Below are positions 1 to 64,000 of a stretch of 64,000 bases of DNA, one piece after another (position 1 is the stretch's first letter; every line of letters begins with the position of its first letter). This DNA comes from an uncultured Anaerolinea sp. (GTDB taxonomy: Bacteria > Chloroflexota > Anaerolineae > Anaerolineales > UBA4823): NCBI GenBank assembly GCA_964503145.1, contig CAZCYV010000010.1, forward strand, positions 8,613 through 72,612, given 5' to 3'. Made by a program: the position numbers and the translations under genes. A model generated the notes under the pieces. The model searched no databases and was not told where the DNA came from. It saw only the letters and a program-made list of their open reading frames with translations.

Positions 1-2124
1 TCAGGTCTTCAGCCTGGCGCGGGCGTCCAGGGCCAGCGCGCCCTGCCCAACGCCCAAAACCCGCAAGGGGTTGATCTCGATCTCGGCCAGTTCGGGGAAG
101 TCCGCCGCCAGTTGCGCCACGCGGCGCAAAGCCTCCAAAACGCTCTCACGGTCCGCCGGCGGCAGGTTACGGTAGCCCTTCAACCTGCGCCCGGCCCAGG
201 TGCTCTCCAGCAAAAACTCGCCTTCTTCTTCGGTCATCGGCGCCAGGGCGAAGGCCACATCTTTCAGCCCCTCCACCTCGGTGCCGCCGGAGCCGAACAT
301 CACCAACGGGCCGAACTGCTGGTCCTGAACCGCGCCGATGATCACATCCTGGCCGCCGCGGGTCATGGCCTGGACGTAGACGCCGTCGATCCGCGCTTCT
401 GGCCGCGCCTGCCGGGCGCTTTCGATGATCTGGATAAAGCCTAGCTGGACTTCGGCTGGGTTTTGCAGGTTGAGCAGCACGCCGTTGACATCCGATTTGT
501 GCGGGATATCTGGCGAGGCGATTTTCAGCGCCACCGGCAAACCCACCTGCCGCGCCAACTCGACCGCCTGCTCGGGCGAGGTCGCCAGGCGGGTATCAGG
601 CGTGCGCAGGCCATAAACTGCCAAAATTTTCTCTAAAGCCTGCCCCGGCAAAAAGCCCTCCGCCTGGGGATGGGAAGCTAGATAAGCAGCTAAAATCTCC
701 CTGGCCTGTTCCTTCGCCCCTTCGCAGCAGGGCAAAGGCGATTGAGCGGCCCGGGCAAGGTATTCGGCGCGCCGCGCCAGCACAGCCAGCGCCGAAGCTG
801 CCCGCTCCGGAAAGCGGTATTCGGGGACGCGCGCGGCGCGCAGATGCTCCACTGCCTCCTGGATCAGGCGCTCGCCCATCAGGGCAAACACCACCGGCTT
901 CTCGGCGCTGTGGATCACCGGGATCACCGCTTTGGCCACCGCTCCGGCGGTGTACATCGGCGGCGGCGGCAGGATCAGCATCACCGCATCGACGCCGGGA
1001 TCCTCGAGCAGGATGCGCAGACAGTGGGCGTACTGCTCCGGCGAGGCCGATGCCAGCATGTCCACCGGGTTGTGCAGGCTGGCGGCTGGCGGCAGCGCCG
1101 CCGCCAGCGCGGCGCGAGTGGTCTGGCCCAGCTCCGCCAGGCGCATGCCGTTGGCCTCTAAGGCGTCGGCGGCGGTCACCCCGGGACCGCCAGCGTTGGT
1201 CAGCACCGCCACACGGCGGCCGCGCGGCGGCGGGCACCAGGCCAGGGCGCGCGCCCAATCGAACATCTCCTCGCTGGTCTCGGCGCGGATCACCCCGGCG
1301 CGGCGAAAGGCAGCATTGAAGGCGTTTTCCTGGCCGGCCAGCGCGCCGGTGTGCGAGGCGACAGCCCGCTGGCCGCTGGCAAAGCGCCCCACCTTCAGGG
1401 CGATGATCGGTTTTTGGCGAGTGATCTGGCTGGCTTGCTCCACGAAGCGCCGCCCATCGCTGACGCCTTCGAGATACAGGGTCAGCACCCGGGTGAACGG
1501 GTCTGCCGCCACTGGCGAGAGCACATCGGTTTCGTTCACGTCGGCCTGGTTGCCCAGGCTGACCAGGCGAGACAGGCCAAAGCTCTGGCCGCGCGCCCAG
1601 TCGATCACCGCCGCGCAGATGGCGCCGGAATGTGAAATAAACGCCACATCTCCAGGCAGTGGCCCCGGCGGAGGCAGAAAAGTGGCGTCCATCGGAAGAT
1701 GGGTATCCAACAAACCGATGCAGTTGGGGCCGATCAGGCGCATGCCGAAGGAGCGGGCGATGCGCAGGCATTCGGCCTCAAGCCGGGCGCCTTCTGAACC
1801 GGTCTCGCGGAACCCACCCGAGCCGATGATGACCGCCTTCAGCCCCCGCCGGCCGCAATCCTGCAGCGCCTGGGGGATGGCCGGCGCAGGGATGAGTAAG
1901 ATCGCCAGATCGAGCGGGTCAGGGGCGTCGAGGATCGAAGGATACATTGGGCGGCCCAACAAACGGCCGCCCTTGGGGTTGATGAAATGCACCGCCCCCT
2001 GATAGTTGCTCTGTACCAGGTTGCGCGCCAGCCCGTAGCCCAGCTTGGTCGGATCTTGCGAAGCGCCAATGATGGCAATGCCTGTCGGGGTGAAGAAGGG
2101 AACGAGCGAGGGGTGAATTTGCAT
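1..2124 (-). CDS. Acetate/acyl-CoA ligase (ADP-forming), fused alpha-beta subunits
   Basis: 707-aa ORF with CoA-binding N-terminus (IAIIGASQDPTKLG, GPNCIG), ligase domain with the phospho-His motif SHTGALAG, and C-terminal ATP-grasp (VALKIASPDIPHKSDVNGV, EIEINPL). Confidence 0.92.
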   Translation of the reverse strand: MQIHPSLVPFFTPTGIAIIGASQDPTKLGYGLARNLVQSNYQGAVHFINPKGGRLLGRPMYPSILDAPDPLDLAILLIPAPAIPQALQDCGRRGLKAVIIGSGGFRETGSEGARLEAECLRIARSFGMRLIGPNCIGLLDTHLPMDATFLPPPGPLPGDVAFISHSGAICAAVIDWARGQSFGLSRLVSLGNQADVNETDVLSPVAADPFTRVLTLYLEGVSDGRRFVEQASQITRQKPIIALKVGRFASGQRAVASHTGALAGQENAFNAAFRRAGVIRAETSEEMFDWARALAWCPPPRGRRVAVLTNAGGPGVTAADALEANGMRLAELGQTTRAALAAALPPAASLHNPVDMLASASPEQYAHCLRILLEDPGVDAVMLILPPPPMYTAGAVAKAVIPVIHSAEKPVVFALMGERLIQEAVEHLRAARVPEYRFPERAASALAVLARRAEYLARAAQSPLPCCEGAKEQAREILAAYLASHPQAEGFLPGQALEKILAVYGLRTPDTRLATSPEQAVELARQVGLPVALKIASPDIPHKSDVNGVLLNLQNPAEVQLGFIQIIESARQARPEARIDGVYVQAMTRGGQDVIIGAVQDQQFGPLVMFGSGGTEVEGLKDVAFALAPMTEEEGEFLLESTWAGRRLKGYRNLPPADRESVLEALRRVAQLAADFPELAEIEINPLRVLGVGQGALALDARARLKT

Positions 2125-2159
2125 CGGCGTCTCGGATGAATGCAGTGGGGATTATAACG

Positions 2160-2200
2160 AAAAAGCGCCCTGGCGGAGAAACCATTCTGGCCAGGGCGCT
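2160..2200 (-). terminator. Rho-independent terminator after the GAF-PAS kinase
   Basis: 11-bp stem AGCGCCCTGGC (2164-2174) / GCCAGGGCGCT (2190-2200), followed on the minus strand by a U-run, just downstream of the 2215 stop. Confidence 0.7.
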
Positions 2201-2214
2201 CGAACGACGACATT

Positions 2215-3906
2215 CTATGAGGCGGGCAAGACGACGGTGAAGGTGCTGCCGACGCCCACCTGGCTCTCCACCGCAATGCGCCCGCCATGCTGGCGGATGA
2301 TGCGATGGCTGACCGAAAGTCCCAGGCCGGTGCCGCGGCCGGCGGCTTTAGTGGTGTAAAACGGCTCGAAGATGCGCGTCAGGCGGTCGGAGGGGATGCC
2401 TTTGCCGTTATCCGACACCCGCACGTGGATCTCGTCGCCCAGGCGCATGGTGGCGATGTGTATCTCCGCCGGGGTCTTGTCCAGCGAATCGATCGCGTTG
2501 AGCAGCAAATTCAGCCATACGCTTTGCAAGTGATCCTGGCTGGCCAGAATAGGGGCCAGATTAGGATCGGGATTGAATTCGAGGTGGATGCCGCGCGCCA
2601 GGATTTCGTGTTGAACCAGCTCCAGGGCGCGCTCCAGAGTCTCGTTGAGGTTGGTCACGCCCAGATGGTATTCCTCTTTGCGGGCGAAATCGAGCAGATT
2701 GCGCACCACCTGGGTGGCACGCGCGCCGGCGCGGGCGATCAGGTCGACCGATTCCTGCAAATCCGAGTTTGCGGGCAGTTCGCGGTGCAGAATCTGAGCG
2801 TTGGCGATGATCGCAGTCAGCGGATTGTTGATTTCATGCGCCACGCCGGCAGCCAACTGACCGATCGCCGCCAGTTTTTCGGATTGGGTCAGAATGGCCT
2901 CCAGGCGGCGGCGCTCGGTTACATCCTGTTCCATCAGCACCGCCTGGATGACTTGCTCATTGTCATCCAGGATGGGGTAGGTGTTGATCTCCCATTCGAA
3001 GACATCGTCGCCAACTTCGCGGCGCTCGGTGCGCTGGGTGGGTCGCCCGGTCTCCAATGTTTCCCGCACACGGCATTCCGGGCAAGGCTCATTTCGATTG
3101 AACAGAGCCTGGTAGCACGTCAATCCGACCAGCGAGCGCGGCGTTTGACCCATTCGTTGGGTGCGAGTTCGGTTGATCGCCATCAGGCGGTAATCGCCAT
3201 CGATGGTGTACAGCGCAGCCGGCAAATGGTCGAACAAGGCGCGCAGCGTGTTGCGCGAGCCGATCAACTCCCAGCGCCCGGCCACCAGGTCGGCATTGGT
3301 CAGCTTAAGCTGCTGCATCAACCTGGTGCCGTTCATCGCCAGAGCGGCCTGGGAGGCAACGACCTTCAACAGTTCTTGATCGGCCGGCTCGAACGCGCCA
3401 GAGCGCTTGTTGATCGCCTTGATCACACCTAAAGGCCGATCCTCCACGATCAGCGGAGCGCAAAGCAGGTTGCGCACAATTAAATCCCCCTGTCCATCGC
3501 ACCCAGGGCGGTAGCGCGGGTTTCGGCTACCATCGTTGGCAACCAGCGGCTTGCCGCTGCGCAGACATTCCGCCAGTAAGCTTTGACTTTCAAAGGGATT
3601 GACCTGATATGCCCAATCTGCGTCGCCGGTTTCTGGCCCCAACGATTTAGACACAATCCAGCCATCCTGCGGCTCGTTCAGGAGCGCCAGAGCCACCACC
3701 TCGCAATCCATCAACTGGCTGACACCGCGCACCAACCGCGTCTGCAACTTCTCAGCGTCGCCTTCGAAGCCCAAGCGGGTCAAATCCAGCTGCAGACTTA
3801 CCAGCGACTCGCTTGCCTGCACATCCCGGCGAGATTCAGCGGCGCGCGCCGCTGAGGCGTCGGGCGGCGGAGGGGATTCTGTAGAGGAGGAGTTTATCTC
3901 AGCCAT
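2215..3906 (-). CDS. GAF-PAS sensor histidine kinase (cytoplasmic, NtrB-like)
   Basis: GAF (LLCAPLIVEDRPLGVIKAIN), PAS, H-box AHEINNPL, N-box NLLLNAIDS, G1 DNGKGI, F FEPFYTTK, G2 GTGLGLS; all intact. Confidence 0.93.
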   Translation of the reverse strand: MAEINSSSTESPPPPDASAARAAESRRDVQASESLVSLQLDLTRLGFEGDAEKLQTRLVRGVSQLMDCEVVALALLNEPQDGWIVSKSLGPETGDADWAYQVNPFESQSLLAECLRSGKPLVANDGSRNPRYRPGCDGQGDLIVRNLLCAPLIVEDRPLGVIKAINKRSGAFEPADQELLKVVASQAALAMNGTRLMQQLKLTNADLVAGRWELIGSRNTLRALFDHLPAALYTIDGDYRLMAINRTRTQRMGQTPRSLVGLTCYQALFNRNEPCPECRVRETLETGRPTQRTERREVGDDVFEWEINTYPILDDNEQVIQAVLMEQDVTERRRLEAILTQSEKLAAIGQLAAGVAHEINNPLTAIIANAQILHRELPANSDLQESVDLIARAGARATQVVRNLLDFARKEEYHLGVTNLNETLERALELVQHEILARGIHLEFNPDPNLAPILASQDHLQSVWLNLLLNAIDSLDKTPAEIHIATMRLGDEIHVRVSDNGKGIPSDRLTRIFEPFYTTKAAGRGTGLGLSVSHRIIRQHGGRIAVESQVGVGSTFTVVLPAS

Positions 3907-3918
3907 CCGATGAAATTC

Positions 3919-4698
3919 TTACCGGGCCGAAGCTTCTGTCGCTGGCTGCAAGCCGACCGTATAGCCCCGGCCTGGAATCGTACGGATGAAATCAGGGGCG
4001 CGAGGGTCTTCTTCAATGCGCTCGCGCAAAGTTTTGATGTGAACGCGCACCAGGTCCGGGCTGCCCTTGCCGTTGGGAAAATCCCACACCTCATCCAGCA
4101 AACGGGCGGGTGAAAAGGCCTCATTGGGGTGCGTCATCAGATGGTAGAGCAAATCATATTGCAAGGGGGTCAGGCGCACCCTTCCGCGGCTGGGAGTATC
4201 CAGTTCGAAGGTGCGGGTATCCAACACAAAGCCGCCGAGCGACAGGCAATAGGGTGAGGCTTGCGGCGTCGGTTCGGCAGGCGAGCGCGATTCATGTTGC
4301 CGCGAATCGCGCCTGGTCTGAGGGAGAGTGCGCCGCAAGATCGCCTGCACGCGCAGGATCAGCTCATTGACATTGAAGGGCTTGCACAGGTAATCGTCAG
4401 CGCCAGCGTTGAAACCGGCGATTTTATCCTGGGCTTTTACTTTAGCCGTCAGGAACAGGATCGGGATATGAGCCAGGGCGGGGTCGGCGCGCATCGCCCG
4501 GCAAACCTGATAGCCGTCCATTTCAGGCATGATGATATCCAGGATCACCAGGTCGGGAGGATTCTGGCGCGCCATGTACAGGCCCTTCTCGCCGCGGCTG
4601 GCGAGGGTGACGCGAAAGTCATCGCTGCGCAGGCTCCGTTCGATGGTGCGGGCAACGATGTAATCATCTTCAATCACCAGGATGTTCGCCGGTTGCAT
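3919..4698 (-). CDS. OmpR/PhoB-family response regulator
   Basis: Receiver (ILVIEDD...LVILDIIMPEMDG...KPF) plus winged helix (LTPLQYDLL, VRVHIKTLRERIE, IRTIPGRGY). Confidence 0.93.
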   Translation of the reverse strand: MQPANILVIEDDYIVARTIERSLRSDDFRVTLASRGEKGLYMARQNPPDLVILDIIMPEMDGYQVCRAMRADPALAHIPILFLTAKVKAQDKIAGFNAGADDYLCKPFNVNELILRVQAILRRTLPQTRRDSRQHESRSPAEPTPQASPYCLSLGGFVLDTRTFELDTPSRGRVRLTPLQYDLLYHLMTHPNEAFSPARLLDEVWDFPNGKGSPDLVRVHIKTLRERIEEDPRAPDFIRTIPGRGYTVGLQPATEASAR

Positions 4699-4709
4699 AG
4701 GTCCTCCGT

Positions 4710-6626
4710 CTATTCTGCCGCCGCAGGCAGAGACACAAGAATGATTGTATCATGGTCATCGGCGCTCTCCGCAGTGATCTGTCCTCCGTGCTGACGGACG
4801 ATCTCACGACAAATGCTCAGTTCCATCCCTGTGCCGCGCCCACTGGTGGGGCCGACGAAGTTAGGCTCGAAGATGGTAGCCAGTTGTTCGGCAGGGATGG
4901 GGCAGCCATTGTCCCGGATTTCCACAAGCACTTCTGAGAGCTGTTCGGAGCGCGAGGTCACGCAAATTTTTGGGGGATGCTCATTGTTCGTCTGAGCCGC
5001 CATGGCGTCGCGCGCCAAAAGCAACAGATTGACCCATAAGCTCTCCAGTTGTTGGGCGTTGCCGCGGATGAGCGGCAGCCCATCGCTCAGGCGAGCCTCA
5101 AGCTGTCCGCCGATCGACTCGATGCTGGCGTGCACCAGAGTGAGCGCGCTTTGGATGGTCTCGTTCACCGAAAGCATGCTGAGCGTCTCGGTCGCCGGGC
5201 GAGAGAACTCCATCAGGCGCTGGACGACTTTTTGCAGGCGCCAGCCGGCTTGCTCGATGGCTTCGGCCGATTCGCGCCCGGGCTGGTGAGCGGGGAGCTG
5301 GCGCAACAAGATCTGCGCATCGGCAATGATCGTCGTGAGCGGGTTGTAGATCTGATGAGCAACGCCTGAAGCCACTTCACCGATGGTAGCCATACGCGCC
5401 GCGTGCACCAGATGCGCCTGGGCTGCCTGAATCTGAGCTTCCAGGCGTTTGCGGTCGGTGATGTCTCGACCAACGGATTGATACTCGAAGATGCGTCCCC
5501 GATCGTCGAAAATCGCTCGGTCGGTGCGCTGCAGCCAGCGCAGGCCGTCCCCAGGCAAGTGAATTTGGTGCTCCAGGGTTCCCACCGGTTTGGCCGCGCT
5601 AAAGGCGCTTAAATGTTGGATCAGCCGGGGGCGCTCATTTTCCGGGACAAAATACAGGAAATTCATCCCCAACAGTTCATCACGACTTTTGCCAAAGTAA
5701 CGACAATAGACTTCATTGACAAAAGTAAGCGTACCATTGGGCTTGAAGCGGCAAATTAGCTCCGTCTGATAATCTTCCACAATCGCCCGATAGCGGGCTT
5801 CACTTTCCCTCAAAGCCCGTTCCGCCTGGACGCGGCGGGTGATATCATGAGAGACATCCATGTAACCCAGCAAGCGCTCGGGACGGTCGTCGTCGCGTAA
5901 AATGGTGACGCGTGAACTGACCCAAATCGTTTTGCCATCGCGGCCCTGGAACTGGCGCACGACATGCGGGCTGACAGTTTCGCCTTCTTTCGGTACAGCG
6001 ACGGGTGGGTCGAAAGCCGCTAAGTAAACACTGGCCACAGGTTGTCCCAGGCGCTCTGTGGCCGGGTAGCCAAAGAGCGCCTCGGCAGCCGGATTCCAAT
6101 ACGTGATCTGACCGGCCAAATCCCAAACCACGATGGCGTCGCGCACGTTATTGAGCAGCGTCGCCTGGTAACGAATCTGCTCCTGGGTGCGCTGGATGGA
6201 GAGTTTGAGCTGGTGCGCCTGGACTGTCTTGTGGATCAGTGCAGGCAGGGTGATCAGATAATCGCCGCTCTTGAGCAGATAATCAGCCGCGCCATGCTGA
6301 ATGGCCTGTACCGCGACGCGCTCATTCCCCTGGCCGGTGACCATGACCACCGGGATTTGATGCCCACGCTGAGCCAACTGATCCAGCAATTCCAGGCCGG
6401 TGCCATCCGGCAGCCGATAATCCAATAAGATGATGTCATAGGGGCGTTCGCCGAGGCGCTGCCAGGTTGTCTGAAGGTCGGTCGCATGGTCGATATCCCG
6501 ATAACCGGCGATGCGCAAGAACTCGCCGACCATCTCGGCTTGAGCAAAGTCATCATCAATGATTAGGACGCGGTAAGTGTTGGTCATCCTGGTCAGAAGG
6601 CGGCGATGGGTATCACCCCATATCAA
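4710..6626 (-). CDS. Receiver-PAS-PAS histidine-kinase-like protein with degenerate ATPase domain (start may be 6587)
   Basis: N-terminal REC (IIDDD, LLDYRLPDG, LLK), two PAS domains, H-box AHQIYNPL; N-box NLLLLARDA and G2 GTGMELS are non-canonical. Confidence 0.85.
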   Translation of the reverse strand: MIWGDTHRRLLTRMTNTYRVLIIDDDFAQAEMVGEFLRIAGYRDIDHATDLQTTWQRLGERPYDIILLDYRLPDGTGLELLDQLAQRGHQIPVVMVTGQGNERVAVQAIQHGAADYLLKSGDYLITLPALIHKTVQAHQLKLSIQRTQEQIRYQATLLNNVRDAIVVWDLAGQITYWNPAAEALFGYPATERLGQPVASVYLAAFDPPVAVPKEGETVSPHVVRQFQGRDGKTIWVSSRVTILRDDDRPERLLGYMDVSHDITRRVQAERALRESEARYRAIVEDYQTELICRFKPNGTLTFVNEVYCRYFGKSRDELLGMNFLYFVPENERPRLIQHLSAFSAAKPVGTLEHQIHLPGDGLRWLQRTDRAIFDDRGRIFEYQSVGRDITDRKRLEAQIQAAQAHLVHAARMATIGEVASGVAHQIYNPLTTIIADAQILLRQLPAHQPGRESAEAIEQAGWRLQKVVQRLMEFSRPATETLSMLSVNETIQSALTLVHASIESIGGQLEARLSDGLPLIRGNAQQLESLWVNLLLLARDAMAAQTNNEHPPKICVTSRSEQLSEVLVEIRDNGCPIPAEQLATIFEPNFVGPTSGRGTGMELSICREIVRQHGGQITAESADDHDTIILVSLPAAAE

Positions 6627-6752
6627 TTCATGTCATGTCCCATGTAAGCATATCCGCAGGCAGGAGAAAAATCCATAAAGAACGCGTAAAGATTTTACGC
6701 GCCTCGTAAAAGTCACAGTAAACCTGGCAAGCAACCGGTGGAAAGTTCGAGG

Positions 6753-8108
6753 TTAGGGGGGCAGGGTGGGCGGGGTGGGCGTCATGGTCGCCGCCCAGAT
6801 CTCGATCGAATCAATCTGAGCTGGATCACTGCAGCCCGGGGGCGCGGCGATGCGCACGTAGCGATAGACTCCGTTGACGTGGATTTGGATGCCCCAACCG
6901 TTGTACAGGTCTGCCGGAGGGATAGCCGCATTGGGCAACTCAGGCGGGAAATAAGTTGGAGGAACGCTGCCATTGTTCGTGCTGTCGCTATCACCCCAGT
7001 AAAAGATACGCCGAGGCCAGGGAGTCGGCCAGGGGTGTGGCTCAGCATCGCTCAGATCGATGATCACCCAGTCCAGGCAGATGCCGCCATTGCAGCCGGT
7101 CGGATTCAGAAATTCATAGAAGATCAGCGTGCCAATTTGAGTTGGCCCTCCCAGGTCCAGGATCACCCCGGAGTCGCACAGGATGTTATAGTACAGGCCA
7201 TCTGGCGTGCCGGTGTTGATTGACGTGGGAATCGGGGTATTAGTAAGGGTAGGGGTAGAGGTGAATGTAGGAGTGAGCGTCGGGGTGAATGTATGCGTCG
7301 GCGTGGGGGTATGGGTGTGAGTGGCAGTGGGGGTAGGTGTGTCGGTCTGCGTGGCGGTGGCTGTAGGGGTTGGCGTCAGCGTAGCGGTCGAAGTGTTTGT
7401 CGGGGTTAAGGTCCAGGTGGCCGTATTAGTCGGGGTCGGTGTGCGCGTCGGAGTGGCGGTCGAGGTGCTCGATGGCGTTAAGGTCCGAGTAAAAGTGGCA
7501 GTATTCGTGGGCGTGAGCGTGGCTGTTGCCGTGCGGGTGGGAGTGCGCGTCGCGGTTGGCGTACGCGTGGGCGAATCGGTGCGTGTGGGGCGGGGGTTGC
7601 CAGGGCGCCGTGTAGGGGTCGGCGAGGCCTGAGGGATCATCGAGGTCGCTGAAGGCTGGATAGGGGTGGGAAAAACGACCTGCGGTGTATTCGTTGGCCT
7701 GCGAACCCGGGTGGGTGGAGGCGCAACCGGCGAAGGAGGGGACGCCGCAGTGGGCGTGGCGCTGGGCGTCGCACTGGGGGCATAAGGCAACTCGGATGTC
7801 GGCCAATAATTGCCGATGACCACGACTTGAGTGGACAAAGCGGGGTTCTCATTGACCAGTTCTTCGAGAAGCGCCTCATCGAGCGGCCTGAAAGCGAGCG
7901 ATTCCCACAGGCCATAGTCTGCCTTTAGCCCCGAGCGCATGTCTCCCGCCTCGATCCTGGAGGGAAACCACAAAGCCAGTTGTCCGGAGCAGAACAGGGT
8001 CGCGATCACCAGCAGCGCCACAATCAGCCAGAACACCCAAAAGCGATCGGGGTGCTCTTGAGTAATTTGCTCCTGGCTCGGCTCGACTGGAAGAGTCTCG
8101 CCCGACAT
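6753..8108 (-). CDS. Membrane-anchored Thr/Pro-rich stalk protein with C-terminal Cys-containing extracellular domain
   Basis: Hydrophobic segment [17 protein letters not shown], long (TPT/TAT)n tract, globular domain ending [23 protein letters not shown]; SD GGAG before the ATG. Confidence 0.75.
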
Positions 8109-8146
8109 CGTACGCTCCTTGTAGACAGTCCAGAACGACGTTTACC

Positions 8147-9616
8147 CTATGCAACCGGAGCAGACGAGGTCGCCCTGGCCGGCAAGCAAACCATGATCGT
8201 GCTACCTCGCGGCCCCTCGCCTCCGATCCACAACTGTCCATCCAGGCGTTCCAGGATCGACCTGGCGCGCATCAACTCAAGGCCAAGGTTTCCCGGGGCG
8301 GTCATTGCATCCGATGTCAGACGATGTACGGATTGATCGAAAGCCTGCATCGGATTGGTGTCCTCCGCGCGGGGGCCGCTGTCGCTGATCTCAATCCACA
8401 CCTGGTCACTCAGGGCGCGGGCCGTCACGCGTACTTCGCCACGCGCAGGGCTGCGCATGATCGCCCGCCGGAGGAGGATATTGAGCAACTGGGTCACCAT
8501 CTCAGGGTCAGTTTGCACCACCGGCAGGGCATCGATCTGGCGCACGGTCAACCGCCCGCCGCCCTGCTGATAGCGTTTGACCGTGTTATCCTCCGGCAAA
8601 GCCTGCAACAGCTTCTCCAGGTTGACAATTGCCGGGCGCGGGCTGCGGCTAGAGTCCACCTGGGCTACGGCGAGCAGTTCATCGCCCCAAGACTGGAGGC
8701 GTTCCCAAACTTTATTCAGGCGAAAAACGCTGGAAGCAACGCGCTCATCTTGCGGAACGCGCAGGTTGAGATCCACCAGGGCGTTCATCGCCTCGGCCAG
8801 CAGCAAGCGGATTTTGTTAATCACCTCCGCCATGGCCTGGGTCTTGAGCTTTTCTTGCTGTTTGAGGGCCGTCACATCGCGCAACGCCATCACCCAGCCC
8901 GGCTGGTCGGCGCCGCCTTCGAGCAGAGGCGTCAGACTGACCATGTACGAGGCGTCTGCGCTCCACTGCAAATCCAGGGTTGCCGGAAAGCGACCGCCGA
9001 CCACCTTCCAGTTCTCCACGATGCTCACCAGGCGCGGCGGTAGCACCTGCATCGCCTGCCCACCAACCAGGTCCTCGCGGCCCAGCAGGCGCATCGCCGC
9101 CGGGTTGGCCACCGTGATCACCCCCTGGGCAGAGGCGGCCAGGATGGCTTCGCCAACGCTATCCACCAGCGTTTTCAAGCGCTCAGCTTCGGCCTGGATT
9201 TGCGCCTGTAGCGCAGCCCGCTCCATCACCAGCCTGCGGTGGGCAATGGCTCGCTCCACAATCACCGACAACTGCTGCAGCGATTCCAGCGGCTTGAGCA
9301 GATAATCCCAGGCATGCCCGTCGCGCATCGCCGCAATGGCAGTCTCGATGCTGCCCGCAGCGGTGATGACAATGATCTCGATGTACGGATCCATCTCCCG
9401 CGCCTGACGCAGCAGGTCCATCCCGCTCATATTCGGCATCATCAGGTCGGTGAGAAGCACTGCAAAAGGCGGGGAGGTCTGCAAGGCCTGTAAACCCTGT
9501 AACCCATCCAGCGCGGTCTCCACCTGGTAGCCGCTGCGCTCCAGCGCTTTGGACAACAGGAAGAGAATATTTTCGTCGTCATCGACGATCAGGATGCGTT
9601 GCCTTTCGTCGCTCAC
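8147..9616 (-). CDS. Receiver-PAS protein with a His-less pseudo-histidine-kinase domain
   Basis: Intact REC (IVDDD, LTDLMMPNMSG, LLKP); H-box position reads INKIRLLL; N-box NILLRRAIM; SDSGP retained. Confidence 0.85.
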   Translation of the reverse strand: MSDERQRILIVDDDENILFLLSKALERSGYQVETALDGLQGLQALQTSPPFAVLLTDLMMPNMSGMDLLRQAREMDPYIEIIVITAAGSIETAIAAMRDGHAWDYLLKPLESLQQLSVIVERAIAHRRLVMERAALQAQIQAEAERLKTLVDSVGEAILAASAQGVITVANPAAMRLLGREDLVGGQAMQVLPPRLVSIVENWKVVGGRFPATLDLQWSADASYMVSLTPLLEGGADQPGWVMALRDVTALKQQEKLKTQAMAEVINKIRLLLAEAMNALVDLNLRVPQDERVASSVFRLNKVWERLQSWGDELLAVAQVDSSRSPRPAIVNLEKLLQALPEDNTVKRYQQGGGRLTVRQIDALPVVQTDPEMVTQLLNILLRRAIMRSPARGEVRVTARALSDQVWIEISDSGPRAEDTNPMQAFDQSVHRLTSDAMTAPGNLGLELMRARSILERLDGQLWIGGEGPRGSTIMVCLPARATSSAPVA

Positions 9617-11574
9617 GTCTGCACTTCCGCCAACTCAGGATGCCGCATCGGGAGGTAGACCCTGAACGTGCTCCCCTTCCCGACCTCGCTATCCACCTCG
9701 ATTCTACCAGAATGATTGGAAACAATGCCATAACTGACCGACAGGCCCAGACCAGTGCCCTCGCCTTCCGGTTTGGTGGTGAAGAAGGGATCAAAGATGC
9801 GGGTCAGATGTTCCGGCGAAATGCCCGTACCAGTGTCCTGAATAGCAATCACCACCATGCCATCCATCTGGCTCAAGTTCACGCGTAATGTCCCGCCGCC
9901 GGGCATCGCCTGAACAGCGTTGGAGATGATATTGACCAGCACTTGTTCGATCTGCTGCGCGTCATAGGTCATCACCACCGAATGCTCAGGCAGTTCCTTG
10001 ATCACCTGTACGTGCGCTTTACGGATCGGGTATGCCGTCAGCCGCAAAGCGGCCTCGATTGTTTCGCGCATATCCTGCTCGCCCATCTCCGGTTTAGATT
10101 GCCGCGAAAACTTCAGCAGGTCGGAGACGATGGTGTTGGCTTTCAAAGCGCTCTCACGGATCAAGGATAACTCCGACTTGATTTCCGAATTCAACTGATC
10201 TTCGTAGAGCAGGAGTTCAGCAACGCCTTTGATCACGGTGAGCGGGTTTTTGACATCATGGACGATGCCGGCGGTCAACTGGCCGATCGCGGCCAGCTTT
10301 TCGGATTGGATCAATTGGAGTTGGGTGGTGCGCAGGCGCTCATTGGTCTCTGCCAGTTCCTTGTTGCGCTGGATCGCTTCTTCGTACAGCCGGGCGGCCT
10401 CGGCCGTCCTCTCGCGCAGCTTGAGCGTCATGATGTCAAAAGCCTCGGCCAGTTCGCCGATCTCGTCGGCGCGGTTCAGGCCGCTGCTCTGATTCAGGTC
10501 GCCCGCCGCGACCGCCTGGGTGAGCGAACGCAATTTCAAGATCGGCTGGGCGATGCTCTGCGAAATCAGGTACCCTACCACGACCATTGCCAGGGTGCCG
10601 AGGGCGAAGACCATGACGAAGATATCCCGGCTGGTGGCCTCTGCAGCGACGACATAGCTGCTCGGTAAGATGATGCCCAGCCAGCCCACCCTTTCCTGGC
10701 GCACGATCAACTCTGTCAAAGCCATTTGAAAGTCGCGATTGTATAACTTAAATTTCAACGGCTGATCCAGGTCTGCCTGGGATAACTGTTGCACCCGATT
10801 GATCAATGTATCAAAGCCCTCATCCGGGCTGGCCAGCGTCGTGGCAAGGATGTTTTGGCGATCGATGTCGAACACGACCAGGTCTGCCAGAGCCAGTTCT
10901 CGGGCTTTGATTTCGTTGAGCAACTTTTGCAGTTGCGTGCCGACGATGACACCGCCGATGACGGTTTTGTCATCGGTGCTATACACTGGCGCGCCGGTCA
11001 ACAACGTGGGGCCATAGCTGGTCGTCGCCAGACCCACGTACTTATCTCCGCGGCGATCGGATATTCCGGTCAGGATTTTCTGAGTTAGTTCGAGCGAAGA
11101 GAAATCGACCCCCCGACTGTTGATCAACTGCAGCGTTGACGGGTCTTTGCCCAAAGTAAGCAACTCAACGCCGTTCTCATCAATCACTGTAATCGAGTCG
11201 ATATCCCCACGGACGGCCGCCAGCGGGGTGAGCAGTTCTTCGAGTCGCGCGCTGTCTTTGGCCAGGATTGCTTCCTCTACCCCTATGGTGTAGGTCGCCT
11301 GTCGCAAGATTTCCAGAGCGGTGCGCTCATGTCGAACAATGGCATCCGAGGCAACGCGCGCCGATTCATAAAGCTGGTTGACAAAGCGTTCGACAATCGT
11401 AGAAGTGACCAGCCGGGTGATCACGAAGATGCCAATCGCAGCGATGATCAGCGTCAACAGCACATACGGGACGATCAGCTTGAACTGTAAGCCGGACATG
11501 CGCGCTTTGAGGGTCGCCAGGCTGAAGCGTTGGCGAGATTCTGTTTTTGCGCGATCTGTTTCGGATAAAGCCAT
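9613..11574 (-). CDS. Membrane sensor histidine kinase with extracellular sensor and HAMP domain
   Basis: Two TM segments, HAMP (IAQPILKL...DEIGELAEAFDIM), H-box VHDVKNPL, NIISNAVQA, DTGTGI, FDPFFTTK, GTGLGLS. Confidence 0.93.
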   Translation of the reverse strand: MALSETDRAKTESRQRFSLATLKARMSGLQFKLIVPYVLLTLIIAAIGIFVITRLVTSTIVERFVNQLYESARVASDAIVRHERTALEILRQATYTIGVEEAILAKDSARLEELLTPLAAVRGDIDSITVIDENGVELLTLGKDPSTLQLINSRGVDFSSLELTQKILTGISDRRGDKYVGLATTSYGPTLLTGAPVYSTDDKTVIGGVIVGTQLQKLLNEIKARELALADLVVFDIDRQNILATTLASPDEGFDTLINRVQQLSQADLDQPLKFKLYNRDFQMALTELIVRQERVGWLGIILPSSYVVAAEATSRDIFVMVFALGTLAMVVVGYLISQSIAQPILKLRSLTQAVAAGDLNQSSGLNRADEIGELAEAFDIMTLKLRERTAEAARLYEEAIQRNKELAETNERLRTTQLQLIQSEKLAAIGQLTAGIVHDVKNPLTVIKGVAELLLYEDQLNSEIKSELSLIRESALKANTIVSDLLKFSRQSKPEMGEQDMRETIEAALRLTAYPIRKAHVQVIKELPEHSVVMTYDAQQIEQVLVNIISNAVQAMPGGGTLRVNLSQMDGMVVIAIQDTGTGISPEHLTRIFDPFFTTKPEGEGTGLGLSVSYGIVSNHSGRIEVDSEVGKGSTFRVYLPMRHPELAEVQT

Positions 11575-11709
11575 CCTCCCGACCTTTGTTTAATCGGTTA
11601 ACCGGCATCAGTTCATAATTGTTTCAGTAGTTTATCCTGTTCGAGCGGGAAAGTCAATTTGAAGGGCATAAAAACTTAAAAATGCTGTTGCAAGGTTTTG
11701 CTAGGATTT

Positions 11710-13245
11710 TTACGGCAACTGCCGCGGCCGAGGCCCGGTATAGAATGTGAAGGGAGAATCGGCAGGATAGTAATGATAGACATTTCGATCTGGAAAATGG
11801 CGGGCAACTTCTGCATCCACCTGGGCGCCGCGCGAGATGACAAAGATAAAGGGCGTATCCAGAAACGGCGTTTGCAGTTCCAACAGGGTACCGTATTCGA
11901 TCCACTGCGATTGGGTATGCACTACAATCAACGCCGGGGTCAGCTTCTGAGCATCCGGGGTAAGAAAAGGCTCCAGATGCGAGCGCCGCACGCCGTACAG
12001 CCCGACCATGCCCGATAGCCTGGCCGGCGTATAGAACAACAGGTTGGTCGCCAGCAGCAAGGCCAGGAGCGCCGTGACGCCCAGCGCCCGGTTGCGCCGC
12101 CAACCTTGATAATTCGGGAAGGGCAGGCCCGGCCGAGTGGGCCAGCCAGCCAGCCAGGCGATGCCAGCCGCGCTGAGCAACGTCAGGCTATACAGCGCCT
12201 CGTAATAATAGCGCGGGCCAAACAACGACGAACCAATCCAATAGGCCATGTAGAGAACGAACAGGCTAACAAATGCACTCATCGGCAGTATCGCTCGCCA
12301 GTTGCGGTCGCGCAGCAGGGCAATCAACCCGAAGGGCAAGAAGATCCAGGAATAGTTCAACCAGCCGAACAGATCGTAATTCCCAACGTAAATGCTATAG
12401 CGGGTGTTGATCCAGGCCTGGTTCAGGGTGTGTCCCTGCTCGGAATGGCCATGACCAGGCCCAAAGCCGATCTTATCGTAAGGCCACCACAAGGTGTAAG
12501 GGTTGAGCAATGGATCGCCGGTCACCGCATACTGCCAGAGAAAATGTAATGACGACAGCGCCAGAACGATCAAACCCAGGGCGATCAACCGTCGACGCGC
12601 GTTCTGATCGCCTCGAAACAGTAAATACACCCCGTGCAGCCCAAAGGGCAGGGCAATGCTTACCGCAGTCAGAGGGCGAGACAGCGCCAGCAGGCCCATC
12701 GACGCTGCAGCCGCCAGAGTCGCCAGCCAGGGGTGCGGCGGGTCTCGCTGGCAAAAGGCCTCTAACCAAGCCAGCGCAAACATGGCGCTCAGCACCAGGC
12801 CCAATGGATGAGATAACAGCGAGCCAGAATTGAGCAGGAAAAAGGGCGAGGTCAACGTCAGCAACGCGGCCAGCAGCCCCACCGTCTCTCCGAACAGGCG
12901 CTTTCCTAGCAGATAGGTCAACCAGACGCCAAATCCGGCCAGCAGAGGATTGACCAAAAAGCGCACTCCAAAGTATTCCCCCAGCGCCAGCGTCGCCGGC
13001 CAGCCCAGCGGGTATTTGCCAAAGCGCTGACCCTGATAGTCGATCACGAAGGGCACCAGGAAGCTTTTGGGATATGGCGGCGACGGTAGAGTCAAGCGCC
13101 CTCCGGCGATGGCCTGGGCCTGCCAGACATAGGCCATTTCGTCTTCGATATGCGCCATCCGCTCGAAGACGCGGTCATGCACCCGATATGCGGCTATGAC
13201 GGCGATCAGACTGAGCAGGGCAGCAATGCGATCCGCGCGCCTCAT
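11710..13245 (-). CDS. GT-C fold membrane glycosyltransferase (PMT/ArnT-like)
   Basis: 511-aa polytopic membrane protein with acidic DE pair in first loop (HIEDEMAY), GKYPLGWP, SRPLTA and PRYYYE motifs typical of GT-C enzymes. Confidence 0.7.
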   Translation of the reverse strand: MRRADRIAALLSLIAVIAAYRVHDRVFERMAHIEDEMAYVWQAQAIAGGRLTLPSPPYPKSFLVPFVIDYQGQRFGKYPLGWPATLALGEYFGVRFLVNPLLAGFGVWLTYLLGKRLFGETVGLLAALLTLTSPFFLLNSGSLLSHPLGLVLSAMFALAWLEAFCQRDPPHPWLATLAAAASMGLLALSRPLTAVSIALPFGLHGVYLLFRGDQNARRRLIALGLIVLALSSLHFLWQYAVTGDPLLNPYTLWWPYDKIGFGPGHGHSEQGHTLNQAWINTRYSIYVGNYDLFGWLNYSWIFLPFGLIALLRDRNWRAILPMSAFVSLFVLYMAYWIGSSLFGPRYYYEALYSLTLLSAAGIAWLAGWPTRPGLPFPNYQGWRRNRALGVTALLALLLATNLLFYTPARLSGMVGLYGVRRSHLEPFLTPDAQKLTPALIVVHTQSQWIEYGTLLELQTPFLDTPFIFVISRGAQVDAEVARHFPDRNVYHYYPADSPFTFYTGPRPRQLP

Positions 13246-13279
13246 CGAGCAACCAGCGGTGACTATGGCAAAGGATTAC

Positions 13280-14272
13280 TCATGCGCCGATCTGACGCAG
13301 CGCCTGTAAAGCCGCGGCGTGCAGCAAGCGATTCGAAGCCAGGATGCCGCGGTTATTGCGCAGCGAGCGGCCGGTGGTGAAATCCAGCGGTTTGCCGTCA
13401 AGGTCGGTGATCTGGCCGCCAGCTTCTTCCAGCACCAGGGAGCCTGCGGCCTGATCCCAGATTTTTTCGCGGTAGTTGGGTTGAGCAGGCGAAAGCAGCC
13501 GCAGCATCAGATCACCCTTCCCCGCCGCCAGAACGGCGTATTTTGCCTGGCTGTCCATCAAGACCGGTTCGGCCCGAATACCCAGGCTCTGGGCGAAGAT
13601 ATCGATCTGGCTGACGTTGGTGTGGCCGGATTCGAAGGAGCGCAGCAACCGCGCCTGGGTTGGGTCCGCCTGCGTCGAAACGCTCAGGGGCTTGAAGTCG
13701 CCCGGCGAAACCAGCGGCGTCGTCCAGGCGCCTTCGCCGCGCACCGCGATGACCAGCGAGCCTGGACCGTTCAAATCGGACTGCTGAGCTTCGCTCAGAT
13801 TTGGGCAGCCAAGCACGCCGACCCGCACCCGGCCATCCACCACCAGAGCCAGGGCTACTGCGTATTGATCGCCGCGCAAGAAGCCCTTGGTGCCGTCGAT
13901 CGGATCCAGGGTCCAAAACCGGGCTGCCGAATCGGTGCGCTTATGATCGATCCAGGCGCATACGGCTTCTGGCGTGGCAGTCGGCAAATTGCGGCGCACG
14001 AAGGAAGTAACCTGTTGAAGCGTTTGAGAGGCCTCCGGGAGCCGCAGCGCTGTCGAATCCTCCTCCGCAACCAGCCAATCATTGGGAAAGGCTTGCGCCA
14101 ATAATCGGCCGACCAGAGCCTGTGCCGCAAAATCTGCGACCGTGACCGGCGAACGGTCGTCTTTGGTCAAGGCCGGAGACACCAGCTTGAGCTGCACCTG
14201 GCGAACCAGAAGAGCAGCTTGCCGCGTGGCGTTGAGTGCAAACTGGATTTCTGGATGATCGAGATCGAGCAT
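13280..14272 (-). CDS. 3'(2'),5'-bisphosphate nucleotidase, HAL2-like (inositol monophosphatase superfamily)
   Basis: KDDRSPVTVADF, AEED, WTLDPIDGTKGF, DSQAKY, EKIWDQAAG motifs; ATG at 14272 follows GGGAG. Confidence 0.88.
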   Translation of the reverse strand: MLDLDHPEIQFALNATRQAALLVRQVQLKLVSPALTKDDRSPVTVADFAAQALVGRLLAQAFPNDWLVAEEDSTALRLPEASQTLQQVTSFVRRNLPTATPEAVCAWIDHKRTDSAARFWTLDPIDGTKGFLRGDQYAVALALVVDGRVRVGVLGCPNLSEAQQSDLNGPGSLVIAVRGEGAWTTPLVSPGDFKPLSVSTQADPTQARLLRSFESGHTNVSQIDIFAQSLGIRAEPVLMDSQAKYAVLAAGKGDLMLRLLSPAQPNYREKIWDQAAGSLVLEEAGGQITDLDGKPLDFTTGRSLRNNRGILASNRLLHAAALQALRQIGA

Positions 14273-14296
14273 TATCTGGCTCCCAAATATCAATCT

Positions 14297-15652
14297 TCAG
14301 AATACTTTCTGGACGACACGCTGGGTATTCACCACCCCGCTGAGATCATAGGTCATGGCGCCGGTAATCTGCACCGGGACCATCTCGCCAACCGGCAACT
14401 CTGCCTCGATGATCACCATGCCGTCGATTTCGGGCGCGTCGCGATAGGTGCGCCCCAAAGTGATACCATCCCCCTGGCCTTCGGTCAGAACCTGCAGGGT
14501 CTTGCCAACAAAGGCCTGATTCTTCTCCAGCGAGATCGCGGCCTGCAATTCCATCAACTGCTCATAGCGCGCCTGTTTGACCTCTGCAGGCACCGGGTCG
14601 CCCAAAGGTTCGCTGGCAGTGCCCGGCTCGAAGGAAAACTGGAAGGCGCCCACCCGGTCGAAGCGGATTTCGCGCACAAAGTCGAGCAGCGCCTGAAACT
14701 CGCTCTCGTCTTCACCTGGATAGCCGACGATGAACGTGGTGCGCAAGGCCAGATCTGGCAGGGCCTGACGCATCTTCTCCAGCGTCCGGTAAACCCAATC
14801 GAGATTGGCCGGGCGGCGCATCCGGCGCAGGGTAGCCGGGTGCGCGTGCTGAAGCGGCATATCCAGGTAGGGCACAATCTGCGAGTACTTCGCCATCACT
14901 TCGATCAAGCGGTCGGTCACATAGCCGGGGAAAGCGTATAAAATGCGAATCCAATCGATATCGGGGGCCGCCTGCACCAACTGCTCCAGCAAAATTGCCA
15001 GGCCGTCCTTCATCCCCAGATCGTGACCATAATCCGTCGTATCTTGGGCGATCAGATTCAATTCGCGAACCCCTAGCGACTGCAAGGAGCGCGCTTCTTC
15101 AAGGATGGCCTCCAGCGGGCGGCTGACTGCTGTGCCTTTGATCAATGGGATAGCGCAGAAAGCGCACGGGCGACGACAACCATCGGCAATTTTGAGATAA
15201 GCGCTGCCTCCCTGCTTGACGACGCGCTGAACCCCGTGCTCATCGCTGCCAACCGTGGGGGTCTCCGGAAGATGATAGAGCGGCTGGGGATGCCCACTTG
15301 ACCGCAATTTGTGAACCACCTCAACGATATCCATCCAGCGACGGGTTCCTAGAATGCCGTCCAGACCGGGCACCTGGCGAGCGACTTCCACGCCATAGCG
15401 TTGGGTCAGGCAGCCCGCCGCGATCAAAAGCTGGCCTTTGCGTTTCTGGGCTGCCAGCTCTCCCAGCACTTGCAGCGATTCCCGCCTGGCAGGGCCGATA
15501 AAGCCGCAGGTGTTCACGATCAGGACACCCGCCCGGTTGGGATTTTCCGTCGGCCGGTAACCGGCCCGCGATAGGAGTTGCGCCATCGAGCTAGAATCGA
15601 CCGTGTTCTTGGCGCAGCCGAGCGAGATCAAATAGAAAGATTTTGGATTCAA
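14297..15652 (-). CDS. rimO: Ribosomal protein S12 methylthiotransferase RimO
   Basis: SLGCAKNTVDS UPF0004 domain, radical SAM CRRPCAFC, YLDMPLQH, TRAM domain with DAPEIDG. Confidence 0.93.
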   Translation of the reverse strand: MNPKSFYLISLGCAKNTVDSSSMAQLLSRAGYRPTENPNRAGVLIVNTCGFIGPARRESLQVLGELAAQKRKGQLLIAAGCLTQRYGVEVARQVPGLDGILGTRRWMDIVEVVHKLRSSGHPQPLYHLPETPTVGSDEHGVQRVVKQGGSAYLKIADGCRRPCAFCAIPLIKGTAVSRPLEAILEEARSLQSLGVRELNLIAQDTTDYGHDLGMKDGLAILLEQLVQAAPDIDWIRILYAFPGYVTDRLIEVMAKYSQIVPYLDMPLQHAHPATLRRMRRPANLDWVYRTLEKMRQALPDLALRTTFIVGYPGEDESEFQALLDFVREIRFDRVGAFQFSFEPGTASEPLGDPVPAEVKQARYEQLMELQAAISLEKNQAFVGKTLQVLTEGQGDGITLGRTYRDAPEIDGMVIIEAELPVGEMVPVQITGAMTYDLSGVVNTQRVVQKVF

Positions 15653-15678
15653 TGCATACCTCTAAATTCGTTCCAATT

Positions 15679-16947
15679 CTATGGCAAAGCCGGCGCAGTG
15701 ACCTGCGCAGGTGGGGTCACGGTGGCAGGCAGCGTGGGCGTGAAGGGTTGAGTTGGGCCAGCCGTCGGCGTGATCGTTGGCGTGGCCGTCACCTCGCCCT
15801 GCAAGCTGAAAATGCGATCCACCACCTGACCAAATGCGCCCAACGTACCCAGATCGACTCCATTGTACAACACTTGCAAAGCCGCGCCATTACCAGTCTG
15901 GATTTCCACGCTGGTTTCTCCTGCGAAGGAATAAGCGCTTCCTGGGACAACCCGACCTTCGAATTCGATCTGTCCATCGACCAACACCCGCATCCAGGCG
16001 CGCTGGCGAACGTTGATATATACTTGCACACCGCTGATGGGCTGCGGCGACAGGAGCGCGCCGGTCACCGGGTCCGTCGCCAGGGCCTGGGTTGGAAAAA
16101 GCTGCTGGGGCAGCGGCGCGGTAGGCGTGACGGGTATCGGCGTGTCGGTCGCGGTGGGCGTTGGGGTGGCCAGCAGCACCTCGACAATCGAGGGCGCAGT
16201 CGGCGTGACCTGCGGCTGGTTGAGGGTCGCAAAGATGCGGATTGCGCCCCAAAAGACGAACACGACCAGGAAAACAGCCAGCCCGCCGCCGATCAGAACG
16301 TCCCCCGAAAGGATACGCCGGAGCGGCGCAGGCAGAGATGAGGAACGCCGCTTGGGCGCCGGGCGAGCCTTGGGCTGAGAAGCCTGACGCGCTGCCAGGC
16401 GAAGTTGCAACCCTTCGGCAAACCGCAGCAATAATGGATCTGGGTTCAGGCCCAAGAACGCAGCATAATTGTTCAGCATCCCGCGCCCTTGTACAGGCGA
16501 AGGCAAGCCGTCCAGATCACCGCTTTCCAGCGCCACCAGGTAATGCCGCCGCAGGTGGGTGTGGCGCTCTACATCCTCCAGAGAAAGGCCCAAAAGCTCG
16601 CGCTGGCGCTGCAGGCGACTTCCAACCTCAGCAAAAATCGTCGCCGCTTCCTGAGGCAGCTCGACATCTGTGCCGTTGCCAGGCGCAGCTTCCTGCGCCG
16701 GCGCCGCTGGCGCCGGTTCTTTGCCCTCCAATGCAACCAGAAGCGGATCGGGGTTCAGGCCAAGATATTCGGCGTAGGCGCGCAAAAATCCGCGTGCCTG
16801 GGCCACAGAAGGCAATGCGCCAAAATCCCCCGACTCTAGGGCCTGTAAATAGTGTGGGCGAATGCGTGTGGCGACAGAGGCCTGATCAATCGAGAGTGAA
16901 CGCGCTTCGCGGGCCTGGCGGAGCTCCTGGCCAACGGTTGTGGTCAT
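15679..16947 (-). CDS. rodZ: RodZ-like protein with two tandem N-terminal HTH domains
   Basis: Two copies of the RodZ HTH (LRQAREARSLS...RGFLRAYAEYLGL; LQRQRELLGLS...RGMLNNYAAFLGL), one TM, Thr/Pro linker, C-terminal WMRVLVDG...TGNGAAL domain. Confidence 0.8.
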   Translation of the reverse strand: MTTTVGQELRQAREARSLSIDQASVATRIRPHYLQALESGDFGALPSVAQARGFLRAYAEYLGLNPDPLLVALEGKEPAPAAPAQEAAPGNGTDVELPQEAATIFAEVGSRLQRQRELLGLSLEDVERHTHLRRHYLVALESGDLDGLPSPVQGRGMLNNYAAFLGLNPDPLLLRFAEGLQLRLAARQASQPKARPAPKRRSSSLPAPLRRILSGDVLIGGGLAVFLVVFVFWGAIRIFATLNQPQVTPTAPSIVEVLLATPTPTATDTPIPVTPTAPLPQQLFPTQALATDPVTGALLSPQPISGVQVYINVRQRAWMRVLVDGQIEFEGRVVPGSAYSFAGETSVEIQTGNGAALQVLYNGVDLGTLGAFGQVVDRIFSLQGEVTATPTITPTAGPTQPFTPTLPATVTPPAQVTAPALP

Positions 16948-17070
16948 GGCTGAGAAGTACAGCCGGCCTGATGACAAAACAGGCAGTTGATTGAGCCGCA
17001 CACCGCTAAGCTCCTTTCTCTGGCTGCCTCTCTTGCGACCAGACCGGCGTCACATGGAGCCAGATGCCGC

Positions 17071-17601
17071 CTAATCTTCAGCGTCCGCTGTTGCGATTGC
17101 GGTTTCTGCTGGCTCCACCTCTTCCGCCTGGACTTCCTGAGGCACTTCGACGACCTCGCCTTCGCGATGCACAATCACCGTGATCTCCGGGACCAGGTCA
17201 ACGGTCAGGCGAACGTGGACTTTATAGGTGCCCAGGGCGCGAATAGGTTCGAAGTCCATCTGTCGGCGTTGAATTTCGATGCCGGTCTGCTTCTTCACCG
17301 CCTCTGCAATCATGGCAGGGGTGATCGAGCCATACAGCTTGCCGGTTTCGCCCGCTTTCATGGGGAAAGCCAGGGTCAACTTGGACAGGATTTCAGCCAC
17401 GCCGCCAAGCTCATTATTTAAAACGGCCCGCTTGGCATCGGCCTGGGAGCGGATGCGCTCAGCCTGCGCTAAAGCGCCAGGGGTTGCCAACACAGCCAAT
17501 CCTTGGGGCAACAAGAAGTTGCGCCCATAGCCATCGGCCACTTTTTTGACATCGCCTGCGCGCCCCAGTTTGTAAACGTCCTTGATCAAAAGCACTTTCA
17601 T
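17071..17601 (-). CDS. rplI: 50S ribosomal protein L9
   Basis: MKVLLIKDVYKLGRAGDVKKVADGYGRNFLLPQG; KAGETGKLYGSIT. Confidence 0.97.
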   Translation of the reverse strand: MKVLLIKDVYKLGRAGDVKKVADGYGRNFLLPQGLAVLATPGALAQAERIRSQADAKRAVLNNELGGVAEILSKLTLAFPMKAGETGKLYGSITPAMIAEAVKKQTGIEIQRRQMDFEPIRALGTYKVHVRLTVDLVPEITVIVHREGEVVEVPQEVQAEEVEPAETAIATADAED

Positions 17602-17768
17602 GTTCGTCAAGCCCTTTCATGAGGATTGTGATTATTGCTGCATACGCAGCATAACCTGGGGCGAAGGGTACTACGCCCCAGGCGGGCATGATTTTACCAG
17701 AAGGGGCGGTTTGCGTCAACGCTGTTGGCCGGCAAAATCGAACCCTTTGCCATGGGCTCCGATGAGTT

Positions 17769-17777
17769 TGTTATAAT
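17769..17777 (+). promoter_or_regulatory. Extended -10 promoter of recO (probably leaderless)
   Basis: TGTTATAAT; TATAAT at 17772-17777, ATG at 17784, no SD. Confidence 0.65.
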
Positions 17778-17783
17778 CCCAGT

Positions 17784-18587
17784 ATGACTCTGCCCAAACC
17801 GGCTGATCATCGGCTGCGCGTTTACCGCCTGGAGGCGATCGTCTTGCGCCATAACGACTGGGGAGAAGCGGATCGCATCATCGGGCTATATACGCTCGAG
17901 ATGGGCAAGCTGCGCGCCCTGGCGAAAGGGGTGCGCAAGCCCCGTTCGCGCAAGGCCGGACATCTGGAACCCTTCACGCGGGTCAACCTGCTCCTGGCGC
18001 GCGGGCGCGAACTGCCTCTGATCACCCAGGCGGATACGCTCGACGCGTTCCTACCGCTGCGCGAAGATCTTTCCGGAGCGACCTACGCTTCCTATGTGGT
18101 TGAACTGTTGGATCGCTTCACCTATGAAGAGGGCGAAAACCGGCTGCTTTACCACTTGCTGGTCGAAACGCTATCCAGATTATGTCATTTCGAGGATCGG
18201 GATCTGGTCGTGCGTTACTACGAAATCCGTCTGCTGGACCAGGCGGGTTTTCGCCCTCAGTTGTTTCACTGTGTTCGCTGCGGCGCAGAGATCCAACCCG
18301 AAGATCAGTATTTCTCCGCCCTGCTGGGCGGCGCGCTCTGTCCACGTTGTGGACCACAAACCGAAGGCGCGCAGCCGATTTCGCTCGACGCGCTGAGGTA
18401 TCTGCGCCATTTTCAACGTAGCACATTCGACGAAGCAGCCCGCGCCCGCCCCAGTCCGGCCATCCACCGCGAGATGGAAGCCATTTTGCAGCACTACATG
18501 GTTTATCTGTTGGAGCGCGGGCTGAATACGCCGGCGTTCTTACGCCGCTTGAGAAAAGAAGCGCTCGAGCGAGGCCATTCGGCTTGA
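17784..18587 (+). CDS. recO: DNA repair protein RecO
   Basis: AIVLRHNDWGEADRI, AKGVRKPRSR, zinc finger CVRC...CPRC. Confidence 0.95.
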   Translation: MTLPKPADHRLRVYRLEAIVLRHNDWGEADRIIGLYTLEMGKLRALAKGVRKPRSRKAGHLEPFTRVNLLLARGRELPLITQADTLDAFLPLREDLSGATYASYVVELLDRFTYEEGENRLLYHLLVETLSRLCHFEDRDLVVRYYEIRLLDQAGFRPQLFHCVRCGAEIQPEDQYFSALLGGALCPRCGPQTEGAQPISLDALRYLRHFQRSTFDEAARARPSPAIHREMEAILQHYMVYLLERGLNTPAFLRRLRKEALERGHSA

Positions 18588-18615
18588 CCGGGTCTGCACC
18601 AGCTCTGGCGCACGG

Positions 18616-19038
18616 TTATTCGCTATACCGCTGCAAGAGGGCTGGAATTTGTTCGGCGATTTGATCGCGCACTGTGCGGAAGGCGTTCAGAATCTGCTCC
18701 TCGCTGCCCGTCGCCTTGGCCGGGTCTTCAAAGCTCAGATGGGCGCGCTTACCCGGCCCCAACCAGACCGGGCATTCCTCCGCCGCCGAGTCGCAAACGG
18801 TGACCACCAAATCCAACGGCAGGCTGCGGTACTCATCCGCCATTTTAGATCGTCCTTGATGATCGATACCGATTTCCTGCAAGACCTGGATGGCCTTGGG
18901 ATGGACGTAACCGGCGGGTTTCGTACCCGCGCTCACCGCTTCCCACTGCTCCCCCAGGCGAGCATTGACAATGGCCTCGGCCATCTGAGAGCGGCATGAG
19001 TTGCCAGTGCATAAGAACAATACCTTCTTTTTCTGCAT
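18616..19038 (-). CDS. arsC: Arsenate reductase, thioredoxin-dependent (LMW-PTP fold)
   Basis: [28 protein letters not shown]; starts immediately after the arsM stop. Confidence 0.88.
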   Translation of the reverse strand: MQKKKVLFLCTGNSCRSQMAEAIVNARLGEQWEAVSAGTKPAGYVHPKAIQVLQEIGIDHQGRSKMADEYRSLPLDLVVTVCDSAAEECPVWLGPGKRAHLSFEDPAKATGSEEQILNAFRTVRDQIAEQIPALLQRYSE

Positions 19039-19039
19039 C

Positions 19040-20482
19040 CTATTGGCTCCGCTTTTGAGCTGATATCTGCGCGCTGTAAACGTGCACGCCATCTACCCGG
19101 CCAGCTTCAGTGCTGCGCCGGACCTCTAAATCCGTGAAACCTGCCTGGGCGATTAAATCCAGGTATTCCTGCTCGGGAAGCGCGCCGAAGACGCATCCTC
19201 CCCATCGCTCTGCCGCCTGCCGCCCAGCAGCTGAAAACGAACCGTCTGTAACCATGTCGCTGATCGCCAGACGACCGCCATCTTTCAAGACCCGATAGGC
19301 CTCTCGAAAAACCTTCCCCTTGTCTTCGGTCAGGTTGATCACGCAGTTGGAAATGATCCAATCCACACTGGCATCTTCGACAGGGAGCGCGTCGGCCTGC
19401 CCCAGGCGGAACTCCACATTGGTCAGGCCATGTTGTGCGGCGGCGCGCTGCGCCCGTTCCAGCATCGAGGGCGTCATATCCACGCCAATCGCTTTGCCGC
19501 TCGGGCCGACCTTCTGCGCCGCCAGAAAGACATCGATCCCCCCGCCACTGCCGATGTCCAATACCAACTGACCAGGCTGCATCGAAGCAAACGCCGTGGG
19601 ATTGCCGCAGCCAAGCGAGATCTCTGCGGCGTCTGCAGGAACCTGGGACAATTCTTGAGGCGTATAACCTGTAACGAATGTCACCCCGGCATCTGAAACG
19701 GATTCCAACGAGATCAGCTCCCCATCGCCGCAGCAACTGCTGGCCGCGTCCGAGGTCGAACCGCAACAGCTTCCCCCGAGTTCGGCCAGGGCGCCGTAAT
19801 GCTCCCGGACGGCGACCTGCGCTCCGCTGAGTCGCTTGGCGCCCACGGCCACAAAGACACTGATCTGCGCCACTCGCTGTTCAGAAGGCGCAGCCTCCCC
19901 CTTCGATTCGGCGCAACAAGATTCGCCGCTGCAATCGACAATGACGTTCACCAGCCCGGCCTGTTCGAACCACTGGCGCACCTGCGAACGCTCGAAACCT
20001 AACCACACGTCCGCCATTTCGTCGCGCATCCATTCGTGGGAGTGCGCCTCCATATCGGTGATCACCAGACGTCCGCCGGGGCGGAGCAAGCGCGCCATCT
20101 CGGAGATCGCCGCCAGGGGGTCTTCGCAATGGTGCAAGTACATATTGGCGAAAACCGCGTCCAGACTGGCATCCGCCAGGGGCAATGACAGCCCTTCGGC
20201 CTCCTGGAAAACGATGTTGTCGAAATCCTTCAAGTTCTGGCGCGCCACCTCCAGCATGGCGGGCGAGCCATCGAAGGCGTAGACCTTGCGCACCAGCGGC
20301 GCCAGACCGGCGGCCATGAAGCCGGTACCCGCGCCCACATCGGCGACTTCCATATCCGCGCGCAGATAAGCCTTCTTGATGGCAGCCTGACGCACAGCCT
20401 CGGTGAAGTAGCCAGAGCGGATCTGGTCCCACTGGTTAGCGATCTGTTCAAAATATCGGGCAGCAGCAGCGGTTAGACTCAT
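19040..20482 (-). CDS. arsM: Tandem class I SAM methyltransferase fused to arsenite methyltransferase ArsM
   Basis: Two SAM-binding motifs (ADVGAGTG; LDIGSGGG). C-terminal half has ArsM hallmarks [26 protein letters not shown]. Confidence 0.85.
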
Positions 20483-20507
20483 ATTGACAACTCCCTGACA
20501 AATGATT

Positions 20508-20525
20508 TATCGTATTTTTACGATA
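20508..20525. promoter_or_regulatory. ArsR-type operator upstream of arsM
   Basis: TATCGTA-tttt-TACGATA 7-4-7 inverted repeat; same core as the arsR operator. Confidence 0.75.
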
Positions 20526-20562
20526 TAATCAGACAAGCGAAATTCCCTCCAACAGGATTTCA

Positions 20563-20898
20563 CTATGACTGATCTTCCCACGAACAGCAAGTCGGGAGCC
20601 AGGCGCCGATCTGGTCCTTCAGCCAGCGGATGTTGTCCACATTCAGGCAATAGCAGGTAGCGGGGCCTTCGATTTCTCCGATAATCAGGCCAGCTTCCCT
20701 GAGCACCTTGAGGTGCTGGCTCACGGTGGACTGCGCCAGAGGCGTGGTCTCGACGATTTCACTGGTGATGCACATCCGACGCTCCGCCAACGTTTCGACA
20801 ATCTGAAAGCGGATTGGATTGCCCAAAGCCTTGAGCATCTTCGCCAGACGCAACTTATCAGCAGAAACCGCAGGAGCTTGAACTCGGGCCATCGTCAT
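20563..20898 (-). CDS. arsR: ArsR/SmtB family metalloregulator
   Basis: LKALGNPIRFQIV, LAQSTVSQHLKVLREAGLI, CYC and C-terminal CC metal-binding cysteines. Confidence 0.92.
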   Translation of the reverse strand: MTMARVQAPAVSADKLRLAKMLKALGNPIRFQIVETLAERRMCITSEIVETTPLAQSTVSQHLKVLREAGLIIGEIEGPATCYCLNVDNIRWLKDQIGAWLPTCCSWEDQS

Positions 20899-20917
20899 CT
20901 CTTCATCGCAAAAATAC

Positions 20918-20957
20918 GCTTATATCGTAATTATACGATATAAGCCGCAATTGTCAA
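20918..20957 (-). promoter_or_regulatory. arsR sigma70 promoter overlapped by a perfect 12-4-12 operator
   Basis: GCTTATATCGTA-atta-TACGATATAAGC (20918-20945); minus-strand TTGACA (20957-20952), 16-bp spacer, TATAAT (20935-20930). Confidence 0.88.
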
Positions 20958-21000
20958 GAAGAAAACCGCCGCAAAATGTCGCTCGGTTATCCCTGTTATC

Positions 21001-21432
21001 TCAGTACTGGTGAACCTCCGTCAGCCATTGCTGGACTTTTTCCTGGATCTGGTCGCGCACCTGGCGGAACTTGGCTAGCTTTTCCTCGTGCGTGCCTTCG
21101 AAGGCTGCTGGGTCTTCGAAGCTCCAATGCAGGCGCTGGCTCATCCCCAGGAAAGTTGTCGGACAGTTTTTCTCGGCGTGGTCGCAGACGGTGATCAAAT
21201 AGCCGAAATTCACATACCCCAGATAAGTGCGCAAATCTTTGGAGGTGTGACCATCCAGGGGAATTCCGATTTCCTCCATCACCTGGATGGTGTAGGGATT
21301 CAAACCTTTTGGCTCCAGGCCGGCACTATGCGCTTCGAAGCTCTCGCCGCCGTATTTACGCAGAAAAGCCTCTGCCATCTGGCTGCGCGCCGAATTGCCG
21401 GTGCACAGGAACAAAACTTTGGTCTTAGCCAT
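21001..21432 (-). CDS. arsC: Arsenate reductase, thioredoxin-dependent (second copy)
   Basis: [36 protein letters not shown]. Confidence 0.88.
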
Positions 21433-21635
21433 CGCAATGCCTCCACAACCGTTAACCGTGTGGAGGCATTATACTCATGCAAAGTTTAATGCCATGCAAA
21501 CAATTGGTTATCGATCATTAACCTCCCCGGCAGACGCTCAAGATAAAGCAATGTATTGAGTTGGCCCGCCAGGTTGCCGAGATTGGTTCTCCAAAAAGAA
21601 GTAAGATCCGCGCTTCGATCGCCTGCGTTAGTTCA

Positions 21636-22391
21636 TTACGCGCCCAGCAGAATAGATATCCGCTGGATCGCCAGCAAAACCAGCGCAATCGCAAAAATTC
21701 GGGTGAGCGTGCGACTCTTGACGCGCCTGGCAGTGAAGGCGCCTCCCAGGTACGCGCCGATAACTGCAGCGGCGCTGGTTATGCTGATCATTAACCAGTC
21801 GAACTGGGCATCCTGCAGGTGGGCGATGAAGGCCGAGAATGATGGCAGGGTGACGATTACACTGTTGGTGGCTGCGGCAATCCGAGCCGTATAGCCGAGC
21901 ATGACCAGGGTCGGCATCATCAAGAAACCCGGCCCTACACCAAGGAAGCCGGCAAAGATGCCAATGGCGGCGCTCAACAGGCCGCCTTTGATTCGCGTGC
22001 GATCTGTAATCTCCAGCTTGACAGAATCATCTTGCTTCGGAGGAAAGGCCATGCGGTAGGCGAGAAAAAACAATACACCCACATAAATCCACCATACGAC
22101 CTCGGTTGGTACAAAGCGCAACAACCAGACTCCGAGCGGTGCGACCAATGTCGTAATTGCCAGCAATGGAATAGCTGTGCGCCAATCCACCATCTTCGAG
22201 CGAGCGAAAGCAATCGCAGTGCTGGTCGCGGTAAGACCGTTCAATAGCAGGCTCCAGGGCATGATCACGTTTTTCAGGTCGAACCCAAACAGGCCCAAAA
22301 CCGGGGTGGAAATGAAGGCCACACCCAGCCCCAGCATCCCAGAGATGAACGACAAGGCAAATATTATGAGAGAGAATAACAGATATTCCAT
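21636..22391 (-). CDS. TauE/SafE family sulfite-exporter-like permease
   Basis: GMLGLGVAFISTP and GFLGVGPGFLMMP half-repeat motifs, about 8 TM segments. Confidence 0.85.
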   Translation of the reverse strand: MEYLLFSLIIFALSFISGMLGLGVAFISTPVLGLFGFDLKNVIMPWSLLLNGLTATSTAIAFARSKMVDWRTAIPLLAITTLVAPLGVWLLRFVPTEVVWWIYVGVLFFLAYRMAFPPKQDDSVKLEITDRTRIKGGLLSAAIGIFAGFLGVGPGFLMMPTLVMLGYTARIAAATNSVIVTLPSFSAFIAHLQDAQFDWLMISITSAAAVIGAYLGGAFTARRVKSRTLTRIFAIALVLLAIQRISILLGA

Positions 22392-22650
22392 GGCCCGTCT
22401 CCTTTAGCAATGCCAAATCAAGCGTTTGCTTTTATCTTTGGACACGGTATTGTTGGTTAGCGCCGGACACTTTGATCATGCATCTCTCGCCGCTGCAGTC
22501 CGGAGAGTAAAAGCCAACGGTCAAGGCGCTGGCCTCTTCAGCAACCATAGGCCAGCGCCCTGGCGACCGTAAGCTTTTCAAGGCGCCGATGAACCTGAAG
22601 GGTGCAGAACCGGGACGTCGCGCTCCAAAGCGAAGCGCTTCATCTAGGGA

Positions 22651-22905
22651 TCATGCAGACTTCTGGACAGGTGTAAACCAGCGCAGCAATTCCTCGCGCT
22701 CGGGAATCCGGTTGGTGCACACCAGATGTCCGTCGATCACCAAGCCGGGAATTTCGTCCAGGGGCATGTGATGGCGGATGCGCCGTTCATCGCTGACGCG
22801 CTCGATTTCCACATCGCTGGTCCCAAGCTCGAGGATAACCTGATTGAGCAACTCCTCCAGCTTGATGCAATTGTAGCAGCCGGTTCCCAGGATTTCCACT
22901 TTCAT
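22651..22905 (-). CDS. Small thioredoxin-like redox-active disulfide protein
   Basis: MKVEILGTGCYNC...IPGLVIDG; SD GGAGG before the ATG at 22905. Confidence 0.85.
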   Translation of the reverse strand: MKVEILGTGCYNCIKLEELLNQVILELGTSDVEIERVSDERRIRHHMPLDEIPGLVIDGHLVCTNRIPEREELLRWFTPVQKSA

Positions 22906-23041
22906 CGCGACCTCCAATTCAACTGAAAGCCACTGCATGCCGGGCGATGCGTGCTACGATGATTGTGCGCACAAGCGCAGTAAGAACGTAAATATCTGAA
23001 CCAACCAATAGGGATATTGGTATCCCTGATTTATCAAGATT

Positions 23042-23296
23042 TCAGTTCGAGGACTCCAACGCTGCGGTCAGCCAGGTGGTCACCTCTGCCGGAGTGGGGA
23101 TGCGACCCGCACAAACGACCCGTTCATTGACCACCAACCCTGGCGTGGAGAGAATCGGGTACTGCATAATCGCATTATAATCGGTGACTTTGACGATCTC
23201 CGCATTGAGCTGCAAATCAGCCACAACTTTACGGGCGATCTGTTCCAATCGCTTGCAATTGGCGCATCCGGGACCAAGGACTTTGATGTTGAGCAT
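23042..23296 (-). CDS. Small thioredoxin-like redox-active disulfide protein
   Basis: [14 protein letters not shown]...[15 protein letters not shown]; SD GGAGG before the ATG at 23296. Confidence 0.88.
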
Positions 23297-23518
23297 AGAA
23301 ACCTCCATGAAGCAAGACGTCAGCGAGTTGGTCAACCGCTGGGCTAGCATATTCGAAATATTGAATATATTATCCCCTGCTTCAACGGAAGGCGCAAGTG
23401 ACATTTGTCACAAAAAATCTGCAGTTTTTCCTGTGGAGACAAATTTGGTGTAAATGGAGCAAAGCGCGCCCGCCAGGCTATCGCTGGCGAACGCGCTCTG
23501 GAGATCTATCAATCCAAT

Positions 23519-24880
23519 TTATGAAGCGATGGAAGTCAGCGCCAGGGGTTGAACCAAACGAGGCTGGCCTGCCAATGTCGCCTGCATCGACCAGGGGCCG
23601 GTCCAGGTGATGACCACGTCGCGCAGTTGGCCGCGCAGGTTTTCGTCCGACTCGACGAAGACCAGCTTATTGGTCCGAGTGCGCCCGCGCCAGCGGCCGC
23701 GCACCTTCTCCTCGAATAACACCTCCACCGTTTCGCCCAGATAGCGAGCGTTGATCTCGGCGGCAATGCGCTCTTGCAGTTCTTCCAACAAGCGGAAGCG
23801 GCGCCATTTTTCCCTCTCCGGCACATCATCGGGCATGCGCCGCTCGGCAACAGTGCCTGGACGAGGCGAATAACGCGCCAGATGGGCGACATCCAGCTTC
23901 AGTTCGTCCAGCAAATCATAGGTGCGCTGGAACTGGGCCTCGCTCTCGCCAGGAAAGCCGACGATAATGTCAGTGGCAATCGAGACGCCCGGAATGCGCC
24001 GACGGATGCGCTCGACCAGGCGGCGGTAATCATCGGCAGTATAGCCGCGGTGCATTAGGGCGAGCACAGCGTCGTCGCCCGCCTGCACCGGCACCTCGAT
24101 GTGCGGCATCACCTTGGGCAATTCAGCCACAGCATCCAGCAACTCATCGGTCATCCAGTTCGGGTGAGAAGTCAGGAAGCGAATACGCTCCAGGCCATCC
24201 ACCTGGCTGGCGAGGCGCAGCAGCCCTGCCAGGTTAGGCCCATCTGGGATATCCTTGCCGTAACGATCCACAATCTGACCCAGCAGGGTGATTTCTTTGA
24301 CCCCCTGAGCCACCAGGGCGCGTATCTCGGCGATGATTTCACCCACCGGGCGGCTGCGCTCCACACCGCGGCGATAGGGGATGATGCAAAAAGTGCAGGC
24401 GTGCGAGCAACCCAGCACCACCGGCACATGTGTCGCCACCAGCTTGCCGCGCTCGTCCAACGGCAAGATCAACTCGCCATCCATGGCAGCGAAGCGCTGC
24501 GCAGTCTCTTGCTGATCCATGGCGCGGCTTTCATCCTGTGTCAGATAAGCGATCAACGGGCCGGGGTCGCTGGGCGGGGAGAACACATCCACAAAGGGGA
24601 AGCGCGCCTTGAGGCGATCATGGCCCTTGACGCCGACCAGACAGCCCATCAGATTGATCACCAGATCCGGTCGGGCAGCTTTAAGCGGGCGCAACGAACT
24701 CAGTCGCCCATAGGCTTTATCTTCGGCGCTTTGGCGCACCACGCAAGTGTTCAGCACGATCACGTCGGCCTGCTCGGCCTGGCGGGTGGGCTGATAGCCC
24801 AGGCGCTCCAGCGCCGAAGCCACGCGCAGCGAGTCGGCCACGTTCATCTGACAACCTTCAGTCCAAATGTGATACTTCAT
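23519..24880 (-). CDS. miaB: tRNA-2-methylthio-N6-dimethylallyladenosine synthase MiaB
   Basis: TEGCQMNVADS, NTCVVRQSAE, CSHACTFC, FLTSHP, TDIIVGFPGE, GRTRTNK. Confidence 0.95.
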   Translation of the reverse strand: MKYHIWTEGCQMNVADSLRVASALERLGYQPTRQAEQADVIVLNTCVVRQSAEDKAYGRLSSLRPLKAARPDLVINLMGCLVGVKGHDRLKARFPFVDVFSPPSDPGPLIAYLTQDESRAMDQQETAQRFAAMDGELILPLDERGKLVATHVPVVLGCSHACTFCIIPYRRGVERSRPVGEIIAEIRALVAQGVKEITLLGQIVDRYGKDIPDGPNLAGLLRLASQVDGLERIRFLTSHPNWMTDELLDAVAELPKVMPHIEVPVQAGDDAVLALMHRGYTADDYRRLVERIRRRIPGVSIATDIIVGFPGESEAQFQRTYDLLDELKLDVAHLARYSPRPGTVAERRMPDDVPEREKWRRFRLLEELQERIAAEINARYLGETVEVLFEEKVRGRWRGRTRTNKLVFVESDENLRGQLRDVVITWTGPWSMQATLAGQPRLVQPLALTSIAS

Positions 24881-24956
24881 GTCCGGTATTATAACAAAAG
24901 TAATGCCCCGTGTCTGACCTTGATCAGTAATAAGTCATGAGCAGGCGCTCAAGGGT

Positions 24957-26288
24957 CTAGGGATGCAGATGCATCAGCACAGCTTGGTTCGGCCGCAGCA
25001 CGTAGAGCGCCTGGGGTTGGATTTCAATCCCAGGCGACAGGCGCAACTCAAAATGTTGAGCGATGCGAGCCAGGATCAGCCCCGCCTCCAGCATGGCGAA
25101 GGTGTTGCCAATGCACTGGCGTGGGCCAATGCTAAAGGGCATATACACATGTTTGTTACGCCCAGTCGAGCGTTCAGGCGTGAACCGCTCAGGGTCGAAG
25201 ACGTCTGGCGCCTCCCAATAAGCGGGGTGGCGATGCAAAGTGTAGATGCAGATTGCGATCACCGTGCCGGCGGGGACATAATAGCCGCCAATTTCGTCGT
25301 CTGCGATGGCGCGTCGGCCAATGATCCACGCTGGAGGGTATAACCGCAGGCTCTCATCCAGAACGAGGCGCAGATACGGCAGGTGAGGCAGATCGGCGGC
25401 GGTGAGCTTGCGCCCGCCGATCACCTGGCGAACTTCGTTGCGCAAGCGCTCGGCGGCCCATTGGTTCTGGGAAAGCAGATAGAAAGTCCAGGTGAGCGCA
25501 TTGGCGGTGGTTTCATAACCGGCAATTAGCAAACCCATCACCTCATGGCGCAATTGGAGGTCATCCAGTTCTGCACCATCATCTTCAGATTGGGCGGTCA
25601 TCAAAGCGCTGAGCAGGTCGCCTCGATCGTGGAAATCCCTGCGCCGTTCCTGGAGAATGCGATCTACGACTGCCGAGACCTGCATGCTGGCCTGCTGCAT
25701 TTGGGGATGATGGGGTTTTTCGAGGAGTTCTGCCACCCCGTTGATGAGTTTGCCCAGCGTGTGGACCTCGTCGCCCAAATCAACGCCAAACAGCGCTCGC
25801 GCAGTGATGGACATGGTCAGGGCAGCCATTTCGTGCGCCACATCGATCGTCTGCCCTGCCGCGTAAAACGCCTGCCAACGAGCGAGCACCTCATCGACTG
25901 CATCGATGATCATCCCATCGAGTTGCTCCAAACGGGCATGGTGAAAGGCAGGCTGCATCAAGCGGCGCCGCCGTAGCCAGGCTTCGCCTTCGAAGTTGAG
26001 CAGATTAGACCCAACCGCTTTCTTGAACGCCTGGTTTGAATAAGTATCCTTACTATAGTTACGCCCATTGTCAACCAGGACATGGTGGATGTATTCAGGA
26101 TGGTTGATCAGGTAGGCGGTATCCGGCGTCGGACGATAGCAGATGATATCGCCGTATTGACGGGTGATGGAGAGAAAATATTTGAGCGGATTCCGCACCA
26201 ACTCACGGACGCTGCCACGTGGTATCGGCGGAGTCCTTCGTTCAGGGGTGGGATGCAAGAATGGGGAGCTGCTATCGGCTGAGGTCAT
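24957..26288 (-). CDS. Cytochrome P450
   Basis: I-helix AGYETT, ExxR (ESLR), PERF, heme motif FSIGPRQCIG; SD GGAGG before the ATG at 26288. Confidence 0.95.
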   Translation of the reverse strand: MTSADSSSPFLHPTPERRTPPIPRGSVRELVRNPLKYFLSITRQYGDIICYRPTPDTAYLINHPEYIHHVLVDNGRNYSKDTYSNQAFKKAVGSNLLNFEGEAWLRRRRLMQPAFHHARLEQLDGMIIDAVDEVLARWQAFYAAGQTIDVAHEMAALTMSITARALFGVDLGDEVHTLGKLINGVAELLEKPHHPQMQQASMQVSAVVDRILQERRRDFHDRGDLLSALMTAQSEDDGAELDDLQLRHEVMGLLIAGYETTANALTWTFYLLSQNQWAAERLRNEVRQVIGGRKLTAADLPHLPYLRLVLDESLRLYPPAWIIGRRAIADDEIGGYYVPAGTVIAICIYTLHRHPAYWEAPDVFDPERFTPERSTGRNKHVYMPFSIGPRQCIGNTFAMLEAGLILARIAQHFELRLSPGIEIQPQALYVLRPNQAVLMHLHP

Positions 26289-26445
26289 ACGCCTCCAGGG
26301 GTCAAAGCAAGTTACAGAGTAATAAGCTCCGATTATACCGAAATGGTCTATGGTTGTATATGGGGGATTGACGGTCAGGCGAAAACAGATGGGCTGGCAA
26401 TCACGGGCCAAGGTATGCTAAAATGAGCTTGAGGGAGGGCCCTGT

Positions 26446-27918
26446 GTGATGAAAATTGTGATGATCTCCGCGGAATGCACACCCTACGCCAAGACCGGTG
26501 GCCTGGCCGACGTGGTCGGCGCGCTACCCAGGGCATTGCGCTCCTTGGGGCACGAAGTCATCGTGGTGATGCCAAAATACTCTACCATCGATCATAACCG
26601 CTTTGGGCTGCACCCATACCTGAGTCCGCTTGGGGTATGGATGGGGACCGTCGAGGAGTGGTGCGCAGTGCACACCGCCGACAACCGCGGCGTGCCGGTG
26701 TATTTCATCGAGATGAACAAGTACTTCGATCGTTGGGGGCTGTACCACGACGCCGATTTCAACGACTACCAGGATAATCCTCGCCGCTTCGGATTCCTCA
26801 CCCGCGCAGGGTTGCAACTGTGCCGCGATATCGGCTTCGTTCCCGATATCGTCCACGCCCACGACTGGCACACCGCTTTAGCTCCAGCCTACCTGAAAAT
26901 CTGGCATTGGAACGATCCGATTTTGGGCGGCGCAGCCAGCGTCCTGACTATCCACAATATCGCCTATCAGGGGGTGTACAACGCCAGAGACTATGATTAC
27001 CTGGGCTTGCAGTGGAGCAACTTCACCCCCGACAAATTCGAAGACCACGGCCGGATAAATTTCTTGAAGGGCGGCATCCATTACGCCGATATGGTCAACA
27101 CGGTCAGCCCGACCTACGCCCGTGAGACGCGCACCCCAGAGGGTGGATACGGCCTGGCCCCCTACCTGAACAACCGGGGAGAGGATTATGTGGGCATCCT
27201 GAACGGCGCCGATTACAGCCAGTGGGATCCGGCGACAGACAAGATGATCCCGGCGCGCTATTCTGCCAAAGACCTATCCGGCAAAGCGGTGTGCAAGCGC
27301 GAGTTGCAGAAGCGTTTCTTGCTGGATGTCGATCCGAAGATTCCGGTGATCGGCGTGGTCAGTCGGTTGGTGCCCCAGAAAGGGCTGGATTTGCTGGCGC
27401 AGAGCATCGAGGGGATGATGGCCAGCATGTTGGTTCAATTCGTCATCCTGGGCTCAGGCGACAAAGCCTTAGAAAGCTACTATGGCGGGCTGCCGGCGCG
27501 CTATCCTGGACGCATCGGCAGCTATATCGGCTTCAGCGAAGAGCTTTCGCACTGGATCGAAGCCGGGTCGGATTTCTTCATCATGCCTTCCATCTACGAA
27601 CCGTGTGGCCTGAACCAGATGTACTCGCTCAAATACGGCACGTTGCCAATTGTGCGCGCCACCGGCGGCCTGGACGACACCGTGGAGCAGTACGACGAGA
27701 CCAGCGGCGCAGGGACGGGCTTCAAGTTCTACGAGCCCAGCGCCAGCGCGATCTACTACACCGTCGGCTGGGCAGTGAGCACCTATTTCGACCGCCCGGA
27801 GCATATCCAGAAGATGATCCAGGCTGCAATGGCGCAGGATTTTTCGTGGGAGAAGAGCGCCCGCCAGTACGAGGCGCTGTATGAGCGGGCGATTGCCAAT
27901 AAACGGAGGGTTAAGTAA
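26446..27918 (+). CDS. glgA: Glycogen synthase
   Basis: KTGGLADV, HAHDWH, GILNG, PSIYEPCGLNQM. Confidence 0.95.
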   Translation: MMKIVMISAECTPYAKTGGLADVVGALPRALRSLGHEVIVVMPKYSTIDHNRFGLHPYLSPLGVWMGTVEEWCAVHTADNRGVPVYFIEMNKYFDRWGLYHDADFNDYQDNPRRFGFLTRAGLQLCRDIGFVPDIVHAHDWHTALAPAYLKIWHWNDPILGGAASVLTIHNIAYQGVYNARDYDYLGLQWSNFTPDKFEDHGRINFLKGGIHYADMVNTVSPTYARETRTPEGGYGLAPYLNNRGEDYVGILNGADYSQWDPATDKMIPARYSAKDLSGKAVCKRELQKRFLLDVDPKIPVIGVVSRLVPQKGLDLLAQSIEGMMASMLVQFVILGSGDKALESYYGGLPARYPGRIGSYIGFSEELSHWIEAGSDFFIMPSIYEPCGLNQMYSLKYGTLPIVRATGGLDDTVEQYDETSGAGTGFKFYEPSASAIYYTVGWAVSTYFDRPEHIQKMIQAAMAQDFSWEKSARQYEALYERAIANKRRVK

Positions 27919-27961
27919 ACTGAACGCTTATCCTGCAGGCATTTAGGATTGAAACTATCTC

Positions 27962-29221
27962 TCATGGGCACTGGATGACGCCCTGCGCCCACAGGCAACC
28001 GCCGCAGGCCGGGTGCGGCAGGGAGAAGCAGTCCTCCAAGTTTCCTTCGGACATATCGCAGCCGCCGCAATAAGTGCAGGGCGCAAACGCAAAGCTCTGC
28101 ACTCGCGTTCGGTAAGCCTCATACTCTGGATCGTTCCAGATATCGAGCAAATCCTGCTCGGCGATATTCCCGACCACATGCCGCAGGTTGAAGCGCGGCC
28201 TGCCGTGCAGATAGCTGACATGGGTGTGCAAGAGCGGCGGACATGGGCTGACATCCCCTTGCCAGCCGACGGCGATGGCACCGCTCTCGATGAAGATGCA
28301 CACATCGTTGGCCCCGCCCAGATTGTTGCCGGCGAAATTCACGTTATAGCCGCTGTTCAAGGCCGCCAGGAAGGCTTCAGAAGTATATTCATCCAGGTCC
28401 ATCTTGGGCAGGCTCAACTTGCGCAACCAGGGCGAGGGCAGGTAGGCGATGTTCTTGATCGAGCGATCGTAGAGCTTCTCCTCGACGAACTCTTCGGTGT
28501 ATGGCAAGACGTTGGAGACCGAGAAGTACTTGGCGTCCACCTGTTTGCCCAGGCGCAGCAACGCAGGCAGGTCGGCGATGTTGCGCTTCATCGCCACAAA
28601 GGCAATGCCAATGGCCGGGGTAGGCGCATGGCTGCCGCGACGCATGCGCCGGAAACGCTTGATGTTCTCCAGCACCTGCGGCAACTCCGCCCCCAGGCGC
28701 ACATCGGCGTAGCTCTCCGGCGTGGCGCCATCCAGCGATACCCATAGCACATCCAGCCCGGCCTCGATGATCCGGCGCGAGGTCTTCTCATTCAGCAGCG
28801 TGCCGTTGGTGATCAACTCTACGCGTGCGCCGAGCCGTTTGATCTGGCCGATCCACTCAGGGGTGCGAGGGTGGTAGAGCGGCTCGCCCAAGCCGCCGAA
28901 GAACACCGTCGAGATGGATGGAAGCTTCTTCAAACTGTCCAGAAACCGCTGGAAGGTCGCCTCGCTCATCCGCCCGATGGACTCCTCCCAGGCGTTGCGC
29001 ATGCAGGTGCGGCATTCCAGGTTACAGCCGTTGGTCGGCTCCAGATAAATCTTGTTCAGATGAGTGACAGGCCGATGCAACCGGATGTGATGCTCGCTCT
29101 CCTCCAGGCGCAGGCGCGCCCCTGGCCGAACGCCCATCGCTTCGGCCACTTCGGGCGGCAAAATTAGCCTGCCCTGCTCGTCTGCTTCGGCCCACAATGT
29201 CTTGATCGGTTCCATCGCCAA
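27962..29221 (-). CDS. Radical SAM/SPASM protein with N-terminal AbrB-like domain (probable tungsten-oxidoreductase maturase type)
   Basis: DEQGRLILPPEVAEAMGVRPG (AbrB-like), CNLECRTC, Cys-rich C-terminus CTYCGGC...C...CGGC...C; neighbours an AOR gene. Confidence 0.75.
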   Translation of the reverse strand: MAMEPIKTLWAEADEQGRLILPPEVAEAMGVRPGARLRLEESEHHIRLHRPVTHLNKIYLEPTNGCNLECRTCMRNAWEESIGRMSEATFQRFLDSLKKLPSISTVFFGGLGEPLYHPRTPEWIGQIKRLGARVELITNGTLLNEKTSRRIIEAGLDVLWVSLDGATPESYADVRLGAELPQVLENIKRFRRMRRGSHAPTPAIGIAFVAMKRNIADLPALLRLGKQVDAKYFSVSNVLPYTEEFVEEKLYDRSIKNIAYLPSPWLRKLSLPKMDLDEYTSEAFLAALNSGYNVNFAGNNLGGANDVCIFIESGAIAVGWQGDVSPCPPLLHTHVSYLHGRPRFNLRHVVGNIAEQDLLDIWNDPEYEAYRTRVQSFAFAPCTYCGGCDMSEGNLEDCFSLPHPACGGCLWAQGVIQCP

Positions 29222-29316
29222 TGTCCACGATTCGGATATAGCTTAACCGAATTATAAGCCTCCTGCCCGGCCTGTCAGCATGTCATCTGTCATCCCCCAA
29301 CGGGTCTATTGTCACC

Positions 29317-29343
29317 AAAAAGGGCGGGAGATGCTCCCGCCCT
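29317..29343 (-). terminator. Rho-independent terminator after larA
   Basis: AGGGCGGGAG/CTCCCGCCCT 10-bp stem plus minus-strand U5 run, just downstream of the larA stop. Confidence 0.8.
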
Positions 29344-29351
29344 GCGGCAAA

Positions 29352-30638
29352 TCAGGCTGAGCTTTCGAAATCCGGGATGATCGATCCGGCCTGGGGAAGC
29401 ACCAGCACCTGGCTCTCTGGGCTTAACTCCTGCAGCGCGGCCCGCAGCGCTTCTTGCACATCGGCAAACGGGGTCATGAACAACCGTCGAACCAGATCAT
29501 CGGGCATATCCGAAACCAGGAAGACCTGTGCTCGACGCTCGATGTTGGCGATCCCGGCAGCTTTGTGCCCACCCAGGACAAATTCCTTCTGGATGCGCTC
29601 CAGGATCTCCTGAGGGGAGGAGGCGGCGAACATCCACTGCTCGAAAGTCTTGTTGCCCAGCGCCTCGCGGCACTCCGCCGCCAGGATCAAGATGCCGCCA
29701 TCGCGCACGAAGTAGGCCGCGTTTTCCAGCCCCTTGTGCGCCTGGTACATGTTGATATCCTTGGGGAAGCCGCCGGCGCTGGCGATGACGATATCCGCCT
29801 TGCGCGACACTTTGACCTTGCCCCGCGCGGCAATCACTTCACAGCCGCGCCGATGGGCAGCAGTGACATCGCCCGCCACTGCGCTCAGGATGTTATGCTG
29901 CCCATCCACCACTACGTTGAGGATAAAATGCACCCCAAGCAACGCCGCGCCCTCCTCGATATCCTCACGCAGCGGGTTGCCCTGGATACGCCCGGCACCG
30001 ACGCCGGGACGCACCATCAGCGCGTGGTTGGCCGTCACCGTCGCCCGTGAGGCGCAGCCTGGGAGGATCGCCTTTGCCCCGCCGGAAAAGCCGGCAAACC
30101 AGTGGAACTCCAGGTTGCCCAGACAGACGCGCACATCGGCTTCCACCAACGGGCGGAAGAACTCCACCGGTGTGCCTCGCGAGGTGACCCCCAGGCGCAC
30201 CACATCGTCTGCATTGTGGTTCAACACCCGGATGCGACGATGCACCTCTGGCGAAACGATGCGGTTGATCTCCTCCTCGGTCATCGGACGATGCAAGCCC
30301 AGGCCCAGCACAATGAATATATCTTCATCCGGGATTCCAGCGGCTGATAATTCTTCCAGCACGAAGGGCAGCAGCCGCTCTGAGGGACACGGGCGCGTCA
30401 GATCGCTGGTCACGATGGCGATGCGCTGACCTGGGTGAACCAGATCGCGCAGGCGCGGCGAGCCAATGGGGTGCTCCAGCGCGGCGCGGATCATCTCGGC
30501 TTCATCCTGCACCTGGATGGTGTCAGTCCTGGGCAAGATCACGTCCAGCAAATGCCCGGCCGGCACCTGAACGGCAAGGCTGCGCTCGCCGTAGGGCAAC
30601 GACACGGTCGTGGGGTTCATGGCGTTAGGCGCTGGCAT
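29352..30638 (-). CDS. larA: Nickel-pincer-dependent lactate racemase / 2-hydroxyacid racemase-epimerase (LarA family)
   Basis: SDLTRP, GLHRPM, NH, HWFAGFSGGAKAILPG, DINMYQAHKG motifs. Confidence 0.88.
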   Translation of the reverse strand: MPAPNAMNPTTVSLPYGERSLAVQVPAGHLLDVILPRTDTIQVQDEAEMIRAALEHPIGSPRLRDLVHPGQRIAIVTSDLTRPCPSERLLPFVLEELSAAGIPDEDIFIVLGLGLHRPMTEEEINRIVSPEVHRRIRVLNHNADDVVRLGVTSRGTPVEFFRPLVEADVRVCLGNLEFHWFAGFSGGAKAILPGCASRATVTANHALMVRPGVGAGRIQGNPLREDIEEGAALLGVHFILNVVVDGQHNILSAVAGDVTAAHRRGCEVIAARGKVKVSRKADIVIASAGGFPKDINMYQAHKGLENAAYFVRDGGILILAAECREALGNKTFEQWMFAASSPQEILERIQKEFVLGGHKAAGIANIERRAQVFLVSDMPDDLVRRLFMTPFADVQEALRAALQELSPESQVLVLPQAGSIIPDFESSA

Positions 30639-30652
30639 GACTCGAATCCCTG

Positions 30653-32383
30653 TTACCAGTTGAAGACGTTGTCCAGGTCTTCCTCGGGGACATCGAAAAC
30701 CGCGTTCATTGGCGCAATGGGCTGGCGCGTCATCCACTCCGGCAGGCGGTCATCCGCAGCGGTGAAACCGGCGCGGCGGTTGAACTCGCGCTCCAGCTTG
30801 AGCGCCTCGCGCCCCAGCACCTGCAGAAAATCGGAGGGTACATCCCAGCCGTAGCGGGCGTGGATCATCGCCGGGATGGTTTGCGGCGCGACGGCGTAAC
30901 CGAAGCCAGCAAAGATGCACGCCCCCAACGAGTCGTAGCCGGCCATGTTGATCTGCACGCCGCGCGAAAGCTCCGCCTGGCCCTTGGGATCGAGGTGATT
31001 GACCTTGGCGCGAATCGTCAACCCGCAAGTATGATCCGCGCCCTGTGGAGAAGTGGCATAAGTCACGCCGGTTCCTTTGATCGTGCGCGGATCGTAGGCC
31101 GAGAGCGCCTGATTCTTGACCACCGGCACACGTTCGACGCCAAAAACCTGCCCGGTGATCCCGGCGCCATTGCCCAGGACGCGCCCCAGCGGCGTGCCAG
31201 CGCGGATCTCGCGAATCAACTCCAGAGCGCGCTCGCCATCGCCGAACTGCAGCAGCCCCGCCTCGGCAGCCACGCCCAGCGCCGCCCCGATCTCGATGGT
31301 GTCCAGGCCAATATCATTGGTCTCGTAATTCAGGCGAGCGATCGTGTCCAGGTCATCGATGCCCAAGTTGGAACCCATCAGACCGATCGTCTCGTATTCC
31401 AGCGGCGAGACGACGGCCTTGCCATCCACGTCGCCAAAGACGTTGGAACTGCGGATGGTGCAGCCCGCCATGCACGCATGAGAGGTTTCGCAATCCCCGC
31501 CCCGGTTGAGCAAGGTCTGGCGCAGCACTTCGCCAGAGATGTTTTCGGCGCCCTCGAACTGACCGCTGGAGAAGTTACGCGTGGGGAGCGCGCCAAAACC
31601 CTGACACATCATCACGATCCCTGCCGTGCCAAAATCGCGGTACACTGCAGTCTGCGGGTGAGCCATCAGCGCCTGGGTGAATTCTTTCTGCGCCCGCTTG
31701 AACCCTTCGGGGTCAACGATGGGCGGTTTGGAGCCTTTGCTGCCATCGATCACAATGGCCTTGATCTTTTTGCTGCCCATCACCGCGCCGATCCCACCGC
31801 GCGCCGAGATGCGCGAGGGGACGCGATCCTTGTCCAGGTTTTGAATGCCTGCCGCGCGCAGGCGCATCTCGCCGCCCGGACCGATCAGCGCAATGGCAAC
31901 TTTGTCGCCGTATCGCTGTAGCAGTGGTGGAGCGACAGAATAGACGCCCAACCCGGCGAATTCATCCGCCCTTTCGAAGCGCACGCCCTCGGTAGAGAGG
32001 TGCAACATCCACCAGCCGTCTTCCTCAGGTCGGTCTTCGATGATCAAAGCCTTGACGCCCAGGTTAGTGAGCTGCAAGCCTGTCCGCCCACCGGCGTTGC
32101 TCTCTTTGATCCCTCCAGTGAGCGGGCTTTTGGCGCCGATGGAGATGCGGTCGGTGCTGGAAACCATATGACCAACCAACAGCCCAGGGGCAAAGATCAG
32201 CTTGTTGTTGGGGCCGAGGGGATCACAAGTTGGATTAACTTCATCGAGCAGGATGCGCGCCAATAGCGCCCGCCCGCCGAGCCTTTCCCAGCTTTCAGGC
32301 ACCGGTTCGCGCTGAAAGCTCTTCGTGCGCATATTGACGCGCCAGACGGAGAAATGGTTTTGAGTGGACAACGGTACCTCCAT
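30653..32383 (-). CDS. Aldehyde:ferredoxin oxidoreductase family protein (W/Mo-pterin)
   Basis: LGGRAL, KSPLTGGIKESNAGG, ARGGIGAVMGSKKIKAI, EYETIG, GLDTIE, QGADH, EREFNRRAG. Confidence 0.92.
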   Translation of the reverse strand: MEVPLSTQNHFSVWRVNMRTKSFQREPVPESWERLGGRALLARILLDEVNPTCDPLGPNNKLIFAPGLLVGHMVSSTDRISIGAKSPLTGGIKESNAGGRTGLQLTNLGVKALIIEDRPEEDGWWMLHLSTEGVRFERADEFAGLGVYSVAPPLLQRYGDKVAIALIGPGGEMRLRAAGIQNLDKDRVPSRISARGGIGAVMGSKKIKAIVIDGSKGSKPPIVDPEGFKRAQKEFTQALMAHPQTAVYRDFGTAGIVMMCQGFGALPTRNFSSGQFEGAENISGEVLRQTLLNRGGDCETSHACMAGCTIRSSNVFGDVDGKAVVSPLEYETIGLMGSNLGIDDLDTIARLNYETNDIGLDTIEIGAALGVAAEAGLLQFGDGERALELIREIRAGTPLGRVLGNGAGITGQVFGVERVPVVKNQALSAYDPRTIKGTGVTYATSPQGADHTCGLTIRAKVNHLDPKGQAELSRGVQINMAGYDSLGACIFAGFGYAVAPQTIPAMIHARYGWDVPSDFLQVLGREALKLEREFNRRAGFTAADDRLPEWMTRQPIAPMNAVFDVPEEDLDNVFNW

Positions 32384-32413
32384 GAAAATCTGCTACACGA
32401 ATCTAGAACAGGT

Positions 32414-33352
32414 TCAATTCTCGATCAGCGCCATCGCCGCCTGGGCAATGTGCCGTGGGGTCAGACCATATTTCTCCAACAGCGGCTCATTTGGAGCCGA
32501 TTCGCCAAAGACATCCTGCCAGCCGATACGTTTCATTAAGGTGGGGAATTTTTCACCCAGCGTCTCCGCCACTGCGCCGCCCAATCCGCCAATGATGGTG
32601 TGATCCTCTGCGGTCACTACGCGACCCGTGCGTCTCGCAGCAGCCAGAATCGCCTCTTCGTCCAGCGGCTTGATCGTAGGCACGTGCAAGACATAGGCGC
32701 TCACGCCCTGGTTGGCAAGCAGCTCGGCAGCTTCGAGACAGCGCACGCTTTGCTCGCCGGTGCCGATCAGCGCCACATCGTCGCCTTCGCGCAGGGTGAC
32801 GGCTTTCCCAATTTTGAAAGCATAGCTCTCATCGAACACCGTGTGGTAGGGGTCGCGCGTCAGGCGCAGGTATGCCGGCCCCTGCAGGTCATCCACCAGG
32901 GCGTGCATGGCTTTGCGCACTTCCACATCATCGGCTGGCGCGACCACAGTCATGTTGGGCATGGCGCGGAAGATGGTGATATCTTCAACAGACTGGTGAG
33001 TTTTGCCGGTCTTGCCGGTCTGGATGCCGCTGTAAGCGCCAGTGATGATCACATGTAAGTTAGGCTGCGCGATCACAATCCGGATTTGATCCAGGTCGCG
33101 CTTGGCAGAAAACGCGGCAAAGGTGCTGATGAAAGGGATGAAGCCCAGGGTTGCCAGTCCCGCCGCCACGCCGGCCATGTTCTGCTCGGCGATGCCCATC
33201 TCAAAAAAGCGATCGGGGCATTCCGCGGCGACGATATCCCCCCGGGTGGAGTTGGCCAGGTCGCCGTCCAGCACCAACACCCGCGGGTCGCGCCGCATGA
33301 TTTCAACCAGCGTTTCGCCAAAAGCAACGCGTTGCGCCTTGGTAGCTGCCAT
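32414..33352 (-). CDS. Transketolase, C-terminal subunit (split type)
   Basis: FFEMGIAEQNM, TFAAF, THQ, YLRLTR, VVTAEDHTIIGGLG. Confidence 0.92.
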   Translation of the reverse strand: MAATKAQRVAFGETLVEIMRRDPRVLVLDGDLANSTRGDIVAAECPDRFFEMGIAEQNMAGVAAGLATLGFIPFISTFAAFSAKRDLDQIRIVIAQPNLHVIITGAYSGIQTGKTGKTHQSVEDITIFRAMPNMTVVAPADDVEVRKAMHALVDDLQGPAYLRLTRDPYHTVFDESYAFKIGKAVTLREGDDVALIGTGEQSVRCLEAAELLANQGVSAYVLHVPTIKPLDEEAILAAARRTGRVVTAEDHTIIGGLGGAVAETLGEKFPTLMKRIGWQDVFGESAPNEPLLEKYGLTPRHIAQAAMALIEN

Positions 33353-33353
33353 G

Positions 33354-34229
33354 TCATCCTCCTGCCGGAAGCATTGCCAGTAATTCGCTCTGACCCAATT
33401 CGGCCAGCGCCTGAACCAACTCCGATTGGGTGGGAACGCGGGCGTGCCAGTCGTACTGGTCTTCCATGAAGCTCACTCCCTTGCCTTTGATCGTATTGGC
33501 GATGATCAGGGTAGGCTTGCCGCGCACCTGCTGGGCCTGTGCCACCGCCTGGACGATCTGCGCGATGTCGTGCCCATCGATCTCCAGCGTATGCCAGCCG
33601 AAGGCCTGCCATTTCTGCGCCGGGTTCTCGATCGGTCTGAGCATGCGTTGACCGGGTCTTTGCCAGCCATATTGTTGCAGGCCATTGTTATCCAGGAAAA
33701 CCGTCAGGTTATCCAACTTGTAGCGCGCGGCGATGAAAGCCGCCTCCCATATCTGACCTTCTTGCGATTCGCCATCCCCAAGGATGACATAGGTGCGGAA
33801 GGATTTGTTCAGCAAACGCGCCCCCAGCGCCATGCCGATCCCCGGCGAAAGCCCCTGCCCCAACGAGCCGCTGGACATATCAATGCCGGGTGTTTTGGTC
33901 ATGTCAGGGTGGCCTTGCAGGCGCGAATCGATCGCATCGAAGGTGAGCAGTTCTTCCAACGGGAAGTAGCCGCGCTCGGCCATGACCGCATACAGCGCAA
34001 TGGTCGAATGGCCTTTGGAGAGGATGAAGCGGTCGCGATCTTCCCAATCCGGGCGAGTTGGATCGATGTTGAGGATATGGAAGTACAGCGCCACCAACAG
34101 GTCGGTGCAGGAAAGCGGCCCGCCAACATGGCCGCCGCCGGCATGGTGCACAGCGATCAATACTCGCGCCCGCACCCGGGCGGCTATTTCTTCGAGTTCA
34201 GCGAGACGTTGTGGGGAAAGCTCCTTCAT
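33354..34229 (-). CDS. Transketolase, N-terminal ThDP-binding subunit (split type)
   Basis: GHVGGPLS, DRFILSKGH, LQGHP, GSLGQG, GDGESQEG...N, KGKG. Confidence 0.93.
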   Translation of the reverse strand: MKELSPQRLAELEEIAARVRARVLIAVHHAGGGHVGGPLSCTDLLVALYFHILNIDPTRPDWEDRDRFILSKGHSTIALYAVMAERGYFPLEELLTFDAIDSRLQGHPDMTKTPGIDMSSGSLGQGLSPGIGMALGARLLNKSFRTYVILGDGESQEGQIWEAAFIAARYKLDNLTVFLDNNGLQQYGWQRPGQRMLRPIENPAQKWQAFGWHTLEIDGHDIAQIVQAVAQAQQVRGKPTLIIANTIKGKGVSFMEDQYDWHARVPTQSELVQALAELGQSELLAMLPAGG

Positions 34230-35053
34230 AAGCGTGACTCCTCTCGATATCCGATCTGGCGTGAGATGCGCTCCGTATTGGCGACCAATATGCGGGCCAG
34301 TTCCGGAATGCGCTCAGATCCGAAGCGCGCCGCCAATCCGCTCAGGCTGATCGCCGCCACGATTCTTCCGGTATGATCACGTATCGGAGCGCCGACAGCC
34401 CGGATACCCGGGGTGACGTCCTCGAGGCTGACCACGTATCCTTGGGAGCGCGTCTGGCGCACATCCTGACGAATCTGTTCGAGCGTGGATAGGGTGTTCT
34501 CGGTGAGTTTGGGCAAACCGGTGCGCAAGGCGTAAGCCTCTAGCTCTTGATCGTTAAAATCAGCGAGCAGGGCGCGCGGCGCAGCCCCGCAATGCAGCGG
34601 CTGGCGCCCTCCGACGCGCAGGCTGAAGATGTTGACCACCTGTTCAGCCTCGACCCTTTCGATGCATAGCGCCTCATCGCCATCGCGGATGCACAGGAAA
34701 GCCGCCTCGCCCGTCTGCTCCACCATTTCGGTCAGGAAGGGCAATGCCAGCCGACGCACATCCACCTGGCTCTGAAAGTATGCCCCCAGTTCGAAGGTGC
34801 GCACGCCCAGGCGATACTTGCGCCCATCTGGGGTGCGTTCCACATAACCGCGCGCTTCGAGGGTCGCCAGCAGGCGATGGGCGGTGGCTTTATTCATCTT
34901 CAGATGGCTGGCAATGGACGTCAGCCCAAGCTCAGGGCCGTAAGCCGGAAAGACTTCCAGCAAATCCAGCGCCCGCCAGACAGACTGGACGCCAGAAATC
35001 TTGCGCTGCAGGGCGGGTTTATCGCGAGCGGGAGACAACATCTGTCTGCTCAT
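34226..35053 (-). CDS. IclR family transcriptional regulator
   Basis: VQSVWRALDLLE, KATAHRLLATL...GYV, YRLG, LHCGAAPRALLA, VGAPI...AAISL. Confidence 0.93.
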   Translation of the reverse strand: MSRQMLSPARDKPALQRKISGVQSVWRALDLLEVFPAYGPELGLTSIASHLKMNKATAHRLLATLEARGYVERTPDGRKYRLGVRTFELGAYFQSQVDVRRLALPFLTEMVEQTGEAAFLCIRDGDEALCIERVEAEQVVNIFSLRVGGRQPLHCGAAPRALLADFNDQELEAYALRTGLPKLTENTLSTLEQIRQDVRQTRSQGYVVSLEDVTPGIRAVGAPIRDHTGRIVAAISLSGLAARFGSERIPELARILVANTERISRQIGYREESRL

Positions 35054-35155
35054 CTGTCGAGTTTCGCAATATGAACCGATGGTTTGCTATGTGAAATTAT
35101 ATCAGAACTCGCAGGAATCGGCGAGAAATTTAATAAAATGACTTTTGTCACTACC

Positions 35156-35175
35156 ATCGATAATATATTATCGAT
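35156..35175. promoter_or_regulatory. Perfect 20-bp palindrome in the divergent iclR/deoC control region
   Basis: ATCGATAATATATTATCGAT is its own reverse complement. Confidence 0.65.
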
Positions 35176-35403
35176 TATAATTAGGGGTGCGCAAATGATT
35201 TTTCGCAACAGCCAAACAACCTCTAAGAACGCGACCTGTGGGCATGATGCAACCGCTCAGCAACCACCAGATAATCAAGTTCCGCACTCCTCAGCGGGTC
35301 TGGGCGCATCTTCGGATCCTCAGGAGCACTTAACGTATCCACACTGCTCGGGTGTACCGCCGCTCGGGCAGTGCTTTATTTTTCCGGGAGAAATCTGGTC
35401 GCT

Positions 35404-36111
35404 ATGTTAAACAGCAAAACAATCACTTATCAACAGCTTGCCAAAACCATCGATCATTCATTGCTTCGGCCCGAACTAACTGAAGCGGAGGTGATCGCCG
35501 GGTGCGAGCTGGCGAAGCGCTACAACGTCGCTTCGGTGTGCGTGAAACCCTACCATGTCCGGCTGGCAGCGGAATTGCTGCACGGCTCAGATGTCGCCGT
35601 CGGCACGGTGGTGGGGTTCCCACATGGCAGTCAGACGACAGAGACCAAGGTTTTCGAGGCAAAAGAAGCCATTGCCAACGGCGCTGTCGAACTGGATATG
35701 GTGATCAACATTGGGGAACTGCGCTCAGGGTATGCCGATTACGTGCGCGAGGACATACGCGCCGTGGTGCAGGCGGCGCGGCAAAGCGGCAAGAGTGTGC
35801 TCGTCAAAGTCATCCTGGAAAACGCTTACCTGACGGATGAGCAAAAGGTCCTGGGATGTCGGCTGGTGGAAGAGGCGGGGGCCGATTTTGTGAAGACCTC
35901 CACCGGTTTCGCTCCCGGCGGGGCGACGATTGCCGATTTGAAGCTGATGCGCGCCAGCGTCGGACCGCAGGTGCAGGTCAAGGCGGCAGGCGGCGTGCGC
36001 ACGCTGGACGCCCTGCTGGAAGTCATCGACGCGGGAGCGACGCGCTGCGGGGCCACCGCAACCGCAGCGATGCTGGATGAATTTCGCAGACGGGAGGGAG
36101 TCAACTCATGA
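35404..36111 (+). CDS. deoC: Deoxyribose-phosphate aldolase (DeoC family)
   Basis: [42 protein letters not shown]. Confidence 0.9.
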
Positions 36112-37274
36112 GTTCAGGAACAGAAAAAGCGTTGAAAGTCGGCGTTGTTGGGGCCGGATTCATCGGGCCGGCGCACGTGGAGGCGCTGCGGCGCCTGGGG
36201 ATTCAGGTGCTGGGACTGAGCGAGAGCAGCCCAGAGCGCGCCCGGGCCAAGGCTCAAGAATTGCGCCTGGAGAAAGCCTACGACTCGTTCGAAGCGCTGG
36301 CCGCAGATCCGCAGGTGGATGTGATCCACATCACCTCCCCTAACCATCTACACTTCCCCCAGGCGAAGGCAGCCCTGCTGGCGGGCAAACACGTGGTATG
36401 CGAAAAGCCGCTGGCGATGAACACAGCCGAATCGGCCGAACTGGTGCGCATTGCCAAAGAGCGCAAGCTGGTCAACGCGGTCAATTTCAACATCCGCTTC
36501 TACCCGCTGTCGTTGCAAGCGCGTTCCATGGTGCAGTCTGGGGAGCTCGGGCAGGTGTACATCGTGCGCGGCTCTTATCTCCAGGATTGGCTGCTGCTGC
36601 CCACCGATTGGAACTGGCGGCTGGAGCCCGAACTCGGCGGCGAGATGCGCGCTGTAGCCGATATCGGTTCACACTGGCTCGACCTGACTCAGTTCATCAC
36701 CGGCCAGGACGTTGTCGCGGTCTTCGCCGATTTCAAGACCTTTGTGCCGGTGCGCCAGAAACCCACCACCCCCATCGATACCTTCAGCGGAAAGCTGCAG
36801 AAAGCCACCGAATATGTGGAGCAACCTATCCATACCGAGGATTACGCCACGGTCGTGCTGCGCTACCAGAACGGGGCGCATGGCGTCGTGACGGTCTCCC
36901 AGGTCAGCGCCGGACGTAAGAACCGCCTGGCCTATGAAATCGACGGCTCGAAGTCGGCGCTGGCTTGGGACTCCGAGCGGCCAAACGAGCTATGGATTGG
37001 ACACCGCGATCGGCCGAACGAAATCTTGTTGAAAGATCCATCGCTGCTGGCTCCAGAAGTGCGCCCCTACGTCTCATATCCCGGCGGGCACAACGAAGGT
37101 TTCCCAGATACCTTCAAACAGCTTTACGCTTCGGTGTATCGCTATATCCAGGCGGGCGACTATTCCGCTCCGGCGGACTTCGCCACCTTCGAAGACGGGC
37201 ATAAGCGGCTGGTGTTGGGCGAGGCGATCTTGCGCAGCTCAAAAGAAGGCCGTTGGGTTGACGTGATCTATTAA
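36108..37274 (+). CDS. Gfo/Idh/MocA family NAD-dependent oxidoreductase
   Basis: [28 protein letters not shown]. Confidence 0.92.
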
Positions 37275-37294
37275 TTTTCTCAGGAGGAGAGAAA

Positions 37295-38209
37295 ATGAAA
37301 CTGGGTCTAATGAGCGCTGCTTTCCCGAAATGGTCCTTGGAAAAACTGGCCGCCTGGGCAGCGGAAAACGGCTTCGAGATGCTGGAACTGGCCTGCTGGC
37401 CGGTAGGTAAAGCCGAGCGCCGCTACGCCGGGGTGACCCACATCGACGTGGCCGATTTCGACGCCCAAAAAGCCAAAGAAGTCAAAGCAATCCTAAAGAA
37501 ATACAACCTGGAGATCTCGTCGCTAGGATATTACCCCAATCCGTTGGATCCCAACCCGGAACATCGCGAGACGGTGGTTTCCCATCTCAAAAAGGTGATC
37601 GTCGCCGCTGGGTTGCTGGATGTGCCGGTGGTGGGCACTTTCGTCGGTCGCGACAAGACCAAAACCCTGGAAGACAACTGGCCAGAATTCGAAAAAGTCT
37701 GGCCGCCCATCGTGCGCTTCGCTGCACAACACAACGTCAAAATTGCCATCGAAAACTGCCCGATGATCTTCTCGAACGACGAGTGGCCGGGGGGCAACAA
37801 CCTGGCGATCTCCCCTGCCGTCTGGCGTAAGATGTTCGAGATCATCCCCGATGACAACTTCGGTCTGAACCTGGATCCATCGCACCTGATCTGGCAATTC
37901 ATCGACTACGTGCGGGTGGTCTATGAATTCAAAGACCGCTTGTTCCACGTGCACGCCAAAGACCTGCGCATCGATCACGAGCAGCTTTATCAGCGCGGGG
38001 TGATGTCGCTAGGGATGGGCTGGCAGATTCCGCGCCTGCCCGGCCTGGGCGATGTCGATTGGGGCAAGTTCATCAGCGCTTTGTATGGCGCGGGCTACGA
38101 TTATGTCGTCAGCATCGAGCACGAAGATCGCGCCTTCGAGAAGACCGAAGAGTTGGTCGTCAGGGGCTTCTTACTTGCGCGTGATGTGCTGCGTCCATAC
38201 ATCCATTAG
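37295..38209 (+). CDS. Sugar phosphate isomerase/epimerase (xylose-isomerase-like TIM barrel)
   Basis: Metal ligands in IENCP, NLDPSH, HVHAKD, SIEHED. Confidence 0.9.
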   Translation: MKLGLMSAAFPKWSLEKLAAWAAENGFEMLELACWPVGKAERRYAGVTHIDVADFDAQKAKEVKAILKKYNLEISSLGYYPNPLDPNPEHRETVVSHLKKVIVAAGLLDVPVVGTFVGRDKTKTLEDNWPEFEKVWPPIVRFAAQHNVKIAIENCPMIFSNDEWPGGNNLAISPAVWRKMFEIIPDDNFGLNLDPSHLIWQFIDYVRVVYEFKDRLFHVHAKDLRIDHEQLYQRGVMSLGMGWQIPRLPGLGDVDWGKFISALYGAGYDYVVSIEHEDRAFEKTEELVVRGFLLARDVLRPYIH

Positions 38210-38258
38210 GCGCTGTTGCGGCGCAAAGGCAAGTCGCAATGCGGAGTGAACTGAGACG

Positions 38259-39251
38259 ATGAGCAATCCAACCAGGTTCGTTGGGGTCGATCTTGGAGGC
38301 ACCCACCTGCGCGCGGCGGTGGTGGATATCGCCGACGGTCGGGTCATCGAACTGATCCAGGTACCCACCCTGGCGCGCGAAGGGCATGAAGCCGTCATCG
38401 CGCGCATGGCGCAATTGATCCAGCAGGTGATCTCCAAGAGCGGGACACCAATGGGGGAAGTGGGCGGCATCGGCATCGGCGTCCCCGGCAAGTTGGACCG
38501 GGAGCGGGGGATGGTGCTGTTCTTGCCCAATCTGCCGGGAAACTGGCTGAACGTGCCTTTACAGGCGCAAATCGAAAGCCAGGTTGGTCTGCCCACCCAC
38601 ATCTTGAACGACGCGCGCGCTATGACCTTCGGCGAGTGGAAATATGGCGCCGGCCGCGGCGTTAACACCCTGGCATGCTTCACCCTGGGCACGGGCGTCG
38701 GCGGCGGCCTGGTGGTGAACGGTCAATTGCATCTGGAGATGGGCGGCACGGCAGGCGAGTTGGGACATCAGGTCATCGATGTGGACGGGCCGAGTTGTGG
38801 CTGCGGCAGCCGGGGCTGCCTGGAGACTTACGCCTCCGGCCCGGCAATCGCTGCTGCCGGCATTAAAGCGGTCGTCCAGGGCCTGACCACTCGCATTGGT
38901 CAAATGGTGGATTATGACCTGAACAAAATCACACCACAGGTTGTTTACCAGGCAGCGCTGGCCGGTGATGCCATCGCTCAGGAGATCTACCAGCGCGTGG
39001 GACATTACCTGGGCATTGCCATTTCCAATGTCATCGTGATGATCGGACCCAGCAGGATCGTCATCGGCGGCGGCGTTTCCCAGGCGGGCGAACTGCTTTT
39101 CGAGCCTATTCGCCGCACGGTTAGAGAAACCGTCTTCATCACTTCCACAGAACACATCGAGATTGTGCCAGCGCAGTTGGGGATCAACGCTGGGATCATC
39201 GGCGCGGCCGCCTGGGCAGGCGAGATCGATAAGGAACCGATCAAAAAATGA
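38259..39251 (+). CDS. ROK family sugar kinase
   Basis: GVDLGGT, NDA, LGTGVGGG, GELGH, CGCGSRGCLE; no N-terminal HTH. Confidence 0.93.
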   Translation: MSNPTRFVGVDLGGTHLRAAVVDIADGRVIELIQVPTLAREGHEAVIARMAQLIQQVISKSGTPMGEVGGIGIGVPGKLDRERGMVLFLPNLPGNWLNVPLQAQIESQVGLPTHILNDARAMTFGEWKYGAGRGVNTLACFTLGTGVGGGLVVNGQLHLEMGGTAGELGHQVIDVDGPSCGCGSRGCLETYASGPAIAAAGIKAVVQGLTTRIGQMVDYDLNKITPQVVYQAALAGDAIAQEIYQRVGHYLGIAISNVIVMIGPSRIVIGGGVSQAGELLFEPIRRTVRETVFITSTEHIEIVPAQLGINAGIIGAAAWAGEIDKEPIKK

Positions 39252-39426
39252 CATTCTCATCCGATACGAAAATCGCTCATGGAGGTGCATCAGATCAGGG
39301 ACAAAAACGACGCAAGCAACTCGAGAAATTGATCCCGGCAGCCCAAGAACCGCCTTGCGGATCAATCCAAAGCAAGTTCTTCTGTCAAGGAACACTATTT
39401 CAACTTGAACCAATTCGGAGGAGAGC

Positions 39427-41622
39427 ATGAATAAAAATTTCAAGTTTCTGAGTTGGCTGTTGCTGGTGACCCTTTTGGGCACCATGCTGGCGAGCTGCGC
39501 GCCGGCTGCGACGCCGGCCCCGACTCAACCGCCGGCCCCTGCGGCAACCGAGGCGCCAGCAGTCACCCAGGCCCCGGCTGCTGGCGCCGTACTGCCATGC
39601 GGCGAGCCGGGGAAGAAGATCGTGATCGGCTTGAGCAACGGCTACTTCGGCACCGACTGGCGCACGCAAGACCTGAACGTGGCGCAGCAGGTGTTCGATG
39701 AGATGAAGCAGAAGGGCTGGATCGCCCAGGACAGCGTCCTCAAGATCCAGAACGCCGGCGCCGACACCAACCAGCAAATCCAGCAGTTCCGCAACATGGT
39801 CAACGAGAAGGTGGATGTGCTGATGGTCAACGCCAACTCGGCCACCGGCCTGAACGCAGTGATCGACGAAGCCAAGGCCGCCGGCATCCCGGTGATCTCG
39901 TTCGACCAGGCGGTGACCAACCCCTACGCCGTCAACGTCACCGTGGATCACTACGCCTGGGGCAAGCGCTACGCCGAGTGGCTGGCTGAAGCCCTGGGCG
40001 GCAAGGGCAAGGTGGTGCTGATCGACGGCCTGCCCGGACACCCGGCAGCGGAAGCCCGCAAGCAAGCCGCCAAGGATGTCTTCGCCCAGTATCCCGACAT
40101 CGAAATCGTCCAGGAGATCTACGGCATGTGGGATCAGGCCAAGGCTCAGGCCGCCACCACCGACCTGCTGGCAGCGGTGCCCGAACTGGACGGCATCTTC
40201 GTCGAAGACTCGATGGCCATGGGCGTGATGCGCGCCCTGCAGGCGGCCAACCGCACCGTGCGGGCGATGACCGGCGAAGCCACCCCCGGCTACCTGAAGA
40301 TGTGGAAGGAACAACTGGCCAAGCAGCCCGACTTCCAGAGCTTCGCTCAGGCCAACCCGCCCGGCATCTCCGGCTCTGCCATCAAGATCGCTGCCCTGGT
40401 CGCCATCGGCTGCAAGTTGGATGAGATCCCCAACAACACCTTCTACTACCCGATCTCGAAGTTCGGCGGCAATGAGGCGCTGGATCAATTCCTGAAGGAG
40501 ATGGAAGGCAAGCCCGAAACCTACTTCCTCGACGAGTGGCTGACCGACGAGCAGGCGCTGAAGCTGTTCAACGGCGTGGCGGACGAAGCCGCGGCGCCGG
40601 AACAGCCTGCTGCGGCTGAACCAGCTGCCCCAGCGGTGCTGGCCTGCGGCGAGCCGGGGAAGAAGATCGTGATCGGCCTGAGCAACGGCTACTTCGGCAC
40701 CGACTGGCGCACGCAAGACCTGAACGTGGCGCAGCAGGTGTTCGATGAGATGAAGCAGAAGGGCTGGATCGCCCAGGACAGCGTCCTCAAGATCCAGAAC
40801 GCCGGCGCCGACACCAACCAGCAAATCCAGCAGTTCCGCAACATGGTCAACGAGAAGGTGGATGTGCTGATGGTCAACGCCAACTCGGCCACCGGCCTGA
40901 ACGCAGTGATCGACGAAGCCAAGGCCGCCGGCATCCCGGTGATCTCGTTCGACCAGGCGGTGACCAACCCCTACGCCGTCAACGTCACCGTGGATCACTA
41001 CGCCTGGGGCAAGCGCTACGCCGAGTGGCTGGCTGAAGCCCTGGGCGGCAAGGGCAAGGTGGTGCTGATCGACGGCCTGCCCGGACACCCGGCAGCGGAA
41101 GCCCGCAAGCAAGCCGCCAAGGATGTCTTCGCCCAGTATCCCGACATCGAAATCGTCCAGGAGATCTACGGCATGTGGGATCAGGCCAAGGCTCAGGCCG
41201 CCACCACCGACCTGCTGGCAGCGGTGCCCGAACTGGACGGCATCTTCGTCGAAGACTCGATGGCCATGGGCGTGATGCGCGCCCTGCAGGCGGCCAACCG
41301 CACCGTGCGGGCGATGACCGGCGAAGCCACCCCCGGCTACCTGAAGATGTGGAAGGAACAACTGGCCAAGCAGCCCGACTTCCAGAGCTTCGCTCAGGCC
41401 AACCCGCCCGGCATCTCCGGCTCTGCCATCAAGATCGCTGCCCTGGTCGCCATCGGCTGCAAGTTGGATGAGATCCCCAACAACACCTTCTACTACCCGA
41501 TCTCGAAGTTCGGCGGCAATGAGGCGCTGGATCAATTCCTGAAGGAGATGGAAGGCAAGCCCGAAACCTACTTCCTCGACGAGTGGCTGACCGACGAGCA
41601 GGTGCTGGCGCTGTTCCAGTAA
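39427..41622 (+). CDS. Sugar ABC transporter substrate-binding lipoprotein with two tandem identical binding domains
   Basis: Lipobox LASC, Ala/Pro linker, two copies of a periplasmic-binding-protein type I domain in one 731-aa ORF. Confidence 0.9.
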   Translation: MNKNFKFLSWLLLVTLLGTMLASCAPAATPAPTQPPAPAATEAPAVTQAPAAGAVLPCGEPGKKIVIGLSNGYFGTDWRTQDLNVAQQVFDEMKQKGWIAQDSVLKIQNAGADTNQQIQQFRNMVNEKVDVLMVNANSATGLNAVIDEAKAAGIPVISFDQAVTNPYAVNVTVDHYAWGKRYAEWLAEALGGKGKVVLIDGLPGHPAAEARKQAAKDVFAQYPDIEIVQEIYGMWDQAKAQAATTDLLAAVPELDGIFVEDSMAMGVMRALQAANRTVRAMTGEATPGYLKMWKEQLAKQPDFQSFAQANPPGISGSAIKIAALVAIGCKLDEIPNNTFYYPISKFGGNEALDQFLKEMEGKPETYFLDEWLTDEQALKLFNGVADEAAAPEQPAAAEPAAPAVLACGEPGKKIVIGLSNGYFGTDWRTQDLNVAQQVFDEMKQKGWIAQDSVLKIQNAGADTNQQIQQFRNMVNEKVDVLMVNANSATGLNAVIDEAKAAGIPVISFDQAVTNPYAVNVTVDHYAWGKRYAEWLAEALGGKGKVVLIDGLPGHPAAEARKQAAKDVFAQYPDIEIVQEIYGMWDQAKAQAATTDLLAAVPELDGIFVEDSMAMGVMRALQAANRTVRAMTGEATPGYLKMWKEQLAKQPDFQSFAQANPPGISGSAIKIAALVAIGCKLDEIPNNTFYYPISKFGGNEALDQFLKEMEGKPETYFLDEWLTDEQVLALFQ
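39598..41602 (+). repeat. 958-bp direct repeat (39598-40555 and 40645-41602), offset 1047 bp
   Basis: Line-by-line comparison shows a single difference (T39631 vs C40678, synonymous Leu); copies are separated by a unique 89-bp spacer. Confidence 0.93.
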
Positions 41623-41667
41623 AAATTCGCTGATCCGCAACCGCGGGTCCATCGATAGCTAATTGAT

Positions 41668-41706
41668 TGGATGATGCGGGGAGTTGCATACCCCCCGCAT
41701 CATCCA
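41668..41706 (+). other. Intercistronic stem-loop after the binding-protein gene
   Basis: TGGATGATGCGGGG / CCCCGCATCATCCA 14-bp stem, no U-run; typical position for an mRNA-stabilising hairpin in ABC operons. Confidence 0.7.
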
Positions 41707-41728
41707 GAAATGCAGAGGAGTGTTCTTG

Positions 41729-43258
41729 GTGTATATCCTAGAGACCCGGTCGATCAAGAAGTCTTTCGGCGGCGTTAAGGCCTTGGTTGATGGCACATTC
41801 ACCTGCAATCAGGGCGAGATCGTTGGCCTGTTGGGCGCAAATGGCTCGGGTAAAACAACCTTTTCCAAGATCATCATGGGCCTGTTGCACCTAGATGACG
41901 GCGAAATCTTGGTGAACGGTGAAAAGGTGCATTTCAGGTCGCCCATGGATGCAATGCGTAAAGGCATCGTGATGGTGCACCAGCAACTGAGCCTGATCCC
42001 CGACCTGACAGTGTGGGAAAATATCAACATCGGCCACGAACCCAAGACCGGCGCGGGCTTCCTGGACGATGATGCCGCTAGAAAAAAAGCCGCCGAGGTG
42101 ATCGAGCGGCTATGTCCGGGATTGCAACTGGACCGTAAAGTAAAAACTTTGCTCCCCGCCGAGCAGCAACTGGTCGAAATCGCCAAGGCTCTTTCCAAAG
42201 GAGGGCAGTTACTCATCCTGGACGAGCCAACCGCTGCTCTGGAGCAAACGCAGGTTAATCGACTCTTCGAAATCCTGCGCGAGTTGAAGAAGCAGGGAAC
42301 GACGATCATCTTCATTTCACACCGCTTGGGAGAGGTGCTGGAAATTTGCGACCATGTGGTGGTCTTCCGCAACGGCGCCAACGTCGGTACAGTCCACTTC
42401 CAGCGGGATGGCAAAGACGAAGATCGCATCGTGGCATTAATCACCGGAAAAGAAGATCAAGAAAAACAAAATGGCAACGGCCAGCGCGCGCGATTCGATG
42501 AAGTACGGCTGGAGGTCAGGCATCTTTCGGCCGGGCTGTTAAGGGATATCAGTTTCGATTTGCACAAAGGTGAAATCCTGGGAGTGGGCGGATTGCAAGG
42601 CCAGGGACAAGAAGAGTTGCTGCTGTTGCTTTCAGGCATGATCCATGCCCACCGAGGCGAGCTGCGCATCGATGGGCGGCCGGTGAAATTCCATCACCCG
42701 GTGGATGCCATCCGCAACGGAGTCGTCCTGGTGCCGGGCGACCGCCAAAAAGAAGGCTTGTTCCTGAATCATAGCCTGTTTATGAACATGATCTACGCTC
42801 GCTTTGGGCTGAAGGGCGATTGGGTGATCCCCTTCCCCAAATACCGCCAGGAAGTCAACCGAGTGGTCAATGCGCTCTCGATCCAGACGGAAACCATTGA
42901 GACCGAAATGCAGAATTTGAGCGGCGGCAACCAGCAGAAAGTGGTGGTCGGTAAATGGCTGCCGCTGCAGCCGAATATCCTGCTGTTGAGCGACCCGGCC
43001 AAAGGCGTCGATGTTCAGGCCAAAAAAGAACTGTACGATCTGGTGCGCGATCTGGCCAACCGGGGCACTTCAGTGGTGCTCTACGCCAGCGACAACGAAG
43101 AGTTGGTGGAGCATTGCGATCGTATCCTGGTGCTCTTCGAAGGTCAGGTTGTCGAGGAATTGCAGGGCGAGAAGATCAGCGAAGACAATCTGGTGGCCGC
43201 TTCGCTGAGAGCCAGGGTGAACCAGGCCAGCAGCAAAGACGGTCATCTCGGCAGCTAA
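41729..43258 (+). CDS. Sugar ABC transporter ATP-binding protein (CUT2/RbsA type)
   Basis: GANGSGKT, LILDEPT, second NBD with LSGGNQQK; GTG start after GAGGAG. Confidence 0.93.
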   Translation: MYILETRSIKKSFGGVKALVDGTFTCNQGEIVGLLGANGSGKTTFSKIIMGLLHLDDGEILVNGEKVHFRSPMDAMRKGIVMVHQQLSLIPDLTVWENINIGHEPKTGAGFLDDDAARKKAAEVIERLCPGLQLDRKVKTLLPAEQQLVEIAKALSKGGQLLILDEPTAALEQTQVNRLFEILRELKKQGTTIIFISHRLGEVLEICDHVVVFRNGANVGTVHFQRDGKDEDRIVALITGKEDQEKQNGNGQRARFDEVRLEVRHLSAGLLRDISFDLHKGEILGVGGLQGQGQEELLLLLSGMIHAHRGELRIDGRPVKFHHPVDAIRNGVVLVPGDRQKEGLFLNHSLFMNMIYARFGLKGDWVIPFPKYRQEVNRVVNALSIQTETIETEMQNLSGGNQQKVVVGKWLPLQPNILLLSDPAKGVDVQAKKELYDLVRDLANRGTSVVLYASDNEELVEHCDRILVLFEGQVVEELQGEKISEDNLVAASLRARVNQASSKDGHLGS

Positions 43259-43278
43259 ACCCGGGAAGTAGAGGTCCT

Positions 43279-44256
43279 ATGAGCATCAGCGAACGATTGA
43301 AGAAAAGCACCCGAAACCCGGAATTTCCCGCGGTGATCATCCTGGTCGCGGTGATCATCCTGAACGCCATTTTGCAGAAGAACTTTTTTGCCGTCGATGT
43401 GTTGAACATCAACCTGTTGACCTTCACACCCTTGATCCTGATCAGCATCGGCCAGGCAATCATCATCCTGGGCGGCGGCTTGGACCTCTCTGTCGGTCAG
43501 CAGGTTTCGCTAATCAACGTGATCCTGGCGGTGATGATGGCCGATGCGGGTGAGAGTCGGCTGGCGGTGCTGCCGGCGTTTGGAGTGGCCTTCCTTGCCG
43601 CGATGGGAATGGGTTTCGTCAACGGCTTCACCGCAGGATATTTGAACCTGCCGCCAATGATCGCCACCTTCGCCACTTCTGCCATCTGGTATGGTATGGC
43701 GCTGTTCATTTTGCCCTCTCCAGGCGGCCTGATCCCTACCTGGCTGGTCAGGGCGTTTAGCTGGAAATGGTTCCTGATTTCCACGCCCCTGATCGTGATC
43801 GTTCTGGCGTATGCCTTATGGCTGTTTATCAAGCGTCGGCCGCTTGGGCGGTATATCTATGCCGTGGGCAGCAACGAAGAGGCCGCATTTGCCAACGGGG
43901 TGAACACCCGACGGGTTAAACTATACTCGTACATGCTGGGCAGCTTCTTCGTCTTGCTAGGCGCTTTTGCCATATCTTTCCAGGCCGGTTCTGGGGACGC
44001 CCGCCTGGGCCTCTCGTACACGCTGACCTCTGTGGCCGCGGTGGTGGTGGGAGGCATCTCGCTCAAAGGCGGGAGCGGAAACGTCATCGGCGCAATCCTG
44101 GGCGCGATCATTTTGAACATGGTCATCAACCTGATCTACTTCGCCAACATCCCCAGCGAATATCAGGAATTTACCAAAGGCGCGATCATCATCCTGGCGC
44201 TGGCGCTGGCAGTGATCTACCGTCGGCGAGAAGCCCGCGGCCTGGCAACAACTTAA
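43279..44256 (+). CDS. Sugar ABC transporter permease
   Basis: GGGLDLSVG, GRYIYAVGSNEEAA...G, AAVVVGGISLKGGSG. Confidence 0.92.
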   Translation: MSISERLKKSTRNPEFPAVIILVAVIILNAILQKNFFAVDVLNINLLTFTPLILISIGQAIIILGGGLDLSVGQQVSLINVILAVMMADAGESRLAVLPAFGVAFLAAMGMGFVNGFTAGYLNLPPMIATFATSAIWYGMALFILPSPGGLIPTWLVRAFSWKWFLISTPLIVIVLAYALWLFIKRRPLGRYIYAVGSNEEAAFANGVNTRRVKLYSYMLGSFFVLLGAFAISFQAGSGDARLGLSYTLTSVAAVVVGGISLKGGSGNVIGAILGAIILNMVINLIYFANIPSEYQEFTKGAIIILALALAVIYRRREARGLATT

Positions 44257-44265
44257 AGGTGTCGA

Positions 44266-45288
44266 GTGGATGCTGAGCAGGAGAGAATAGCTGTGGAAAA
44301 CACACTTCAAGCCCCATCCGCAAATCTGACTTCCCGCTGGAGGAAGTTCTATCGCAACTATAGCCGTACGCTTGTCCCCTTTATCATCGCGGCGATCTTG
44401 ATCATTGCTGGAGAATTCGTCTCCCCGGGCTTCGCCGGGCCAAAGCACATCATCATGTTGCTGAAAGTCTCGGCGCTATTGGGCGTCCTGGTGCTGGCTC
44501 AATCGATCGTGATCATCGCCGGAGGCGAGGGCATCGATCTCTCGGTTGGCGCCATCGCCAGCATCACTGCGGTGATGTCCTCGGTGATCATCAACGGCAA
44601 AGACGAGAACTTGCTGCCGGCTCTGGTCGCGGTCTTGATCGTCGGCTTCTTCTTGGGGCTGATCAACGGCGTGGGCATTGCGGTTTTCAACGTTCCTCCC
44701 CTGATCATGACGCTGGGCATGGCCAGCGTGATCAACGGCATGGTAATCATCTACAGCCAGGGGTTTATCATTCGCGGCAGCGCCTCGGACTTGCTGAAGA
44801 CCATCGGCGGCGGGCAGACCATCCCCGGCCTGCCGAACGTAATCCTGGTGTGGATCGTACTGATCGCCATCAGCCTTTACGTGCTCAACCGCACCAAATC
44901 GGGGATGATGCTCTATGGCGTCGGCGCGAACGAGATCACCGCTGAACTGACCGGCGTGCGCGCCCGGCGCGTTCGTGCCCTGGCCTATGCGGTCAGCGGC
45001 GCGATTTCGGGATTGGGAGGGATGCTGTTGCTGGGCTACAATGGCCTGCCCTACATCGACATGGGCTCGATTTATGTGATGCCCAGCGTGGCGGCGGCGG
45101 TGATCGGCGGCATCTCGCTGGCGGGCGGCTCGGGCAGTTACCTCGGCGCGGCGGGCGGCGCAATCCTGCTGACCACCCTATCGGCGCTTCTGGTCACCAT
45201 GCGCATGGGCGAAGGCGGGAAGCAAATGGTCTTCGGGCTGGTGCTGATCATCTTGCTCGCCATCTACGGACGGCGCCCAAGCCGATAA
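44266..45288 (+). CDS. Sugar ABC transporter permease
   Basis: GIDLSVG, YGVGANEITAELTG, AAAVIGGISLAGGSG. Confidence 0.92.
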   Translation: MDAEQERIAVENTLQAPSANLTSRWRKFYRNYSRTLVPFIIAAILIIAGEFVSPGFAGPKHIIMLLKVSALLGVLVLAQSIVIIAGGEGIDLSVGAIASITAVMSSVIINGKDENLLPALVAVLIVGFFLGLINGVGIAVFNVPPLIMTLGMASVINGMVIIYSQGFIIRGSASDLLKTIGGGQTIPGLPNVILVWIVLIAISLYVLNRTKSGMMLYGVGANEITAELTGVRARRVRALAYAVSGAISGLGGMLLLGYNGLPYIDMGSIYVMPSVAAAVIGGISLAGGSGSYLGAAGGAILLTTLSALLVTMRMGEGGKQMVFGLVLIILLAIYGRRPSR

Positions 45289-45315
45289 ACAAACTGATTG
45301 CCGGAGAGATCATCA

Positions 45316-46107
45316 ATGCAAAACTTCATAGAGACTTTCGAAAAACTGTTTCGCTTCGATGGCAAGGTGGCGATCGTCGCCGGCGGCTGCGGCGGCATCG
45401 GCTCAGTCATCTCCTATGGTCTGGCACAGTTAGGAGCCACCGTGGTGATCGCTGATCATCGTGAGGAGCAGGCCTGCGAATGCGTCGAAGGCATCGTCCG
45501 CCAGGGCTTCACCTCTCACGCCATCGGCTTCGAGATCACCCAGCCGGAAAGCGTTACGGCAATGGTCAATGAGACGGTTCAATTGGCTGGTCATGTGGAT
45601 ATCCTGGTCAACTGCGTGGGCATGCACATCGAAAAACCTGCGGAAGATTATCTGCTCGAAGACTGGGATCTGGTCAACAGCGTCAATCTGCGCGGGGCTT
45701 TCCTGCTTTCCCAGGCGGTTGGACGGCAGATGATCCAACAGGGGAGCGGCGGCAAGCACATCCATATTTCATCCGTGCGCAGCGTTCTGGGCCTGCGCCG
45801 TGGCTATGTCGCATACTGCGTGACCAAGGGCGGCATGAACATGCTCGTGAAACAACTCGCCACAGAATGGGCCAAGTACCAGATCACGGTGAACGCAGTG
45901 GCGCCGACCTTCATCCGCACCGAACTGGTCAAACACTATCTGGAAGACCGCGACTTCTACAACAGCCTGGTGGGACGCATTCCGCTGGGGCGGGTCGGCG
46001 AACCGCTGGATGTGGCCGGCGCGGTCCTGTACCTGGCATCGCCCGCAGCCGATTTCGTCACCGGCCATGTGCTGATGGTGGACGGCGGCGTGACAGCGTC
46101 GCAATAG
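45316..46107 (+). CDS. Short-chain dehydrogenase/reductase (KduD/gluconate 5-dehydrogenase-like)
   Basis: AGGCGGIG, VNCVG, YCVTK catalytic motif, VNAVAPT, VTGHVLMVDGG. Confidence 0.9.
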   Translation: MQNFIETFEKLFRFDGKVAIVAGGCGGIGSVISYGLAQLGATVVIADHREEQACECVEGIVRQGFTSHAIGFEITQPESVTAMVNETVQLAGHVDILVNCVGMHIEKPAEDYLLEDWDLVNSVNLRGAFLLSQAVGRQMIQQGSGGKHIHISSVRSVLGLRRGYVAYCVTKGGMNMLVKQLATEWAKYQITVNAVAPTFIRTELVKHYLEDRDFYNSLVGRIPLGRVGEPLDVAGAVLYLASPAADFVTGHVLMVDGGVTASQ

Positions 46108-46174
46108 ACAAGGGTCCTGGTGTCTCTGCCTCCCGGACCAGAAAAACTCAAAAGAATCTTTTTTGGAGGATAAC

Positions 46175-46900
46175 ATGGGTAGAACAATCATTGATCTGAG
46201 CATGCCAGTGCACAACAATATGGTGACTTTTCCACGCATTGTGCGCCCGGCTTTGTTGATGTACGAGAGCTGGGAGGAGTTCGCCGAGCGCATTGGCGCC
46301 GCAAAATACGGCGTGAACTGGCTGACCGCCAGTTACATGGTCACCTTGAGCGATCATGTCGGCACGCATATCGACTCGCTCAAGCATCTGCGCAAAGACG
46401 CCCCGGGGGCGGAGGGCATCCCGCTGGAGTATTGCTACAGCGATGGAGTCGTGCTGGACTTTTCGCATAAAGAGTTCGGATCGGGCATCTCGGCCCCCGA
46501 GATCGAAGAGGCTTGCAAAAAGATCAACTACACCCTCAAGCCTCTGGACATCGTGCTGATCTACACTGGCGCCGGGAAGATCAACGAAAGCGACGATTAT
46601 GTGCGCAATCACTGCGGTGTGGATGCCGATGCCACGCTGTACATGATCGAGAAAGGCATCAAAGTCATGGGCATCGATGCCATCACCTGGGACCGACCGG
46701 TCTGGTCGATGTTCGAAAACAAGATGTTCTGGGAATCCCATCGGGTGATGATCGATCACGAGTACTATCACATCGAGAACATGATGAACCTGGACAAGTT
46801 GCTCGACCGTCCTTACGGGTTCAAGGTCTCGGCGCTGCCGGTCAAATGGGTCGGTACAACTGCCTCTCCAATCCGAGCGATTGCGATTTACGAAGACTAG
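46175..46900 (+). CDS. Cyclase-family metal-dependent hydrolase (kynurenine formamidase-like)
   Basis: DLSMP, HVGTHIDSLKH, GIDAITWD, HIENM, SPIRAIA. Confidence 0.9.
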   Translation: MGRTIIDLSMPVHNNMVTFPRIVRPALLMYESWEEFAERIGAAKYGVNWLTASYMVTLSDHVGTHIDSLKHLRKDAPGAEGIPLEYCYSDGVVLDFSHKEFGSGISAPEIEEACKKINYTLKPLDIVLIYTGAGKINESDDYVRNHCGVDADATLYMIEKGIKVMGIDAITWDRPVWSMFENKMFWESHRVMIDHEYYHIENMMNLDKLLDRPYGFKVSALPVKWVGTTASPIRAIAIYED

Positions 46901-46966
46901 GTCATTCATTAACAAAACAAAATGGGGGCAGGTCAATATGACCTGCCCTGGCAGAGGTGTCCGACT

Positions 46967-47941
46967 ATGACGTGTCCCGAGAACTCTTTTATTGCCTGGT
47001 TTGGCGAAATCGATCGTGGCGATGTGTCGGTAGCGGGCGGCAAAGGCGCCAGCCTGAGCGATATGGCCCGCGCGGGGATGCCGGTGCCGCCGGGTTTTGT
47101 GGTTTGTACCGGCGCATTCCGCCAGTTTTTGGACGAGAGCGGGCTGAATGCGGAGATCGAGCGCGCTCTGCAGGCGTTGGACATCGAAAACAATGCTCAA
47201 CTGGAGCGCATTGCCGAGAAAATCACCCAGAAGATCGAAAATACCGAACTCTCACCGCAACTCCACGATATGATCGTCAGGGCTTATCAGCGGCTTTGCG
47301 ACGATTACGGCGGGGTTGCCGTCGTCGCGGTGCGCTCCAGCGCTGCAGCCGAAGACTCGCAGGCGGCCAGCTTTGCCGGCCAACAGGAGACTTATCTGAA
47401 TGTGTTCGGCGACGAGACCGTGCTGCGCCAGGTGCGCGCCTGCTGGAGTTCATTTTTTAAGCCGCGCGCCATCTTCTACCGCGGTCAGAAAGGCAGCCTG
47501 AAAGACACCAGCATTGCGGTGGTGGTGCAGCGCATGGTCAACCCGGATAAATCGGGGGTGATGTTCACCGTTGACCCGGTGCAGCGGCGGCGCGACCACG
47601 TCATGATCGAGGCTGCCTGGGGCCTGGGCGAGGCGGTGGTTTCCGGCCTGGTGACGCCGGATAACTACGTGGTGAGCAAGACGGATGGGCGACTGGTGAG
47701 CAAGTTCGTCTCGCGCAAGACGGTGATGATCACGCGCCAGGAAAACGGCGTAGGCATCTGCCATGTTGAGTTGCCCCCCGAAAAAGCCCAGGCTCAGGTG
47801 CTCAGCGTTGAAGAGATCAACCGCCTGGCGGAACTGGGCAACCTGATCGAGGGCCATTTTGGTTGTCCCCAAGATGTGGAATGGGCCATCGAGGGCGATA
47901 TGATTTATGTGCTGCAGAGCCGCCCGGTGACGACCCTGTGA
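46967..47941 (+). CDS. Stand-alone PEP-synthase/PPDK N-terminal ATP-binding domain (PpsB/CreI-like subunit)
   Basis: GGKGASL, VAVRSSAAAED..ASFAGQQET, VVVQRMV, SGVMFT, WGLGEAVVSG, PQDVEWA, LQSRPVT, then stop; no His-swivel or pyruvate domain. Confidence 0.9.
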   Translation: MTCPENSFIAWFGEIDRGDVSVAGGKGASLSDMARAGMPVPPGFVVCTGAFRQFLDESGLNAEIERALQALDIENNAQLERIAEKITQKIENTELSPQLHDMIVRAYQRLCDDYGGVAVVAVRSSAAAEDSQAASFAGQQETYLNVFGDETVLRQVRACWSSFFKPRAIFYRGQKGSLKDTSIAVVVQRMVNPDKSGVMFTVDPVQRRRDHVMIEAAWGLGEAVVSGLVTPDNYVVSKTDGRLVSKFVSRKTVMITRQENGVGICHVELPPEKAQAQVLSVEEINRLAELGNLIEGHFGCPQDVEWAIEGDMIYVLQSRPVTTL

Positions 47942-47986
47942 GGCGGGCGTCGGTTGCGGCTGAAAATGATCGATGAGGAGTAAATC

Positions 47987-48901
47987 GTGGAATATCAGGA
48001 ACAGATCACTTCAGGGCCAGCCCTGATCCGTATCGACGTCCAGACCTCTGAGCCAATGGAATGGGTGCTGGACGACACCACCTTTTTGGATTATCGCCTG
48101 GGTAAAGTCGAACGCAGCCACACCATCACCGCCAGCAAGGTCGACCTGGTGTGGGACCGCGATGCAACGCACAAGACCATCTGCTTTCAAGACGATCAAC
48201 TGCGGCTCACCGGCGATTGGGCGCAGGGCGAACTGCAAAGGATCCTGGTCACCCTGTTGGCCCGGCGCATGGAAGAGAAAGATGTTTACCTGTTTCACTC
48301 TTCCGCGGTGCGCTATCGCGATACCTCGATCCTGTTCATGGGCGGCGAGAGCAACAACGGCAAGACCATGGCGCAGATCGAAGCGCGACGCCGCGGCGGG
48401 GCGTTCATCGCCACCGAGACCACCGTCATCGACCGCAAGACAGAGTTGGTGATCGCTGGCAGCCGGGATGTGTTCCTGGTCAAGCGCGCCAAGGGCACCG
48501 AACGCGCCGATAAGCCATCGCAGAACGTCGGGGTGCAGAAACTCTTCGGAGGGGAGTTGCCCGATTTGAACGTTTTCTACACCGAGCCGACCAGGATCGA
48601 TCGGGTCATCTTGCCGGATATCGATGGCCATTTCGATGTCAGCGTCACCGAGTTGGGCGAATACGAGAAAGCCTACCAGAGTTTCCACTGTCTGATCAAT
48701 TACATGGGCCTGAACATCTTGCTGGCGCCCGGCCTGCCGATGCCGTTGCTGGACACCGAAGAGTTGCGCCTCAAACGCGCCGAGTTCATTCAGGAGTTCA
48801 TTTCCGGCAAAGACGGCCAGCCAAAACCCTATCACCTGATCCGGGCGCGCACGCCGCAGATTTTGCTCGACGAAGTGGAAAAATTGCTCGCCGCGGGTTA
48901 G
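47987..48901 (+). CDS. Uncharacterised P-loop protein, HPr-kinase-like
   Basis: LFHSSAV followed by ILFMGGESNNGKT, resembling the H(A/S)xxV...GxSGxGKS arrangement of HprK-like kinases; strong SD GAGGAG. Confidence 0.6.
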   Translation: MEYQEQITSGPALIRIDVQTSEPMEWVLDDTTFLDYRLGKVERSHTITASKVDLVWDRDATHKTICFQDDQLRLTGDWAQGELQRILVTLLARRMEEKDVYLFHSSAVRYRDTSILFMGGESNNGKTMAQIEARRRGGAFIATETTVIDRKTELVIAGSRDVFLVKRAKGTERADKPSQNVGVQKLFGGELPDLNVFYTEPTRIDRVILPDIDGHFDVSVTELGEYEKAYQSFHCLINYMGLNILLAPGLPMPLLDTEELRLKRAEFIQEFISGKDGQPKPYHLIRARTPQILLDEVEKLLAAG

Positions 48902-48943
48902 CGCTGGGCGCCAAAAAGGTCAGGCTCAGGAGATTACATTGCG

Positions 48944-49501
48944 ATGATCATCGAAGGTAAGTTTGCCATCCAGGCCCCGATCCAACAGGTGTGGAGCTTC
49001 CTGGTCGATCTCGAACGGGTGAGCGCCTGCATGCCCGGCGTAGAGAAGGTGTCTCAGACGGATGACAAAACCTATAACGGTACAGTGACGGTCAAGGTAG
49101 GGCCGATCGGCACTTCCTTTCAGGGCAACGTTGTCAAAACAGAAGAACAGGCGCCAAATCTGCTAAAGGCCAGGCTGCAGGGCCGCGATGCCAAGACCGC
49201 CAGCATGGTCACAGGTGAATTTGTGTCCGAACTGAGCGAAACCGCAGATGGGCAGACCGAAGTCAATTACAAGTTCGATATTGCGATCCGCGGCCACCTG
49301 GGCCAGTTTGGGCAGGCGGTGATCCTGGATACCGCGCGTCAGCTCACAGACGAGTTCGTGGCGTGTGTGCGGGCGCGTATCGAGCGCCCTGAGGCGCTGC
49401 CGGAGGTGACTGCCCCCAAATCCAATCCTTTTTGGGTGGTCGTGCGCGCCTTCTTTGCCAACTTATGGGCAAGCATCAAGCGCCTGTTTCGCAAAACTTG
49501 A
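48944..49501 (+). CDS. CoxG/SRPBCC family protein
   Basis: APIQQVWSFLVD....CMPG, VKVGPI, RGHLGQFG, C-terminal hydrophobic tail. Confidence 0.85.
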   Translation: MIIEGKFAIQAPIQQVWSFLVDLERVSACMPGVEKVSQTDDKTYNGTVTVKVGPIGTSFQGNVVKTEEQAPNLLKARLQGRDAKTASMVTGEFVSELSETADGQTEVNYKFDIAIRGHLGQFGQAVILDTARQLTDEFVACVRARIERPEALPEVTAPKSNPFWVVVRAFFANLWASIKRLFRKT

Positions 49502-49554
49502 TCGGCGTACCGGCTTGACCCGCCGAATAATCTGGAGTTCGAACGACTGCAAAG

Positions 49555-50442
49555 ATGTTGGATATCACCTGGCTGCGTCCGAAGACGATCCCCGAAGCCC
49601 TGCAGATGCTCGCCGAGTACGGCGATGAAGGCAAGCTGGTAGCAGGCGGCACCTGGGTTTCGCTGGTGCTCAAGCAGCGGCTGTTGATGCCGTCTGCGCT
49701 GATCTATTTGGGCGACATCCCAGGATTGGATCGCATCGAACAATTGCCTGATGGGAGTCTGCGCATCGGCGCGCTGGTCACTCACCGCACAGTGGAACTT
49801 TCGCCCCTCGTTCGAGAGCATTCTGCGCTGTTGAGCGAGACCTTCGCCACAGTGGCCAACGTGCGAGTGCGTTGCCAGGCGACGGTAGGCGGAGTGCTTT
49901 GCGACGCCGACTATGCCTCGGACCCGCCCGCCGCGCTGGCCGCGCTGCAAGCGACAGTGATCGCCGTCAGCCCGCGCGGCCAGCGCGCCATACCGGTCAG
50001 CGACTTCATCGTCGGCCACTACGCCACCAGCCTGCAGCCGGACGAGATCGTCACGCATATCGTGGTGCCCAAACCCGAGTTGAAAATCCACAGCGCCTAT
50101 CTAAAGTACCGCACGCGGTCGCATGAAGACCGCCCGTGCATTGGGGTGGCGGTGGCGGCGCAACTCCTGCCGGACGGGCGCTGCCGGGACCTGCAGGTCG
50201 TAGTCGGCGCTGTCGCCGATACCCCAAAGCGAATCGACCCGGCATTGCAGATGGCGCACAATCAGCAACTCACCCACGATTTGATCCAGGCGATCGCTGA
50301 TCGCTACGCAGCAGAGATCGATCCACTGCAGGACCTACGCGCTTCCAGCGAATATCGCAAAGCCATGGTGCGCGTGTTTGTAAAGCGGGCTATCCAGGCG
50401 GCGCTGGACAGGAACCCGAACGGGGGTGCGGCATGGAACTGA
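49555..50442 (+). CDS. Xanthine dehydrogenase-family FAD-binding subunit (CoxM-like)
   Basis: VAGGT, LRIGALVTH, VRCQATVGG, DLRASSEYRK. Confidence 0.92.
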   Translation: MLDITWLRPKTIPEALQMLAEYGDEGKLVAGGTWVSLVLKQRLLMPSALIYLGDIPGLDRIEQLPDGSLRIGALVTHRTVELSPLVREHSALLSETFATVANVRVRCQATVGGVLCDADYASDPPAALAALQATVIAVSPRGQRAIPVSDFIVGHYATSLQPDEIVTHIVVPKPELKIHSAYLKYRTRSHEDRPCIGVAVAAQLLPDGRCRDLQVVVGAVADTPKRIDPALQMAHNQQLTHDLIQAIADRYAAEIDPLQDLRASSEYRKAMVRVFVKRAIQAALDRNPNGGAAWN

Positions 50443-52757
50443 ACCGTGCGCCAGAAAAGCGAACCGCCCCGCCGATGATCGACGCCCTCGAGCGAGTAAC
50501 CGGCAAGCTCGAGTACGTCATCGATATCGAGTTGCCTGGTATGTTGCATGGCAAAGTGCTGCGCAGCCCCTTCCCACACGCCCGCATCACGCGCCTGGAT
50601 GCCAGCCCGGCGCTGGAGTTGCCCGGCGTGATCGCCGTGCTGACTCGCGAGGATCTCGTCGGCAGCGCTCAAGGCGCGCCGCTGGTGAACGATCCCTACC
50701 ACGGGCCGCAGGTGGCCGACCAGCCCATCGTGGCGCTCGATAAAGTTTGCCACGTGGGCGATGCAGTGGCGGCTGTCGCAGCGGAGGATCCGGAGACCGC
50801 CGAAGAAGCCCTGCTGTATATCGACGTCGAATACGAAGAGCTTCCGGCGGTGTTCGATCCGGTGGAGGCCATGCAACCCGGGGCGCCCCTGGTGCACGAA
50901 CTGGGCGATGACTTTTTGGGAACGGCGGCGTACTTCGGGATCAACCCGCTGTTGGGTACCAATTGTCCACATCGCTACTCCCTGCGGGTAGGCGATGTAG
51001 AAAAAGGCTTTGCTGAAGCCGATCACGTGATAGAAGGCACCTTCCGGGTGCCCTCGGCGGCGCATGTGCCGATGGAGCCGCAGTGCTCCATCGCATACTT
51101 CAACGAAGACGGGTTGACCGTTTACACCAACACTCAGACACCCTTCAATGTGCGAGATGCCCTGGCGCATATGTTCGGGCTTCCCCAGGAGCGGGTGCGC
51201 GTGCTGATCCGTACGCTGGGCGGGGCATACGGCGCCAAAACCTTCATGCATGCCGAGCCGGTAGCCGTGGCTCTGGCGCGCAAGACCGGCCGTCCGGTGA
51301 AAGTCATGTACTCGCGGGCAGAAACCTTCACTGCGGTCAACCGCCATCCGATGGTTGCCACCATCAGCCTGGGCGTCAAAAACGATGGCCGCATCACCGC
51401 CAAAAAAGTCATCGCCTACTATGACACCGGCGCCTATGCCGACTCCGGACCGGGCGTGGCCCAGAAGGGCGGCTATGCATCTGTGGGACCCTATCACATC
51501 CCGAACGTTTGGGTCGATTCTCATTGCGTTTATACCAACCTGCCGCGCAACGGCGCCTACCGGGGTTACGCAGTGACGCAGATCGCTTTCGCTTCGGAAG
51601 CGATCATGGATATGGCCGCCCAGCGCATCGGCATGGATCCGCTGGAGTTCCGCCTGAAGAACCTGTTGCACAACGGCGACACCTTCGCCACCGGGCAGCA
51701 CCTGGATGACGTGCAGTTCGAAGCATGCCTGCGGGACGCGGCGGAAGCCATCGATTGGAAATCTGGCGTCCGCAGCGTCACTGCGGATGGCAAGCTACGA
51801 GGGAAGGGCCTGGCCGTGCTGATCAAAGGGATGCTGACGCCGGGCAAGTCCACTGCGGCCGTGGAGCTCAGCGCAGATGGAAGGGCTTTTCTGCACACCG
51901 GCACCGTGGAATTAGGCCAGGGAGCGCGCACGATCATCGCTCAGATCGCCGGCGAAGTGCTCGATCTGCCTTACGATGCCTTCGAGGTGACTTTGCCGGA
52001 CACCGAGTTCACGCCCTTCGACAGCCGCACGACCTCCAGCCGTTCGACATATATGATGGGCAACGCGGTGCGCGAAGCGGCGGAAGACCTGCGCTGTAAG
52101 TTAATCGAGCTGGCAGCGGCGCATTTTGGAGTGTCTCCTGAAGCCATCTGCCTGCAAGATGGCAGGGTGTATCCAGGGGCAGGGAATGCAGCAGCGCCCG
52201 AGGCAAGCTTGACCTACGCAGAGCTGTTGCAAAGCCAGGGGATCGATTGCCTGGTTGGAAATGGGCTGCATCAGAACCCGGGCGGCCTGGACGCAGCTAC
52301 AGGCATGGGCGTGGCCTCATCCCACTGGCACCAGGGGGCTGGCGCCGTCGAGGTCGAGATCGACCCCGAAACCGGCAAGGTGGACATCCTGAAGTGCTAT
52401 TCCTGCGTTTATGCGGGCAGGGTGATCAACCGCGTGCTGGCGGAGCTGCAAACCGAGGGGAACATGATCTTCGGGGTCGGCAGCGCGCTGTTCGAAGAGA
52501 TCGTATTCGATCAGGGGCAGGCGATCAATTCGAACCTGTCGGATTACCTGATCCCCTCGATGATGGACATGCCGCTGGAGATGCGCGGGAAGCTGCTGGA
52601 AATCCCAGGCGCCGTATCTCACGGCGTTGGTGAGACGGCGTTGCCGGCAATCCCGGCGGCGGTGGGCAACGCCGTGGCAAACGCCGTTGGCGTTCGCCTG
52701 TATGAGCTGCCCATCACGCCGGAAAAAGTGCTGCGCGCCCTGGGCAGGCTGAGTTGA
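50433..52757 (+). CDS. Xanthine dehydrogenase-family molybdopterin-binding subunit (Mo-hydroxylase)
   Basis: LRSPFPHARI, HVPMEP, GGAYGAK, AYRGY, ELGQG, GVGE catalytic Glu. Confidence 0.93.
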   Translation: MELNRAPEKRTAPPMIDALERVTGKLEYVIDIELPGMLHGKVLRSPFPHARITRLDASPALELPGVIAVLTREDLVGSAQGAPLVNDPYHGPQVADQPIVALDKVCHVGDAVAAVAAEDPETAEEALLYIDVEYEELPAVFDPVEAMQPGAPLVHELGDDFLGTAAYFGINPLLGTNCPHRYSLRVGDVEKGFAEADHVIEGTFRVPSAAHVPMEPQCSIAYFNEDGLTVYTNTQTPFNVRDALAHMFGLPQERVRVLIRTLGGAYGAKTFMHAEPVAVALARKTGRPVKVMYSRAETFTAVNRHPMVATISLGVKNDGRITAKKVIAYYDTGAYADSGPGVAQKGGYASVGPYHIPNVWVDSHCVYTNLPRNGAYRGYAVTQIAFASEAIMDMAAQRIGMDPLEFRLKNLLHNGDTFATGQHLDDVQFEACLRDAAEAIDWKSGVRSVTADGKLRGKGLAVLIKGMLTPGKSTAAVELSADGRAFLHTGTVELGQGARTIIAQIAGEVLDLPYDAFEVTLPDTEFTPFDSRTTSSRSTYMMGNAVREAAEDLRCKLIELAAAHFGVSPEAICLQDGRVYPGAGNAAAPEASLTYAELLQSQGIDCLVGNGLHQNPGGLDAATGMGVASSHWHQGAGAVEVEIDPETGKVDILKCYSCVYAGRVINRVLAELQTEGNMIFGVGSALFEEIVFDQGQAINSNLSDYLIPSMMDMPLEMRGKLLEIPGAVSHGVGETALPAIPAAVGNAVANAVGVRLYELPITPEKVLRALGRLS

Positions 52758-52808
52758 AACTGTCTGCCGAAGATCGCATCCCTGGCAGATAGAGAGAAGG
52801 AAGGCAAG

Positions 52809-53324
52809 TTGAAGCAAACCATTCACATCCGCTTGAACGGCGAGGCGCTCTCGCTGGAGGTGCAAACCCATGACGTATTGCTGGATGTCTTGCGGCGCGA
52901 TTTGAAACTCCACGGGGCGCGCGAGACCTGCGGCATTGGCATCTGCGGGGCGTGCACCGTGCTGGTGGACGGGAAACCGCTCAGCACCTGCCTGCTCCTG
53001 GCTCCCCAGGTGGATGGCTGTGAAATTCAAACCATCGAAGGGATGTCTCAGAATGGCAACCTTCATCCGATCCAGCAGGCGTTTATCGACCACAATGCTT
53101 TTCAATGCAGCTACTGCACCCCGGCCATGATCCTGACCGCCAGGGCTTTGCTGAACGAAAATCCCGAACCCGACGAGGAGCAGATAAAGGAGTATCTGGC
53201 CGGGAATTTGTGCCGCTGTGGCAGTTATGTGAAAATTATCGAAGCAGTGAAAGACGCAAGTCAGCGCCTAAGAGCGGAACGTACTTCAGCAAATTTACCG
53301 TTCAAAAAGGAGGCTCAGCAATAA
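52809..53324 (+). CDS. Xanthine dehydrogenase-family 2Fe-2S subunit (CoxS-like)
   Basis: CGIGICGACTV...C and QCSYCTP...CRC. Confidence 0.94.
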   Translation: MKQTIHIRLNGEALSLEVQTHDVLLDVLRRDLKLHGARETCGIGICGACTVLVDGKPLSTCLLLAPQVDGCEIQTIEGMSQNGNLHPIQQAFIDHNAFQCSYCTPAMILTARALLNENPEPDEEQIKEYLAGNLCRCGSYVKIIEAVKDASQRLRAERTSANLPFKKEAQQ

Positions 53325-53465
53325 AAGATTCTGACCATTCAGCCTATTCTTAAGCCTGCACCAATCTGGTCAAAACGCGAATTTCGACGGATGCATCTAC
53401 GGAGACCAAGAACGAATTCAGGACCGTTCGATTCAGTGACCAAACCAAGAAAGGAGTTTGCTGCC

Positions 53466-55142
53466 ATGCCTGATATGACCGTTTTAGGGACTTTCTTTGG
53501 CGATGAGACCTTTCCCATCGAGTGGAAAGACGAGCAGGAAAAAAGCCTGCACTGGTTTTACGATGACCTGCATTGCCCCCAGCCGATTTCGCCGATGTAC
53601 TTCGATATCGGCGGCTGGTGGCTGACCTGCCGCTACATGTACCGGCGCTTTGGTCTGCCTTTCGGTTACGACTGGATCGCCAAGAAGATCAACAATTACG
53701 TGTACAGCGCCATCGTCCCTCAGGACGACGAGGAAATCGCACGCCTGGGACCGTACTTTGGCATGGTGCTCCCAGTTTACGCCACAAAGTTTTATGAGTG
53801 GTGGAAAGAGCGCCTGGTGCCCGAGGTGCTGCGCAACTTCGAGTTTCTTGACACCTATCCCTATGACACCGCTTCGCTGCCAGAGCTGATGGTGCTGTTT
53901 GAGGATGCCCTGGACATCCAGGAGCGCCATTTCCGCATTCACTGGCTGATCAACATGGCGCAATTCGCCTCCTTCCTGAACTTCCAGAACATCTTTGCCG
54001 AGGTCGTTGAAGGCGGCGCCGATCCGATCCTGACCGGAAAGATCCTGGTCTCCGTCGATGACCGCAACTGGGATTCGGTGCGCGGCCTGTGCGCGCTGCG
54101 CGATCAGGTTAAGGCCGACGCGACCTTGCGCCAGGCATTCCAGGGCGAGACCGCTTCCGAAATCCTGTCGGCGCTGAACAAGACCGACAAGGGCAGGGAG
54201 TTCTTGGGCAAGGTCAAGGAGTGGGCTAAAGAGTTCGGCTTCAAGGCCATGTACACCCATGAGTACATCTTCCCGCTGTGGGTGGAAAACAACGCCCCAA
54301 TCATCGAAGCGGTCAAGGGGTATCTCGAGTCTGGATACGATGTGGAGGTCGATCTACAAAAGGTAAAAGACTCGCAGAACGCCGCCATTGCCGAGATGTT
54401 CACCAAGGTCAAGGACGCCGACAAGCCCCGCCTGCAGGAAGCCCTGGATATGGCGCTGAAGATGGCTCCGATGACCCCCGATCATCACTTCTACTTCGAT
54501 CAGGGAACCTATGCACGCATGCGCCTGGTGCTCCTGGCGATCGGGCGTAAGCTGGTCGAGAACGGCGTGCTGAACGACGCCGAGGATATCATGTATCTGA
54601 CCTATGACGAGCTGCGCCATATCGCCGCAGTGCCAACCGCCTTCGACGCCAAAGCGCTGACCCAGAAGCGCCGCGATGAGAACCTGGCGGCCAGCAATAT
54701 CCGCCCGCGCGATTGGGTTGGCACGGTGACCAAGTGGTCGCTCTACGACGAGCCCTATAAGAGCCTGTGGGGCTTCCCCGAGAAGTTTACCAAGACGGCC
54801 GAGCGCTCGGCGGAACCGGCGGATGTGATCACCGGCCTGGCAGCTTCGCCAGGCGTAGTAGAAGGCATTGCCCGCTACGTCAAATCACCGGCTGAATTCG
54901 ACCAGGTGCAGAAGGGCGAAATCATGGTTTGCAAGATGACCAACCCGGCCTGGGTGGTGGTCTTCACCAAGATCAAAGGCCTGGTGACCGACGCGGGCGG
55001 CGTGCTGGCGCACCCGGCAGTAGTCTCGCGCGAATTCGGCATCCCGGCGGTGGTCGGTACCTCGGTCGCCACTGAGAAGATCAAGACCGGCATGCGCATT
55101 CGCGTCAATGGTAACACGGGCGTAGTGGAGATCATCGGCTAG
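53466..55142 (+). CDS. PEP-utilising phosphohistidine (swivel) domain protein with large N-terminal substrate domain (PpsA/CreH-like subunit)
   Basis: C-terminal GLAASPGVVEG..., TNPAW, LVTDAGGVLAHPAVVSREFGIPAVVG; about 450-residue mostly helical N-terminal region; SD AAGGAG. Confidence 0.88.
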   Translation: MPDMTVLGTFFGDETFPIEWKDEQEKSLHWFYDDLHCPQPISPMYFDIGGWWLTCRYMYRRFGLPFGYDWIAKKINNYVYSAIVPQDDEEIARLGPYFGMVLPVYATKFYEWWKERLVPEVLRNFEFLDTYPYDTASLPELMVLFEDALDIQERHFRIHWLINMAQFASFLNFQNIFAEVVEGGADPILTGKILVSVDDRNWDSVRGLCALRDQVKADATLRQAFQGETASEILSALNKTDKGREFLGKVKEWAKEFGFKAMYTHEYIFPLWVENNAPIIEAVKGYLESGYDVEVDLQKVKDSQNAAIAEMFTKVKDADKPRLQEALDMALKMAPMTPDHHFYFDQGTYARMRLVLLAIGRKLVENGVLNDAEDIMYLTYDELRHIAAVPTAFDAKALTQKRRDENLAASNIRPRDWVGTVTKWSLYDEPYKSLWGFPEKFTKTAERSAEPADVITGLAASPGVVEGIARYVKSPAEFDQVQKGEIMVCKMTNPAWVVVFTKIKGLVTDAGGVLAHPAVVSREFGIPAVVGTSVATEKIKTGMRIRVNGNTGVVEIIG

Positions 55143-55258
55143 ACACCCCACGAGGCCAATTGAATGTATGAATGGGCTGTCCTGGCGACGACGAAGTCTT
55201 CCAGACCAGCTTGTCGCCAGGACCCCCGAAAAACCAAACGCAAGGAGAAAAAATCGGT

Positions 55259-57145
55259 ATGGCATTTCATGGTGGTTACGCTGGAATGATGTTAGATGTC
55301 GATCTGACGGCGGGTGTGATCCAAAAGAAGCCGTTAGATGAGATGTTCGCGCGCAAGTATATCGGTGGGCGCGGCTTCACCAGCCGCCTGCAATACGAGC
55401 TGATTACGCCAGAGATCGATCCTCTGAGCCCGGAGAATCCGTTGATCATCGCCAACGGTCCGCTCACCGGCACTCGCGCCCCCGCCGGCAGTCGGTTTGT
55501 CGTCGGCGCGCGTTCGCCTTTGACCGGCATCCTGGGCGACGCCAACGGCGGCGGGCATTGGGGGCCGGAACTGAAGCGGGCTGGCTTCGATTTGATCATC
55601 TTCCGCGGCCGGGCGGAGCGCCCGGTGTATCTGTGGATCAAGGATGGAGAAGCCGAACTGCGCGATGCCAGCCATCTGTGGGGGCTGGACACGCAACAGA
55701 CCCGCCTGGCGCTGATCAAAGAGCTGGGCGGGGATGAGAAGATCAAAGTGGCTTGCATCGGCCCGGCAGGTGAAAACCTGGTGCGCTTCTCAGGCTTTGT
55801 GGTGGACGTGGATCACCTGGCGGCGCGCACCGGCGTCGGGGCGGTGATGGGCTCGAAGAATCTCAAGGCGATCCCGGTGCGCGGCACCCACCCGGTCCCG
55901 CTGTTCGACAAGAAGGCTTTTCAGGAGATCTCCGGCGTCCTGAACAAGATCCTGCTGAGCGACCAGATGAGCGGCGGCGAACTGGCGACCTACGGCACGA
56001 CTTCGCTGCTCACTTTGCACAACACCTACGGCGGCCTGGCCACCCGCAACTGGCAAACCGGCGTATTCGAAGGCGCCGACAAAATCGATGGGGTGGCGTT
56101 CAAGAAGTCTGGCTATGAGGAAGATCCAACCGCCTGCTACTCCTGCCCCTGCCGCTGCGACCGCTATGCCAAGGTGGATGAGGGCGAATACGCTGGCACC
56201 GAGGTGGGCGGCCCGGAATATTTCACCGTCTGCTCTTTCGGCTCGAAATGCGGCAACGACAACCTGGCCTCGATCCTCAAAGCCAACGAACTGTGCAACC
56301 TGTACGGCCTGGACACCGCCTCGACCGGCGGCATCATCGGCTTCCTTATGGAAGCCTGGCAACGTGGGGCAATCACCGCCGAAGACACCGACGGCCTGGA
56401 CTTTTCCTGGGGCAATCACCACACGATCGTCGAGATGATCCATCGCATCGCTTATCGCAAGGGCTTCGGTGATCGCGTGGCAGAAGGCATCCGCCCATTG
56501 GCGGCCTTCATCGGCAAAGGCGCCGAGGATTACGCCATCCATGTCAAAGGCATGGACGCGGTCACCTTCGATCCACGCGCCCTGAAGGTGTACAACTTCC
56601 GCTATGCTGTGGCCTCGCGCGGCGCCGACCACCTGCGCATCTCGGCGCATGGCGCTTATGGGCTGGAAGTCCTGCCGGTCGATGAAGCAGCGGCCAAGAT
56701 GAAATTCTGGCAAGATATCGTCGGCATCCCCGATCTGATGGGTCTGTGCAAGTTCCCATATACCTTTTATTCCGAGACGGCTGAAGTGACTTTCAAGAAA
56801 GTGCTGGAAATCGTGCCAGAACTGTATGGCGCGGCGACCAGTTTCGAGATCACCGGCGAGGAACTCAAGACCGCCTCGGCGCGGATGGGCACCGTGGAAC
56901 GCGCCTTCAACTCGCGCCTGGGCCTGACTTCCAAAGACGATGTCTTACCCCGACGCTTCCTGGAAGAGCCGTTGCCAGAAGGCCCCAAAAAGGGCCAGGT
57001 GATGGATATCCTGGAGCCGCTCAAATATTATTTCTATGCCGCGCAAGGTTGGGACACCGAAACCGGCATCCCAACTCGCGAGACGTTGGAAAATTTGGGC
57101 TTGAGTGATATCGCTGAAGATTTGGCTGCTCGTTCGGTGATATGA
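55259..57145 (+). CDS. Aldehyde:ferredoxin oxidoreductase family protein (second copy)
   Basis: YIGGRG, RSPLTG, IGPAGE, RTGVGAVMGSKNLKAI, CYSCPCRC, GPEY, GLDT, SRGADH, LGLCKF-like. Confidence 0.93.
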   Translation: MAFHGGYAGMMLDVDLTAGVIQKKPLDEMFARKYIGGRGFTSRLQYELITPEIDPLSPENPLIIANGPLTGTRAPAGSRFVVGARSPLTGILGDANGGGHWGPELKRAGFDLIIFRGRAERPVYLWIKDGEAELRDASHLWGLDTQQTRLALIKELGGDEKIKVACIGPAGENLVRFSGFVVDVDHLAARTGVGAVMGSKNLKAIPVRGTHPVPLFDKKAFQEISGVLNKILLSDQMSGGELATYGTTSLLTLHNTYGGLATRNWQTGVFEGADKIDGVAFKKSGYEEDPTACYSCPCRCDRYAKVDEGEYAGTEVGGPEYFTVCSFGSKCGNDNLASILKANELCNLYGLDTASTGGIIGFLMEAWQRGAITAEDTDGLDFSWGNHHTIVEMIHRIAYRKGFGDRVAEGIRPLAAFIGKGAEDYAIHVKGMDAVTFDPRALKVYNFRYAVASRGADHLRISAHGAYGLEVLPVDEAAAKMKFWQDIVGIPDLMGLCKFPYTFYSETAEVTFKKVLEIVPELYGAATSFEITGEELKTASARMGTVERAFNSRLGLTSKDDVLPRRFLEEPLPEGPKKGQVMDILEPLKYYFYAAQGWDTETGIPTRETLENLGLSDIAEDLAARSVI

Positions 57146-57249
57146 CCTGAACCAGCTCGACAGGCTTGCGGAGTCTGCGCTGACCCACATCGTTGGCGCA
57201 GCCGCCAGACTCCAAAAGCCTGGGCGGGGTGGTGTTTTGTGGAGGCAAG

Positions 57250-57978
57250 ATGGACAGTGGTGAATGGGCCAACGGAGTCAACCTGAAAAAGAAACCGGCG
57301 CTGGATCGCACTGTGCTGCGCGAGCAGATACGTGAGTATCTGGTCGATGCCATTCTCAATGGCGAGTTCAACGCCGGCGACCGGATCGTTGAAACGCGCG
57401 TGGCGCAGCAACTGGGCGTCAGCCAGGGAGCAGTGCGCGAGGCGCTACGTGAACTGGAGTGGATGGGTTTTTTGGAATCGGAGCCCTTCAGCGGCACTTT
57501 TGTCAAAGACCTGTCGATCACCGATCTGTTGGAGATTTACCCGGTGCGCGCGGCGCTCGAAGCGCTGGGAGCCAAGCTGGCCACACCCAGGCTGACCGAT
57601 GCTCAACTCGAGGAGCTGGAACGACTGATCGAAGAGATGTTACGCGCCAGTGAAGCGGGCGACTCGCGCCGAATGGCGGCGATCAACTACGCCTTTCACC
57701 AAAAGATCATCGAAGCCTCAGGCAATAGCGTCCTGATTCGCAACTGGAGCATATTCCAGTTTTCCTACTGGACCACCGTTTCCACCGCTCGCCTGTACAG
57801 CGACCTGGTCTATCTTGCCCAACGTCATTATGTCGTCCTGGAGGCCCTGCGCTCGCGAGACCCAGAGAAGGCATCGCATGCGATGCATGATCACATCATG
57901 GAGCTGGTGAACCTGATTTCGAAATTCCTGGTCACGAATCCATCCAACCTGGCAGACGTCTCGCTTAAAAACCGGTGA
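57250..57978 (+). CDS. GntR family regulator (FCD type)
   Basis: GDRIVE..VAQQLGVSQGAVREALREL, RAALE, NYAFHQKI..ASGN. Confidence 0.92.
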   Translation: MDSGEWANGVNLKKKPALDRTVLREQIREYLVDAILNGEFNAGDRIVETRVAQQLGVSQGAVREALRELEWMGFLESEPFSGTFVKDLSITDLLEIYPVRAALEALGAKLATPRLTDAQLEELERLIEEMLRASEAGDSRRMAAINYAFHQKIIEASGNSVLIRNWSIFQFSYWTTVSTARLYSDLVYLAQRHYVVLEALRSRDPEKASHAMHDHIMELVNLISKFLVTNPSNLADVSLKNR

Positions 57979-58015
57979 GAAAACTGGATTCGTTGCCGAT
58001 TGGTTGCATCCCGTT

Positions 58016-59071
58016 ATGAACTCGAAAGAGCGTGTCCTGGCAGCCCTGAGCCATCAGCCGAGCGATCGTATTCCGCTCACCATGGTGCATGGCTATATAG
58101 TCCCCGAGATGGAGAGGCGACTAAAAGAACATTACTACCTCTACGGTGTAGAGACTTTGCACCCATTTTTCAAACTGGACACGCAATGGATCGAGCCTGT
58201 TTATGTTGGTCCGCCATTGGGTGTGGACCAGGAGGGCAATCGCCTGGGGATTTGGGGAACACCAGAGTACATCCAGACCTACAGCGAGCGCTTCCGCCGG
58301 CCACTGGCGGAGATCACCAGCGTCGCCGAAGTAGAGGCTTATCCCTGGCCTCAGATCGAGTGGTTCGATTTTTCTACGATCCCGCAAATGGCAAACCTGT
58401 ATCGGGATTATGCGGTGATCTGCCCCCGGCGATGGTCGCCGGTCTTCGATCGCATTGCTGAACTGATGGGTTTCGAGACCTTCCTGATCAATTTGATCAC
58501 CCAGCCTAAAGTGATCGAAGCGCTGGTAGAAAAGATCACTGATTGGAACTGCCAGATGTGGCAGCGGGTTTTGGATGCTGCGCCGGGAATGATCGACATC
58601 TGCTACACCGGCGAAGATCCAGCAGGGCAACTTAATCTGCTCATTCGCCCTGAGCTATGGAGGCGTTATTTCAAACCTGCGTACGCACGCCTGTTCGAGA
58701 TCGCCCACTCGCGCGGCGCATATGTGATGTTTCACATTTGCGGGAATGCCACGCCTATTCTGCCGGACTTGATCGAGATTGGGATGGATATTCTGATGCC
58801 CGTGCAGGTATCGGCAAAAGACATGGACCCGGCTCGATTGAAACGTGAATACGGCAGAGAGATCACCTTTTGGGGCGGTGTGGATACCCAACACTTGCTT
58901 CCCAACGGCACTCCCGATCAGGTGCGGCGTGAGGTGCGACGTTTGATCGACATCCTGGGCGAAGGCGGCGGTTTCGTCCTGGCCAGCACCCATAATTTGA
59001 CCGCCGATATCCCCATCGAAAATATCTGGGCAATGTACGATGAAGCAGCCCGTTATTATCCCTTCGTTTGA
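58016..59071 (+). CDS. Uroporphyrinogen decarboxylase-family protein (UroD/MtaA-like TIM barrel)
   Basis: MNSKERVLAAL, GEDPAGQ, FHICG, FWGGVDTQ, FVLASTHN. Confidence 0.85.
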   Translation: MNSKERVLAALSHQPSDRIPLTMVHGYIVPEMERRLKEHYYLYGVETLHPFFKLDTQWIEPVYVGPPLGVDQEGNRLGIWGTPEYIQTYSERFRRPLAEITSVAEVEAYPWPQIEWFDFSTIPQMANLYRDYAVICPRRWSPVFDRIAELMGFETFLINLITQPKVIEALVEKITDWNCQMWQRVLDAAPGMIDICYTGEDPAGQLNLLIRPELWRRYFKPAYARLFEIAHSRGAYVMFHICGNATPILPDLIEIGMDILMPVQVSAKDMDPARLKREYGREITFWGGVDTQHLLPNGTPDQVRREVRRLIDILGEGGGFVLASTHNLTADIPIENIWAMYDEAARYYPFV

Positions 59072-59099
59072 CCGGTCTTATTGACTGCATGAGGCATCA

Positions 59100-59348
59100 A
59101 TGAGCGATAAGAATATCGTCATCCAGGTAAATTTACACGCCATCCTGCGCACCCTGGTCCAGGCGGGAGATAGCGGAACGTTGAACCTTTCACTGCCTGC
59201 AGATGCCCGCGCCGCAGACATTCTCCCGCTGCTTAATCTGCCTGCGATGGAGGTGGTGTACTCGGTCAACTCGATGATTGTGGATGCGAACACACCACTG
59301 AAAGACGGCGACCGCGTGGACGTTATCCCGGCGATTTCCGGTGGCTAA
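59100..59348 (+). CDS. MoaD/ThiS family sulfur carrier
   Basis: 82 aa ending LKDGDRVDVIPAISGG. Confidence 0.9.
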   Translation: MSDKNIVIQVNLHAILRTLVQAGDSGTLNLSLPADARAADILPLLNLPAMEVVYSVNSMIVDANTPLKDGDRVDVIPAISGG

Positions 59349-59886
59349 AGCGGCCTTCCACCTCCCTGTCATTGACTTCTGGAAAATTACCTTGAACACT
59401 GCTCAGGATGCAATCGAAAGAGCCCGCTCGTATTTTTTACGAGAGGATAACCTATACGGCTGTGCCGAGACTACTTATATCACCTTGAAGGAGGCCTATA
59501 ACCTGCCAGACCCGGCAAATTCATCAGCAGCGATGGCGTTGAACGGCGGCGTGGCCTATAGCGGCAGCGTCTGTGGAGCTATCTCGGGCGCCGCGCTGGC
59601 CGTGGGGATGCTGGCGGAACAGCGTATCCTCGACCACAAACTTGCCAAGCGCATTGCCCGGCGGATCATTACCTGTCTCATGGATCAATTCCAGGCTAAG
59701 TTCCAATCAACCAATTGCCGTGATCTCATTCAAATGGACATCCGAGACGAGCGGCAGCATCAGCATTTCATCGAGAGCGGTATCTGGCGCACCCGTTGCA
59801 TACAGCAGATCGAATTCGCCATCCTGCAACTGTTCGATTTGCGCGAACCGGAAGTCTGGGAGCGTGTCTTGCATGAGCTTAGCTGA
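59341..59886 (+). CDS. C-GCAxxG-C-C family putative redox protein (start may be TTG 59390)
   Basis: GCAE...GSVCGAISG...NCRDL...RC spacing. Confidence 0.8.
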   Translation: MAKAAFHLPVIDFWKITLNTAQDAIERARSYFLREDNLYGCAETTYITLKEAYNLPDPANSSAAMALNGGVAYSGSVCGAISGAALAVGMLAEQRILDHKLAKRIARRIITCLMDQFQAKFQSTNCRDLIQMDIRDERQHQHFIESGIWRTRCIQQIEFAILQLFDLREPEVWERVLHELS

Positions 59887-60778
59887 GCTGCGACCCAGGC
59901 CAGGCCGCCAACAGCGCGCTGGCAAGGATCAGCACGCCGCCTGCCAGTTCTGGAGCGCTCAGGCTTTCGTTCAAGAACAAAACCGACCAGAGCACTGCAA
60001 GCAGGGTCTCCAGCGGTGCTAACAGTGCCACCTGCCCGCTGCCGATCTCCCGAATGGCGCGAAACATGGCCAGCCGCGACAGGTAGGTGTTGAGGATAGC
60101 CAACGCTGCAATCGCCAGCCAGCCCCCCAGCCCAGGCGCTTTCCAGGGAAAGCCTTGAAGCCCCCAAATCGCCAGCATGAAAAAGGCAGTGATCCCTATC
60201 ACGTAATACACCACCAGCCGGGTGGGGTAGCGATTCAAGTACCATTGAGTGATGACCAATTGGACCGCAAAACTGACCGCAGTGGTGAAAGCAAACAGGA
60301 TTCCCAACGCATCGATCTGCCCTCCTGGCCCCAGGAGCAGATACACTCCGCCCAGGCCCAACAGCAGGCGCAAGGCCTTTATTCGGGTGAGCAATTCACC
60401 GCGCAGCGCCAGCAGGATCAGCACCACCAGCGGATACAGCGAGACCAGCATCGAGGCGATCGAAGCATGAATGCGCTCCAGCGCCCAGAAATAGGCCAGG
60501 CTGGCGATCCCGCTGGCTAAGCCAGCGCCGGTCATCAAAAGCCAGCCCCGCTTCGGGATGGCGAGCGAGGCTCGATTGCTTGAGCGTCCAGCGTGCAACG
60601 TGCCGGCCAGCAGCACCCAGGCCAGCGAGAAGCGTAAGGCCTGCAGAGTGGTGGGGTTTAAGCCAGACAGGATCGCCGCGCGGCCAACCGGCGCAGTCAG
60701 GCTCAACGCAAAAGTGGCCAGCAAGGCGCTGGCCCAACCAATCCACTTGAGCCGTTGCAATTTCATCGGAGATGCCAT
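59879..60778 (-). CDS. EamA/DMT family transporter
   Basis: Ten TM segments; ALRF, ASMLVSLYP, LLAPLETLLAVLWSVLFLNE. Confidence 0.9.
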   Translation of the reverse strand: MASPMKLQRLKWIGWASALLATFALSLTAPVGRAAILSGLNPTTLQALRFSLAWVLLAGTLHAGRSSNRASLAIPKRGWLLMTGAGLASGIASLAYFWALERIHASIASMLVSLYPLVVLILLALRGELLTRIKALRLLLGLGGVYLLLGPGGQIDALGILFAFTTAVSFAVQLVITQWYLNRYPTRLVVYYVIGITAFFMLAIWGLQGFPWKAPGLGGWLAIAALAILNTYLSRLAMFRAIREIGSGQVALLAPLETLLAVLWSVLFLNESLSAPELAGGVLILASALLAAWPGSQLS

Positions 60779-60816
60779 CTGGTCAGCCTTATCCTACCAC
60801 ATAGAGGTCATACCTA

Positions 60817-61575
60817 ATGCACCCACTTTCGATCGATCCACAACAAGCTCTGATCTATCTGGCAGTAGCTCTGGCGTGTTTTCTAACCGGTTTGTCCAAA
60901 GCCGGGTTAGGAGGCACACTGGGCTTCTTGATTACGCCTATGCTGGCGCTGGTCATGCCATTGAACACGGCCGTCGGCCTGATGTTGCCGATCTTGATCC
61001 TGGGCGATGTTTTCACATTGAGCGTTTACTGGCGCCGTTGGGAAGTGCGCCACTTATGGATATTGTTTGTCGGCGCAGCGGTCGGCGTCACTCTGGCCAC
61101 ATTCGTGCTGACCAGTTTCCCGCTGAACGTGTTGCGCAAAGGGCTGGGCGCACTGGTGTTGACCTTTGTGGTTTATCGCCTTCTTGAGCAGCGCATCTTA
61201 AGAATGCTCACCTACCGGCCAAAATCCTGGCACGGCGTACTTGCCGGCTCGTTGGCGGGTTTCACCTCGACCCTGGCGCATGCAGGCGGCCCACCCATCT
61301 CCATCTACCTGTTGTTACAAAGCTTGCCTCCAGTGACATTCATCGCCACATCGGCGCTGTTTTTTGCCATCTTGAACTGGATCAAAGTGCCCTATTATTT
61401 CTATGCCGGTCTGTTCGACTTCAAACTGCAATTACAGCTCATCTGGCTGACCCCCTTGCTGCCGTTGGGCGTCTGGATGGGCAAGCGGTTGCTCTACCGG
61501 ATGAACAAAGGCGTGTTCGAAGCGGTGATCATCGTATTGCTGCTCTCTTCTGGCCTGCTTTTGCTGTTGCGGTAG
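60817..61575 (+). CDS. TauE/SafE family permease
   Basis: GLSKAGLGG, GLMLPILILGD, AHAGGPP, NWIKVPYY. Confidence 0.88.
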   Translation: MHPLSIDPQQALIYLAVALACFLTGLSKAGLGGTLGFLITPMLALVMPLNTAVGLMLPILILGDVFTLSVYWRRWEVRHLWILFVGAAVGVTLATFVLTSFPLNVLRKGLGALVLTFVVYRLLEQRILRMLTYRPKSWHGVLAGSLAGFTSTLAHAGGPPISIYLLLQSLPPVTFIATSALFFAILNWIKVPYYFYAGLFDFKLQLQLIWLTPLLPLGVWMGKRLLYRMNKGVFEAVIIVLLLSSGLLLLLR

Positions 61576-61749
61576 CCAGTATGGCATCCAACAGGCAAAA
61601 AAGAGGCATTTTGTCCGCTCAAGACGGGTTATGGGCTTGTTGCCGGATGCCCTCAAGATTATAATAACCCAATAGCCATGACCGCATGGCTCACTTCCAG
61701 GAAATCGATGGGTTGTCGTAGCCCATCGGGATTGCAGACAGGCGCAAGC

Positions 61750-62139
61750 ATGACCCCAAACGACAGTCAGGACGACCAACATACCGGCAGGGACGCCAGC
61801 CCACAGAAGGGGGCCGACCAAACAGCGGAGCAGGTCTATGGGCTTAAGTTCGTCCTGGAGAACGGGGAGACCAGGATTTTTACGACGCTGCCAATCTCCA
61901 TCGGCCGCGCGCCGGATAATGATATTGTCCTCGCCAACGAGACGGTGTCGGCGCACCATGCGCGGGTTTATTACGACGAAAAAGCCAGGGATATCTGCAT
62001 CATCGATCTGGACTCTCTGAACGGCCTGTTCATCAGTGGTCAGCCGACGCGGCGCAATGTGCTTTTCGATGGAGTCAGAATCGGTCTGGGCACGGCAAAC
62101 CTGGTGTTCCGAGACACCGGCTTTATCTATCCGGGTTAG
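61750..62139 (+). CDS. FHA domain protein
   Basis: SIGRAPDNDIVL..ETVSAHHA, DLDSLNG, IGLG. Confidence 0.9.
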   Translation: MTPNDSQDDQHTGRDASPQKGADQTAEQVYGLKFVLENGETRIFTTLPISIGRAPDNDIVLANETVSAHHARVYYDEKARDICIIDLDSLNGLFISGQPTRRNVLFDGVRIGLGTANLVFRDTGFIYPG

Positions 62140-62161
62140 GTGATCCCAATCGAGTGAGCGT

Positions 62162-63955
62162 ATGATCATCTGCCCAAATTGCCACACCGAAAACCGGACC
62201 GGCGCGAAATTTTGCAAAAACTGCGCCACGCGATTGCAGGTATCTGCTGCCGTTACTCGACCGTTAGAGGACGACGCCACTTCTCCAGAACTCGAGGCGC
62301 CCAATTCGACGTCGGTTGCCAACACCCAGGCCACACGCCGGCCCGAGGCGGCGCAGCGCACCGGCACACACGCCCTGCCAGAGGGCTTGGCTTTCGAACG
62401 CCGGCCTCGTGGAGCGATCTTTGGCGATAACTATCTTTTCGAAGCCGTCATTTACAGCAACGAGCACCAGCACCGCTACCAGGTACATCAACTCGATGTG
62501 CCGGAAGATTTACAGATCAGGGTTTGCCCCAATCCAGCCTGCGGGGCGGTGTTTCCACCCCGCAGCGCCGCACCGGAGAGATTTTGCACCGATTGCGGCA
62601 CGACGTTAGAGCGGGGCGGCAAAAACCTGATCGTCATCGAATCCAACACGCCTCTCCCAGAAAACATTGTCCGGGCGGCAGCCAAGGGGCTTTCGCACGG
62701 CAGCGTGCGCTCTCCCCTGGCCGCTTTTGTCGAACGCCTGGCGGGGCAGCCGCGTCACTGTGTGGTGGTCAGCCGAGTTAACGCCTTCGAAGGCGCCCCG
62801 GATACGCGGCAGGCATTGAGGTGGGGCGCAGCATTGGCGCGTGGATTGGACTACCTGCATGACAATGGAGTTACATTCGAGGGACAGATCAGGCCCACCG
62901 ATATCGGCATGGCCGAGGGGCACCCGGTATGGGCGAATTTCACCCATTGCAGCCATCACCCGGACGGCTACGTTTTCGACCGCAAACCAGACACAACCGC
63001 ACTGGCGCTTTTGGTTTTCCATTGGCTGACGGGAAAGAAGCAATTCGAGCGCGATCCGAACCTCACCCCTGCAATGAACCGCGCCTTTGAGCCGTACTAC
63101 GCGGGCATCGGGGTAGAGGATGCCGGCGAACTGGCCGGTCTTCTGGAGAATGCCCTGCAAGAATCAGAAGCCCCCCACGATGTCGATTATCGCATCGGAC
63201 GCCGTACACACGTGGGCATGGTGCGCAACCTGAACGAAGACAGCCTGCTGACCCTGGAGCTTAACCGCATGCAGCAGTCGGTCAGCCAGCCGCTGGGCAT
63301 CTTCATCATCGCCGATGGCATGGGAGGGCACGCGGCGGGAGAAATTGCCAGCGGGACGATCGTCAATACGATGGCTCAAAAAGCCACTAAAGAGCTGCTC
63401 CACTGTCAATTGACCCAGGGAAGCGCTGGCGATTGCCAAAAATGGTTACAAGAAGCGGTCGAAGCCGCCAATGCAGAAGTGTATGCCCTGCGCCAGTCAT
63501 CAGGCTCTGATATGGGTTCTACCCTGGTGGCTGCGGTCATGGAAGGAAACAAAGCTTATATCGCTCATATTGGAGATAGCCGCGCCTATCTGATCAACGC
63601 TCAGGGCATTCAGCGGTTGACCCTCGACCATTCTCTGGTGGAACGCCTGATCGTAACTCATCAAATCACGCCGGAAGAAGCTCGCTTTCACCCTCAGCGC
63701 AACGTGATCTATCGGACGATCGGTGATAAGCTCAAAATCGAAGTGGAAACTTCCACCCATGTGCTGAACATTGGCGATCACTTGCTGCTGTGCTCCGACG
63801 GCTTGAGCGGCATGGTGGACGACCAGGCAATCGCGAAGATTGTGATGGAGGCGCCGTCGCCGCAGGCAGCCTGTGATGCGCTGGTCAGCGCGGCCAATGC
63901 CGCTGGCGGTGAGGACAACATCTCTGTGATCATCGTCCAGGTTATCCAACCCTGA
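62162..63955 (+). CDS. Zinc-ribbon / degenerate protein kinase / PP2C phosphatase fusion
   Basis: CPNC..CKNC and CPNPAC..CTDC ribbons; kinase relic GLDYLHD...ANF...D..ALA; intact PP2C (NEDS, ADGMGGH, GDSRAY, CSDGL, EDNIS). Confidence 0.88.
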   Translation: MIICPNCHTENRTGAKFCKNCATRLQVSAAVTRPLEDDATSPELEAPNSTSVANTQATRRPEAAQRTGTHALPEGLAFERRPRGAIFGDNYLFEAVIYSNEHQHRYQVHQLDVPEDLQIRVCPNPACGAVFPPRSAAPERFCTDCGTTLERGGKNLIVIESNTPLPENIVRAAAKGLSHGSVRSPLAAFVERLAGQPRHCVVVSRVNAFEGAPDTRQALRWGAALARGLDYLHDNGVTFEGQIRPTDIGMAEGHPVWANFTHCSHHPDGYVFDRKPDTTALALLVFHWLTGKKQFERDPNLTPAMNRAFEPYYAGIGVEDAGELAGLLENALQESEAPHDVDYRIGRRTHVGMVRNLNEDSLLTLELNRMQQSVSQPLGIFIIADGMGGHAAGEIASGTIVNTMAQKATKELLHCQLTQGSAGDCQKWLQEAVEAANAEVYALRQSSGSDMGSTLVAAVMEGNKAYIAHIGDSRAYLINAQGIQRLTLDHSLVERLIVTHQITPEEARFHPQRNVIYRTIGDKLKIEVETSTHVLNIGDHLLLCSDGLSGMVDDQAIAKIVMEAPSPQAACDALVSAANAAGGEDNISVIIVQVIQP

Positions 63956-64000
63956 TGGGTTTTCGGACGCAGTATGCTAGGCGCAGTTGAGGACATCGAA

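What the first reader, a model, noticed from the sequence alone, without database searches (positions are those of the whole stretch)
46967..55142. Split PEP-synthase-like phosphotransferase bracketing a P-loop protein and a Mo-hydroxylase
A 324-aa ATP-binding half (46967-47941) and a 558-aa substrate + phospho-His half (53466-55142) reproduce the two-subunit architecture of phenylphosphate synthase (PpsAB) and Corynebacterium CreHI, which phosphorylate phenolic OH groups. There is no pyruvate-binding barrel and no UbiD carboxylase or P450 partner here. Instead the halves enclose an unknown P-loop protein and coxG/M/L/S-like genes, and are flanked by a cyclase, an SDR and an AOR. I infer a new 'phosphorylate, oxidise or (de)hydroxylate, dephosphorylate' route for a hydroxylated (hetero)aromatic or enolisable compound, using Mo/W enzymes without O2.
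Basis: partly seen in the sequence, partly recalled or inferred. Interest (0 to 1): 0.85.

Follow-up and report, generated by a model that had tools for sequence, protein, structure and literature searches.

The report
Phenol-kinase operon with PEPCK-like enzyme
This is a real and widely conserved but unstudied bacterial breakdown operon: a two-part kinase of the kind that phosphorylates phenols, a new small relative of PEP carboxykinase, and an oxidising enzyme that differs between genomes (here a molybdenum hydroxylase and a tungsten-type aldehyde oxidoreductase).

Summary
Genes 46967-47941 (ATP-grasp half) and 53466-55142 (substrate-binding and phospho-His half) form a split RPH/PpsAB-type dikinase. 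They bracket a 304-aa P-loop protein and coxG/M/L/S, with SDR and cyclase genes upstream and an AOR downstream.

1. A published genetic precedent exists. In the 3-hydroxypyridine cluster of Ensifer adhaerens HP1, a four-component Mo hydroxylase with a separate SRPBCC subunit needs adjacent PPDK-like and PEP-utilizer genes.
2. The Mo hydroxylase is not a fixed partner. The closest relatives have PpsB-Ploop-PpsA contiguous, with no cox genes. In 38 of 39 well-flanked loci the module carries either CoxLMS or an AOR, never both.
3. The P-loop protein is a miniature PEP-carboxykinase-like enzyme. Its family was found in 460 species genomes, all uncharacterised.
4. In three Acidobacteriota loci a UPF0261 (MarK-type aromatic kinase) stands in for the dikinase, which supports phosphorylation of a phenolic OH.

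Best reading: a phospho-activation catabolic module for a phenolic or enolic compound, probably taken up here as a glycoside. The Cox/AOR step is probably aldehyde oxidation, and the PEPCK-like protein is a second phosphotransferase, possibly a (de)carboxylating one. The substrate is unknown.

Verdict: a new variant of a known kind, of moderate to high interest.

The parts
35371..39251 (+). Four upstream genes of the same gene string: DeoC/LacD-type aldolase (35371-36111), Gfo/Idh/MocA oxidoreductase (36108-37274), xylose-isomerase-like TIM barrel AP_endonuc_2 (37295-38209) and ROK kinase (38259-39251). Candidate sugar or glycoside-processing part.
   Evidence: Pfam. AP_endonuc_2 and ROK also precede the module in relatives L003, L010 and L012.
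39427..45288 (+). CUT2-type ABC transporter: a 731-aa binding protein with two Peripla_BP_4 domains (39427-41622), a double ABC ATPase (41684-43258), and two BPD_transp_2 permeases (ORF 42955-44256, whose true start is probably near 43255, and 44266-45288).
   Evidence: Pfam. The closest solved structures are sugar-binding proteins.
45298..46107 (+). SDR dehydrogenase/reductase.
   Evidence: Pfam adh_short_C2 E 6e-58. Closest solved structures are gluconate-5-/polyol dehydrogenases. An SDR or Zn-ADH is present in 38 of 39 well-flanked loci.
46163..46900 (+). 'Cyclase'-family (PF04199) metal-dependent hydrolase.
   Evidence: Pfam E 8e-32. Weak matches to kynurenine formamidase and isatin hydrolase. 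The family includes dihydrophloroglucinol cyclohydrolase (PMC10470551). Some hydrolase (cyclase, MBL or SGL) is present in 35 of 39 loci.
46967..47941 (+). PpsB/HpeI-like ATP-grasp (nucleotide-binding) half of a two-component dikinase, 324 aa.
   Evidence: PPDK_N E 2e-107. PDB matches: PEP synthases 2.5e-78, the 387-aa single-domain chain 9goj 2.9e-63, RPH 1e-58. Called as 324 aa on contig L001.
47987..48901 (+). Miniature PEP-carboxykinase-like P-loop phosphotransferase, 304 aa; a family with no characterised member.
   Evidence: AF2 mean pLDDT 90.7. The Foldseek top 50 are all PEPCK, best E 4e-7. 36 of 40 family members hit PF01293 weakly. A profile alignment to PEPCK covers GxWxxGE..K, H104 and G120-K126-T. 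807 homologues, all named 'hypothetical'.
48944..49501 (+). CoxG/SRPBCC subunit, separate from the Fe-S subunit, with a hydrophobic C-terminal tail.
   Evidence: Pfam COXG E 2.9e-25. The tail NPFWVVVRAFFANLWASIKRLF is visible in the translation.
49555..50442 (+). CoxM-type FAD subunit of a molybdenum hydroxylase (295 aa, no Fe-S insertion).
   Evidence: FAD_binding_5 E 2.3e-44 plus CO_deh_flav_C. It matches the 4-HBCR beta model in two stretches only (best stretch residues 116-282), far below the cut-off.
50433..52757 (+). CoxL-type molybdopterin subunit (774 aa).
   Evidence: Ald_Xan_dh_C, MoCoBD_1 and MoCoBD_2. Closest solved structures: 4-hydroxybenzoyl-CoA reductase alpha 6e-95 and 6-hydroxypseudooxynicotine dehydrogenase 1e-84. 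All NCBIfam equivalogs score below their cut-offs.
52809..53324 (+). CoxS-type [2Fe-2S] subunit.
   Evidence: Fer2_2 E 1.9e-32 and Fer2.
53466..55142 (+). PpsA/HpeH-like half: RPH-like substrate-binding domain plus phospho-His swivel domain (558 aa). The catalytic His lies in GGVLAHPAVVSRE.
   Evidence: PEP-utilizers E 1.4e-22. NCBIfam PRK08296. RPH structures at 2e-31 over residues 247-582. Homologues carry PF27448 Rph_4th. The His motif is conserved in all 43 homologues scored.
55172..57145 (+). Aldehyde:ferredoxin oxidoreductase of the canonical AOR clade. The true start is probably the ATG at 55259.
   Evidence: AFOR_N and AFOR_C. PDB AORs at 4.5e-135 and 4.3e-132; BamB only 7e-67.
57193..57978 (+). 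GntR/FCD transcriptional regulator, the likely regulator of the module.
   Evidence: Pfam. Present in 71 of 80 P-loop loci.
58004..59886 (+). URO-D-like protein (58004-59071) and C_GCAxxG_C_C protein (59341-59886). Membership in the module is uncertain.
   Evidence: Pfam. A GCAxxG gene follows GntR in 16 of 80 loci. The URO-D-like gene was not found in relatives.

Best explanation
The region is the centre of a conserved, experimentally uncharacterised catabolic operon that works by phospho-activation of a hydroxylated aromatic or enolisable compound.

Shown:
- The fixed core across phyla is a kinase, the PEPCK-like P-loop protein, a dehydrogenase (SDR or Zn-ADH), a metal hydrolase (cyclase, MBL or SGL), a GntR/FCD regulator, and one oxidoreductase that is either a CoxLMS-type Mo hydroxylase or an AOR.
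- The kinase is usually the two-component RPH/PpsAB-type dikinase. Here that is PpsB-like 46967-47941 plus PpsA-like 53466-55142. In some genomes a UPF0261/MarK-type kinase appears in its place.

Inferred:
1. In this Anaerolineae lineage the substrate is probably imported by the sugar-type ABC transporter as a glycoside, and the sugar is removed and phosphorylated by the Gfo/Idh/MocA, TIM-barrel and ROK proteins.
2. The dikinase phosphorylates the phenolic or enolic OH (ATP -> AMP + Pi through a phospho-His on the swivel domain).
3. The SDR and the Mo hydroxylase/AOR oxidise a side-chain alcohol and then an aldehyde of the protected intermediate. This parallels the CreHI-CreG-CreC logic, without O2-dependent enzymes.
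4. The PEPCK-like protein performs a second nucleotide-dependent phosphoryl transfer on a carboxylate or enol(aryl)-phosphate intermediate, possibly coupled to decarboxylation or carboxylation.
5. The cyclase-family hydrolase either removes the phosphate or opens a ring.

The coxGMLS block between the two kinase halves is a dispensable cassette, not a defining feature.
For: Domain architecture of both halves, with no pyruvate barrel. The catalytic His motif is conserved in 43 of 43 homologues scored.

According to PMC12167813 and the text quoted, the characterised two-component relatives (PpsAB, CreHI, HpeHI/AcvAB) all phosphorylate phenolic OH groups.

Neighbourhood statistics over 39 loci with at least 8 kb of flank on each side of the P-loop gene:
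- PpsA 35, GntR 34
- CoxL 30, AOR 8, either one 38, both 0
- dehydrogenase 38, hydrolase 35
- PpsA or UPF0261 38; three of the four loci without PpsA have UPF0261

UPF0261/MarK is an aromatic kinase and a documented functional analogue of HpeHI/AcvAB.

The window AOR belongs to the canonical aldehyde-oxidising clade. The Cox sets in other phyla are a different subtype: order M-S-L, with a median of about 35% identity to the window CoxL. The oxidoreductase has therefore been replaced non-orthologously at least twice.

The closest relatives, L010-L012, have PpsB-Ploop-PpsA contiguous.

The P-loop protein is PEPCK-like by fold, by weak Pfam hits in 36 of 40 members and by motif-level alignment that keeps the metal and ATP ligands.

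Genetic precedent that such a dikinase pair is required for a Mo-hydroxylase-dependent conversion comes from the 3hpd cluster.
Against: - No substrate is identified and nothing here is biochemical.
- Much of the accessory gene content looks carbohydrate-like. This includes the sugar-type binding protein, ROK kinase, DeoC aldolase, split transketolase, transaldolase/FSA, SGL lactonase, Zn-ADH, an acetoin-dehydrogenase-like E1/E2 set, and an SDR closest to gluconate-5-dehydrogenases.
- The window CoxL is closest to ring-acting enzymes (4-HBCR, 6-hydroxypseudooxynicotine dehydrogenase) rather than to aldehyde oxidoreductases. Ring hydroxylation in this lineage is therefore not excluded.
- In 13 of 35 loci with PpsA, no PPDK_N partner lies within 10 kb. 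The dikinase may therefore work differently there.
- The PEPCK CO2-contacting Tyr207 position is variable and Lys212 is replaced by Gln (residue roles from memory), so a carboxykinase activity is unproven.
Confidence: 0.5

Rival explanations
1. The Mo hydroxylase is the obligate catalytic partner of the dikinase. O-phosphorylation makes a hydroxylated (hetero)aromatic ring electron-poor, the Mo enzyme then hydroxylates it (or reductively removes the phosphorylated oxygen), and a hydrolase takes the phosphate off.
For: - The 3hpd cluster shows genetically that PPDK-like and PEP-utilizer genes are essential for HpdA1-4-dependent conversion of 3-hydroxypyridine. It shares a separate SRPBCC subunit, a GntR regulator and an ABC transporter.
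- The window CoxL is closest to ring-acting enzymes.
- The same Cox subtype (CoxL 56-77% identical) is interleaved with, or adjacent to, the Pps genes in Thermomicrobium roseum, L003 and L032; L013 shares the linked CoxG and CoxM (52-56%) before its contig ends.
- The CoxG subunit has a hydrophobic C-terminal tail, as reported for HpdA3.
Against: - The closest relatives lack the cassette altogether, and two of them also lack an AOR in the operon.
- CoxLMS and a canonical AOR alternate in 38 of 39 loci.
- The FAD subunit has no 4-HBCR-type [4Fe-4S] insertion for low-potential electron input.
- No maleamate-pathway or other N-heterocycle genes are in the window.
Confidence: 0.2
2. A carbohydrate or sugar-acid pathway. 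A sugar or cyclitol is oxidised (SDR/Zn-ADH) to a lactone or cyclic dione, which is opened by the hydrolase (cyclase/MBL/SGL). The chain is cleaved by TPP enzymes or aldolases to a hydroxy-aldehyde, which CoxLMS or AOR oxidises, as in archaeal non-phosphorylative glycolysis. The PEPCK-like protein and the dikinase phosphorylate the resulting acid or enol.
For: - Sugar-type transporter, ROK kinase, Gfo/Idh/MocA oxidoreductase, TIM barrel and DeoC aldolase in the window.
- The SDR is closest to gluconate-5-/polyol dehydrogenases.
- The best NCBIfam hits for CoxM and CoxS are the glyceraldehyde dehydrogenase beta and gamma subunits.
- SGL, Zn-ADH, transaldolase/FSA, transketolase and E1/E2 genes recur in the neighbourhoods.
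- AOR and Mo enzymes both oxidise glyceraldehyde in archaea (established knowledge; PMC4726530, listed).
Against: - Every characterised member of the two-component dikinase subfamily, and the one characterised UPF0261 kinase, acts on aromatic OH groups.
- No sugar-acid dehydratase or KDG-type aldolase is among the conserved clusters.
- Many loci use branched-chain-amino-acid-type transporters rather than sugar transporters.
- The NCBIfam glyceraldehyde-dehydrogenase scores are far below their cut-offs.
Confidence: 0.15
3. The P-loop protein is not a metabolic (carboxy)kinase. Instead it is an HprK/PSRP-like protein kinase or phospho-donor that loads or regulates the swivel His domain of the PpsA-like protein.
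For: - PEPCK and HprK/P share a P-loop fold (established knowledge).
- A sister group of the family hits Hpr_kinase_C weakly.
- In 13 of 35 loci PpsA has no PPDK_N partner within 10 kb while the P-loop gene is adjacent.
- PEPS and PPDK are regulated by a dedicated P-loop kinase/phosphorylase (established knowledge).
Against: - The Foldseek top 50 are all PEPCK.
- 36 of 40 members hit PEPCK_ATP and only 1 hits Hpr_kinase_C.
- The PEPCK-specific GxWxxGE..K substrate and metal motif is kept.
- The residue two positions before the catalytic His, which is the regulatory Thr in PEPS/PPDK, is T in 19, L in 18 and V in 6 homologues.
- Acidobacteriota loci have the P-loop gene next to CoxMSL with no PpsA at all.
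Confidence: 0.13
4. The two halves are simply a split PEP synthase that makes PEP from pyruvate.
For: The NCBIfam best hits for the ATP-grasp half are PEP synthase models, and the closest solved structures are PEP synthases.
Against: - No PEP/pyruvate-binding TIM barrel (PF02896) is present in either half.
- The region N-terminal to the His domain aligns with the rifampin-binding domain of RPH and with PRK08296.
- All PEPS model scores are far below their cut-offs.
Confidence: 0.02

Closest known systems
3hpd cluster of Ensifer adhaerens HP1 (HpdA1A2A3A4 + orf9/orf10; Wang et al., bioRxiv 10.1101/2020.01.08.898148)
   Same: - A four-component Mo hydroxylase with the SRPBCC/CoxG part as a separate polypeptide.
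- Adjacent genes for a PPDK-like protein and a PEP-utilizer mobile-domain protein, both genetically essential for the conversion.
- A GntR regulator and an ABC transporter in the cluster.
- The role of the kinase pair is unknown.
   Different: - The 3hpd cluster is described in organisms growing aerobically and feeds the O2-dependent maleamate pathway, which has no counterpart in the window.
- The accessible text mentions no PEPCK-like P-loop, cyclase, SDR or AOR genes.
- Sequence orthology was not tested here, because no HpdA sequences could be obtained.
Two-component small-molecule dikinases: HpeHI/AcvAB (acetovanillone/4-hydroxyacetophenone), CreHI (4-cresol) and PpsAB (phenol) (PMC12167813, PMC9618137; CreHI and PpsAB as cited)
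   Same: - A separate ATP-grasp subunit, with a second subunit carrying an RPH-like substrate domain and a swivel His.
- No pyruvate barrel.
- Embedded in catabolic clusters.
- They follow a phosphorylate, transform, dephosphorylate logic.
   Different: - Known partners are a UbiD-type carboxylase (Pps), a biotin carboxylase with a HAD phosphatase (Hpe/Acv, seen in locus L090), or a P450 with dehydrogenases (Cre).
- Here the partners are a PEPCK-like protein, an SDR, a cyclase and Mo/W oxidoreductases.
- PpsA-like identity to Rhodococcus Hpe-type proteins is only about 26-28%.
ATP-dependent PEP carboxykinase (PF01293)
   Same: - P-loop GxxxxGKT, with an invariant His 16 residues upstream.
- The GxWxxGE..K motif, and an acidic residue after the P-loop.
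- Fold match with Foldseek probability 1.0.
   Different: - 304 aa instead of about 530.
- Scores below the Pfam threshold.
- The Tyr207 position is variable and Lys212 is Gln.
- TM-score is only about 0.45-0.5.
- No activity is known for any member.
MarK (UPF0261) aromatic kinase of Novosphingobium aromaticivorans (PMC12624787)
   Same: It occurs in the same neighbourhoods as the P-loop gene (11 of 39 loci, and in Thermomicrobium roseum), and it replaces the dikinase in Acidobacteriota loci. This mirrors the documented MarK versus AcvAB/HpeHI equivalence.
   Different: It is not present in the window itself. It uses ATP -> ADP rather than AMP + Pi.
Phloroglucinol reductase + dihydrophloroglucinol cyclohydrolase pair (Clostridium scatologenes, PMC10470551)
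   Same: An adjacent SDR and a 'cyclase'-family (PF04199) metal hydrolase. The precedent is that this pair reduces a phenol tautomer and hydrolytically opens the ring.
   Different: - The downstream TfD and TAL genes are absent.
- The window SDR is closest to sugar-acid dehydrogenases, and the cyclase is closest to kynurenine formamidases.
- Orthology was not testable.

Membership tests
Two-component RPH/PpsAB-type small-molecule dikinase | ATP-grasp (PPDK_N) domain on its own polypeptide | tested here: met
   46967-47941 carries PPDK_N only, E 2e-107. It matches the 387-aa single-domain chain 9goj and the RPH ATP-grasp domain.
Two-component RPH/PpsAB-type small-molecule dikinase | Second polypeptide with an RPH-like substrate-binding domain and a swivel domain carrying the catalytic His; no PEP/pyruvate TIM barrel | tested here: met
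   PEP-utilizers domain at residues 507-577. RPH match over 247-582. PRK08296 match over 46-582. No PF02896. The His motif is conserved.
Two-component RPH/PpsAB-type small-molecule dikinase | The two genes are adjacent | tested here: not met
   In the window they are 5.5 kb apart, separated by five genes. In the closest relatives only the P-loop gene lies between them.
Two-component RPH/PpsAB-type small-molecule dikinase | ATP -> AMP + Pi with a phospho-His intermediate; phenolic substrate | not testable with these tools
   This needs an enzyme assay.
Phenylphosphate synthase/carboxylase system (Thauera type) | UbiD-type phenylphosphate carboxylase genes next to the synthase | tested here: not met
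   No UbiD-family gene was found among the window ORFs scanned, among the 26 conserved neighbourhood clusters that were annotated, or in the Pfam gene tables of the looked-up contigs.
3hpd-type Mo hydroxylase + kinase system | Four-component Mo hydroxylase with a separate SRPBCC subunit, flanked by PPDK-like and PEP-utilizer genes, with a GntR regulator and an ABC transporter | tested here: met
   compared.
3hpd-type Mo hydroxylase + kinase system | Maleamate-pathway genes (hpdBCDE) in the cluster | tested here: not met
   None were found among the annotated window genes.
3hpd-type Mo hydroxylase + kinase system | Sequence orthology to HpdA1-4/orf9/orf10 | not tested
   No HpdA sequences could be retrieved. 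The plasmid searches found an Hpe-type cluster and the Thermomicrobium roseum cluster instead.
ATP-dependent PEP carboxykinase | P-loop, upstream metal-ligand His, and GxWxxGE..K motif | tested here: met
   Profile alignment to T. thermophilus and E. coli PEPCK. Invariant columns H104, G120, K126 and E144. Residue roles are from memory.
ATP-dependent PEP carboxykinase | Reaches the Pfam PF01293 gathering score; full-length two-domain protein of about 530 aa | tested here: not met
   13.6 bits against a cut-off of 26.5; 304 aa. TM-score normalised to the target is about 0.3.
ATP-dependent PEP carboxykinase | Carboxylation or decarboxylation activity | not testable with these tools
   The Tyr207 position is variable and Lys212 is Gln, so the activity is uncertain.
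HprK/P or PSRP-type protein kinase/phosphorylase | Membership of Hpr_kinase_C or Kinase-PPPase; a conserved regulatory Thr two residues before the target His | tested here: not met
   1 of 40 members hits Hpr_kinase_C at E 0.14, and none hits Kinase-PPPase. The -2 residue is T in 19, L in 18 and V in 6 homologues.
Xanthine-oxidase-family Mo hydroxylase | L (hammerhead + MoCoBD_1/2), M (FAD) and S (2x[2Fe-2S]) subunits; catalytic Glu | tested here: met
   The GVGETA motif near the C-terminus of CoxL is seen in the translation (the motif assignment is from memory).
4-Hydroxybenzoyl-CoA reductase | [4Fe-4S]-binding insertion in the FAD subunit; reaches the TIGR03194/03195 cut-offs | tested here: not met
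   CoxL scores 485 bits against a cut-off of 995. CoxM is 295 aa and matches the beta model in two stretches only, 109 bits against 405.
Canonical aldehyde:ferredoxin oxidoreductase | AFOR_N and AFOR_C domains; closest to characterised AORs rather than BamB, FOR or GAPOR | tested here: met
Phloroglucinol PGR/DPGC pathway | Adjacent SDR and cyclase-family hydrolase, together with TfD and a BKACE-type TAL | tested here: inconclusive
   The pair is present. No TfD or BKACE genes were seen. No reference sequences were available for an orthology test.

The most novel reading that the evidence does not exclude
The 304-aa protein may be a new, minimal carboxykinase. Together with the dikinase it would reproduce the PEP synthase + PEP carboxykinase pair on an aromatic or enolic substrate. 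The dikinase makes an aryl/enol phosphate (ATP -> AMP + Pi). The PEPCK-like enzyme then transfers that phosphate to ADP while the freed phenolate or enolate attacks CO2. Alternatively it runs in reverse and decarboxylates a hydroxy-aromatic acid made by the Mo hydroxylase/AOR. This would be an ATP-recovering (de)carboxylation with no UbiD or biotin enzyme.
Probability: 0.15. Interest if true: 0.85.

Novelty: new variant of a known kind. Interest (0 to 1): 0.62.

Why it matters
Phosphorylation of phenolic OH groups as the opening move of aromatic catabolism is a small but growing theme (phenol, cresol, acetovanillone, aniline, 3-hydroxypyridine). How a dikinase helps a molybdenum hydroxylase has been an open question since the 3hpd report.

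This module shows that the dikinase is linked to Mo or W oxidoreductases in at least six phyla. Almost all of these genomes are from uncultured organisms: Anaerolineae, Acidimicrobiia, Spirochaetota, Acidobacteriota, Limnocylindrales and Clostridia. The dikinase always travels with an unstudied PEPCK-like enzyme family.

Working out the chemistry would:
- assign functions to a gene family found in at least 460 species genomes;
- possibly reveal a new kind of (de)carboxylating kinase;
- clarify how subsurface and sediment bacteria degrade phenolics or their glycosides without oxygenases.

A homologous cluster in the cultured Thermomicrobium roseum makes part of this testable.

Tried and rejected
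- tblastn of the P-loop protein against 72,556 plasmids gave no match.
- Plasmid searches with both kinase halves, aimed at recovering a 3hpd cluster, found the Thermomicrobium roseum cluster and an Hpe-type cluster in Rhizobium but no 3hpd cluster. Orthology to HpdA therefore stays untested.
- Sequence search of the P-loop protein alone against the PDB gave nothing. Only the profile and the predicted fold gave the PEPCK link.
- Promoter and terminator scans found no more sites than in shuffled sequence, so they do not define operon ends. No tRNA genes are present.
- The idea that the SDR + cyclase pair is phloroglucinol reductase + cyclohydrolase could not be tested by sequence. The closest solved relatives point elsewhere, so it is kept only as an analogy.
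- The branched-chain-type binding protein of other loci has no informative solved relative.
- The idea that the AOR is a BamB-like ring reductase is rejected, because it is closest to canonical AORs.
- The idea that the Mo enzyme is a 4-HBCR-like reductive dehydroxylase is rejected for lack of the Fe-S insertion and for low model scores.
- The 205-aa 'hypothetical' gene of T. roseum between PpsB and CoxM is not a CoxG.
- Many conserved 'ORF clusters' in the neighbourhood analysis were antisense shadows of real genes and were discarded.

Full report
**1. What is there**

The finding lies inside a string of about 20 genes on the + strand, from 35371 to at least 59071. Gaps are 0-175 bp up to the URO-D-like gene, with 269 bp before the next gene. 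In order, the genes are:

- DeoC/LacD-type aldolase, Gfo/Idh/MocA oxidoreductase, xylose-isomerase-like TIM barrel and ROK kinase
- a CUT2 ABC transporter whose 731-aa binding protein has two Peripla_BP_4 domains
- SDR (45298-46107) and PF04199 'cyclase' (46163-46900)
- a PPDK_N-only protein (46967-47941)
- a 304-aa P-loop protein (47987-48901)
- CoxG, CoxM, CoxL and CoxS (48944-53324)
- a 558-aa protein with a C-terminal PEP-utilizers swivel domain (53466-55142)
- an AOR (55172-57145)
- a GntR/FCD regulator (57193-57978)
- a URO-D-like protein and a C_GCAxxG_C_C protein

Gene callers on an identical contig and on relatives give 324 and 558 aa, and a good ribosome-binding site precedes the ATG at 53466. 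Neither half has a PEP/pyruvate barrel. The larger half matches the rifampin-binding and His domains of rifampin phosphotransferase (E 2e-31) and the NCBIfam PRK08296 models. Homologues carry the newer Pfam domain Rph_4th. One correction: the gene following the AOR is a GntR regulator.

**2. The P-loop protein**

It has 807 homologues in the 5.8-billion-protein collection. All that carry a name are called hypothetical. In the library of 1.84 billion cluster representatives the family is compact: 240 representatives at E <= 1e-3, most of them fragments.

An AlphaFold model built from 40 homologues is confident (mean pLDDT 90.7). Its 50 best structural matches in the PDB are all PEP carboxykinases. 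The best E is 4e-7, the probability 1.0, and the TM-score about 0.45-0.5 on the query. Two further results agree with this:

- 36 of 40 family members hit Pfam PEPCK_ATP weakly (best 6.6e-6), and only one hits Hpr_kinase_C.
- A family profile aligns to Thermus and E. coli PEPCK across GxWxxGE..(Q)K/R, an invariant His 16 residues before the P-loop, and GGESNxGKT.

By my recollection of the E. coli enzyme, these positions correspond to K213, H232 and K254/T255. Invariant E144 sits in the position of D269. The Tyr207 position is variable and Lys212 is Gln. Residues 160-180, rich in invariant Arg, Glu and Asp, are the least confident part of the model.

I therefore read the protein as a catalytically competent, miniature PEPCK-like phosphotransferase. 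Whether it (de)carboxylates is open.

**3. Is the association conserved?**

A scan of one genome per species (185,579 species) found 460 genomes that encode a relative. The best 80 are all metagenome-assembled genomes: Anaerolineae and other Chloroflexota, Acidimicrobiia and other Actinomycetota, Spirochaetota, Acidobacteriota, Limnocylindrales, Clostridia/Bacillota, Planctomycetota and Gaiellaceae. The window's own organism is an Anaerolineae relative (84-86% identity to three such MAGs).

I compared the window proteins with these loci by tblastn. I also clustered all ORFs of the loci, removed antisense shadow ORFs, and annotated the recurrent clusters. In the 39 loci with at least 8 kb on both sides of the P-loop gene, the counts are:

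| Component | Loci (of 39) |
|---|---|
| PpsA-like | 35 |
| GntR | 34 |
| Dehydrogenase (SDR or Zn-ADH) | 38 |
| Metal hydrolase (either of two cyclase groups, MBL or SGL) | 35 |
| CoxL | 30 |
| AOR | 8 |
| CoxL or AOR | 38 |
| CoxL and AOR together | 0 |

The commonest gene order is PpsA-GntR-Ploop-CoxM-CoxS-CoxL. The AOR type is PpsA-AOR-Cyc-(UPF0261)-SDR-PpsB-Ploop-GntR, followed by an acetoin-dehydrogenase-like E1/E2 set. The association is real.

**4. Three results change the interpretation**

(a) The bracketing is not a defining feature. The closest relatives, L010-L012 (PpsA 89-91% identical), have SDR-Cyc-PpsB-Ploop-PpsA-(AOR)-GntR with only 137-275 bp between the P-loop gene and PpsA and no cox genes. 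L003 and L013 do have the cassette after the P-loop gene; in L003 it lies, as in the window, between the P-loop gene and PpsA. The coxGMLS block is a present/absent cassette.

(b) The oxidoreductase is replaced non-orthologously. The window type has the order (G)-M-L-S, with CoxL 56-77% identical in L003, L032 and Thermomicrobium roseum. It differs from the M-S-L type of other phyla, which is a median of about 35% identical to the window CoxL. Both types alternate with an AOR. The window AOR is closest to canonical aldehyde-oxidising AORs (E 4.5e-135) and is far from BamB. The one reaction that these enzyme families share is aldehyde oxidation. The FAD subunit also lacks the Fe-S insertion of 4-hydroxybenzoyl-CoA reductase, which argues against reductive dehydroxylation. 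On the other side, the window CoxL is closest to ring-acting enzymes (4-HBCR alpha 6e-95, 6-hydroxypseudooxynicotine dehydrogenase). Ring hydroxylation in this particular lineage therefore remains possible.

(c) The kinase is also replaceable. UPF0261 genes occur in 11 of the 39 loci. Three of the four loci without PpsA, all Acidobacteriota, have UPF0261-SDR-(Cyc)-Ploop-CoxMSL. The only characterised UPF0261 protein, MarK, is an ATP-dependent kinase of phenolic lignin monomers and a functional analogue of the two-component kinases AcvAB/HpeHI (PMC12624787). Two unrelated phenol-kinase families appearing in the same slot is the best evidence here that the kinase step phosphorylates a phenolic or enolic OH.

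**5. What is already known**

- Two-component dikinases are an established subfamily: PpsAB, CreHI, HpeHI and AcvAB (PMC12167813).
- The pairing with a Mo hydroxylase has a published genetic precedent. In Ensifer adhaerens HP1, the four-component 3-hydroxypyridine dehydrogenase HpdA1-4 has a separate SRPBCC subunit. It only works when the adjacent genes orf9 (PPDK-like) and orf10 (PEP-utilizer mobile domain) are present. Knock-outs of either gene abolish growth, and the cluster also has a GntR regulator and an ABC transporter. The authors could not explain the kinase's role.
- I could not obtain HpdA sequences, so orthology is untested. The plasmid searches instead found a homologous cluster on the Thermomicrobium roseum megaplasmid, without a P-loop gene. 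Its identities to the window proteins are PpsA 55%, CoxL 56% and cyclase 67%, and it also carries UPF0261 with a PEP-hydrolase-like protein, an FAH-family hydrolase and an ABM monooxygenase. They also found an Hpe-type cluster in Rhizobium: kinase, biotin carboxylase and HAD phosphatase.
- The adjacent SDR + cyclase pair has a precedent in phloroglucinol reductase + dihydrophloroglucinol cyclohydrolase (PMC10470551). That is an analogy only.

**6. Most likely mechanism**

Shown: the architecture and its conservation. Inferred: everything about the chemistry.

I favour a phospho-activation catabolic module (confidence 0.5).
1. The dikinase phosphorylates a phenolic or enolic OH.
2. The SDR or Zn-ADH, and then the Mo hydroxylase or AOR, oxidise a side-chain alcohol and aldehyde of the protected intermediate. 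This follows the CreHI-CreG-CreC logic with O2-independent enzymes.
3. The PEPCK-like enzyme carries out a second nucleotide-dependent phosphoryl transfer on the resulting acid or aryl/enol phosphate.
4. The metal hydrolase removes the phosphate or opens a ring.

In the window's lineage the sugar-type transporter, the Gfo/Idh/MocA and TIM-barrel pair and the ROK kinase suggest that the compound arrives as a glycoside.

Rivals:
- The strict 3hpd-like reading (0.2).
- A carbohydrate or sugar-acid pathway in which Cox/AOR is a glyceraldehyde-type oxidoreductase (0.15). Much of the accessory gene content is sugar-like, and that is the main weakness of my preferred reading.
- The P-loop protein as a regulator of, or phospho-donor for, PpsA (0.13). 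In its favour, 13 of 35 loci with PpsA have no PPDK_N partner within 10 kb. Against it are the PEPCK-specific motifs, the non-conserved Thr before the catalytic His, and the loci that have the P-loop gene but no PpsA.
- A plain split PEP synthase (0.02).

**7. Verdict**

This is a real, well-conserved and uncharacterised system. It is a new variant of a known kind, not a categorically new one. Its most novel element is the PEPCK-like family. If that protein turns out to be an aryl/enol-phosphate carboxykinase (probability about 0.15), it would be a new type of ATP-recovering (de)carboxylase.

Noticed in passing
window 27962-35053, minus strand: A divergently oriented gene group next to the operon: IclR regulator (34226-35053), split transketolase (33354-34229 and 32414-33352), a second and more divergent AOR (30653-32383; about 29% identical to the homologues of the first AOR in relatives' loci), a LarA-like lactate-racemase-family protein (29352-30737) and a radical-SAM/SPASM protein (27962-29221). 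Split transketolase or E1 genes also recur near the module in other phyla.
   Followed up: partly
window 39427-41622 (+) and 39400-41652 (-): The ABC binding protein is a tandem duplication of two Peripla_BP_4 domains in one 731-aa protein. A 750-aa ORF without any Pfam hit runs antisense over its whole length and is almost certainly a shadow ORF.
   Followed up: partly
window 24957-26411, minus strand: A cytochrome P450 gene (E 1e-89) in an Anaerolineae-like genome.
   Followed up: no
window 58004-59071: A URO-D-family protein in which only the C-terminal half (residues 153-350) matches the model. It is absent from the corresponding position in relatives. Corrinoid-dependent methyltransferases belong to this family, so it could hint at methoxylated aromatics.
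   Followed up: no
window 21636-22391 (-) and 60817-61575 (+); L005 1305-2021; L011, L012: Two TauE/SafE-family exporter genes are in the window. A TauE gene also follows the module in relatives L011 and L012 and lies near it in L005.
   Followed up: no
proteins P0130 (410 aa) and P0231 (847 aa) from the representative library: These are predicted proteins in which the P-loop protein runs on into CoxM, and in P0231 on into CoxS and CoxL. They may be true fusions or read-through and frameshift artefacts of metagenome gene calling. Either way they reflect the tight P-loop-CoxM adjacency.
   Followed up: partly
L009 = Thermomicrobium roseum DSM 5159 megaplasmid NC_011961.1, 56.1-68.5 kb: A cultured organism carries a homologous cluster: UPF0261 + PEP-hydrolase-like, GntR, cyclase, PpsB, a 205-aa hypothetical, CoxM, an FAH-family hydrolase, an ABM monooxygenase, PpsA, CoxL and CoxS. 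It has no P-loop gene. It is a possible experimental entry point.
   Followed up: partly
loci L049, L065, L068, L077-L079, L081 (e.g. L068 3893-6040): Nine loci carry a 715-aa protein with PPDK_N fused to a PEP-utilizers domain, a long C-terminal extension and no pyruvate barrel, next to a separate PpsA-like gene. It may serve as the ATP-grasp partner where no PpsB gene is present.
   Followed up: no
window 35342-35373 (+): A 13-bp-stem hairpin followed by a T-run, immediately before the first gene of the operon, in the divergent IclR/DeoC intergenic region.
   Followed up: no
window 61678-63955: An FHA-domain protein and a zinc-ribbon/PP2C phosphatase downstream of the operon. A PP2C/SpoIIE and Ser/Thr kinase group also lies near the module in L004.
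   Followed up: no
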